A program made the position numbers and the translations under genes. The notes under the pieces are model-generated. The model had not been told where the DNA came from, did no database searches, and saw nothing but the letters and a program-made list of their open reading frames with translations. A stretch of 31,827 bases of DNA from Promethearchaeota archaeon (GTDB lineage: Archaea > Asgardarchaeota > Lokiarchaeia > Sigyniarchaeales > SOKP01): positions 1-31,827 of the forward strand of contig JBHLMQ010000036.1 of NCBI GenBank assembly GCA_048938005.1, in the 5' to 3' direction. Numbering within the stretch: position 1 is the first letter of the stretch; each line of letters starts with the position of its first letter. This document shows positions 1 through 31,827 of the stretch, in pieces.

Positions 1-519
1 ACTTTTAAAGCTGCTTATCCTTATATGAAGAAAGATGATAAAAAAGATAAAGCAAGGTTTATAATTACTGGAAGCGAAGCCTATCCAAACGCTCCACCAA
101 AATTTACTGCATATGTTGCAAGTAAATATGCCATCGTCGGAATGCAAAAAGCTATGGCAACAGAATATAAACAAGAGAATATAAGTTTTAGTATGGTGTT
201 ACCAACACAGGTAGATACACGTGCATTAAGAGGCAAGAAAGCAGGGGATGGAAATAAACCTGATCATGTTTTAAATCCTTGGGATTTAAATGATTATTAT
301 CTCTTCTTGTTATGTGATGAGGCTAATAGAATTGATAATGCCCTTGTTTTTGTTTGGGATTTTAATGAAGTTAAAAAATTATTAGCTGAAACCCCTTCAG
401 GTAAGAAAGAGAATTGGGAGGTTTTTAAAGACTATTTAAAAGAAAAAGTACCAAAAATTTATGAGAATGTTAAAAACCTTGGAAAACTCGTAGATTTTAT
501 CATTTCTCGTTCTAAATAA
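1..519 (+). CDS. Short-chain dehydrogenase/reductase (SDR), C-terminal part, 5'-truncated by window edge
   Basis: The frame is open from base 1. It has catalytic Ser context (ITGS), YxxxK (YVASK) and a P-x-x-V-D-T motif. The N-terminal Rossmann motif is absent, so the true start lies upstream. Confidence 0.85.
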   Translation, partial: TFKAAYPYMKKDDKKDKARFIITGSEAYPNAPPKFTAYVASKYAIVGMQKAMATEYKQENISFSMVLPTQVDTRALRGKKAGDGNKPDHVLNPWDLNDYYLFLLCDEANRIDNALVFVWDFNEVKKLLAETPSGKKENWEVFKDYLKEKVPKIYENVKNLGKLVDFIISRSK

Positions 520-547
520 TTTTATTCAGTTTTAAAATTAATTTATT

Positions 548-1852
548 TTATTTAAAGGGATTTTTTTCTTTAAGTATTTTCTTTTGATACTCTCTTAGAG
601 GAGGTGGACATAAACCAACTTTAGTTGCTTCTTTTTTAATTGATTTCATAATTTCTCCTATATTTATGGATACAGGGCACCAATGGTAACAGTTTTCACA
701 ACTAGTACATAAAAATAATCCATCTCTTACTGCAGCTTCAATTCCATTATGAATAAAGTCTCTAATAATAGCTGTAGCACCCCAACCATACTTAGATGCA
801 AAAATATTACCAAAAGCTCGTGATGCAGTACATATGAAATTACATGTTCCACAATTGATACAATTTAAAAATTCCTTATAAATCAAGTTTTCTTTCAATG
901 CCTTCTTCCGCCAATCGTCTACAAGTATCACAACAACCTCTTTAGCGCCATACATTCCTAAAACATTTATACCTCTAATATCAGATGTACAGGATGGACT
1001 TGAAATAAGGCTGATATATGCAAAGGGGACATTATTAATTCGAGATTGTATTTTTGCCACAAGTACAGCATCTAAAATTGTTGGCACTATTTTTGTAATC
1101 CCACAAACTACAATATGTTTTTCAGTCGCTCGAGTTAATAGACTTATATTTCCTTCATTCTCACCAAGTACAATAACACCATCCTCCGCTGATATTGCAT
1201 TAGCCGATGTTAATGATACTTTAACTTCATTGAGTAGCTCTTTACGATAAGTTTTTCTATAATAATCTACAATAGCACTGGGATTTGGTTCAATCTCTAC
1301 ATTATGCACTTCTTTAATCTTTGCTACTATGTCATCTATCGAAAAATGAGCTCCTGGACCAATCTGGAAACTTGGCAATTTATAGTTAAATAATTCAACA
1401 AGAACATCACCTAAATCTGTTTCTTTAATTACTATATTGTTTTCCTTTAAAATATCAATGATGCCAATATCTTTTGCTTCATTAGATTTTGATTTGTAAA
1501 TAACTTTATTATTTCCAAGCTCATTTATGAAAAATTGTTGAGCCTCTTCATTGGTTTTGGCATAGTAGACTTTAAAATTATTGTTTTTACGCATAACATC
1601 TATACACTTTTCTACATAGTAGTCAATGTTTTCAAGAACTTGTTTCCTCATTTCTATGAGTTGTTCTCTATTTTTCTCCACAAATTCTCGACTTGTATCC
1701 TCATAAAACTTCTTAGTGTCGTGTTGCCTTGTCTTCAAAACACAACCAAGTTTGAAAAAATCCCAAAATTTCTTTTCATATGTATCTTCTTCACTTAATT
1801 TATTTACTTTACGTATTACGTCTTCATATAACTCCTTTCCTTTATCACTCAT
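548..1852 (-). CDS. LutB/LldF-like iron-sulfur protein (LUD domain plus two 4Fe-4S motifs)
   Basis: Motifs KSKS, ETDLG, ENEGN, GITKIVP and TSDI are typical of LutB. C-terminal CxxCxxCxxxC occurs twice (CINCGTCNFIC, CTSCENCYHWCP). Confidence 0.85.
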   Translation of the reverse strand: MSDKGKELYEDVIRKVNKLSEEDTYEKKFWDFFKLGCVLKTRQHDTKKFYEDTSREFVEKNREQLIEMRKQVLENIDYYVEKCIDVMRKNNNFKVYYAKTNEEAQQFFINELGNNKVIYKSKSNEAKDIGIIDILKENNIVIKETDLGDVLVELFNYKLPSFQIGPGAHFSIDDIVAKIKEVHNVEIEPNPSAIVDYYRKTYRKELLNEVKVSLTSANAISAEDGVIVLGENEGNISLLTRATEKHIVVCGITKIVPTILDAVLVAKIQSRINNVPFAYISLISSPSCTSDIRGINVLGMYGAKEVVVILVDDWRKKALKENLIYKEFLNCINCGTCNFICTASRAFGNIFASKYGWGATAIIRDFIHNGIEAAVRDGLFLCTSCENCYHWCPVSINIGEIMKSIKKEATKVGLCPPPLREYQKKILKEKNPFK

Positions 1853-2586
1853 TAAAATTGATCAACTCCTTTCATTAAATTAGCAATGAAATCCTCAAAT
1901 TTAATAACAGGATTTTTAATTTGATTTTCTTCTCTTATTCGTTTTAAGGCAGTATAACAAAAAGGGCAAGCTGTTAACAAGATCTTACCTTTTTCCATAT
2001 GTTCAAAAATAGATTTAGCACTAAAATCGCTATTCTCTTTAAAAACCGAATAAACACCTCCTCCCGCTCCACAACAAATACTATTTTTTTTATTAAATTC
2101 CATCTCAACAAGTTCAACATTTTCAATTGCATTTAAGATTATTCTTGGTTCTTCTATAATTGGTGTTTTTGCATTTCTTAAATGACATGCATCATGATAA
2201 TTAACATTCAATTTTTTTCCAGTGTATTTTAGATTAAGCTTTTTTAAATTCTTAGGTTCAGCTAGAAATTGAAGAAAATGTCTTATTTTAACGTTAAATT
2301 CAGATTTTAAATATTCTTGATAATATCTACTAAGATAATTATAGCAACCTGCGCATATTGTCACAAGTTCAGTAACGTTATTAGCTTTAAACCAATTGTT
2401 TACATATTGAACGTGATTTTTTAGCTCATTATCGGTAGATATATGATATGCTAATGAACCACAACAAGGAGGATTCTCGATTAGTTTATATTCATTATCA
2501 AGAAATTTAATTATTTTTATCGCATTTTCACATGTTGATTTATAATTCTCTTGGCTTAAGCAACCTAAATAAATTAATTTAGTCAT
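1852..2586 (-). CDS. CCG-domain (Fe-S)-binding protein, LutA/GlcF/HdrB-like
   Basis: Motifs YLGC, CCGS, CAGC, YHDACHL, CCGAGGG and CPFC. The stop overlaps the next start (TAATG), implying translational coupling. Confidence 0.88.
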   Translation of the reverse strand: MTKLIYLGCLSQENYKSTCENAIKIIKFLDNEYKLIENPPCCGSLAYHISTDNELKNHVQYVNNWFKANNVTELVTICAGCYNYLSRYYQEYLKSEFNVKIRHFLQFLAEPKNLKKLNLKYTGKKLNVNYHDACHLRNAKTPIIEEPRIILNAIENVELVEMEFNKKNSICCGAGGGVYSVFKENSDFSAKSIFEHMEKGKILLTACPFCYTALKRIREENQIKNPVIKFEDFIANLMKGVDQF

Positions 2587-2672
2587 ATGTATTTCTCCTA
2601 ATTTATCCCAATGAATAAATTAGTGATTTAATAATACTTTATTTTTTTGTTGAATTTTTATAAGTACACATT

Positions 2673-2700
2673 TACAAGTTGTATTCTTTTAAAAAGAATA
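2673..2700. promoter_or_regulatory. Overlapping inverted repeats in divergent promoter region (candidate operator)
   Basis: TACAA-G-TTGTA (2673-2683) and perfect TATTCTTTT-A-AAAAGAATA (2682-2700), midway between divergent starts 2586 and 2801. Confidence 0.3.
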
Positions 2701-2800
2701 AAATAAAGTTAAAATAATTTTAAACTCTTATCTAATTGAAGAATTAATAGTCATAAAGTAAAGTATTAAATCCTTAAGTAAAATTTAGAGGATAATTATA

Positions 2801-4456
2801 ATGACTGAATATGATAAAATTGAACAAGATAAGAAAGAATGGGAGAACTCTATTTCACTTAAAAAAGAAAGAAAACAAAGTTTTAGGAATTTATCTGAAA
2901 TAGAAATTAAGAGATTATATGCCCCCAATGATATTAAAGATTTAAATTATGCACTTGATTTAGGATTTCCGGGACAATACCCCTTTACTCGAGGAGCATA
3001 TCCAAATATGTATAGAGGACAGCTGTGGACAATGCGCCAATTCGCAGGATTTGGGAATGCAGAACAAACTAATAAACGATATAAATTCTTAATCGACCAT
3101 GGTAATACAGGGTTAAGTGTAGCTTTTAGTTTGCATACTATTTACGGAATTGAAGCGACAGATACAAGAGCTTTAGGAGAGATTGGAAAAGAGGGAGTTG
3201 CGATTGATAGTTTAGAAGATATGGAGACTTTATTTGATGGCATTGATCTTTCAAAAATAAGTACTTCTATGACTATCAATGGCCCCGCTTCAATTTTATT
3301 AGCATTATATATTGTGACCGCTGAAAAACAAGGTCATACACCAGATCTGTTGAGAGGCACTATACAGAATGATATTTTAAAAGAATATATTGCCCAAAAA
3401 TCTTGGATTTTTCCTCCTGAACCCTCAATGCGAATAATAATTGATACTATAGAATATTGTACAAAATATGTACCTCAATGGTATACAATTAGTATCAGTG
3501 GCTATCATATTAGAGAAGCAGGATCAACAGCAGTTCAAGAATTAGCCTTCACTTTGGCAGACGGTTTTGCTTATGTAGAAGCTGCGCTAGAGAGAGGGTT
3601 GGATATCGATGATTTTGCGCCTCGCTTATCTTTTTTCTTTAATTCTCATAATAACTTTTTTGAAGAAGTTTGCAAATATCGTGCTGCTAGGCGTATATGG
3701 GCGAGGCATATGAAAAATAGATATGGTGCAAAAAAACCTGAATCAATGCGATTGAGATTTCATACACAAACAGCAGGTGTCTCGTTGGCAGCTCAAGAAC
3801 CAGAAAATAATATTGCTAGAGTAACAATGCAAGCACTTGCTTCTGTTCTGGGAGGAACACAATCTTTACACACAAATTCATTTGATGAAGCTTTATGCCT
3901 TCCAACAGAGAATGCTGTAAAAATCGCTTTAAGAACGCAACAAATAATTGCCCACGAATCAGGCGTCACTGATACAGTAGATCCACTAGCAGGGTCATAT
4001 TATGTTGAATGGCTTACAAATAAAATGGAAGAAGAAGCAGAAAATTATTTTCAAAGGATTGAAGATCTTGGCGGAGTGGTTCCGGCGATAAAAGCTAATT
4101 TCTTTCAAAAAGAAATAGCTAATGCATCTTATAAGTATCAACGAGAAATCGAGAATAGAGAGAGAACCATTGTAGCTGTAAATCAATTCGAACAAAGAGA
4201 GCCGTGTACTGTTCCGCTTCTAAAAATAGATGAAGAAGTTGCGAGAGAACAAATAAAAAAGGTAAATAGATTGAAGGAAGAGCGAGATAATGAAAGAGTG
4301 AAGGAAAAACTAGAAAAGTTAAAGGAAGCAGCGAGAGGAACAGAAAATTTGATGCCATTTATTATTGATGCTGTAAGAGAGTATGCCACTATTGGAGAAA
4401 TTATAAATGCCTTGAAAGAAGTGTTTGGAACTTATCATGAAGATTCAATCTTTTAA
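2801..4456 (+). CDS. AdoCbl-dependent acyl-CoA mutase large subunit (methylmalonyl-CoA mutase family; isobutyryl-CoA mutase-like active site)
   Basis: Motifs PGQYPFTRG, WTMRQFAGFG, GTIQNDILKEY, ISISGYHIREAG and GGTQSLHTNSFDEA. GAGGA RBS upstream. Confidence 0.95.
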   Translation: MTEYDKIEQDKKEWENSISLKKERKQSFRNLSEIEIKRLYAPNDIKDLNYALDLGFPGQYPFTRGAYPNMYRGQLWTMRQFAGFGNAEQTNKRYKFLIDHGNTGLSVAFSLHTIYGIEATDTRALGEIGKEGVAIDSLEDMETLFDGIDLSKISTSMTINGPASILLALYIVTAEKQGHTPDLLRGTIQNDILKEYIAQKSWIFPPEPSMRIIIDTIEYCTKYVPQWYTISISGYHIREAGSTAVQELAFTLADGFAYVEAALERGLDIDDFAPRLSFFFNSHNNFFEEVCKYRAARRIWARHMKNRYGAKKPESMRLRFHTQTAGVSLAAQEPENNIARVTMQALASVLGGTQSLHTNSFDEALCLPTENAVKIALRTQQIIAHESGVTDTVDPLAGSYYVEWLTNKMEEEAENYFQRIEDLGGVVPAIKANFFQKEIANASYKYQREIENRERTIVAVNQFEQREPCTVPLLKIDEEVAREQIKKVNRLKEERDNERVKEKLEKLKEAARGTENLMPFIIDAVREYATIGEIINALKEVFGTYHEDSIF

Positions 4457-4469
4457 GAAGTGATATCAA

Positions 4470-4871
4470 ATGTCAGTAGAAAAAAAAATAAAAGTTCTTG
4501 TCTGTAAACCAGGATTAGATGGTCATGATAGAGGAGCAAAAGTTCTCGCAAGAGCTTTAAGAGATGCTGGAATGGAAGTAATTTATACAGGAATACACCA
4601 AACTCCAGATGACGTTGTAAATACCGTAATTCAAGAAGATCCTGATGCTGTTATGTTGAGTATGTTATCTGGAGCTCATAATGCACTTTGTCCACTAATC
4701 ATGGAAAAACTAAAAGAACATGGCATTGACGATGTTCTAGTGGCTGTAGGAGGGATAATTCCAGACGAAGATAAACCATTTTTAGAAAAACATGGATTAA
4801 AAGGATTTCACGGTCCTGGTACTGATCTAAAAACAATTGTTGAATTTGTTAAAAACAACTTGAAAAGATAA
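4470..4871 (+). CDS. Acyl-CoA mutase small, cobalamin-binding subunit
   Basis: DxHxxG motif (GLDGHDRG), SMLSGAH and GGIIP; lies directly downstream of the large subunit. Confidence 0.95.
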   Translation: MSVEKKIKVLVCKPGLDGHDRGAKVLARALRDAGMEVIYTGIHQTPDDVVNTVIQEDPDAVMLSMLSGAHNALCPLIMEKLKEHGIDDVLVAVGGIIPDEDKPFLEKHGLKGFHGPGTDLKTIVEFVKNNLKR

Positions 4872-4878
4872 TAATAGA

Positions 4879-5871
4879 ATGGATTATTCTAATTATATTT
4901 CTCAATTACTAGAAGGCAGTCCGCGAGCTGTAGCACGACTAATTACTTTTGTTGAGAATGATATAGAAGCTGCTGAAGAGATAGTCAATTCTATTTATAA
5001 ACATACCGGCAAATCATATATTCTAGGCATTACAGGAGCGCCAGGAACTGGTAAATCCACGTTTATTTCAACTTTGACTAAATTCTATGTTGACCAAGGT
5101 AAAAAAGTAGGAATTATTTGCGTTGATCCAACGTCTCCTTTAACTGGTGGCGCTCTCTTAGGGGATAGAATCCGGATGAAACAAAATTTCTCACTTAATA
5201 ACGTTTTTATTAGAAGCATGGCAAATAGGGGTCAGCTTGGAGGGCTGGCGAGAGCAACGGAGGATGTAATAAAAATTCTTGATGCGTATGGGTGTGATGT
5301 TATAATTGTTGAGACTGTTGGTGTTGGGCAATCTGAAGTTGATATCTTTAAATCCGCGCAAACAGTTGTAGTTTTATTAGTACCAGGATTAGGAGATGAT
5401 ATTCAGGCAATAAAATCAGGTATCATGGAAATTACCGATATTTTTGTTGTAAACAAAATGGATTTACAAGGAGCAGATAAGAAGATTGCTGAAATAAAAC
5501 AAATGCTAGAATTTAGGAAAAATTATAAATATGATTCAAAAGATTTTAGCGAAAAATATGCAAAAATAGAACTATGGAACCCAGAAATTACAAAAGTAAA
5601 CTCAAAAACCGGTGAAAATTTCGTAGAACTTCTTAAGTTAATAGAAAAACATAGATTATTTTTAGAAGAATCAGGAGTCATTTCGAATTATCTGAAAAAT
5701 AGAATAACAAATGAGACTATTCAAATATTAAAACATAAATTGACAGAAAAAGTGGAAGAATTGCTAAGCTCTAATAAAGAAATTGGAAAATATATTGATC
5801 AAGCCATTAAAAAGTCTATAGATCCCTATTCAATGGCAAATTTAATAATTAAGATATTGGGTTTAGAGTAA
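4879..5871 (+). CDS. meaB: Mutase-associated G3E GTPase chaperone MeaB/ArgK
   Basis: Walker A GAPGTGKS, VDPTSP, GGALLGDRIRM, VETVGVGQSE and NKMD. Confidence 0.95.
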   Translation: MDYSNYISQLLEGSPRAVARLITFVENDIEAAEEIVNSIYKHTGKSYILGITGAPGTGKSTFISTLTKFYVDQGKKVGIICVDPTSPLTGGALLGDRIRMKQNFSLNNVFIRSMANRGQLGGLARATEDVIKILDAYGCDVIIVETVGVGQSEVDIFKSAQTVVVLLVPGLGDDIQAIKSGIMEITDIFVVNKMDLQGADKKIAEIKQMLEFRKNYKYDSKDFSEKYAKIELWNPEITKVNSKTGENFVELLKLIEKHRLFLEESGVISNYLKNRITNETIQILKHKLTEKVEELLSSNKEIGKYIDQAIKKSIDPYSMANLIIKILGLE

Positions 5872-5919
5872 TAAATGAGCATTTACTATCTGTTTTATGA
5901 ATAAAATAGTAGATTTATT

Positions 5920-6813
5920 ATGAAGAATCATTCAATAATTGAAAAGTTAGGTTATGAAGCTACAGATAAAGTAGTCATTTTTCATATCGATGATATAGGT
6001 TTTTCACATGCTTCAAATTTAGCTGCCTTCGAATGTTTAGATTTCGGGGTTGCTAGTTGTGGCTCCATAATTACTCCTGCTCCTTGGTTTTTAGAAGTAG
6101 CATCAATTTATAAAAATAATCCGAAATATGATCTGGGAGTTCATCTAACTCTCACGTGTGAATATGATCTCTACAGATGGAGAGCATTGAGCACTGTTGA
6201 TCCTAAAACAGGATTATTGGACTCAGAGAATTCTCTATGGCGTACAACAGAAGAAGCAATTATTAATGTAACTACTGAAGCAGCTGAAATTGAATTACGT
6301 TCTCAAATTCAATTAGCTCTAGATAATGGAATAGATGTAACTCATATTGATTCACACATGGAAACTGTAGCGAATCCAAAATTTATTAGATCCTATTTAA
6401 AACTTGCTCAAGAATTCGAGATTCCTGGATTCTTTCCAAGAGTAACTAGACAAGAACTAATCGATAGGGGATTAGAAGATTATATAAAATTATATGAAAA
6501 AATGTTATCAACAATCGAAGCAAGAGGTTTTCCTCTTATTGATCACATGATAACTCATACAGGTGGTGAGCAAGTGGATAAAATAGATTATTATTGTAAG
6601 CTTTTTGCAGAAATAAAACCGGGACTTACACACTTTTTATTTCACCCTGCTAAGATGAGTCCTGAATTAATTGCTATTACTCCAGAATCAGCAACTTGGA
6701 GGAATCAAGATTATGAGGCCTTCATAGATTCACAAATTAAAGCGTGTGTTGAAGCACAAGACATAAAAGTAATTGGTTATAGAACACTTCGCGATTTTTT
6801 TAGAGGTTATTAA
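5920..6813 (+). CDS. YdjC/ChbG-family carbohydrate deacetylase
   Basis: Metal and catalytic motifs HIDDIG, GVHLTL, THIDSHM and FHP. Confidence 0.88.
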   Translation: MKNHSIIEKLGYEATDKVVIFHIDDIGFSHASNLAAFECLDFGVASCGSIITPAPWFLEVASIYKNNPKYDLGVHLTLTCEYDLYRWRALSTVDPKTGLLDSENSLWRTTEEAIINVTTEAAEIELRSQIQLALDNGIDVTHIDSHMETVANPKFIRSYLKLAQEFEIPGFFPRVTRQELIDRGLEDYIKLYEKMLSTIEARGFPLIDHMITHTGGEQVDKIDYYCKLFAEIKPGLTHFLFHPAKMSPELIAITPESATWRNQDYEAFIDSQIKACVEAQDIKVIGYRTLRDFFRGY

Positions 6814-6854
6814 GATTAATAAAATATAATATTAAGACTCGAGAAATAGAATAT

Positions 6855-7106
6855 TTATTTTTTCTTAGGATCAATCCATTCAGAATAAATTTCTATTATT
6901 GTTAAGGATTTTGTCCTATGGCATTTTACACATTCTTCATCTTCTACTTTTTTAAATACAAAATCTCCAGGTTTAAATATACGTGAAAAATCATCTTTAC
7001 AATTTCCACATTTAATTACAGTGTGTTTTTTTTCAACAAACCTTTTCTTTCTATCTACTATTTCTCCAATTGCGGGAATTGCAGGGAGTTCTGGTTCTTC
7101 TGCCAT
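6855..7106 (-). CDS. Small Zn-ribbon protein of unknown function
   Basis: Two CxxC pairs (CGNC, CVKC) flanking FKPGDFVFK; 83 aa and fills the gap between genes. Confidence 0.75.
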   Translation of the reverse strand: MAEEPELPAIPAIGEIVDRKKRFVEKKHTVIKCGNCKDDFSRIFKPGDFVFKKVEDEECVKCHRTKSLTIIEIYSEWIDPKKK

Positions 7107-7212
7107 TTTTCTTCTTTTTTTTGTTTTTTAAGTAAAAAAGCAAATTAACGTTATTAATTTTTTAGGTTAAGATAAATAAATGTCAAGTTATTGATTATGA
7201 ACTTTCTGTATC

Positions 7213-8988
7213 TTATACTTCCTTATGTTTTTTTTCTTGTTCTTCAACTTTCTGTTTTTTCTCTTCCTTATATGGTGTACTAGGTTTTAATTCATCAATT
7301 GATGCATTACACGCCCAACACACGTTTTCCAAATCGGTTATCGCTCGCGCACAGTTTCCACAATAAATCGCACCACATTCACAAATGTACGAATATTTTA
7401 ACACTTCTCCTCTACATATAAGGCAAACTTTTTTCTCTTTATGAATTGAAACTTTCTCTTCACTTACTTGGGCAGCTAAAATTGCACGATTCTGAAACAT
7501 ATTTCCAATTTGCTCATCCATACGGGATAACTCTATACGTTCAGCCATTGGGGCATTTTCTTCCTTTAATCTTTCCCATAATTCTAATTTATTTAGTAGT
7601 TCATCATGCTCATTTTCAATTTTCTTAGTTAATTTATTAAGATCAAATCTAATGGATATTTGCTTAGCTTGCATTAAAAATCGTTGAGCTTCCGTTATAT
7701 CTATGGTAATTAATGATAATTTACTTTTTAAAAGATAGGTTTCTGTTAATAACAAATGTGATTCTGTTGTTTCAGCAATATTCAATAATTTATTAATAAG
7801 GGGTTTTAACTCTTCTATTACTTCTGGGTTATTTAATATCCGCAGTTCAAATAATAATAAATCACAAAGATTTATTAAAGCTGTAAAAGTAACCTCACCT
7901 AAGATAATCTCTTCATCAATAATTACTTCAAGTAATTCTTGGGCTTTAGCCAGTTTTTGTATTCGAGTACTCATTTTCAGTACTAAAGCTTCACATAAAC
8001 GAGTATATGATTGAGACCATTTGAATCTATTTTGTTCATTGAATTGTTTTAACATTTCAAAGTATTTCTGTGCATTATCTTGATCTTTTTTTTCAACATA
8101 CAGGCAAATAATTGAACTAAGAGCACTTCCAATATTCCATTTATTTCGAATTTCTTCAGCAATTGTCAAAGCTTTCTTTAGATATTCTAAAGCTTGTTCT
8201 ATTTCACCTTTCTGTTGATATATACCTCCAATATTATTATAAAGAGTTGAAATTTGTCTTTTGTTTTTTAATTCTCTTGACATTGTAAGACTTTGCTTAT
8301 AATTCATAAGACCAAGTTCGATCTCACCTTTAAATGCATTTATCATTCCAAAAAGCATAAAATTATAAGCCATAATATGCTTTTGTTTAGTTTCCTCCGC
8401 TAATTGTTGACTTCGTTCTGTATATTCCTTAGCAATATCATATTCATATTTTAGTAGAGTATGAATTAATCCTAGACTTGTGAGAGATTCAGCAATTTCA
8501 GCTTTACTACCTAGTTCTTCTCTTACTGAAAGACTCCTTTCTGCATTTCTTATAGCTTGATCAGAATCACTTTTGAAAAAATAATAAAAGCTTTTAATAT
8601 AGTTTATAGAAGCTTGTTTTTGCCGTATTACATTTGAAGTTTCTTCATTATATTTATTGAGAATATTTTCACCTTTTTCAAGTAGATCCAAAGCTTTATC
8701 TAATGATATTTGCCATACTGAAGCATAAACCATAGAAAGAAGTGCATCTACTGATTGGAGATTATCACTTATTTCTTGGCTCTTTTGGTACGCTAGTTCT
8801 GCATATTTAAAGGCATCCTTATAACTTCCAATTTTATTTAGAATGTTACTTTTTAAAAGATTGGATGAAATTAGGTCATGGATCGTCAGGTTTTCATTTT
8901 CCTCAAAATTTTCAAGTAGGCGAAGAGCTTCATAGTATTTACCATCCTCATTTAACTGGTTTGCTTTTTTGAGTTCTTTATGATATAT
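7213..8988 (-). CDS. TPR-repeat protein with C-terminal C4C4 RING-like zinc finger
   Basis: About 40-aa TPR repeats (e.g. YNNIGGIYQQKGEIEQALEYLKKALTIAEE) and a C-terminal 8-Cys motif at 7309-7425. The ORF track starts at ATG 8733, but the frame stays open and TPR-like up to 9000. ATA at 8988 follows GAGGGAG. The start position is uncertain. Confidence 0.85.
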   Translation of the reverse strand: MYHKELKKANQLNEDGKYYEALRLLENFEENENLTIHDLISSNLLKSNILNKIGSYKDAFKYAELAYQKSQEISDNLQSVDALLSMVYASVWQISLDKALDLLEKGENILNKYNEETSNVIRQKQASINYIKSFYYFFKSDSDQAIRNAERSLSVREELGSKAEIAESLTSLGLIHTLLKYEYDIAKEYTERSQQLAEETKQKHIMAYNFMLFGMINAFKGEIELGLMNYKQSLTMSRELKNKRQISTLYNNIGGIYQQKGEIEQALEYLKKALTIAEEIRNKWNIGSALSSIICLYVEKKDQDNAQKYFEMLKQFNEQNRFKWSQSYTRLCEALVLKMSTRIQKLAKAQELLEVIIDEEIILGEVTFTALINLCDLLLFELRILNNPEVIEELKPLINKLLNIAETTESHLLLTETYLLKSKLSLITIDITEAQRFLMQAKQISIRFDLNKLTKKIENEHDELLNKLELWERLKEENAPMAERIELSRMDEQIGNMFQNRAILAAQVSEEKVSIHKEKKVCLICRGEVLKYSYICECGAIYCGNCARAITDLENVCWACNASIDELKPSTPYKEEKKQKVEEQEKKHKEV

Positions 8989-9256
8989 GTTTATCTCCCT
9001 CTAAAATATCGTAATTAAGATTTTTCCTCATTTTTAATAAATCTTTATTCTCCTTAAATTACAAATCGTATAAATTTGTTAATAGTTTATTATAATAACT
9101 AAGATTTCTGCCATTTATAAATATATTAATGATTTTCTTCATTTTTTGGCTTTTATCCAGAGATATTAGTAGGATACTGCGATTCCTATACTGTAGTATT
9201 AGTCAATAATTTAATATTGCAATATAATAAGAGAAATTATAAAAAAGGAGAGATTT

Positions 9257-10066
9257 TTAATCTATTTCGTCTTTTTTCTTATGTTTCTTATGCTTTTTTT
9301 CTTTCGCCTTTTTTTCTTCAATCTCTTTTTCTTTGGTTATATCTTCCTCAACTATCGGTTCTTCAGTTGCGGGTTCTACTTCAGGTTCTGGTTCTGGAGG
9401 TTTAGGTTTTCGTGAAATTATCACTTTTGCATAGCGGATAACTTCTTTTCCATATTTGAAACCGTCTTGAACTACTTCTAATATACTATTTTCTTCAATA
9501 TCTTCTTTTTCAACAGTTGTTAATGCTTCATGTACACTATAATCAAATTGATCATTCACACTTACTTGTATTGGTTCAGCTCCAAATGATTTTAAAATGT
9601 TCATAAACTGATTATAGAAGCCTTTTAACACATTCTTCTCAGTATCATTAGCGCTGTCAAGAGCTTTTTTAAATGAATCATATAAAGGTAAGAAACTTTT
9701 TAAAACTGATGCTGTGTATTCAATTCTCAAGTTTTGTCGATTTTTATCCCATCTTTTTTGAGCATTTTCAAATTCAGCTTGAAGATGTATAAATTTTTTC
9801 TTAGAGTCAGCATTTTCTTTTTGTATTTTATCAAGATTTTCCTTTAGTTTAGCTAATTCTTTCTCCAGATTTTCTTTTTCTTTGACTAGATCTTCTTTCG
9901 AAAAATAATCTAACTCAAAATGCTCTTTTTCCTCTAATTTTTTAATTTTCTGAGACTCTGTTTTTGTTTCTGCATTTTCTTGGTCTTCTGTTGGAAATGT
10001 TTCTGTATCAACTGAAACCTCTGGTTTAGATTCTTCTTTTAATTTATCATTGTTATCATCAGTCAT
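9257..10066 (-). CDS. grpE: Nucleotide exchange factor GrpE with long charged N- and C-terminal extensions
   Basis: LQAEFENAQKR, FLPLYDSF, FDYSVHEA and VVQDGFKYGKEVIRYAKV; GAGGT RBS; adjacent to dnaK. Confidence 0.93.
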   Translation of the reverse strand: MTDDNNDKLKEESKPEVSVDTETFPTEDQENAETKTESQKIKKLEEKEHFELDYFSKEDLVKEKENLEKELAKLKENLDKIQKENADSKKKFIHLQAEFENAQKRWDKNRQNLRIEYTASVLKSFLPLYDSFKKALDSANDTEKNVLKGFYNQFMNILKSFGAEPIQVSVNDQFDYSVHEALTTVEKEDIEENSILEVVQDGFKYGKEVIRYAKVIISRKPKPPEPEPEVEPATEEPIVEEDITKEKEIEEKKAKEKKHKKHKKKDEID

Positions 10067-10240
10067 ATTTGTACCTCATTACTCAATAAATATTTTTTAT
10101 GAACAGTAAATATATAATTTAAAATTGATAATCAGATTTATTCTTTATGATATATAGATCATTATAAATAAAATTTAATTATTACGCATAATTAATATTT
10201 ACTTAGTAAGTATAAATTTACAATTTAAAATAATTAAATT

Positions 10241-10255
10241 ATTAAATTCTAGAAA
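10241..10255 (+). promoter_or_regulatory. Candidate shared upstream motif of dnaK (ATTAAATTCTAGAAA)
   Basis: 14/15 identical to 12451-12465 upstream of dnaJ, at near-identical distance from the ATG (74 vs 72 nt). Confidence 0.35.
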
Positions 10256-10314
10256 ACCATTGAAAATTAAGATTTTTAATACAAACTATTCCAAGAAAAG
10301 AAGATGAGATTATT

Positions 10315-12321
10315 ATGAGTGAAGAAAAAACTGAAAAGCCAAAAAGAAAAGAGAAAATAATTGGAATTGATTTAGGAACATCTAATAGTGCTTGTGCAGT
10401 GTTAACTGGTACAGGAAAACCAGAAATTGTACCAGCTGCAGAAGGTAGAACTCTTGGAGGAAAAGCCTTCCCATCTTATGTAGCTTTTGATGAAAATGGT
10501 CGTAAAATAGTAGGAGAACCTGCTCGCCGTCAAGCTGTTTCAAACCCAGACGGTACTGTCACTGCGATTAAACGGAAGATGGGAACCTCTTACAAAGCTA
10601 AATTGAAAGTTGGGGATAAAATGCAAGAGTTTTCACCAGAGGAAATAAGCGCAATGATATTAAAGAAAATTAAAACCGATGCATCAGCATATTTAGGAGA
10701 AGATGTCAAAAAGGCAGTAATAACGGTTCCTGCATATTTTAATGATGCTCAAAGAACTGCCACTAAAAATGCTGGTGAAATAGCTGGTTTAGAAGTTGTA
10801 AGAATGATCAATGAACCTACAGCTGCTTGTTTGGCTTACGGTTTAGATAAAGATACTAAAGATAAATTAATGAAAATTTGTGTTCTTGATTTAGGTGGGG
10901 GAACATTTGATATTACCATAATGGAATATGGCGAGGGAGTAGTTGAAGTTTTGTCCACCGCTGGTGATACACAGCTCGGAGGGACAGATATGGATAATCA
11001 GATAATTGACTGGGTAACTGAAGAGTTTAAAAAGAAAGAAGGTATTGATTTAAAAGGTGATTCAAAAGCATGGATAAGAATTAAGGATGCAGGTGAAAAA
11101 GCTAAAATAGAATTATCCACAACTTTATCAACTACCATAAATTTACCTTATATTTCACAGAAAGGAGGGAATCCTGTTCATTTAACCATGGAACTTACAA
11201 GAGCAAAGTTAGAATCATTAATCGAACCAACTCTTAGACGTCTAGATCCAATTATGCAAAGAGCAATTTCAGATGCGAAATTAGCACCTAATAATATTGA
11301 TAAAGTTATATTAGTAGGAGGACCAACAAGAATGCCTTCTGTCCAGCAAAGATTCAAAAAATTCTTTGGAGGAAAGGAACCTGAGCATTCAGTAGACCCT
11401 ATGGAATGTGTAGCTATTGGAGCATCAATACAAGGGGGTGTAATTGCCGGAGATGTCGAAGATTTATTGCTCCTCGATGTGACCCCATTATCTCTGGGTG
11501 TTGAGACATTAGGTGGCGTGTTCACAAAATTAATTGAAAGAAACAGTACAATTCCTACTGAGAAAAGTCAAGTATTTAGTACAGCAGCAGATAATCAACC
11601 TGCAGTTACGATAAATGTTCTTCAAGGAGAAAGAGCAATGGCAAAAGATAATATTTCTCTAGGAATGTTTCATTTGACAGGTATCCCTCCAGCTCCTCGA
11701 GGTATTCCACAAATAGAGGTAAAATTCTCTATTGATGCCGATGGAATTGTACATGTCACTGCTAAAGATTTAGGAACAGGAAAAGAAACAGGTATCACAG
11801 TCACAGGTTCTCAAGGCTTAACACCAGAAGAAATTAGAGAAAAAGTTCAAACTGCAGAACAATTTGAGGAAGAAGATAAAAAAGTTAGAGAATTGGTTGA
11901 AGCTAAAAACAATGCTGACTCGATGATTTATCAAACTCGAAAATTAATGGAAGATAATAAAGATAAAATCCAAGAAAATGAAAAGAAAGAAATTGAAACA
12001 GCTATAAAATCATTGGAAGAAGATATCAAAACCGATGATGTTTCAAGAATTAAGTTAGGGGTTGAAAATCTACAAAAATCGATGTATAGCTTCTCTCAAA
12101 GGATTTATCAGGCTCAAGCTCAAGAACAGGTCTATCAACAAGCTGCTGAGCAAGCTCAGCGTGCTGCAAGTGATATGGGGGGCGTTCCACCAGGCGGAAT
12201 GGGTGGCGTCCCTCCAGGTGGAGTTGATGAGACGGGTGCTGGTGGTGCCACTTATAAAAAAGATAAGAAAGAAGAAGACAAGAAAAAGAAGGTTGTAGAT
12301 GTAGATTGGGATGAGGATTAA
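10315..12321 (+). CDS. dnaK: Molecular chaperone DnaK (Hsp70)
   Basis: [35 protein letters not shown] and linker [13 protein letters not shown]. Lacks the Gram-negative N-terminal insert. Confidence 0.99.
12175..12222 (+). repeat. Tandem 24-nt coding repeat (MGGVPPGG x2) in the DnaK tail
   Basis: atggggggcgttccaccaggcgga / atgggtggcgtccctccaggtgga encode an identical peptide with synonymous differences. Confidence 0.85.
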
Positions 12322-12324
12322 TCC

Positions 12325-12352
12325 TTTTTTTTATTAATATCTTTTATTTTTT
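12325..12352 (+). terminator. Putative archaeal oligo-T terminator after dnaK
   Basis: T8 run 4 nt after the stop, followed by further T4 and T6 runs. Confidence 0.45.
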
Positions 12353-12450
12353 ATAAAATTTTAGTATTTTATCATAAAGCAATGTGTTCGAAGTCTCTTA
12401 ATCAATATAAGTTTAAATTGTTTTTAATTTAATAACCAACGACCTAAAAA

Positions 12451-12465
12451 ATTAAATTTTAGAAA
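12451..12465 (+). promoter_or_regulatory. Candidate shared upstream motif of dnaJ (ATTAAATTTTAGAAA)
   Basis: Matches 10241-10255 in sequence and spacing. Confidence 0.35.
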
Positions 12466-12522
12466 CAATTTTAATTACTTGAGTTTTTTACATATATCAT
12501 TATACTTAGGGACTAAAGAATC

Positions 12523-13662
12523 ATGAGTTCTAAGAAAAGAGATTACTATGAAGTTCTTGGTGTGAGTAAAGATGCTACTTTAAATGACATCAAACTTGCG
12601 TATAGGCGATTGGCCAGAAAATTACATCCAGATTTGAATAAGACAGATCCACAAGCAAAGGAGAAGTTTATCGAACTCCAAGAAGCATATGAGGTTTTAA
12701 GTGATCCAGACAAAAGACAAAATTATGATCGATTTGGCTTTAGTGGAGTACATATTGATATGAGTGACTTTTTCAGTGGTGGTATTCCAGGAATCGATGA
12801 ATTACTCAGAAATATTTTTGGTGGATTTAGTCCTTTTGGCGGATTTGATGATTTTGGATTTGGGGGTTTCGGTTCAAGAGCAAGAAGAAGAACTGCTGCT
12901 CCACGTAGAGAAGTTGGACAAGATTTAGAAGATCATGTTGAAATTACTTTTGAGGAGGCGATGTTCGGTGTAAAGAAGGATGTCCCTATAGAAAGATACA
13001 CTCCTTGTGATGATTGTGAGGGGACAGGAGCGGAAGATCCTTCAAGTATAAAATCCTGTCCAGAATGCCAAGGAACGGGACGAATAAGGAAAATGACTCA
13101 ATCTGGATTTGGTACTATCATCCGTGAATCAGAATGTTATAGATGTAATGGTACAGGAAAGGTAATAGAGAAAAAATGCAAAACATGTGGAGGACGAAAG
13201 GTAATCCCAGAAATTAAAACAATACATGTAAATATTCCAGCTGGAGTTGAAAATGGTGTTCACTTAAAAGTTCAAGGAGCAGGACATGTCCCTTCTGTTA
13301 ATGCAATTCCGGGTGATCTTTATTTAGGAATACGAATAACTGGTGATGAAAAATTTATACGACGTGGTAATGACCTTTATACACCAGCTGATATAGATCT
13401 TGTAACTGCTATAATAGGCGGCAAAATTACAGTTCCAACATTAGATTATAAAGAACAGAAATTGACAGAAAAAGAACTAACTATTCCTCCCGGGACTCAA
13501 CCTGGAACGGAATTTCGGATTAAAAATCGTGGAGTTTCATATATGCGAGGCAAGGGCAGGGGAGATCAGTACGTCATAGTAAATATTGAAATCCCTAGAA
13601 AAGTTTCAGATAAACAAAAAGAATTGTTGGAAAAGTTTAGAGAATTGAGTAAAAAAAAATAA
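12523..13662 (+). CDS. dnaJ: Chaperone DnaJ (class A)
   Basis: J domain with HPD, G/F-rich region, four CxxCxGxG-type zinc motifs and C-terminal domain. Confidence 0.98.
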
Positions 13663-13693
13663 ATTAACTTGTTTTCAAATAAATTAATAACCA

Positions 13694-14227
13694 TTGAAGA
13701 AAAAAGTTTTAATTACTGGTCCGCCTAGATGCGGAAAAAGCACTCTGATTTCTCAATTAATTGATTATTATAATAATAAGAAGAATTATATTATCTATGG
13801 TTTTTTAACCCCTGAAATTAGAGAAAGTGGCAATCGGATAGGTTTTGATATTTTAGATATTTATTCTGGGAAGAGATCTCAATTATCAAGAGTAGGAAAT
13901 TTCAAAACCAAACATATGGTAGGAAAATATAATGTTTTTATTGAGGAATTTGATAATTACCTAAATAACGCCTTAAATTTAGAAGGAAAATCCGTTGATT
14001 TGGTTATTATCGATGAGATTGGAAAGATGGAATTATTTTCTAAAAAATTCCAAGATTTTATTAAACAAATATTTTCATCAGATGTTTCGATTTTAGCTTC
14101 AATAGGCTTAAAGTTACAGCATCCACTTAAAGATTATCTATTAAATCTCCCTTCAGTTGTAATATTGAAGTTAAATCGCCAAAATTATCGGTTTATATTT
14201 GAAAAAGTAATTTCTCTAATTTCCTAA
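13694..14227 (+). CDS. THEP1/NTPase_1-family nucleoside triphosphatase
   Basis: ITGPPRCGKST, GFLTPEIRESGNRIGF, VGKY and IIDEIGKMEL; TTG start. Confidence 0.92.
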   Translation: MKKKVLITGPPRCGKSTLISQLIDYYNNKKNYIIYGFLTPEIRESGNRIGFDILDIYSGKRSQLSRVGNFKTKHMVGKYNVFIEEFDNYLNNALNLEGKSVDLVIIDEIGKMELFSKKFQDFIKQIFSSDVSILASIGLKLQHPLKDYLLNLPSVVILKLNRQNYRFIFEKVISLIS

Positions 14228-14364
14228 CGATAGATTTAAACTAAGAATTAAGTTAAGCACAGAAATACACACTTAAAGTTTTTTTTTCCACAAAACTTTA
14301 TATTTTGATTGTTTTTATTTTAATAAAGAGTATCCAAACATCGATTTAAGAAGGGAATTAACTA

Positions 14365-14481
14365 TTGCTCTGGAAATGTGATAAATGTGGTTATGAATTT
14401 GAATTAGATGATTTTCCAGAAGAAGGGTTCAAATGCCCTGGATGTGGAGATGCTGATGGAACTTTTAGTCTGGAAGAATAA
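14365..14481 (+). CDS. 38-aa rubredoxin-like/Zn-ribbon microprotein (not in ORF track)
   Basis: TTG start after a purine-rich AAGGGA; MLWKCDKCGYEFELDDFPEEGFKCPGCGDADGTFSLEE*; two CxxCG knuckles; T-rich tract downstream. Confidence 0.82.
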   Translation: MLWKCDKCGYEFELDDFPEEGFKCPGCGDADGTFSLEE

Positions 14482-14607
14482 TTTAATCTTTCAGTTTTTT
14501 TGTTTTTCTAAAATTCTTTTATATTCTCTCTTTTATTCTCTATTATATCTTATGGTTTAAAAACTATAAATTATTTAAACTCACTGGTTTTATTGAAATA
14601 AAAGGAT

Positions 14608-14829
14608 ATGAGAGAGAAATTTATGGTTGAATGTAATCAAGAAGAGAGAAAAAATAGTTGTGCTTGTACATATGATTGCCACAGAAGAGGTAAATGTTGT
14701 GAATGTTTAGAATATCACCTTTCTATGGATCAATTACCTGGATGTGTTTTTGCGAAGATATCTAAAGATGCTGAAAGATCATATAATCGAGATTTTGATT
14801 ATTTCGCTCGATTAGTCTTAAGAAAATAG
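14608..14829 (+). CDS. Small Cys-rich protein (DUF6485-like)
   Basis: CACTYDC-RRGKCCECLEYH-LPGC-AERSYNR pattern; family name recalled from memory. The start may be ATG 14623. Confidence 0.75.
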   Translation: MREKFMVECNQEERKNSCACTYDCHRRGKCCECLEYHLSMDQLPGCVFAKISKDAERSYNRDFDYFARLVLRK

Positions 14830-14978
14830 TAATAAAGGTTATTGGGAGAAAGGTTCGAATAATTACATAAACTATTTTTTCTGCCAGAAGTTTTTATATC
14901 TTAATTATTTTTTAAGTCATAATAATCCAATCAACCAAAAAAAAATAAGTGTTTAATAGAAATTAAATTAATGGAGGG

Positions 14979-15746
14979 ATGAAAATTTCAGATATTGCGA
15001 TGATAATTGGTATAGTTGTTGGCGTAATACTATTAATTGTTGTCATCTGGCTTTTAACGGGTTTAAAGACAGCAACGGAGTATAGACGTCTTATAATTTT
15101 TCGATTTGGAAAATACAAAAGAACTATTGGTCCTGGAATTGTATATGTATTACCACTTATCGAGAAATCGATAGAGGTTGATATACGTATAAAAACGCTT
15201 GATATAAGTAAACAAGATATTATAACTAGAGATAATATTCCAGTTACAGCAGATACGAGTGTGTTTTATAAAGTGATTAATCCAGAGTATGCCACTACAA
15301 AAATAGAAAATCCTACTAGAGCTGTATTTAATTATACTCAAGGAGCTTTAAGAGATGTTATTGGTGGGATGGAACTAGATGAAGTTCTTACACAAAGAGA
15401 GAAAATTTCACAAGAAATACGCAATGTAGTTGATGAGGAAACGAGAGAATGGGGGATTCAAATTACTCAAATTAAGATCCAACAAATTGAGTTACCAGAA
15501 AATATGAAACGGGCAATGGCAGTACAAGCTGAGAAAGAACGTGAAAAACGTGCTACAATTATTGCTTCTGAAGGAGAATATGAAGCCGCAAAGAACATTG
15601 CAAAAGCTGCAGAGTTATTAGCTCAAAATCCAGCTGCAATCCAGCTAAGATCTTTACAAACAATTCAAGATATTTCTCATGAACCAAGTCAGAAAATTGT
15701 GTTATTCATGCCATCTGGAATCGAAAATCTGCTAAAAAAATTATAA
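14979..15746 (+). CDS. SPFH/band-7 stomatin-like (slipin) membrane protein
   Basis: N-terminal TM helix, FRFGK..GPG, ITRDN, LRDVIG, WGIQI, RAMAVQAE and QLRSLQT; GGAGG RBS. Confidence 0.95.
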   Translation: MKISDIAMIIGIVVGVILLIVVIWLLTGLKTATEYRRLIIFRFGKYKRTIGPGIVYVLPLIEKSIEVDIRIKTLDISKQDIITRDNIPVTADTSVFYKVINPEYATTKIENPTRAVFNYTQGALRDVIGGMELDEVLTQREKISQEIRNVVDEETREWGIQITQIKIQQIELPENMKRAMAVQAEKEREKRATIIASEGEYEAAKNIAKAAELLAQNPAAIQLRSLQTIQDISHEPSQKIVLFMPSGIENLLKKL

Positions 15747-15926
15747 ATATTAAGAGTCATCCAACAAGTATTAATAAAATTTTTTTTTTTTATATTTGTC
15801 AAAATCCTCAAAAATTTCTGAACTAAGTAGAAATCACAGTTTCTTTTGAATCGGTATATTTATATACTGGTGTATTGCTCAATAATATTGATTTTATATA
15901 TAAATTTTATTTGGTGATTATTAATA

Positions 15927-16061
15927 TTGAAGTCCCCCGATGAGAAAAAAAAGGACACGGGAAAGTCTTTTTTTCTATGGGAATTATCTTTAAGGAGGAA
16001 GAATGAAAAAGAAAAGAAAACAAGTAAAAGCGTTAGTAAGAAGAACAAAAAAGGAATCTAA
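15927..16061 (+). CDS. Possible 44-aa Lys-rich microprotein
   Basis: GGTGA 9 nt upstream of TTG; MKSPDEKKKDTGKSFFLWELSLRRKNEKEKKTSKSVSKKNKKGI*. Sense-strand purine bias is like real genes here; no recognisable family. Confidence 0.4.
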   Translation: MKSPDEKKKDTGKSFFLWELSLRRKNEKEKKTSKSVSKKNKKGI

Positions 16062-16152
16062 TTTTCAAATTTTAGCCATCTAGGAAGAAATCGTATAGAA
16101 TTCATAAATATTGCATAATAATTTTAAGTTAAATGTTTAAAAAACCAGAAAA

Positions 16153-17019
16153 ATGAAAAGAACAGCTACCAATTTAATGATAGGTTTTATAAAAGAATCT
16201 CAAACAAGAATTCGATATGAAATTTTCGCAGAAATCGCAAGAAAAGAGAAACTTACATTAATCTTTAGAATTTTTAAAGATTTCGCTAATCAAAAAAGAG
16301 AAGTTGCTAATTGGTGTTATAAAACATTACAACAATTAAAAAAGGATGAGTTATTTGAAGATTTAACTGTAGAAATTGAGAGCCCAACTACTTATGGAAC
16401 AACAATACAAAATTTAGAATCTTCTATAAAAGAAGAAGATAAACAATGGCAAGATTTATACCCCAATTTCGTAAGTATTGCTAAAATAGAAGGATATCAA
16501 AAAATTGCTAAAGTTTTAAAAGAAATTATTCAAACTAAAAGAAATCAATCTCAGAGATTAAAGATGTTCTTAAATTTAGTTAAAAGTAATGCGTTTTTTA
16601 AAAGAAACATGATTCCTTACTGGAAATGTTTAGCGTGTGGATATGAGGTTGCGATGGATGAGTTGCCTAATGATTTTAATTGTCCTTCTTGTGGGCATTT
16701 TAAGTCATATTTTCAAAGAAAGATTTTACAGTTAATGCCAGACGAAAAATCTCTAGAACAAAAAGATATCTCTGGGTGGGTTTGCATGGAATGTGGATAT
16801 GAAGTTGCCTTAGAGGAATTACCTGAGGACTGGAAATGTTTTTCCTGTGGTCGCTCTAAAGCTTACTTTAAACGAAAAATTTTAAAACCAGAAAACTATA
16901 TAATTAAGCCTACAGTAATAGAAAAAGCTCATTGGGTATGTTTACAATGTGGAAATGAAGAAGAAATAGATATGCCGGTTGGATGGAAATGTCCTAAATG
17001 TGGATTTCCCAATGAGTAG
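16153..17019 (+). CDS. Rubrerythrin-like protein with degenerate di-iron site and three rubredoxin-like domains
   Basis: N-terminal rubrerythrin pattern (TATNL..F..ESQ.R.RY..FA..A.KE; T.QNL; W..LYP.F..IA..EGY) followed by three W-x-CxxCG...CxxCG units. Confidence 0.88.
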   Translation: MKRTATNLMIGFIKESQTRIRYEIFAEIARKEKLTLIFRIFKDFANQKREVANWCYKTLQQLKKDELFEDLTVEIESPTTYGTTIQNLESSIKEEDKQWQDLYPNFVSIAKIEGYQKIAKVLKEIIQTKRNQSQRLKMFLNLVKSNAFFKRNMIPYWKCLACGYEVAMDELPNDFNCPSCGHFKSYFQRKILQLMPDEKSLEQKDISGWVCMECGYEVALEELPEDWKCFSCGRSKAYFKRKILKPENYIIKPTVIEKAHWVCLQCGNEEEIDMPVGWKCPKCGFPNE

Positions 17020-17038
17020 CGTTTATGTAAAAAATTTT

Positions 17039-17878
17039 CTACTTCATAAATTTTACGTGTACAATTTTTGCTGTTTTAAAACGTTCAGCCATTTTTACCA
17101 TTTTAAGTGTTTTTTTATTCCATTTTGGATTAAGTTCAATTCGAGCATACATAGTATACCAATCAACTACTTTAAGTTTATCAGACCACTTAGCAAGGGC
17201 TTTTATGGGATCACCTATTCCTATATGCCAAAATGGTGTTTTTGCTCCAGCTTTTTTTGCCCTTTTATGGGCTACTTTAATCGCTAAATTCGATACACAA
17301 TCAAAAATTAATTCACCACTTGGAAATTTTTTAGCTAAAGCATCAAAAAATACTGAAATCTCTGATTCTTGAAAATAATAAATAAAACCTCCAGCAATAA
17401 TAAAAATCCCCTTAACTGGAGCGAATTCTACATCCTCAAACCAAGAATAATCAAGAGCAGATTTCGAAATATATGAACATCTAGTTGATTCTGGTATATA
17501 TTTTCTTCGAAATTCAATTGCATCAGGTAAATCTAGATCATACCATTTAATACTACCATTATCTACACGGTAAAATGTTGTATCAAGTCCTGCTCCAACA
17601 TTTATAATAGTTGCTTCTGGAAATTTTTCTATGTATTTTAGTACTGCATCATCGAAGTTTCTCGCTCTTACTAAAAGTCCAATGCCTCGCCATTCACCAA
17701 GATATTCCCGTATTTTTGAAAAATCATAATCAATTTCTTTTATTATTTCAGAGGATTTTTTATCATCTAATATATCAGGATATAATTGGCTATATTTTGC
17801 TCTTGCCCATAAAGGTCCAAGCATGGTCTCTTGGACATCTCCTAAAATTGGGAGATCATTTTCTGACATATAACTCAT
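17039..17878 (-). CDS. Class I SAM-dependent methyltransferase (LCM/TcmP-like)
   Basis: VQETML.PLWARA, RARNFD, INVGAGLDT.FYR and WYDLDLP. Confidence 0.9.
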   Translation of the reverse strand: MSYMSENDLPILGDVQETMLGPLWARAKYSQLYPDILDDKKSSEIIKEIDYDFSKIREYLGEWRGIGLLVRARNFDDAVLKYIEKFPEATIINVGAGLDTTFYRVDNGSIKWYDLDLPDAIEFRRKYIPESTRCSYISKSALDYSWFEDVEFAPVKGIFIIAGGFIYYFQESEISVFFDALAKKFPSGELIFDCVSNLAIKVAHKRAKKAGAKTPFWHIGIGDPIKALAKWSDKLKVVDWYTMYARIELNPKWNKKTLKMVKMAERFKTAKIVHVKFMK

Positions 17879-17909
17879 AATTATTTTTAATTAAAAAGAG
17901 TTACAAATT

Positions 17910-18241
17910 GAGACGCTTGAGATATATACCCACCCTTCTGTACTGATCCCGTTGCCAGGTATCAGGTGGAGCATCAAACTATGCGGCCTACCTAAAGCTA
18001 GCTCCAAGTACATTATCGCTTTCATTTGGCCTTGCACCAAGGTTTTAGCTCGTTCCAACCATTCCTTCCTACTATTTCTCTGGCTTATGTCCAAGTCATT
18101 AATATGCGTAAGAAGGCAGTGTCGTTTCAGTTGCTAAATTACGGTTCTCACCGTAGTAGTTATCTACACCTTGCTTGGAGAGTGGGGTGAGGTTCACTCA
18201 GCAGGTCAAGCCCACCGTCAGCTCCATATCTCACTCGTCTC
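17910..18241 (-). ncRNA. rnpB: RNase P RNA, archaeal type A
   Basis: GC-elevated 332-nt island that folds by hand. P1 GAGACG..UGAGAUAU/AUAUCUCA..CGUCUC; P2 GGAGC/GCUCC; P4 ACC(U)CACCC/GGGUGGGU with bulged U; P6 CUCCAAG/CUUGGAG; P7 CAAGG/CCUUG; P8 GUAG-AUAA-CUAC; P9 UACGGU-GAGA-ACCGUA; CR-II GCAACUGAAAC; CAAGGCCAAAU...GGUAGGCC (P15/L15); P19 with GCAA loop; CR-V ACAGAA. Confidence 0.96.
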
Positions 18242-18264
18242 GTTTTTTAAAGGAAAAATAAGAA

Positions 18265-18277
18265 TTTAAATTTTTGT
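18265..18277 (-). promoter_or_regulatory. Putative BRE/TATA promoter of RNase P RNA
   Basis: Minus strand reads ACAAAAA-TTTAAA, with the TATA element 24-29 nt upstream of the predicted 5' end. Confidence 0.5.
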
Positions 18278-18281
18278 CTAT

Positions 18282-19082
18282 TTATTTATTATTATTTTTA
18301 TCTAAAGCATAAGAAATAATATCACAATATTTTTGAAATCCTAATTTTCTATAAACTCGTTCTCCCAATGATGATGCTTGAAGTACTCCAACTCTATATC
18401 CCATATTGAAAGCATCAATTAATGCATCATGACTGATAGTTAAACCAAAACCCTTATTTCTATAGTTGGGTAATGTTGATACAGCATGGAGTCCCGCTAC
18501 TCCAGAAGAAAGATATAACATTAATGTTGAAACTGAGTTTCCTTCGAATTTACCTAAATAAAATTGAACTTGTTCTTGTAAGCATATAAATTTAAGAAAG
18601 TCAAAATCTACATTTAATCTAAAAACTAATGAGACAATTTTGGACCATTCGTTCAAGGATGTTTCATTATCTACTTTTTCAACTATTAAATCATTTCTAT
18701 CAAATGATTTACCCTTTAATTTTTTTAATTCAATTGCCATACCTGCTTGTTGATAGACATTAGAAAAACCGTTTTTTTCTAGGAGGTTGCCCAAATTTTT
18801 AGGTATCGTTAAAGGGCCAACTGTCCATCCATTAGGTGCTTTTCCTTTTCGAATTAACTCTTTAATATAATTTATTTCATTATCTATATTTAAATTTTTT
18901 AAATTTGCCCTAAAGATACAATTCGGCCAATCTACGCTCTTAGCAAAAACCCAGTTTATTTTATTTTCTATTCGAGAAGTGAAATTGGAATGTTCAGAAG
19001 ATTTGGTATAAAATTCATCGAGGTTTTTCTCAATATAATAATTTATTGACTTTTGAGATATTTTATAAAGGATCTTATTCAT
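18282..19082 (-). CDS. GNAT-family N-acetyltransferase
   Basis: C-terminal VSTLPNYRNKGFG (motif A) and LQASSLGERVYRKLGF (motif B). Confidence 0.92.
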   Translation of the reverse strand: MNKILYKISQKSINYYIEKNLDEFYTKSSEHSNFTSRIENKINWVFAKSVDWPNCIFRANLKNLNIDNEINYIKELIRKGKAPNGWTVGPLTIPKNLGNLLEKNGFSNVYQQAGMAIELKKLKGKSFDRNDLIVEKVDNETSLNEWSKIVSLVFRLNVDFDFLKFICLQEQVQFYLGKFEGNSVSTLMLYLSSGVAGLHAVSTLPNYRNKGFGLTISHDALIDAFNMGYRVGVLQASSLGERVYRKLGFQKYCDIISYALDKNNNK

Positions 19083-19274
19083 TAATTCATCCCATTAATA
19101 ATTTATTATAAAAATAATAAAAGAATTATAATTTAAAAAAAATTAATTTTCGGTTTTTACATTTTTGATTATTATTTTTAAAATATTTAAAATCTAATAA
19201 CATATTAACTAATCATAAATATTTTGAAAAAGAACTCTTTATTGATTATAAATTTGAAATTAGGAGATTTCAAA

Positions 19275-20645
19275 ATGAATAGCGATGAGATTTTAACTGT
19301 TTTAGAAGAAATTGTTGGCAAAGATTTTGCCTCAAATAAAGCCGAAGATCTTTACATCTATTCCCAAGATCCTGGAGCTTCTGAACCACGACCAGTTAAC
19401 TTTGTGGTAATGCCTAAAAGAGTCGAAGAAGTTCAGAAAATTGTAAAATTAGCAAATAAAGAAAAAATCCCACTTGTTCCTATGGGTGGTGGATTAACCT
19501 TAAGTGGTTTAGTAATTCCAATTAAAGGTGGAATTGTTATAGACATGAAACGAATGGATAAAATTATAGAAATAAACGAAACAAGTCGTTATGCTCTTAT
19601 TGAACCTGGAGTTACTACAGGTCGATTACTTGCACATCTAAATGAACATTATCCTGATTTACAACCACCAATTCCTGATGCGCCTCCTTCAGCTACGGTA
19701 ACAGGAAATGCCTTAATCCATGGATCAGGTTATCTATCCCAGAAATATGGTAATCATGGAAATATGATCAATGGATTAGAAGTAGTGTTACCAAATGGAG
19801 AAATCTGTAAATTGGGGTCTTGTGCCGTATCAGATTATTGGTTTACGAGAGGACCAATTCCTGATTTAATTGGTTTATTTATTAGTTCTTTTGGAACAAT
19901 GGGAATCATTACGAAATTATCATATAGATTATTTCCAAAACCTAAAATGCGAAATATGGTTTTTGGGATAATTAAAGATCCAAACATTATTCCAAGCCTG
20001 ATTTCTAAGATAACTTATACTGAAGTAGCAGAAGATATTCTTCTTGGCAAAGTAGATAAACCAGATTATTTAAAAGGATATGTCACTATCATGGTTTATA
20101 TTACAGGAGATTCAAAAGAAGAATTAGACTCTAAAATAAAGGATGTCAAACGATTATATCGTAAAAATGGCGCTCAACTTATGAAGTTACCTGAAAGGAT
20201 AATGAATATATTTCTAGAGAAACCTCAATTTGCTGCTGTTGCTGCTGATTATAGAAAAGGAGGCGGTTTTGAATATGTTGGTTCATTTTTACCCTTAGAA
20301 AAAACCCCTGAAGCAATTGAAAAAGCTACTGCGATTTCAAATAAATACAATATTGTTCCCACCATAACTTTAAGAATTATTGGAAAAGGTCATTGTGTAA
20401 TGTTCGCCCCCACATTTGCGTTTAATCGTGCAGATCCTGCTGATATACAAAATGCTCGGAATGCATTAGATGAGGCTAATAAACTTGTTTTAGAGTTGGG
20501 AGGGATCCCTTGGAAAGCTGAATTAGCAGGACAAAAACTCATCATTGAGAAAATGCATCCTAGTTATAAAAAACTACTTAAAACAATTCGAAACACTATA
20601 GATCCAAATGGAATAATGAATCCTGGAAATTGGGAGGTGAACTAA
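19275..20645 (+). CDS. FAD-binding oxidoreductase (GlcD/VAO-PCMH family)
   Basis: VVMP..VEEV, PMGGGLTLSG, IDMKRMDKI, EPGV, GLEVVLPNGE, GTMGIITK and DPNGIMNPG. Start moved to ATG 19275, which follows an AGGAG RBS. Confidence 0.93.
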   Translation: MNSDEILTVLEEIVGKDFASNKAEDLYIYSQDPGASEPRPVNFVVMPKRVEEVQKIVKLANKEKIPLVPMGGGLTLSGLVIPIKGGIVIDMKRMDKIIEINETSRYALIEPGVTTGRLLAHLNEHYPDLQPPIPDAPPSATVTGNALIHGSGYLSQKYGNHGNMINGLEVVLPNGEICKLGSCAVSDYWFTRGPIPDLIGLFISSFGTMGIITKLSYRLFPKPKMRNMVFGIIKDPNIIPSLISKITYTEVAEDILLGKVDKPDYLKGYVTIMVYITGDSKEELDSKIKDVKRLYRKNGAQLMKLPERIMNIFLEKPQFAAVAADYRKGGGFEYVGSFLPLEKTPEAIEKATAISNKYNIVPTITLRIIGKGHCVMFAPTFAFNRADPADIQNARNALDEANKLVLELGGIPWKAELAGQKLIIEKMHPSYKKLLKTIRNTIDPNGIMNPGNWEVN

Positions 20646-20647
20646 AT

Positions 20648-21820
20648 ATGAGTTTAGAAGTAAGGCAAGATTGGAAAGATATTGTTCATAGATGTTTTAG
20701 ATGCGGTTATTGTAAATTTACTCATACTTATTCTGATTTTAACTGTCCAAGCTATAAAAAATTTAGATTTGAGACTTATAGTACTGGAGGTAGATTGTGG
20801 CTTATATATAGTATTATTAATGGAGATCTTAAATGGAGTCCGAATTTGGCAAATGTATTATATGCTTGTTCTACATGTGGAAATTGCGTAGAAAATTGTA
20901 GATTTGTAAAATTTAATGATTTTCTTGTTGATATAATTGAAGCAGCTCGAGCCGAAGCTGTGAAAAATGGATTCTGTCCTGAAAATCAAAAGGTTTTATT
21001 AGAACGTACTAAAAATACAGAAAATTATAATCCATACGGTGAAAAAAATTCTGATAATCAAGAATTAAAAAAGAAATATGATTTACCAGATAAAGCAGAG
21101 TGGGTATACTATATAGGATGCACATCAAATTATCGTCAACAAAACCTCCGAGATTCAACAATAAGATTTCTCAAAAAAGCAGGTATAGAATTTACTTTAA
21201 TAGATGAACATTGTTGTTGTAGTCCTATAATCCGAACAGGTCAAATTGATCCTGTAGAAGATTTTATGAATTATAATATCGCTCAAATTAAAAATACAGG
21301 AGCAACTAAAGTAATAACGTCTTGTGCCGGGTGCTATCGCACATTAAAGAAAGACTGGATCAAATTTGGTGCTACTTATGATTTTGAGGTATATCACACT
21401 GTTGAATTAGTTAAACAGCTTTTAGATGAAGATCGATTAAAAATTAAATCTGAATATAAAAATACAGTAACTTATCATGATCCTTGTCATTTAGGGCGCC
21501 ATGTGGGGATGTATGAGATCCCTAGAGAAGTTTATAATGAAATTCCTGGAATTAAATTAGTAGAGATGCGACGAAATAGAGAAAACGCATGGTGTTGTGG
21601 TGCTGGTGGAGGGGTAAAGATTGGTTATCCAGAATGGTCAGTAGAAGTCTCACAAGAAAGGTTAGAAGAAGCTAAAGAAACAGGTGCATCTGTAATATCC
21701 TCAATATGTCCATTCTGTAGAACAAACTTATCAGATGCAAACAAAAAGTATAATATGGATTTTGAAGTAATAGATTTGATAGAGATTTTAGATAAACTAG
21801 ATATTGATATAAACAAATAG
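20648..21820 (+). CDS. (Fe-S)-binding protein, GlcF/HdrD-like (4Fe-4S dicluster plus two CCG domains)
   Basis: CFRCGYC..CP, CSTCGNCVENC, YIGC, CCC, CAGC, YHDPCHLGR, CCGAGGG and CPFC. ATG 20648 follows GGAGGTGA (20633-20640). Confidence 0.93.
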   Translation: MSLEVRQDWKDIVHRCFRCGYCKFTHTYSDFNCPSYKKFRFETYSTGGRLWLIYSIINGDLKWSPNLANVLYACSTCGNCVENCRFVKFNDFLVDIIEAARAEAVKNGFCPENQKVLLERTKNTENYNPYGEKNSDNQELKKKYDLPDKAEWVYYIGCTSNYRQQNLRDSTIRFLKKAGIEFTLIDEHCCCSPIIRTGQIDPVEDFMNYNIAQIKNTGATKVITSCAGCYRTLKKDWIKFGATYDFEVYHTVELVKQLLDEDRLKIKSEYKNTVTYHDPCHLGRHVGMYEIPREVYNEIPGIKLVEMRRNRENAWCCGAGGGVKIGYPEWSVEVSQERLEEAKETGASVISSICPFCRTNLSDANKKYNMDFEVIDLIEILDKLDIDINK

Positions 21821-21859
21821 AAAAAAAAAATAAATATTTGATTTTAATTTTTTTACTTT

Positions 21860-22873
21860 TTAATAATTCAATTTTTCACCTAGTGCCATACGAGCTAAAT
21901 CACTTAGCAGATAATTCTTTAATCCATTTCTCTCTACTTTTGCTCCTAACACTTCTTTACACATGGGGCAATTATATACACAAACTTCAGCTCCATGATC
22001 AACCATATCTTTAACATTTTTATTTTGCGTTGGTCTTGCCAAATTGCTTTTACCTATCCAGCTAAATGCTCCCGCACAACATAATGCATTTTCTCGATCA
22101 TATTCTCTTGCCACCCGTTCTACTCCTATTAATTCACAAATTTTGTCAACCCATTTATCAGTTTCTGGTATAAATCTATTGGAACAATTTCTTTGATATG
22201 CAATCTTCATATTAAGCTTGATTAATTCTGATTCATGCTCCTTAAGATAATTATAGACATATTCAAAGAGATGAATGGGTTTAAAAGGCACATCAATATT
22301 ATTTCTTTGACAATAAGATGTCCATAATCCATAACATTCATCATGCCAACAAATTAATTCTTTTACGCCATGTTTCTTAATATTCTCCATTATGATTGGG
22401 AGTCTTTCTCTAATTACTGAATCCTTAGCCAAGTGATGATATTGTAAATTGCAAAAAAAAGCACGACCACTTAAATATTGTAAATTTTCAAACATTTGTC
22501 CCTTCATTTCTTCAGGATTTAAGGTTGAAAACGTACATTTATGAAAAACTGGTTTATCTGGGTCTATTTCCTTTAATCTCAACTCATAAGGAGGTTTAAA
22601 CCTATCAATTGTAGTTTTTAGTGTATTAGGATCAATATCAAGACTATTATGTTTTTCTTGTAATTCTGTTATTAAATCGAATGGATGTGAACTATACGGA
22701 CAATACTCATCGCATGCATAGCAAGTAACGCATTCCTTTAAGACGAATGAATCCTCTCCGCTAATCATTTTTTCCATTTCAATTCTCGCTGTCTCTTGAT
22801 CAATATCCATCCATTGACATCGAGTTAAACAGTCAACATTTTCACACTCAGAACAATGAGATTTATCAAACAT
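21860..22873 (-). CDS. (Fe-S)-binding protein with ferredoxin-like N-terminus and CCG-type domains
   Basis: CSEC...CLTRC, CVTCYACDEYCP, FCN, HDECY, YQRNC, CCAG and CPMC. Confidence 0.88.
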   Translation of the reverse strand: MFDKSHCSECENVDCLTRCQWMDIDQETARIEMEKMISGEDSFVLKECVTCYACDEYCPYSSHPFDLITELQEKHNSLDIDPNTLKTTIDRFKPPYELRLKEIDPDKPVFHKCTFSTLNPEEMKGQMFENLQYLSGRAFFCNLQYHHLAKDSVIRERLPIIMENIKKHGVKELICWHDECYGLWTSYCQRNNIDVPFKPIHLFEYVYNYLKEHESELIKLNMKIAYQRNCSNRFIPETDKWVDKICELIGVERVAREYDRENALCCAGAFSWIGKSNLARPTQNKNVKDMVDHGAEVCVYNCPMCKEVLGAKVERNGLKNYLLSDLARMALGEKLNY

Positions 22874-23102
22874 ATTTCTGTCAGTTTTGATTTTTAATTT
22901 AAAATCTATAAATTGTATAATTTATTATTCAAAAATTTAGAAGATATTTTTAATTTTGTGAAAGTAAGCTTTATAAAATTGTACAAGATTCCTAAAACAA
23001 ACTTAAAGAATTCTATCTTAGGATAAGGGAAATAAATTAAAAATTAAATAGAAATTTAAAAAAAAGAAAAAATTTTTACTTTTTGAATTTGGTGATATTA
23101 AG

Positions 23103-25205
23103 CTAGAATATGAGTAATCCAAGTCCACTATTGAAAATAGGAAGTAAAAGTAATCCCATAAAGATTGAAGCAGTAAGAGACATAACAACTAATAAAGTAT
23201 TTATGCTTGGTCCAGCGGTATCTTTGAAAGGATCCCCAACGGTGTCTCCTGTAATAGATGCTTTGTGAACCTTCGTACCCTTTCCTCCCAGGTTACCTTC
23301 TTCTATCCATTTCTTAGCGTTATCCCAGGCTCCACCTGCATTAGCCATCATTACAGCGAAGACAAATCCGGATAAGATTGCTCCTGTTAAGAAAGCTCCT
23401 AAAGCAGCGACTCCAAATAAAACACCTACAACAATAGGTATAACAATCGAAATTACACTCGGTAAAATCAATTCTTTCAATGAACCTTTTGTAGCAATAT
23501 CAATTGTTCTACTAAAATCTGCTGCTTCTTCACCTGATAGAATTTTCGGATTAGATTCAAATTGTCGCCTTATTTCATCCACCATCTTTGCTGCGTTTCT
23601 TTGAACTGCCAGTATTAAAAGTGCTGAAAAGAGTGCTGGAACTACTACACCTATGAATGCTCCAATTAAGACTTTAGGAAATAATAAAGATATATCCGTT
23701 ACTGCAATCCCCGCTTCTGTTGCAAATGAGAATAATAATGCTAATACTGTCAAATTAGCAGCTCCAATTGCAAATCCTTTAGTAATTGCCTTAGCAGTAT
23801 TTCCTGCAGAATCTAATCTATCAGCAGTACGGATAATATCATCGCCTAATTCTCCTTGCTCGGCTATAGCCCTAGCATTGTCAACTATGGGACCGTAAGC
23901 ATCATTAGAGACTATGGTTCCAACAATAGATAACATTCCTACAGCGGCCATTGCTACACCTAAGAATCCGTCAAAAGCATATGCAACAGCCATAGCAACT
24001 ACAATTCCTATCGCTGGCGGAACAACGCTCATCAATCCATAGGAGAACCCTGAAAGAATAACAACAGCATGTCCTTCTTGTGCCGCATGAGCCATATTAC
24101 GTGTTGGTTTTCTATCATCTCTCGTAAAGTAATCACTAGTAAAACCGATAATTAAACCACTTGCTAAACCTAATAGGACAGCAAAATAATTCAACCATAT
24201 TTTTCCATAATAACTTGGATCCAGCAATGGATCTAATGTCATTAAGAAAGCGAAAAGCGCCCCTAATCCCGCAAAAATAAGTGTAGCAAGGTATGTGCCT
24301 AAATTTAAAGATTTTCCGGGATCCTCAGAACCTTTCCACTTGATAAGAAAAATTCCTATGAGGGATGCTATTAATCCAACTCCTGATAGTACTATTGGAT
24401 AAATAACAAATGATCCTGAAACATCTAAAGTAACTAAAGCTGCTGCTAAAATCATTGCGGCAACAATTGATGCTACATATGAGTCAAATAAATCACTACC
24501 CATTCCAGCAATATCACCAACGTTATCACCAACATTATCGGCAATCGTTGCGGGATTTCGTGGATCATCTTCTGGAAGATCATATTCTGCCTTTCCTACG
24601 AGATCTGCTCCTACATCAGCTGTTTTAGTGTAAATTCCACCCCCACATTTCATAAAGAGGGCAATACTGCTTGCACCGAAGCTAAAACCTAATACAACTA
24701 AAGGTGTTTGAAAGATCCAATAAATAATTGACACTCCGATTAATGCTACACCCACAACAGCCAATCCCATAACTGAACCTCCAAAGAATGCTATATCAAA
24801 TCCTTTTTTGGTTCCTATGGTGCAACCTTGTGCTGCTCTAGTATTAGCTTTAACACCTACATACATGCCCAACCAACCAGCTAACATAGAACCAACAGAA
24901 CCAATTACATATGCTAAAGCTTGTTCCCAATTAAGTATTCCACTCGTAATGGGAACGGTAAATCCTGTCATTTCAGAAGGTAAAAATAATAACATTACAA
25001 CAAAAAGCGCAGCGACAAAAATTCCAAGAATTTTGTATTGGACTTTGAGGTAAGTTGTCGCCCCGGTCTCAATATAAGAGGCCACCTCCTGCATTCTTTC
25101 ATTCCCCGGATCTTCTTTTAAAACCAGAGATCTAAAATACATTGCCATTGCTATTGAGATTATCCCTGCTATTAATGCGACAATTAAAATTATTGGTACA
25201 GCCAT
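23103..25205 (-). CDS. hppA: Membrane-bound ion-translocating pyrophosphatase, K+-independent signature
   Basis: GGGIYTKTADVGADLVGK, EDDPRNP, DNVGDNVGD, DAYGPIVDNA, GNTAKAITKG, GGAWDNAKK and GDTVGDPFKDTAGP; many TM helices. Confidence 0.96.
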   Translation of the reverse strand: MAVPIILIVALIAGIISIAMAMYFRSLVLKEDPGNERMQEVASYIETGATTYLKVQYKILGIFVAALFVVMLLFLPSEMTGFTVPITSGILNWEQALAYVIGSVGSMLAGWLGMYVGVKANTRAAQGCTIGTKKGFDIAFFGGSVMGLAVVGVALIGVSIIYWIFQTPLVVLGFSFGASSIALFMKCGGGIYTKTADVGADLVGKAEYDLPEDDPRNPATIADNVGDNVGDIAGMGSDLFDSYVASIVAAMILAAALVTLDVSGSFVIYPIVLSGVGLIASLIGIFLIKWKGSEDPGKSLNLGTYLATLIFAGLGALFAFLMTLDPLLDPSYYGKIWLNYFAVLLGLASGLIIGFTSDYFTRDDRKPTRNMAHAAQEGHAVVILSGFSYGLMSVVPPAIGIVVAMAVAYAFDGFLGVAMAAVGMLSIVGTIVSNDAYGPIVDNARAIAEQGELGDDIIRTADRLDSAGNTAKAITKGFAIGAANLTVLALLFSFATEAGIAVTDISLLFPKVLIGAFIGVVVPALFSALLILAVQRNAAKMVDEIRRQFESNPKILSGEEAADFSRTIDIATKGSLKELILPSVISIVIPIVVGVLFGVAALGAFLTGAILSGFVFAVMMANAGGAWDNAKKWIEEGNLGGKGTKVHKASITGDTVGDPFKDTAGPSINTLLVVMSLTASIFMGLLLLPIFNSGLGLLIF

Positions 25206-25337
25206 AATTTTTCACTTGATTATCGTTATCTTAAATCTTTTTTATAAAATTTTTATGTTAATATATTAAAAAGATATCACACAAAATTTCCTAAATCATT
25301 AAAACATTTTGAATTTAAGAGAAATTAATTTTCTATG

Positions 25338-25406
25338 AAAAAGTAAAACATTATAAATTGAGCTGACTGTTTATTAATCATCTTATTAGACGAATAAGGT
25401 CGAAAT
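25338..25406 (+). promoter_or_regulatory. Conserved upstream element, copy 1 (BRE/TATA plus downstream box)
   Basis: AAAAAGTAAAACATTATAAATTGAGCTGACTGTTTATTAATCAT...TATTAGACGAATAAGGTCGAAAT; repeated at 29330-29409. Confidence 0.7.
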
Positions 25407-25437
25407 TTAGTAAATATAAACCCAAGTTCGATAATAA

Positions 25438-28400
25438 ATGTCTTTATTGAATGAAAGTGGACTCAGCTTATTAGAAAAAGCTCGAGAACACAGAAAGGAA
25501 TATAACTGGTTGGAAGCAGTGAGGTTTTTTGATCAAGCTGTGGATTATTATATTGATAAAAAAGATCCAGAAAAAGTATTGGAGATTTGTGTGGAACTTT
25601 TCGTTTATGGTAATTTTTACTTCGCTACTGTTTCAACAACTAAACAACTTATAGCAGTTTTTAGTTTAGAACTTAAAATCTTTGAAAAATGCGAATCTTT
25701 CTATAAGCAGTTAGGGAAGAAAGCTGAAGAATTGGAATGCACAGCAATTAAATTGCTATTTAATATATCCAGCCAAATTCCTATAGTTGAAGCGGATAAA
25801 ATGATTGACAAATCAATTGAGATCTATAATAAACTAAATGAAATTTATAAGGAAGAAAAAAAAGAAGAAGTTATTGTTAGAATTGCGCTAGGGAAAATTG
25901 GGGCAATGCATATAAAAACAATGTTTGACCCTAATCCTCAAGAAATTAAAAATTTCTCTCAAAAATATATTGAACTTTTTGAAAAAGGATGGGAAATCTC
26001 AAGAGACATTAGAAATGTGAATTACTTAATTTATTTCTTATATTTTATGACATATTGGTTTATCAACAACCAATATGGATTTTTTTCTTATGATAAGCAT
26101 ATTCAAGCAAGAAGACATAGAGATCTAATAGTAAAATGTGAAGAAGCTTTAAGGATCATTGATGACACTAATTATGAGGATATATTATTCCTTGGAGTTT
26201 TACATAGTCTAATCGGTATTTTATACTCTGAATATGCTTTCAAAATTTGTGAGAATGACATAGAACAAAGAAAATATTTTGATAAAGGGATGAATTTTTT
26301 AGAGATTAGCTTAGATAATACAAGAAAGACAAAAGACAAAAATACTTTAATGTATGCAATTGGTGGATTGTCCAGGTATGCCTTGCTTAGCGGCAAGATA
26401 ATGTATCTCCAAAATAGAATTACTAAAGACCTTCAAGATAGTGAAAGAGCGGGAAAGATATTTGTGGAATACTTTGAACAAAAAAGTTCTTTAGGAATAA
26501 TTATTGCCGCGATTCTTTTTCAGCTATATTATTTACCAAGTTTATATTATTCTAATACTGCTCTGATGAGCTTTTTTACATCATTCCAAAGAATATCGTA
26601 TGCTAAGAAAGCGATTGATTATAGCTTAAAAAATCTAAAAATGATTCCTATATTGGATAAATATTCATATCTAGCTCTTACTGTTTCTTATGCAGTCTTA
26701 GCGAAGTTAACCTCATCAAAGGAGGAACAGAATCAGTATATCGAAAAAATGCTTAATTACGCAAAAGTAGCAAATAAATTAGGAGAAAAGTATGAAGGAG
26801 GACAGGTTCGGACATTTGGATATGGATCTTTATACAGAGCATATAAAACTATAGCAGACATCGCAGAAAATGAAGAAAAGAAAATTATAATGCTGACATC
26901 TGCAATAGATTCAGCAGAAAAATATATGGATTATGCAACGGAATCTCGGGCAGGTGTTATAGCAGCCCTAATGCGGTTAGGGCTTCTTTATGAAGAACTT
27001 GGTATTTTAACTAAAGATAATCATAAATTATTGAATTCAAAAGAAAAATTGCTTGAAGCAATTAGAGGTAGCTTGGAAAGAGGATATTATTCTTACGCAG
27101 GTACTACCTATGAGTATGTTGCGCGTATAGAGGATCGATTAGGAAATCATACAGCTTCAGCAGAATATTATCTAAATGTTCAAGAAAATCACGAGAAGTC
27201 ATTGGAAAGCATTGAATATAGGTTACTTAAAAAAAGAATTACAGAAAAGATAGATTATGCTCATGCCTGGAACCTGATTGAGAAAGCTAAAGCACATCAT
27301 AGAAATGAAAATCATTTAAAAGCAAAGGAAAGTTATGAAAAATCTAGTGAAATTTTACAAAAAATCCCAAGGTATTCTTTTGAAGGATCTTATAATGCCG
27401 CTTGGGCCTTATTAGAAGAAGCAGAACTATTAAGTAAACAGGAAAGACAAAAAGAAGCTATAAATCAGTATAAATTAACAATACAAGCTTTCGAAGAAGC
27501 TATAATAATACTTGAAAATGCATTAGAAAAAGCTGAAGGGCAACCCGAAAGGGAACGAATAGATAAACTTCAGAAGGTCGCAAAAGTAAGAATAAGTTAT
27601 TGTAACGCCAGAATTAATTTAGAAGAAGCTAGAATCTTAGGGAAAACGGGGGATCATTCAACAGCTTCAGAAAAATTTGCTATTGCAGCATCGGTTTTTA
27701 GAGGTGTCTGTACAAGATATAAGTTAGAAAGAGAAAGAAAGGAGCTTGAAGCAATATATTATCTTTGTCGAGCATGGGAGAGTATGGAACTTGCTGAAAA
27801 ATTTGAAGAACCAGAAAGGTTTGAATATTCTGCAAATCTATTTACAAAAGCTAGTAACCTCTTTATTGATACAAAATTAAAGTTATTAGCTTTAGGTAAT
27901 TCAGCATTTTGTCAAGCTCTTGAGTTGAGTTGTAAATTTGATCAATCAATGAATATTAGGATAAAAACAGAATTATATCCTAAAGTGAAGTTGATGCTAA
28001 GTAACGCAGCTTCCTCTTATGGCAAAAGCGGTTTTGAGAATGTAGCAGATTGGGCTTTAGCTACTTCGATCTATTTTGATGCTGCTTGGCACTTAATTCA
28101 AGCTGACAAAGAACTGGATATAAATGAAAAAGGAAGGTTATTGGGTATTGGATCAAATTATTTAAAGTCAGCTTTAGAATTATTTAATAAAGCGGGTTAT
28201 AAAAATAAAGTTGTTGAGGTTCAAGACAGATTAAACAGAGTAGAGAAGGAAGAATCCATTCTTTTTTCCGCTTTAAATACTATAAAAGAACCATCAATCT
28301 CTCGAAGTACTATAGGTATAGTTGCTCCTTCTTGCCCTATCGAAAGCAGCCAATCGCCCAGACTAGGGGAAGCTCGTCAGTTCACTGAGGAGGAACTTCG

Positions 28401-29304
28401 AGTTACCATGGAGAGAATGGAACGAAAAAAGTATGAACTTATTTATAAAGATTTGGTTAAAGAATATACTAAAGTTCAAAGAAGAGAATGCAGGGTTGGT
28501 ATTGCCCAAATAGGTGTATCCGAGTCTGGAGATATAATGGATGAACTTTATGAAATGAGTCCTTCAGGTCTGTTAAAAATAAAAGAAAATAGGATTGAAA
28601 AAACAATATCTCAAGTTAAAGTCATGATTGAAAAAGCGCACAATGAAGGAGTCAATATATTACTCTTTCCAGAAATGACTATTGATCTGAACTATGGGGA
28701 AGTTTTTAAAGAAATTGCAGATCAAGCTAAATTGTATGAGATGTATATTGTTCCAGGTTCTTTTCATGAAGCAGAAACGAAACGAAATATTAGTATGGTT
28801 TTTGGACCAGAGGGTATTCTTTGGGAACAAGAGAAACATATTCCCGCAACTATAAGCTTCGAGGCGGGAAAGCAATTCAAAGAGGGAATAGAAGTTAGCA
28901 GTTTACCTCGAAGAACAATTATTTGCAATACGGAATATGGAAGAATAGCTATTGCGATTTGTCGAGACTTTCTTGACATGGACTTAAGGGTAGAATTAAA
29001 AAATTCCGAGCCTCCTATAGATATAATTCTAAATCCCGCATTTACGCCAGTAACTGCAGATTTTAAAGCAGCCCATTTTGATGCCCGTCGATCCATTTAT
29101 GCCTATTCATTTTTTGCTAATATTGGAGAATATGGAGAATCCCTTATTTATACTCCAGAAAAAGACCGGACTGAACGAATTATCCCAGCAAAAGAAGAAG
29201 GATTGATTTTCAAAGATATAGATCTATTCAAGCTGCGTTCTGAACGTAAAAAGTGGGAAAAAGAACAGGGTAAAAAACGATTATTTATTCAAAGCACAAG
29301 ATAA
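25438..29304 (+). CDS. 1288-aa TPR-like alpha-solenoid protein with C-terminal carbon-nitrogen hydrolase (nitrilase) domain
   Basis: About 950 aa of helical repeats, a Ser/Pro linker, then RVGIAQ, LLFPE (Glu), QEKHIP (Lys) and IAICRD (Cys), i.e. a complete E-K-C triad. Confidence 0.9.
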   Translation: MSLLNESGLSLLEKAREHRKEYNWLEAVRFFDQAVDYYIDKKDPEKVLEICVELFVYGNFYFATVSTTKQLIAVFSLELKIFEKCESFYKQLGKKAEELECTAIKLLFNISSQIPIVEADKMIDKSIEIYNKLNEIYKEEKKEEVIVRIALGKIGAMHIKTMFDPNPQEIKNFSQKYIELFEKGWEISRDIRNVNYLIYFLYFMTYWFINNQYGFFSYDKHIQARRHRDLIVKCEEALRIIDDTNYEDILFLGVLHSLIGILYSEYAFKICENDIEQRKYFDKGMNFLEISLDNTRKTKDKNTLMYAIGGLSRYALLSGKIMYLQNRITKDLQDSERAGKIFVEYFEQKSSLGIIIAAILFQLYYLPSLYYSNTALMSFFTSFQRISYAKKAIDYSLKNLKMIPILDKYSYLALTVSYAVLAKLTSSKEEQNQYIEKMLNYAKVANKLGEKYEGGQVRTFGYGSLYRAYKTIADIAENEEKKIIMLTSAIDSAEKYMDYATESRAGVIAALMRLGLLYEELGILTKDNHKLLNSKEKLLEAIRGSLERGYYSYAGTTYEYVARIEDRLGNHTASAEYYLNVQENHEKSLESIEYRLLKKRITEKIDYAHAWNLIEKAKAHHRNENHLKAKESYEKSSEILQKIPRYSFEGSYNAAWALLEEAELLSKQERQKEAINQYKLTIQAFEEAIIILENALEKAEGQPERERIDKLQKVAKVRISYCNARINLEEARILGKTGDHSTASEKFAIAASVFRGVCTRYKLERERKELEAIYYLCRAWESMELAEKFEEPERFEYSANLFTKASNLFIDTKLKLLALGNSAFCQALELSCKFDQSMNIRIKTELYPKVKLMLSNAASSYGKSGFENVADWALATSIYFDAAWHLIQADKELDINEKGRLLGIGSNYLKSALELFNKAGYKNKVVEVQDRLNRVEKEESILFSALNTIKEPSISRSTIGIVAPSCPIESSQSPRLGEARQFTEEELRVTMERMERKKYELIYKDLVKEYTKVQRRECRVGIAQIGVSESGDIMDELYEMSPSGLLKIKENRIEKTISQVKVMIEKAHNEGVNILLFPEMTIDLNYGEVFKEIADQAKLYEMYIVPGSFHEAETKRNISMVFGPEGILWEQEKHIPATISFEAGKQFKEGIEVSSLPRRTIICNTEYGRIAIAICRDFLDMDLRVELKNSEPPIDIILNPAFTPVTADFKAAHFDARRSIYAYSFFANIGEYGESLIYTPEKDRTERIIPAKEEGLIFKDIDLFKLRSERKKWEKEQGKKRLFIQSTR

Positions 29305-29329
29305 GACTAGTGCGCTGACTATTTTTCTA

Positions 29330-29409
29330 AAAAAGTAAAATATTATAAATTGAACTAAATGTTTATTAATTATTCAAAGTAATTAATATTAGACAGTTAA
29401 GGTCGAAAT
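29330..29409 (+). promoter_or_regulatory. Conserved upstream element, copy 2
   Basis: AAAAAGTAAAATATTATAAATTGAACTAAATGTTTATTAATTAT...TATTAGACAGTTAAGGTCGAAAT; 39/44 identical to copy 1 in the first block. Confidence 0.7.
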
Positions 29410-29440
29410 AGAACACAAACAATTCTATAATTGATCCTAA

Positions 29441-31827
29441 ATGACTTTAGCGGAAACTGAAGAGTCACTATTAGATAAGGCAAGAGAGGAGGAAAGAAAG
29501 TACAATTGGATTGAAGCAACAGCGTTATATGAAAAAGTTGTCAAATTCTATTTAGAGAAAAATCTAGTTGAAAAAGCTGCTAATTGTTATAAAAATCTTG
29601 GATATGCTCACTTCAGAGGTGCTGATACGATAGAAACTGCGGAGGATTATTTGAAACAACTTAAGTGTGCTATTAAAGCGTACAAAGAGGCAAATAAGCT
29701 CTTTAAGCAACTTGGAAATAGATCTGTAGAGTTTGAGTGCGAAGCAGAAATATTTTCTATAAATGGGATTCTCGCAACTTCTGATGTGGAAGGTCAGAAG
29801 GCATTTCTTCATGTGATTAAACTTTTAAGTGAATCAAGTGAGATATATTCCAAAGAAGGTGATAAAGAGAGTTTTGCGAGAGTAATGTGCCGTATAGCGT
29901 CAACTTCGTATTTCCTCATGAACTATAACATTAATCAAGATGAATATAACCAAGTTATCCAACAAGGAAGTGAATGTGCTGATAAAGCTTGGGAGATTTC
30001 AGAAAAGATTGGAAATATTCAGCTTATGTCTGAGTCATTGAATATGAGACTTATGATTAGTTTTATGGGATGGTCAGTCAAAGATTTTAAAAAAAATGAA
30101 AATTTGAGGGAGGGAGCAAAGAATTTCTTGGTAGAAGGTAATAAAACTATTGCGATTATTGAAAAAGTAGATGATCCTTATGCCCTCAGTCTAGTTTATT
30201 CAGCAATAGGGATTTGTTATTGCTACACTGGATATCAATTCGTCGAAGATGAAAAAGAACAAGAGGAATACCTTGATAAGGGAATAGAATTACTAGAGAA
30301 ATCGTTAAATTTTTCCAGAAAAGCGAAAAGTAAATTTAACGTACTAGGAAGTTTGTTTTTCATAGATTACTTTGCACTTTTTAGTGGCAGAATCAATTAT
30401 CTCCAGAAGAGAATTCTTAATGACATCAAAGACTGTTTGGAATTAGGGAAGATTTATGCACATTCTTATAATTTTTATCGTTCTATGGGAAATATTATAC
30501 CTGCGCTTTATTATACTAATTCTTCACAGAGGAGTTTTTTTACTGCAGCACAACGCAAAATTTATGCTGAAAAAGGGCTCCAATATGTAAAGGAAGCAAT
30601 GAGTGTACCTAATTACCCCAGTATTACAGCATGGTTATACCAAGGTTTGATATTAGCTTACTCTCAACTTACAATTCTCGCAGAATCAAAAACAAAACAA
30701 GAAGAATATGCCCAAATTATGCTTCAACATGCAAAACAGGCAGAACAATTCGGTTTAAAATATGAAGGAGGATTTCCTCAGGCTGGTGGTTATACAAGTC
30801 TTTATAAGGCTTATAAAACACTTGCAGATATCGCTAAAGAGAAGGAAGAAAGGATCAAAAACCTTAAAAAGGCAATAAAAGCCCAAAAAAAATCAACCAG
30901 TTACGGTATATTATCTCGGTCTGGTGCCATTACGGAGCAAATGAGGTTAGGACTATTATATGAGGAATTAGGGATTATAACGGGAGAAGAAACTATTTTA
31001 AATCAAGCACGGGAAATTTTTCTCCACACAATAAAAGAGAGTGTTGATAGAAGATATTATTCTTATGAAGCGGCGAGTTATCAATATATAGCTCGTATAG
31101 AAGATCGATTGGGTAATTATATGGTTTCTGCAGAAAATTATAAGAAAGCTCAAGAAGCATATAATAAGTCGTTGAAAATGATAAAATACAAACTTCTAAA
31201 AAAGAGAATCAATGAGAAATTTAATTATGTGAGGGCTTGGAATTTAATAGAAGAAGCTAAATCGTTTCATGTTCGAGAAAATCACATAAAAGCTAAGGAA
31301 TTCTATAAGAAAGCTTATGACATACTAATAGAATTACCAAGTTTCGGTTATGAAGCATCTTATTATTCTGGATGGATATCATTGGAAGAAGCAGAAAAAC
31401 TAAGCAAACAAGAAGAGCACGAAAGAGCTATAGAAAGCTTTAAAAAGACAGGAAAAATCTTTGAAAAAGCAATTGGAACATTAATAAAATCCCATCAGAA
31501 ATCAAGAGAAAAATTTGAAAAAGAGAGAATAAATAAGTTTGAAAAAATAGCTCAAGTAAGAGTGAATCATTGTAATGCGAGAATAAACCTTGAAGAAGCA
31601 AGGATATTAGGAAAAGAAGGTGAACATATAGCAGCAGCAGAAAAATTTGCGCTAGCATCCTCTCAATTCAGAGATATATGTATTTTATTTAAAATTAAAC
31701 GAGAACGAGAGGAGTTAGAAGCGGTTTACTATCTGTGCAGAGCTTGGGAAAATATGGAACTTGCTGAAAAATATGAAGATCCTTACAGATTTTCCGAAGC
31801 AGCAGGATTGTTTGCAAAAGCAAGTGA
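29441..31827 (+). CDS. Tandem paralog of the 1288-aa solenoid protein, 3'-truncated by window edge (not in ORF track)
   Basis: ATG 29441, open for 795 codons to the window end. Starts MTLAETEESLLDKAREEERKYNWIEA. Shares KYEGG, AYKT.ADIA, MRLGLLYEELGI, ARIEDRLGN, AWNLIE, CNARINLEEARILGK and YYLCRAWE.MELAEK with the upstream gene. Confidence 0.92.
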   Translation, partial: MTLAETEESLLDKAREEERKYNWIEATALYEKVVKFYLEKNLVEKAANCYKNLGYAHFRGADTIETAEDYLKQLKCAIKAYKEANKLFKQLGNRSVEFECEAEIFSINGILATSDVEGQKAFLHVIKLLSESSEIYSKEGDKESFARVMCRIASTSYFLMNYNINQDEYNQVIQQGSECADKAWEISEKIGNIQLMSESLNMRLMISFMGWSVKDFKKNENLREGAKNFLVEGNKTIAIIEKVDDPYALSLVYSAIGICYCYTGYQFVEDEKEQEEYLDKGIELLEKSLNFSRKAKSKFNVLGSLFFIDYFALFSGRINYLQKRILNDIKDCLELGKIYAHSYNFYRSMGNIIPALYYTNSSQRSFFTAAQRKIYAEKGLQYVKEAMSVPNYPSITAWLYQGLILAYSQLTILAESKTKQEEYAQIMLQHAKQAEQFGLKYEGGFPQAGGYTSLYKAYKTLADIAKEKEERIKNLKKAIKAQKKSTSYGILSRSGAITEQMRLGLLYEELGIITGEETILNQAREIFLHTIKESVDRRYYSYEAASYQYIARIEDRLGNYMVSAENYKKAQEAYNKSLKMIKYKLLKKRINEKFNYVRAWNLIEEAKSFHVRENHIKAKEFYKKAYDILIELPSFGYEASYYSGWISLEEAEKLSKQEEHERAIESFKKTGKIFEKAIGTLIKSHQKSREKFEKERINKFEKIAQVRVNHCNARINLEEARILGKEGEHIAAAEKFALASSQFRDICILFKIKREREELEAVYYLCRAWENMELAEKYEDPYRFSEAAGLFAKAS

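Follow-up and report, generated by a model that had tools for sequence, protein, structure and literature searches.

A predicted giant helical-repeat protein with an intact C-terminal nitrilase, from a large Asgard family with exchangeable end modules: a candidate sensor-effector

The protein P0001, encoded in the window (the whole stretch of DNA analysed, 31,827 nucleotides long), is, as judged from its sequence and predicted structure, a giant helical-repeat protein with an intact C-terminal nitrilase enzyme. It belongs to a real, large and previously undescribed family of Asgard archaea, whose alignments point to a C-terminal module that is exchangeable at a linker, the modules being nitrilase, TIR, metallophosphoesterase, Zn-finger or Roadblock-like. 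The reading that we favour, with about an even chance of being right in all its parts, is that this is a large Asgard family of NTPase-less single-chain modular sensor-effectors, working by the mechanism proposed below.

Architecture of P0001 and its nitrilase

The first-pass annotation had described a giant solenoid followed by a linker and a nitrilase, and the open reading frame, Pfam, the models and Foldseek all confirm this arrangement (Table 1). Residues ~1-940 are predicted to form a TPR-like superhelix of 34 consecutive helices, residues 89-940 being modelled entirely as helical hairpins with no Rossmann-like domain. The Pfam TPR_12 profile stays below threshold (20.2 vs 30.1 bits), and the Foldseek matches of the solenoid are long TPR scaffolds, namely Ctr9, Ski3, IFT-A, separase and OGT (E 4e-9 to 1e-4, TM only ~0.2), with LGN also among them. 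In the near-full-length model, the nitrilase is poorly modelled and undocked, and the contacts between solenoid, linker and nitrilase are predicted without confidence. P-loop NTPase families are absent from the Pfam, NCBIfam and PADLOC matches of P0001. A Kyte-Doolittle scan (19-residue windows, >1.5) finds no hydrophobic stretch at the N-terminus, in agreement with the earlier remark that no signal peptide is evident; the only windows above 1.5, at residues 249-267 and 350-370, lie within solenoid helices.

Table 1. Features of the P0001 locus (positions in the window)
Feature	Position	Strand	Basis
Conserved upstream element of the P0001 gene	25337..25437	+	~100 bp alignment over 7 gene copies
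P0001, whole ORF (solenoid - linker - nitrilase)	25438..29304	+	ATG start, 1288 aa, uninterrupted by stops
Residues 1-450, fast-evolving N-terminal third, candidate recognition surface	25438..26787	+	Conservation, dN/dS, modelled hairpins from residue 89
Residues 451-940, conserved C-terminal two-thirds of the superhelix (chassis)	26788..28257	+	Conservation, dN/dS, all-helical model, Foldseek TPR scaffolds
Linker, residues 941-981, C-terminal module exchange junction	28258..28380	+	pLDDT, invariant residues, dN/dS 0.025, shared across tails
Nitrilase-superfamily module, residues 982-1288, conserved C-terminal FIQSTR tail	28381..29301	+	Pfam, PADLOC, model, Foldseek, P0186 homology boundary
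Glu1079 codon, catalytic Glu 1 (LLFPEMT)	28672..28674	+	GAA; kept in 126/126 nitrilase-bearing rows
Lys1133 codon, catalytic Lys (EQEKHIP)	28834..28836	+	AAA; kept in 126/126 nitrilase-bearing rows
Glu1149 codon, candidate for the other tetrad Glu, 16 residues past the catalytic Lys	28882..28884	+	126/126
Cys1175 codon, nucleophile (AIAICRDF)	28960..28962	+	TGT; 127/127 in alignment column
Second copy of the upstream element, before paralog P0002	29320..29440	+	Alignment, core match
Tandem paralog P0002, solenoid only to window end (3' open)	29441..31825	+	41% identity to P0001, 812 columns

The profile match, the predicted fold and the Glu-Lys-Glu-Cys residues all place the C-terminal module in the nitrilase superfamily. 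Pfam CN_hydrolase (PF00795) matches residues 1048-1268 with 27.5 bits for a cut-off of 23.2 (E 2.4e-6). The model of residues 985-1288 (pLDDT 93.5, pTM 0.91) has the alpha-beta-beta-alpha sandwich fold and superposes on mouse Nit2, beta-ureidopropionase, the PH0642 amidase, NitFhit and AmiF (Foldseek E 2.7e-16 to 1e-12, TMq 0.57-0.68), the best match being mouse Nit2 (2w1v; E 2.7e-16, TMq 0.68, 17% identity). By phmmer, the best PDB match of P0001 has an E of 0.0024. Homology to the TPR-nitrilase protein P0186 begins at residue 982, with 60% identity.

The Glu, Lys and Cys codons named in the first-pass annotation are all exact. The catalytic set is kept in every nitrilase-bearing row of a 127-row alignment (126/126), the odd row, P0164, carrying a phosphoesterase in place of the nitrilase, and in these sequences the conservation of the catalytic residues is far above chance. 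Lys1133 is moreover the sole invariant column of a 43-row alignment with distant relatives, and Glu1149 is presumably the other Glu of the tetrad, judging by the spacing in Nit2. Majority-residue conservation of the nitrilase is 0.74-0.90. The FIQSTR-type tail motif is found in 274 of 283 family-type modules and is terminal in 272 of these 274; in the monomer model of the nitrilase domain, this tail is unstructured.

Family, module exchange and genomic setting

The family comprises more than 700 sequence clusters, whose named members are nearly all from Asgard archaea; scoring of 8000 candidates gave 703 homologues at E<=0.001. Among the matches listed (120 of the 703), the homologues are mostly 1260-1291 aa long, and members share at least ~50% identity across Asgard classes. 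They are annotated in the source as 'nitrilase-related carbon-nitrogen hydrolase' or 'predicted amidohydrolase'. Among 220 solenoid-bearing proteins, a sample biased toward nitrilase as the queries themselves carried one, 190 have a nitrilase, in 1 more the nitrilase is accompanied by an additional domain, and 9 are truncated; the other tails are Zn-finger (6, Cys-rich), Metallophos (6, calcineurin-like), TIR (5), Roadblock-like (2) and one of another kind. The conserved Glu of TIR is retained in 5/5 variants and the GNHD motif of Metallophos in 5/5. The Roadblock/LAMTOR-like tails, in P0125 and P0127, are a lead only (ESM Atlas score 0.90).

The same linker precedes the TIR, Metallophos, Zn-finger and other tails in the homologues. 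Described earlier as low-complexity, this linker (...SALNTIKEPSISRSTxGIVAPSCPIESSQSPRLGEARQ...) is indeed disordered in the P0001 model (residues ~939-981, pLDDT <50), but it is strongly conserved rather than junk: its dN/dS is 0.025, and Ser944, Ala945, Ala963, Pro964 and Glu969 are invariant in 127/127 aligned homologues. Along the gene, dS forms a mosaic with an abrupt change at the linker, which points to module recombination.

Majority-residue conservation is 0.43-0.60 for residues 1-450 and 0.67-0.81 for residues 451-940. The dN/dS of residues 1-450 is 0.34-0.57 against the orthologue of locus L001 and 0.49-0.66 against that of L002; for residues 451-940, it is 0.07-0.28 and 0.13-0.18, respectively, and residues 601-1288 give 0.03-0.18, against 0.34-0.66 for residues 1-450. 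At the sequence level, the N-terminal third diverges several-fold faster and the remainder is under strong purifying selection. As the raised N-terminal values stay below 1, they may reflect relaxed constraint.

The genes occur in tandem arrays, of two copies in the window, three in L001 and two in L003. The closest full-length relative of the tandem paralog P0002 is P0022 (92% identical, 1277 aa), which carries CN_hydrolase. About 100 bp are conserved upstream of 7/7 gene copies (two in the window, three in L001, one each in L002 and L003), with 77% mean column identity and long invariant blocks. Within the window, a 25-nt core of this element occurs only at 25354-25378 and 29346-29370, with 0 occurrences expected. 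RNA structure and covariation were not found in it, and no Rfam family matches; from its sequence, it is probably a promoter/TATA plus a 5' leader or operator.

The neighbours in the window are genes for an H+-PPase, HdrD/GlcD-like oxidoreductases, GrpE-DnaK-DnaJ and methylmalonyl-CoA mutase with MeaB, the adjacency of the PPase being retained in L001; in L002, they encode ABC transporters, a cupin, a HEAT protein, a Roadblock protein and a Ras GTPase. Housekeeping genes are thus found in 3/3 contexts, none of which shows a defence island; neither mobile-element genes nor a tRNA were seen near P0001, nor was a conserved partner gene in the contexts viewed. When P0001 and P0002 were scanned against PADLOC-DB 2.0, no whole system matched and only the nitrilase part matched component models, the P0002 solenoid giving 0 hits.

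Affinities of the nitrilase and comparison with known systems

On P0001, the PADLOC profiles RTasNitrilase, CARF_nitrilase and RT_UG5-nitrilase score 49.9, 40.9 and 33.9 bits, respectively, vs 27.5 for the generic Pfam profile, and NCBIfam housekeeping/equivalog models, among them those for Nit/omega-amidase, Lnt and the NAD synthetase glutaminase, give 0 matches at E<=0.01. As negative controls, E. coli YafV and Lnt have 0 PADLOC nitrilase-profile hits; both also go undetected at E<=1e-3 by a local HMM of the Asgard nitrilase module. The nearest non-family relatives, whose fusion partners are HEAT, LRR or a STAND NTPase (nSTAND3), match the same PADLOC profiles (36/40 at E<=1e-5; 26/34 at E<=1e-3). 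Elsewhere, the module itself (55-73% identity) is fused to a Ras/Roc GTPase plus kinase, a kinase, Ras, a MalT-like TPR, a beta-helix or AAA_16.

In a quick ML tree, the Asgard module forms a single clade (SH-aLRT 98), and solenoid-fused nitrilases interleave with other fusions, a single clade of solenoid fusions being disfavoured by the AU test (p = 0.032). The Asgard, RT/CARF and LRR/HEAT clades form a polytomy in this tree, which was built without bona fide DRT1/UG5 references. A generic CN hydrolase, P0258, also sits in the same polytomy as the RT/CARF nitrilases. The likeness to RT-associated nitrilases suggested in the first-pass annotation is thus partly borne out: the PADLOC profiles beat Pfam, whereas the tree gives the Asgard module a clade of its own, in a polytomy with the RT/CARF clade, and RT and CARF domains are absent. 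On these sequence comparisons, the P0001 nitrilase is part of a radiation of fused 'output' nitrilases rather than of a housekeeping branch.

Among the closest known counterparts are DRT1 (UG1) and UG5/DRT11, which like P0001 are large single chains with alpha-helical repeats and then a C-terminal nitrilase with the full catalytic set. According to the available part of PMC13275509, the DRT1 nitrilase is a tetramer core under the control of a swapped C-terminal lid; it requires assembly and has no identified substrate, and class 3 UG/Abi RTs carry a nitrilase or a phosphohydrolase. So far as that part goes, the choice between nitrilase and metallophosphoesterase in the P0001 family is a parallel, the DRT1 lid and the family tail are both conserved C-terminal ends, and a substrate is known for neither DRT1/UG5 nor the P0001 family. 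P0001 differs in having no RT domain in the Pfam and PADLOC searches, the RT_UG5-nitrilase and Drt1a matches spanning only the nitrilase part of these models (positions 637-879 and 946-1139), in its ~940-residue TPR-like helical part, and in being archaeal, chromosomal and arranged in tandem arrays. The Asgard module has its own clade, and placement inside the UG1/UG5/CL249/CL285 clade was not obtained in the tree.

CARF-nitrilase (PADLOC CARF_m7--CARF_nitrilase), a candidate type III CRISPR ancillary effector for which no functional characterisation was found in the literature searched, also combines a sensor with a nitrilase from the broad radiation to which that of P0001 belongs. P0001, however, has no CARF domain by Pfam, its putative sensor being the TPR superhelix; the CARF_nitrilase match covers model positions 201-392 only, i.e. 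the nitrilase part, and no CRISPR locus is evident in the ORF annotation of the window.

DSR2, in the available part of PMC11850899, joins an effector to an alpha-solenoid that acts as sensor; it is activated when the solenoid captures a phage protein, and its effector domains cluster centrally in the oligomer. As far as this source extends, it resembles P0001, as known here from sequence and models, in working principle: an NTPase-less chain of ~1000 or more residues with an enzyme and a long alpha-solenoid. Its effector is, however, an N-terminal SIR2 NADase and its solenoid is C-terminal and HEAT-like; Pfam and PADLOC find no SIR2 family in P0001, and no sequence relation to DSR2 came up in the searches made here. 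STAND/NLR-like receptors (Avs etc.) share with the P0001 family a repeat sensor and exchangeable effectors including TIR, and nSTAND3 or AAA_16 is the fusion partner in some relatives of the P0001 nitrilase, but P0001 has no P-loop NTPase, its effector is C-terminal and its repeat region is the most conserved part. Finally, Nit2/omega-amidase and metabolic amidases have the fold predicted for the P0001 domain and the same catalytic residues, from which it differs by its marginal sequence similarity, its fusion to a giant solenoid and the shuffling of the module among signalling proteins.

Proposed function and alternatives

In the mechanism that we favour, the variable N-terminal superhelix would recognise a ligand, either a protein or a peptide, that comes from a virus or another invader or from a cellular stress signal, and binding would alter how the conserved chassis is assembled. 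Chassis assembly would bring the nitrilase domains into the oligomer required for activity, and the terminal FIQSTR tail could complete or gate the active site of a neighbour, as the DRT1 C-terminus does. The nitrilase would then hydrolyse a C-N bond, either in an abundant essential metabolite (nucleotide/NAD-type amide or amine) or in a protein, leading to growth arrest or to a signal.

An immune role is disfavoured by the housekeeping neighbours, by the highly conserved enzyme and by the lack of a visible NTPase or partner gene. By sequence, the conservation of the enzyme and of the solenoid's rear two-thirds is unusually high for an immune protein, and Roadblock-like and Zn-finger tails are atypical as toxic effectors; Ras GTPase and kinase fusion partners suit cellular signalling equally well. 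P0001 could alternatively be a cellular, non-immune regulator, a reading that we regard as possible though distinctly less probable than the sensor-effector one. The solenoid would be a scaffold for endogenous clients and the nitrilase a protein or metabolite amidase or deamidase, giving a signalling output within Asgard GTPase, kinase and Roadblock networks, with paralogs for different clients. This would fit the housekeeping and partly syntenic neighbourhoods, the strong purifying selection on enzyme, linker and rear solenoid, the fusions to Ras/Roc GTPases and protein kinases, the Roadblock/LAMTOR-like substitution (the same lead), the shared regulation implied by the upstream element and the eukaryotic assembly scaffolds that are structural neighbours of the solenoid. 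It sits less well with the absence of a conserved partner gene, with the TIR/metallophosphoesterase swaps, tandem arrays, fast N-terminus and junction recombination, features typical of conflict systems, and with the nearest nitrilase relatives, which fit defence-associated profiles and have LRR, HEAT or STAND as fusion partners.

The conserved terminal tail and the ability of TIR domains to self-associate would also suit a nitrilase that is chiefly an oligomerisation core, with catalysis secondary and the C-terminal nitrilase or TIR simply multimerising the scaffold. The nitrilase superfamily consists of obligate oligomers, the DRT1 nitrilase being a tetramer core in the available part of PMC13275509. 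We nevertheless find this unlikely, as all four catalytic residues are retained in 126/126 rows, the TIR catalytic Glu and the phosphoesterase GNHD are retained too, and no multimerising role of this kind is known for Zn-finger and Roadblock-like tails. Least credible of all is an ordinary metabolic nitrilase or amidase, devoted to nitrogen scavenging and bearing an incidental long N-terminal extension: the source annotations, the metabolic amidases such as Nit2 among the closest solved folds and the nitrogen-metabolism interpretation of Asgard nitrilases, including those of Heimdallarchaeia, in the available part of PMC11193907 speak for it, but housekeeping NCBIfam models do not match at E<=0.01, the Pfam score is marginal, the module is interchangeable with TIR and phosphoesterase and fused to signalling domains, transport or nitrogen-metabolism genes are absent next to P0001 in the window, and the conserved ~940-residue solenoid would be left without a role.

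For the modular sensor-effector, already proposed in the first-pass annotation, the module swaps, the fast N-terminal third and the tandem arrays bring comparative support, whereas gating and substrate are what we infer. The presence of other enzymes in place of the nitrilase in relatives suggests that the protein contains its own sensor, linked to an enzymatic output, and, if the mechanism holds, the TIR-bearing relatives would produce an equivalent output through NAD+ cleavage.

Architecture and conservation of the solenoid-nitrilase protein

P0001, the 1288-aa product of an uninterrupted ORF with an ATG start, is a genuine fusion of a solenoid, a linker and a nitrilase domain. The ORF, Pfam and structure models all bear out the architecture proposed in the first-pass annotation, and the catalytic codons named there are exact (28672 is Glu1079, 28834 is Lys1133 and 28960 is Cys1175). 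The carbon-nitrogen hydrolase domain (residues 1048-1268) scores slightly above the Pfam cut-off (27.5 versus 23.2 bits), and the N-terminal part gives only a sub-threshold match to TPR_12. NCBIfam, which includes curated models of the housekeeping nitrilase branches, gives no match at E<=0.01, and no NTPase, RT, CARF or other further domain is detected with Pfam, NCBIfam or PADLOC (a collection of anti-phage defence profiles). A transmembrane or secreted protein is rejected: the N-terminus has no hydrophobic stretch, in agreement with the earlier remark that no signal peptide is evident, and those windows that are hydrophobic fall inside helices of the solenoid.

Folded from 43 aligned sequences of the family and its outgroups, residues 985-1288 give a confident model (pLDDT 93.5, pTM 0.91), which superposes on mouse Nit2 (Foldseek, E 2.7e-16, TMq 0.68) and further matches beta-ureidopropionase, the PH0642 amidase, NitFhit and AmiF; the viral models searched with Foldseek yield a single match, a cyanophage CN hydrolase. 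In a longer model (residues 89-1288, pLDDT 73.6), 34 consecutive helices form a continuous TPR-like superhelix up to about residue 940, residues ~939-975 fall below a pLDDT of 50, the nitrilase is poorly modelled and no confident interdomain contact is obtained. With this model, Foldseek retrieves only generic long TPR scaffolds (Ctr9, Ski3, an IFT-A subunit, separase, OGT and LGN), with significant E-values and a TM of about 0.2; likewise, the solenoid (residues 1-960) finds only generic TPR clusters in the ESM Atlas, with scores <=0.85.

P0001 has 703 homologues at E<=0.001 (8000 candidates scored). Among the 120 matches listed, nearly all are 1260-1291 aa long and at least 50% identical, and every named source is Asgard (Promethearchaeota, Loki-, Thor-, Odin-, Hod- or Hermodarchaeota) or "marine sediment metagenome"; one fragment labelled Bathyarchaeota is found when P0002, the product of the next ORF, is the query. 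Database labels of the family read "nitrilase-related carbon-nitrogen hydrolase" or "predicted amidohydrolase/TPR repeat protein". When 127 proteins of 1230-1300 aa are aligned, Cys1175 is retained in all rows and Glu1079, Lys1133 and Glu1149 in 126 each, the sole exceptional row being P0164, in which a phosphoesterase replaces the nitrilase. Conservation increases towards the C-terminus, the majority-residue frequency rising from 0.43-0.60 in residues 1-450 to about 0.7 in 451-750 and about 0.8 in 751-950; in the nitrilase it is 0.74-0.90. The linker, initially described as low-complexity, is predicted to be disordered, but it is among the best conserved pieces of the protein, with five residues invariant throughout the alignment (Ser944, Ala945, Ala963, Pro964 and Glu969). 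A C-terminal end motif, [FVILM][IVL]QST[RK], is present in 274/283 family-type modules and terminal in 272 of these 274; the tail is unstructured in the monomer nitrilase model.

Kinship of the nitrilase domain

The P0001 nitrilase is fitted better by defence-associated PADLOC profiles than by the generic Pfam model: it scores 49.9 bits with RTasNitrilase, 40.9 with CARF_nitrilase and 33.9 with RT_UG5-nitrilase, and matches Drt1a weakly, each match being limited to the nitrilase part of the model. The controls, E. coli YafV and Lnt, do not match the PADLOC nitrilase profiles. An exhaustive profile search with the module over 1.84 billion representatives gives 315 matches at E<=0.001, with a gap between complete family-type domains (above 200 bits) and the next ones (~70 bits). 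PADLOC nitrilase profiles are also matched by 36/40 outgroup proteins (E<=1e-5) and by 26/34 more (E<=1e-3). Their nitrilases are accompanied by HEAT repeats (4), LRR (6), nSTAND3 and PUA (1), Aldolase_II (1), an alpha/beta hydrolase (1) or a second nitrilase in tandem (7), and P0258 is the only one that looks like a plain CN hydrolase. The double-nitrilase distant relatives, of ~600 aa (P0235, P0237, P0238, P0247, P0250, P0253 and P0254), score up to 187 bits with the RT-associated nitrilase profile, a strong match.

Family-type modules also exist without the solenoid, at 55-73% identity, in fusions with a Ras/Roc GTPase and a protein kinase (P0172), a kinase (P0165, P0329), Ras/Roc (P0409), MalT-like TPR arrays (many), beta-helix/NosD with or without PKD (P0188, P0192, P0193) and AAA_16 (P0166). 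In these proteins, the nitrilase forms the C-terminal end and the GTPase, kinase, beta-helix or AAA_16 is N-terminal; 58 of the 188 nitrilase-bearing proteins from P0165 onward have more than 130 upstream residues devoid of solenoid. The family-type nitrilase looks like a general output domain of Asgard multidomain signalling proteins. The window itself encodes a 506-aa TPR_12/MalT-like TPR protein, 32% identical (E 2e-58) to the pre-nitrilase N-terminal part of TPR-nitrilases such as P0186; it belongs with a second family linked to nitrilases, but lacks the effector. Ala/Arg-rich alpha/beta hydrolase-nitrilase fusions of ~530-590 aa (P0198, P0202, P0204, P0205 and P0206), probably from high-GC organisms, carry a nitrilase 40-47% identical to the Asgard module, FIQSTR/VQSTR end included.

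In a quick ML tree of 119 nitrilase domains, Asgard and alpha/beta-hydrolase-fused modules form one clade (SH-aLRT 98), and the modules of solenoid proteins are scattered among those fused to kinases, Ras, beta-helices and TPRs. That the solenoid-fused modules form a single clade is weakly rejected (AU p 0.032, for a group chosen after the tree was seen). The Asgard-containing clade forms a polytomy with an RT/CARF-type clade, an LRR/HEAT clade and P0258, YafV and Lnt being long-branched outgroups. The P0001 nitrilase is thus not nested in a housekeeping branch, the placement that the first-pass annotation had named as contradicting its proposal. Its suggestion of an RT-associated nitrilase stands as far as profile fit and shared radiation are concerned, but the modules have their own Asgard clade, in polytomy with the RT/CARF type: the likeness is that of domains from one radiation of fused "output" nitrilases rather than of members of one family. 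An RT-less remnant of DRT1, a bacterial RT-nitrilase defence protein, is rejected, as RT is absent from the helical region and the family forms a coherent lineage of conserved, full-length proteins.

Exchangeable modules, tandem copies and genomic context

In relatives of P0001, other domains follow the conserved linker. These are TIR_2 (P0017, P0124, P0135, P0142 and P0160; 52.8-61.6 bits), a calcineurin-like phosphoesterase (P0143, P0159 and P0164 at 41-49 bits; P0147, truncated; P0145 and P0152, assigned from precomputed Pfam and BLAST results), a Cys-rich tail that contains four Cys/His pairs and is found in 6 proteins, a ~140-aa tail (P0125 and P0127, and appended behind the nitrilase in P0014) and one further tail (P0140). 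The conserved Glu is kept in 5/5 TIR variants and GNHD in 5/5 phosphoesterase variants, motifs which we take to be the reference ones for these domains. Against Pfam at E<=5, the three alternative tails give nothing significant, the best match of the Cys-rich one being the Rtf2 RING finger (E 0.055, not significant). The nearest named ESM-Atlas cluster of the ~140-aa tail is an Asgard "Roadblock/LAMTOR2 domain-containing protein" (score 0.90), a lead only towards a Roadblock-like domain. Among 220 fetched proteins containing the rear solenoid, the C-terminal module is a nitrilase in 190, a nitrilase with an extra domain in 1, a Zn-finger tail in 6, Metallophos in 6, TIR in 5, Roadblock-like in 2, another in 1 and cut off in 9, a census skewed to nitrilase because the queries bore one.

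P0002, which runs past the window end, is a tandem solenoid copy 41% identical to P0001; the nitrilase domain is present in its nearest full-length relative, which is 1277 aa long and 92% identical. A scan of genome contigs with one protein query yielded three homologous loci. L001, on a Hermodarchaeota MAG contig, contains three tandem copies preceded, as in the window, by an H+-pyrophosphatase gene, and L003 contains the end of one copy and then the start of the next. Upstream of 7/7 gene copies examined lies an element of ~100 bp with long invariant blocks and 77% mean column identity (see table). It is found before every paralog examined, in four genomes, and is conserved far beyond the adjacent N-terminal coding sequence, where paralogs share 30-44% amino acid identity. 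Within the window, its 25-nt core occurs only at the two places given in the table, where chance predicts none. Neither a consensus RNA structure nor an Rfam match was found for it, and a sigma-70 promoter and terminator scan, whose sigma-70 models are inapplicable to archaea, does no better than shuffles. The element is probably a common promoter with an operator or leader.

Coordinates of the genes and elements considered here
Feature	Sequence	Position	Strand	Remark
TPR_12/MalT-like TPR protein	window	7213-8733	-	506 aa
Rubrerythrin	window	16153-17019	+	288 aa
P0001	window	25438-29304	+	1288 aa
P0002	window	29441-31825	+	runs past window end
Upstream element	window	25337-25437; 29320-29440	+	alignment of 7 copies
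25-nt core of element	window	25354-25378; 29346-29370
Upstream element	L001	5885-6021; 9865-10000; 13862-13998		alignment of 7 copies
Upstream element	L002	9865-10000		alignment of 7 copies
Upstream element	L003	869-1004		alignment of 7 copies
Antisense ORF	window	28764-29096	-	110 aa
Antisense ORF	L001	9324-9656; 13321-13653	-	110 aa
Antisense ORF	L002	13324-13656	-	110 aa
Ras-family small GTPase	L002	1006-1542	-
Roadblock/LC7 protein	L002	3334-3711	+
HEAT-repeat protein	L002	3770-5443	-

Substitution rates (Nei-Gojobori) were obtained against the orthologues of L001 (89% identity) and L002 (76% identity). With L001, dN/dS is 0.34-0.57 for residues 1-450, 0.28 for 451-600, 0.07-0.11 for 601-940, 0.025 for the linker and 0.12 for the nitrilase; with L002, it is 0.49-0.66 for residues 1-450, 0.13-0.18 for 451-940 and 0.06-0.09 for 941-1288. 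Since dN/dS stays below 1, relaxed constraint could account for the N-terminal third. The dS values are mosaic, being 0.3-0.6 up to residue 940 and 1.1-1.4 beyond it against L002, and 1.0-1.7 for residues 1-750 and 0.37-0.66 for 751-1288 against the paralog L001_A. This break near the linker points to recombination or gene conversion between paralogs, by which the C-terminal module would have been exchanged, and is consistent with module swapping. A 110-aa antisense ORF occupies the same relative place within the nitrilase in every copy and is most likely a by-product of strong sequence conservation, as dN/dS in the sense frame is ~0.1.

The window is ordinary chromosome, with genes for methylmalonyl-CoA mutase and MeaB, YdjC, GrpE-DnaK-DnaJ, an NTPase, a Band 7 protein, rubrerythrin, a GlcD-like oxidase with HdrD-like subunits and the H+-PPase, and without tRNAs or mobile-element genes. 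The rubrerythrin has an additional C-terminal zinc-ribbon-like stretch (residues 256-285, weak matches) beyond its rubredoxin-like domain. The neighbours at L002 are ABC transporters, a cupin, a HEAT protein, a Roadblock protein and a Ras-family GTPase; the last three genes lie <=9 kb upstream of the orthologue, and their domain types are fused elsewhere to the nitrilase or the solenoid. No defence-island marks and no conserved partner gene are seen in the window, L001 or L002 neighbourhoods.

A sensor-effector reading and its significance

The best-supported reading, still unproven, is that P0001 combines a solenoid sensor with an exchangeable enzymatic effector; that such proteins act as sensor-effectors in conflict or as sentinels has, in our estimate, an even chance of being right. 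The variable front of the superhelix would bind a ligand, and the conserved rear and linker would relay this binding through altered self-assembly. Nitrilases are in general oligomer-dependent and TIR effectors are activated by multimerisation; as both need multimerisation, their interchangeability on one chassis would follow. This dependence, together with the DRT1 precedent, suggests that the nitrilase might be active only once oligomerised. In DRT1, according to PMC13275509, the nitrilase is the core of a tetramer and the monomeric protein is inactive; the pocket of the neighbouring subunit is occluded or completed by a C-terminal lid that is swapped, and no substrate has been identified. 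The conserved, terminal QST[RK] tail of the Asgard family, unstructured in the monomer model, would suit a role like that of the DRT1 lid. PMC11850899 describes DSR2 as an NTPase-less solenoid that gates a clustered effector on binding a phage protein; a solenoid without NTPase and an effector are common to both proteins, whereas phage-protein binding is a feature of DSR2.

A more far-reaching and tentative proposal is that of an Asgard-specific, NTPase-independent family of intracellular receptors, in which the conserved TPR superhelix and linear motif would form a universal chassis on which outputs can be exchanged (nitrilase, TIR, phosphoesterase, RING-like finger and Roadblock-like domain). 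The nitrilase, also wired to Ras-like GTPases, kinases, TPR and beta-helix sensors, would serve as a general output for death, dormancy or signalling, corresponding in function to TIR and acting on a C-N substrate, a metabolite that is essential or used in signalling. The linker would act as the switch: its peptide may dock in the TPR groove of a neighbour and drive assembly, or alternatively be a tripwire cleaved or bound by invader proteins.

The main rival, to which, as to that proposal, we give a rather low probability, is that P0001 is an enzyme or scaffold with a regulatory role in the cell, within the GTPase, kinase and Roadblock networks of Asgard archaea. Its housekeeping neighbours, its strong conservation and the alternative tails, which do not look toxic, favour this view. 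A purely structural role of the nitrilase, to be weighed beside its near-invariant catalytic residues, is improbable. An ordinary metabolic nitrilase is most improbable of all, even though Heimdallarchaeial "nitrilases" are read as nitrogen-metabolism enzymes in PMC11193907; the P0001 domain matches none of the curated housekeeping models of NCBIfam.

Full-text searches found no description of the solenoid-nitrilase family, which published Asgard orthologous-group tables may list without comment. In the text of the Asgard defence survey PMC11291487, the terms TPR, tetratricopeptide, amidohydrolase and solenoid are absent, and nothing relating to nitrilases occurs except "RTnitrilase-Tm", a system name that appears in a list; in that of the archaeal immunity survey PMC12988326, nitrilase, TPR and TIR are absent, and "tetratricopeptide" is used once, for a viperin-associated protein. 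Nitrilase domains have only recently been shown to be effectors in bacterial anti-phage systems (DRT1, and DRT11, whose UG5 nitrilase protein is treated in PMC13436386). An RT-associated-like nitrilase is here the dominant output of a large and conserved receptor-like family in the archaea most closely related to eukaryotes; TIR can take its place, and it is joined to Ras-like GTPases and kinases as well. Should the sensor-effector reading be true, the family would be a major component of the Asgard immune or signalling repertoire, previously unlisted in that both surveys omit it. It would also offer a simple, NTPase-free model of a repeat sensor controlling an oligomerising enzyme, with many natural variants for finding the nitrilase substrate. 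If these proteins are cellular regulators instead, they would represent a new type of scaffold, linked to an enzyme and peculiar to the cell biology of Asgard archaea.

Follow-up and report, generated by a model that had tools for sequence, protein, structure and literature searches.

The window, a stretch of 31,827 nucleotides from an Asgard archaeal genome (G000), ends in two tandem genes, A and B, each preceded by a conserved upstream element and flanked by housekeeping genes, with a pyrophosphatase gene on the left.

23103..25205, minus strand: H+-translocating pyrophosphatase gene, conserved left anchor of an insertion/deletion site (Pfam H_PPase, E = 3e-229)
25336..25412, plus strand: conserved upstream element of gene A, with a TATA-like box and an inverted repeat; 11-nt deletion in this copy
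25438..29304, plus strand: gene A (paralog lineage A), 1288 aa, encoding a TPR-like solenoid with a nitrilase
29326..29412, plus strand: conserved element ahead of gene B, full length (alignment, blastn)
29441..31827, plus strand: the first 795 codons of gene B (paralog lineage B), with the frame still open where the contig stops
Contig C11, 173013 down to 171493: remainder of gene B (joined product, 1277 aa)

The first-pass annotation had described a second copy 136 bp past the first that the ORF track had missed. The spacing between the stop of A and the start of B is indeed 136 nt, and B is listed as an ORF only when open ends are allowed, which explains its absence from the earlier track. 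When A was compared by BLASTP with the portion of B inside the window, 331/812 residues were identical (41%; E = 0), and the alignment contains the N-terminal motif and all four identical blocks that had been quoted. Extension of the contig, as the annotation had proposed, completed B on C11. The terminal 77 nt of the window contig match the end of C11 exactly in reverse complement, an overlap shared by no other contig end, and the joined frame matched intact orthologues in a single HSP over residues 1 to 1277. Synteny also backs the join, in that the C11 genes downstream of B adjoin the pyrophosphatase gene in relatives. The C terminus of B, which had been left as either the same or a swapped effector, is the same nitrilase domain (78% identity to A 782-1288); in this genome there is no swap.

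The upstream elements appear promoter- or operator-like from their sequence. Mean column identity was 78% in an alignment of nine upstream regions from five species, and the elements of A and B were 90% identical over 41 nt (blastn). In other species, orthologues of A2 and B are preceded by copies that are 88 to 96% identical, and solo elements (89% and 85%) remain in G039 and G017, 2 of the 15 loci without an array.

Solenoid, linker and nitrilase domain

Structure modeling indicates that A and B each consist of a 37-helix TPR-like superhelix, a linker, and a nitrilase-superfamily domain. In A, these parts are as follows.

25438..26787, plus strand: fast-evolving N-terminal third, aa 1-450, helices H1-H18 (31% identity to B; family mean identity, 0.43)
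26788..28281, plus strand: conserved distal solenoid, aa 451-948, H19-H37, with one conserved face (model pLDDT, 90.7; identity by helix)
28282..28437, plus strand: flexible linker, aa 949-1000 (pLDDT < 50 at aa 949-976)
28438..29301, plus strand: nitrilase-superfamily domain with an invariant C-terminal tail (Pfam, PADLOC, Foldseek)

The model of aa 1-960 (pLDDT, 90.7; pTM, 0.82; 37 helices) is wholly helical repeat, and no NTPase family was found in A or B with Pfam at E ≤ 1. Protein length is nearly fixed, at ∼1266 to 1294 aa in most family matches. TPR_12 profile scores (20.2 and 26.3 bits) were under the Pfam cut-off of 30.1. The top Foldseek matches of aa 1-960 were long eukaryotic TPR superhelices, namely Ctr9, Ski3, the IFT-A TPR subunits, and TTC7 (E = 2e-10 to 1e-8). 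These are likewise all-alpha superhelices of paired helices, but with identities of 10 to 13% and TM scores of only 0.2 to 0.33 the likeness is one of generic fold and does not point to homology or a common function. In the distal half, odd helices were more conserved than even helices (mean identity, 0.707 versus 0.578; Mann-Whitney P = 0.009); the N-terminal half had no such alternating conserved face (0.40 versus 0.45; P = 0.16). A candidate N-terminal MIT domain (PF04212) was rejected. Its best score was 28.1 bits against a cut-off of 30, matches in 6 of 38 members were all below the cut-off and fell at two places (∼aa 7-37 and ∼650-700), and PDB VPS4 MIT domains matched only at E = 0.002 to 0.008. 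These matches are read as the consensus of the repeat itself.

The Pfam CN_hydrolase model (PF00795) matched A 1048-1268 (27.5 bits versus a cut-off of 23.2; E = 2.4e-6) and 36 of 38 scanned family members at E ≤ 0.05. The best-scoring profile for A 1015-1266 was the PADLOC defense nitrilase RTasNitrilase (E = 6.4e-13), which at 46.5 bits outscored the general Pfam model; the match spans profile positions 124 to 370 of 397, the nitrilase part only. The modeled domain has the alpha-beta-beta-alpha sandwich fold of the superfamily; in a Foldseek comparison with the PDB it matched numerous superfamily structures, among them mouse Nit2 (2w1v; E = 5.7e-13; TMt, 0.74). Nit2/omega-amidase and small amidases (2w1v, 6ypa, 7elf) were the best fold and sequence matches (phmmer against 7elf, E = 1.7e-5), with the same E-K-E-C spacing and the second Glu at K+16. 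However, Nit2-type enzymes are free-standing proteins of ∼270 aa with 18% identity to the Asgard domain, which forms its own tight subfamily of 49 clusters at E ≤ 1e-30, followed by a drop to E ∼1e-10. The tetrad, which we take to be catalytic from alignment to Nit2-type enzymes and from knowledge of the superfamily, is intact in A (E1079, K1133, E1149, C1175) and in B (E1068, K1122, E1138, C1164), and all four residues are invariant across 88 aligned sequences. Identity of the nitrilase domain across families of the phylum is 55 to 63%. Such strong conservation would suit a core enzyme too.

In 39 of the 40 best matches, the nitrilase match ends within 4 residues of the protein C terminus; the exception is P0124, a nitrilase-subfamily relative that bears AAA_16. 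Among the best 22 of the 28 closest relatives in the subfamily, the domain is partnered with canonical TPR/TPR_MalT (10), beta-helix/NosD (3), alpha/beta hydrolase (2), AAA_16 plus alpha/beta hydrolase (1), protein kinase (1), or no other Pfam domain (5). The solenoid is also found with another effector. Homology to P0017, which is 75% identical to A, stops just past the linker, and from a junction at ∼aa 1005 this relative carries TIR_2 instead of the nitrilase. In G116, a TPR-TIR gene lies directly upstream of a TPR-nitrilase gene. Effector swapping, which the first-pass annotation had envisaged, thus does occur in relatives.

Divergence, selection and proposed exchange at the locus

Overall identity between A and B is only 56% and climbs from 31% (aa 1-450) to 80% in the nitrilase domain. 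In 50-residue windows, it was 15 to 47% over aa 1-446, 46 to 66% over aa 447-896, and 64 to 96% from residue 797 on. Sparse similarity over the first ∼300 aa followed by long identical blocks had been noted by eye. The gradient is real, but the rise is gradual, and because windowed identity is low up to aa 446 the poorly conserved part extends to ∼aa 450. An equivalent gradient is seen across the Asgard family as a whole, with mean pairwise identities among 119 members of 0.31 to 0.49 for aa 1-450, 0.55 to 0.61 for aa 451-700, and 0.64 to 0.87 beyond. Divergence is strongly nonuniform, as had been anticipated, with tree distances between A and B of 2.99 substitutions per site for aa 1-450, 0.81 for aa 451-980, and 0.38 for the nitrilase domain.

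A and B group with orthologues from other species in two different, deeply branching clades, and synonymous sites are saturated between them. They are old paralog lineages, not a recent expansion or a young, locally diversifying pair. Selection was tested by region and by 100-codon window; 17 metagenome loci were found, of which 2 were close. The suggestion that the recognition regions are diversifying was not borne out. In all nine pairwise comparisons dN/dS was <1 in every region, and the highest 100-codon window reached 0.90. Values were 0.31 to 0.47 for aa 1-450 versus 0.06 to 0.13 distally; they were 0.07 to 0.24 for the distal solenoid (aa 451-948) and 0.06 to 0.12 for the nitrilase domain, which is under strong purifying selection. 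For the N-terminal pattern, relaxed constraint fits as well as a change in specificity. A published survey (PMC13247210) gives a median dN/dS of 0.367 for tandem paralogues in Asgard genomes, and thus the A/B pair is not unusual in this respect.

Copy number is not fixed among congeners. Family matches ranged from 0 to 16 per genome, with 16 of 18 congeners matched; none was found in 12 genomes from the order's other three families, and the congeners G003 and G004 (95 to 97% complete) yielded no match to the TPR form. Copies adjoin the pyrophosphatase gene in 5 of 20 congeners (G031, G013, G012, G041, and G014). Among congeners this locus holds 0 to 3 copies in varying order, which, reading away from the pyrophosphatase gene, is A2-A-B in G100 (three copies), A-B in G000, B-A2 in G041, B in G013, and A2 in G012. 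At all 15 loci without an array, the genes found downstream on C11 (MTase/PyrRedox) adjoin the pyrophosphatase gene. In seven of seven species pairs, dS of family orthologues was lower than that of the adjacent pyrophosphatase gene (0.26 to 1.11 versus 1.15 to 2.19); other flanking genes in the G000-G100 pair had dS of 0.58 to 1.20. Nucleotide identity was 88% across the 6.2-kb array versus 73 to 83% in the flanks. No viral homologue was found. PADLOC matched 9 of 37 ORFs flanking other arrays, all through generic domains (methyltransferase, radical SAM, AAA, E1/JAB, nucleotidyltransferase), and recognized no defense system among the 37.

Candidate function and alternative explanations

The findings fit best with a sensor-effector family that lacks an NTPase and may have a defensive role. 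Our confidence is about even that this two-gene array of Asgard-specific, single-chain proteins of ∼1280 aa encodes sensor-effectors and serves as an accessory cassette tied to one chromosomal position. The N-terminal third (H1-H18) would set what is bound, and the conserved distal solenoid, via its one conserved face, would couple binding to the enzyme. The nitrilase would be the output, an amidase with a complete predicted catalytic tetrad, and by analogy with other nitrilases and DRT1 its activity probably needs oligomerization and the invariant C-terminal tail. A and B may represent two old specificity lineages held side by side, each with its own upstream element, in an array that would be acquired, lost, and rearranged at the same site and passed from species to species.

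Two kinds of known system offer comparisons. DRT1 (reverse transcriptase, alpha-helical repeat, nitrilase) is described in PMC13275509 as having a nitrilase effector that is active only as an oligomer, in which conserved C-terminal residues complete the active site of the neighboring subunit. DRT1 (class 3 UG-Abi; PDB 9yfd) resembles A and B in its helical repeats followed by a C-terminal nitrilase with a full tetrad and in its conserved extreme C terminus. In contrast, no reverse transcriptase family was found in A or B (Pfam), their solenoid is ∼950 aa long, their family is confined to archaea (Asgard), here in an uncultured host, and similarity to DRT1 itself is marginal (phmmer versus 9yfd, E = 0.13). 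With STAND/NLR- and Avs-type sensors, including those bearing TPRs, the family shares a repeat sensor with a swappable effector (TIR or nitrilase), tandem arrays whose copy number varies between relatives, and a faster-evolving recognition end. However, A and B are without a NACHT, NB-ARC, or AAA_16 NTPase, the effector is C-terminal, and dN/dS is <1. The earlier comparison to a conserved transducing scaffold in immune-receptor arrays thus holds for variable copies and swaps but not for an NTPase "transducer" domain.

A link to ubiquitin-type genes comes from a paralogue on contig C9 of the same genome, an 880-aa protein in which a GTPase is followed by a helical module and a nitrilase that together are 61% identical to A 711-1288. 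Its operon reads Ras GTPase, fused GTPase-nitrilase gene, JAB/MPN, E1 (ThiF), E2 (UQ_con), and this order recurs in G006, G122, and G015, giving four of the seven examined genomes with the fused gene. In G012 the fused gene lies beside a second GTPase-JAB-E1-E2 set; in G005 and G008 no JAB, E1, or E2 gene adjoins it. Beside the TPR-TIR and TPR-nitrilase pair of G116, in divergent orientation, lies a GTPase-only gene accompanied by JAB, E1, and E2. No ubiquitin-type genes adjoin A and B themselves.

These associations raise the possibility, which we consider rather doubtful, that the protein is a regulated amidase tied to Asgard ubiquitin-like or proteostasis machinery rather than to defense, with the distal helical and nitrilase module acting on or controlled by Ubl conjugation and the TPR or GTPase front ends selecting protein substrates or partners. 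The conserved JAB-E1-E2 operon order, the G116 arrangement, the low nitrilase dN/dS, and the housekeeping genes around the array are consistent with it. However, no TPR form was found in G003, G004, or 12 sister-family genomes, 15 of 20 congeners have no array at the locus, a TIR domain can take the place of the nitrilase, and A and B have no ubiquitin-type genes beside them. E1/E2/JAB sets also occur in bacterial defense systems (PADLOC E1-E2 and JAB matches), and thus the ubiquitin link cannot separate defense from proteostasis.

It seems unlikely that A and B are subfunctionalized paralogues of a scaffold-bound metabolic amidase, in which N-terminal variability would reflect relaxed constraint and no recognition role. 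Purifying selection throughout, a smooth gradient with no sharp hypervariable patch, N-terminal helices without an alternating conserved face, and closest folds among small-molecule amidases (Nit2, PH0642 amidase, beta-alanine synthase) would fit such an origin, but a well-modeled 950-residue solenoid of near-fixed length is no decaying appendage, and swaps with TIR, kinase, AAA_16, LRR, and HEAT, the presence/absence pattern, and between-species exchange are all atypical of metabolic enzymes. An artefactual origin of the second copy during assembly, through repeat collapse or a chimeric contig, is very improbable. The assembly is a MAG of 101 contigs with 7.2% estimated contamination, and several contigs (C62, C11, and C19 here; C49 and C54 in G100) end within conserved stretches of family genes. 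Against this, A and B are only 56% identical with saturated synonymous sites, they are adjacent on a single contig in G100, G041 and G013 each encode a B orthologue as one uninterrupted ORF, and near-identical Logan contig pieces from runs of four different studies cover both genes.

The sensor-effector reading also has a stronger form, which we regard as improbable at present: an NTPase-less receptor-type system in which exchanged TPR "sensor" arrays drive a nitrilase or TIR effector that is wired to eukaryote-like ubiquitin machinery, the wiring being suggested because the JAB-E1-E2 operon contains the same helical-nitrilase module in fusion with a GTPase. If true, innate immune signaling linked to ubiquitin would have a forerunner in archaea, based on an amidase chemistry for which DRT1 is so far the only known example in immunity.

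Completion of gene B and architecture of the TPR-nitrilase proteins

The window (G+C, ∼31%) is one complete contig, C62, of a MAG of 3.72 Mb in 101 contigs (95% complete, 7% contamination). The first-pass annotation had placed a second copy 136 bp after the first at its right end, and this was borne out by BLASTP, in which the window part of gene B was 41% identical to gene A (331/812 identities) and every sequence block quoted in that annotation was found in the alignment.

Genes of the tandem pair and downstream
25438..29304, plus strand: gene A, 1288 aa
29441 to contig end, plus strand, starting 136 nt after A: gene B, window part, open frame of 795 aa
Contig C11, 3' of B: methyltransferase, polyketide-cyclase-like protein, two pyridine-nucleotide-disulfide oxidoreductases, one further gene

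Extension of the contig settled whether B carries the same effector or a swapped one. At each end, the window shares an exact 77-nt overlap with another contig (left, C29; right, C11). On the right, its final 77 nt are identical to the final 77 nt of C11 in reverse complement, a match unique among contig ends; the assembly has 34 such 77-nt end pairs, as expected of neighbors in a k = 77 graph. After the two contigs were joined in silico, B was 1277 aa long and aligned with intact orthologs as a single HSP over residues 1 to 1277 (81% identity to that of genome G041 and 73% to that of G013). The C11 genes 3' of B directly adjoin the H+-pyrophosphatase gene in all 15 array-less congeners of the 20 examined. 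The end overlap, the full-length ortholog alignment, and this synteny indicate that B has an A-type nitrilase C-terminus, and its nitrilase end was 78% identical to residues 782 to 1288 of A. Near-identical Logan contig pieces from sequencing runs X2, X4, X6, and X13 covered A and B; none of the pieces listed spanned the stretch, and joints were listed with short sides (21 to 92 letters) at 90% likeness. Contig breaks fell within conserved distal regions of family genes at the right ends of the window, C11, and C19, and in contigs C49 and C54 of the close relative G100, and copy counts from MAGs are thus lower bounds.

The AlphaFold2 model of aa 1 to 960 of A (90 aligned sequences; pLDDT, 90.7; pTM, 0.82) consisted of 37 helices between aa 6 and 948, for which the nearest solved folds were long TPR superhelices (Ctr9, Ski3, and IFT-A subunits) with TM scores of only 0.2 to 0.33. 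A second model, of aa 701 to 1288 (pLDDT, 79), contained the last helices, a linker, and a nitrilase-type alpha/beta domain, with low confidence in the linker (aa 949 to 976) and the final ten residues. Foldseek matched the C-terminal domain to nitrilase-superfamily structures that included Nit2 (2w1v; E, 5.7e-13; TMt, 0.74), beta-alanine synthase, and the PH0642 amidase. Pfam CN_hydrolase was above its cut-off in A and was outscored by the PADLOC defense RT-nitrilase profile (E, 6.4e-13). The tetrad E1079-K1133-E1149-C1175 of A has a counterpart in B, and the tetrad and the last five residues were invariant in 88 aligned sequences. An NTPase domain was absent, and NCBIfam had no family match to A. 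In the protein atlas, aa 1 to 700 fell only into generic TPR clusters, at a recognition of 1807 that is under the reliable level of the tool. MIT and SNAP domains at the N-terminus were rejected, as the matches were sub-threshold or scattered.

From helix 19 onward, odd-numbered helices were more conserved than even-numbered ones (mean conservation, 0.707 versus 0.578; Mann-Whitney P = 0.009; paired Wilcoxon P = 0.012), which indicates that the distal solenoid has one conserved face. No such alternation was detected in the N-terminal 18 helices (0.40 versus 0.45; P = 0.16), and helices 9 to 11 were the least conserved of all (0.30 to 0.34).

Divergence, selection, and age of the lineages

Complete B was 56% identical to A (710/1273 residues), and, as the first-pass annotation had described, divergence was not uniform. 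Identity rose from 31% (aa 1 to 450) through 51% (aa 451 to 700) and 71% (aa 701 to 980) to 80% (aa 981 to the end), and the slope was matched across 119 family members (0.31 to 0.49, then 0.55 to 0.61, then 0.64 to 0.87). Tree distances between A and B were 2.99 (aa 1 to 450), 0.81 (aa 451 to 980), and 0.38 (aa 981 to 1288) substitutions per site. Recent gene conversion as the source of the distal conservation was rejected, because synonymous sites were saturated in all four regions (dS, 1.2 to 2.5) and third-position identity at identical residues (0.42 to 0.80) had no upward trend along the gene. For A and the paralog lineage A2, dS was lower distally (0.62 to 0.65 versus 1.37 to 1.47), so that an older exchange between these two lineages is possible.

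Selection was evaluated in pairwise Nei-Gojobori windows. A metagenome scan for loci found 17, two of them close to A. Between A and its counterpart in G100 (dS, 0.26), dN/dS was 0.21 overall, with windows of 0.32 to 0.90 inside aa 1 to 402 and of 0.02 to 0.22 inside aa 603 to 1288. Over nine pairs, dN/dS was 0.31 to 0.47 (aa 1 to 450), 0.10 to 0.24 (aa 451 to 700), 0.07 to 0.13 (aa 701 to 980), and 0.06 to 0.12 (nitrilase). Constraint on the N-terminus is three- to six-fold weaker. No dN/dS above 1, as a sign of positive selection, was found in the pairwise windows or in the regions of the nine pairs, and the earlier proposal of a diversifying recognition region was not supported, with dN/dS below 1 everywhere, including the N-terminus. 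One published account of Asgard tandem paralogs gives a median dn/ds of 0.367 (PMC13247210). Between B and its G100 ortholog, dS was 0.8 to 0.98 over aa 101 to 400 (window 29741-30640) and 0.15 to 0.65 in the remaining windows, a mosaic which suggests that an N-terminal segment of B was replaced by recombination.

In the maximum-likelihood tree, A fell in a clade of six (support, 1.0) with A2 as its sister clade (n = 5; 1.0), and B belonged to a different clade with 20 members (0.98). All three clades include proteins of other genomes and were stable in the N-terminal and middle partitions; A and B are thus two old lineages rather than the product of a recent local duplication. The lineage clades were not recovered from the nitrilase only, a short and highly conserved partition, which could reflect low signal or module exchange.

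A word-based search in which 8000 candidates were scored gave 703 matches at E ≤ 1e-3, mostly of 1266 to 1294 aa, whose original source labels were Promethearchaeota, Lokiarchaeota, or other Asgard names. Among 31 genomes, including that of the window, the family was matched in 16 of 18 congeners and in none of 12 genomes of the order's three other families; G003 (97% complete) and G004 (95%) had no family match. Of 121 genomes from across the phylum, 25 had matches at E ≤ 1e-40. Three families had the full-length architecture, and elsewhere the nitrilase alone (55 to 63% identical) was found on other N-termini. None of 35 pattern matches in viral contigs was confirmed as a homolog.

An insertion/deletion site and a shared upstream element

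Consistent with the copy-number variation anticipated by the first-pass annotation, congeners had 0 to 16 matches each, and the locus beside the pyrophosphatase gene was empty in 15 of 20, with family copies adjoining that gene in the other five; G100 also had three copies there.

Copies at the pyrophosphatase locus
G031: A (cut by contig end)
G013: B only
G012: A2 only
G041: B, then A2
G014: another type (cut)
G100: A2, A, B

In seven of seven species pairs, dS was lower for family orthologs than for the adjacent pyrophosphatase gene (for example, 0.26 versus 2.11 for A, and 0.30 versus 1.96 for A2 of G012 and G041). The remaining flank genes of the window and G100 had dS values of 0.58 to 1.20, and DNA identity was 88% over 6.2 kb of the array and 73 to 83% in the flanks. 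Because the array has lower dS and higher DNA identity than its flanks, we infer from these few genomes that it may have been exchanged between species by recombination. The G100 contig (stretch L028) is otherwise collinear with the window but lacks 19453-22596 (FAD-linked oxidase and CCG-domain genes), which is, on this sequence comparison, a second insertion/deletion near the array.

An element of ∼85 nt was common to A, A2, and B genes of five species (78% mean column identity, nine copies) and was conserved despite synonymous-site saturation in the coding sequences.

Copies of the upstream element
25336-25412: before A
29326-29412: before B
L012:2313-2393: copy in another extracted stretch
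L016:17206-17285: copy in another extracted stretch

The element contains a TATA-like ATTATAAAT with an inverted repeat, TGAATG-N9-CATTCA, just downstream; 11 nt are deleted from the copy that precedes A. A structured RNA leader was rejected (RNAalifold, −3.5 kcal/mol; 0 of 12 pairs covarying), and Rfam gave nothing relevant, its lone match being a chance CRISPR-DR17 within gene A (E, 0.53). The element may be a DNA-level promoter with an operator, in which case each copy would be transcribed separately. Solo copies in 2 of the 15 array-less loci (G039 and G017) look like scars of array loss. Contig C8 of the same genome has a further, weaker copy at 34951-35006 (84% identity over 56 nt), ∼320 nt upstream of a gene whose 541-aa TPR product is Cys-rich at the C-terminus.

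Arrays occurred at other sites as well. G015 had five consecutive copies, the last without a nitrilase, and the closed genome G006 had a tandem pair and dispersed copies, one with an internal stop. Several arrays outside the window have TauE/methyltransferase genes on one side and, on the other, a gene for an AbrB-like 296-aa protein together with UbiA. This protein, with an AbrB/MazE-type N-terminal domain and followed by the UbiA gene, was encoded beside arrays in G015, G001, and G100, and is possibly a regulator of the family.

Genes for the 296-aa AbrB/MazE-type protein
L033:7951-8841
L035:3028-3918
L029:2571-3461

The copy in the genome of the window (C43:427-1314; 82 to 87% identical) lies 426 nt from the contig start. 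The G001 array was also flanked by a HEPN-nucleotidyltransferase pair.

Module exchange, the ubiquitin-type operon, and possible function

Up to ∼aa 1005, protein P0017 matched A at 75 to 88% identity in most windows of 100 residues (49 to 61% over aa 101 to 400), and beyond that point it continued as TIR_2. In G116, a TPR-TIR gene lies directly upstream of a TPR-nitrilase gene. When 1.84 billion representatives were searched in full with the nitrilase domain, 236 proteins matched at E ≤ 1e-3; of these, 70 reached E ≤ 1e-10 and 49 reached E ≤ 1e-30. The match ended within four residues of the protein C-terminus in 39 of the best 40 (exception, P0124). The N-terminal parts of 28 proteins were scanned; the 22 closest had TPR/TPR_MalT (10), beta-helix/NosD (3), alpha/beta hydrolase (2), protein kinase (1), AAA_16 with alpha/beta hydrolase (1), or nothing recognized (5), and more distant matches had HEAT/TrmB, LRR, or nSTAND3. 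TPR_12/TPR_MalT, the repeat type fused to the nitrilase subfamily in other organisms, also occurs in a separate canonical 506-aa protein of the window (7213-8733, minus strand).

Further paralogs of the distal module were encoded in the same genome on C19 (cut by the contig end), C70 (two), and C9 (one).

Distal-module paralogs and the C9 operon
L006 922-2205 (C70): 427 aa, P-loop GTPase-like N-terminus and helical module
L007 1117-2145 (C70): 342 aa, P-loop GTPase-like N-terminus and helical module
L040 (C9:58000-77000) 5077-12300, minus strand: Ras-family GTPase, 880-aa protein, JAB/MPN, E1 (ThiF), E2 (UQ_con)

The C70 proteins were 38 to 46% identical to residues 684 to 941 of A and lacked a nitrilase; genes for winged-helix regulators are close by. 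In the 880-aa C9 protein, the helical module lies between a GTPase and the nitrilase, and the order of its operon was retained in G006, G122, and G015. A C1-domain protein is encoded near this operon. A fused GTPase-nitrilase gene adjoins a second GTPase-JAB-E1-E2 set in G012 and occurs without an adjoining JAB/E1/E2 set in G005 and G008. In G116, a GTPase-only gene with JAB, E1, and E2 is adjacent to, and divergent from, the TPR-TIR/TPR-nitrilase pair.

In the best-supported reading, which we consider an even call, the TPR-nitrilase proteins are an accessory sensor-effector family. Specificity would be set by the variable N-terminal repeats, which the conserved distal solenoid would link to the enzyme, with the nitrilase (or TIR) as output. 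An NTPase switch is the defining feature of NLR/STAND proteins, and the TPR-nitrilase family would operate without one. By analogy with DRT1, the defense RT-helical repeat-nitrilase whose effector has been shown to be gated by oligomerization (PMC13275509), the output of this family is probably gated in the same way. Evidence against a role in defense was that the neighbors are housekeeping genes, PADLOC matches were only generic (9 of 37 flank ORFs), A and B have no NTPase domain, and dN/dS is below 1 throughout. The main rival, in which the proteins are regulated amidases that act together with ubiquitin-like components, is compatible with a sensor-effector family and seems to us rather unlikely.

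A full-text literature search did not find nitrilases in this sense for Asgard archaea or Lokiarchaeota, and the text of two Asgard defense surveys did not contain the word "nitrilase," although their supplementary tables may list such genes. The nitrilase effector of DRT1 is unexplained, and the TPR-nitrilase proteins provide another, independent context for it. The recurrent link between the helical-nitrilase module and the Ras-GTPase/JAB/E1/E2 operon makes non-housekeeping roles of Asgard ubiquitin-like systems directly testable. The logic of the family, in which a variable recognition end and a conserved coupling scaffold are combined with plug-in effectors, would work without an NTPase switch.
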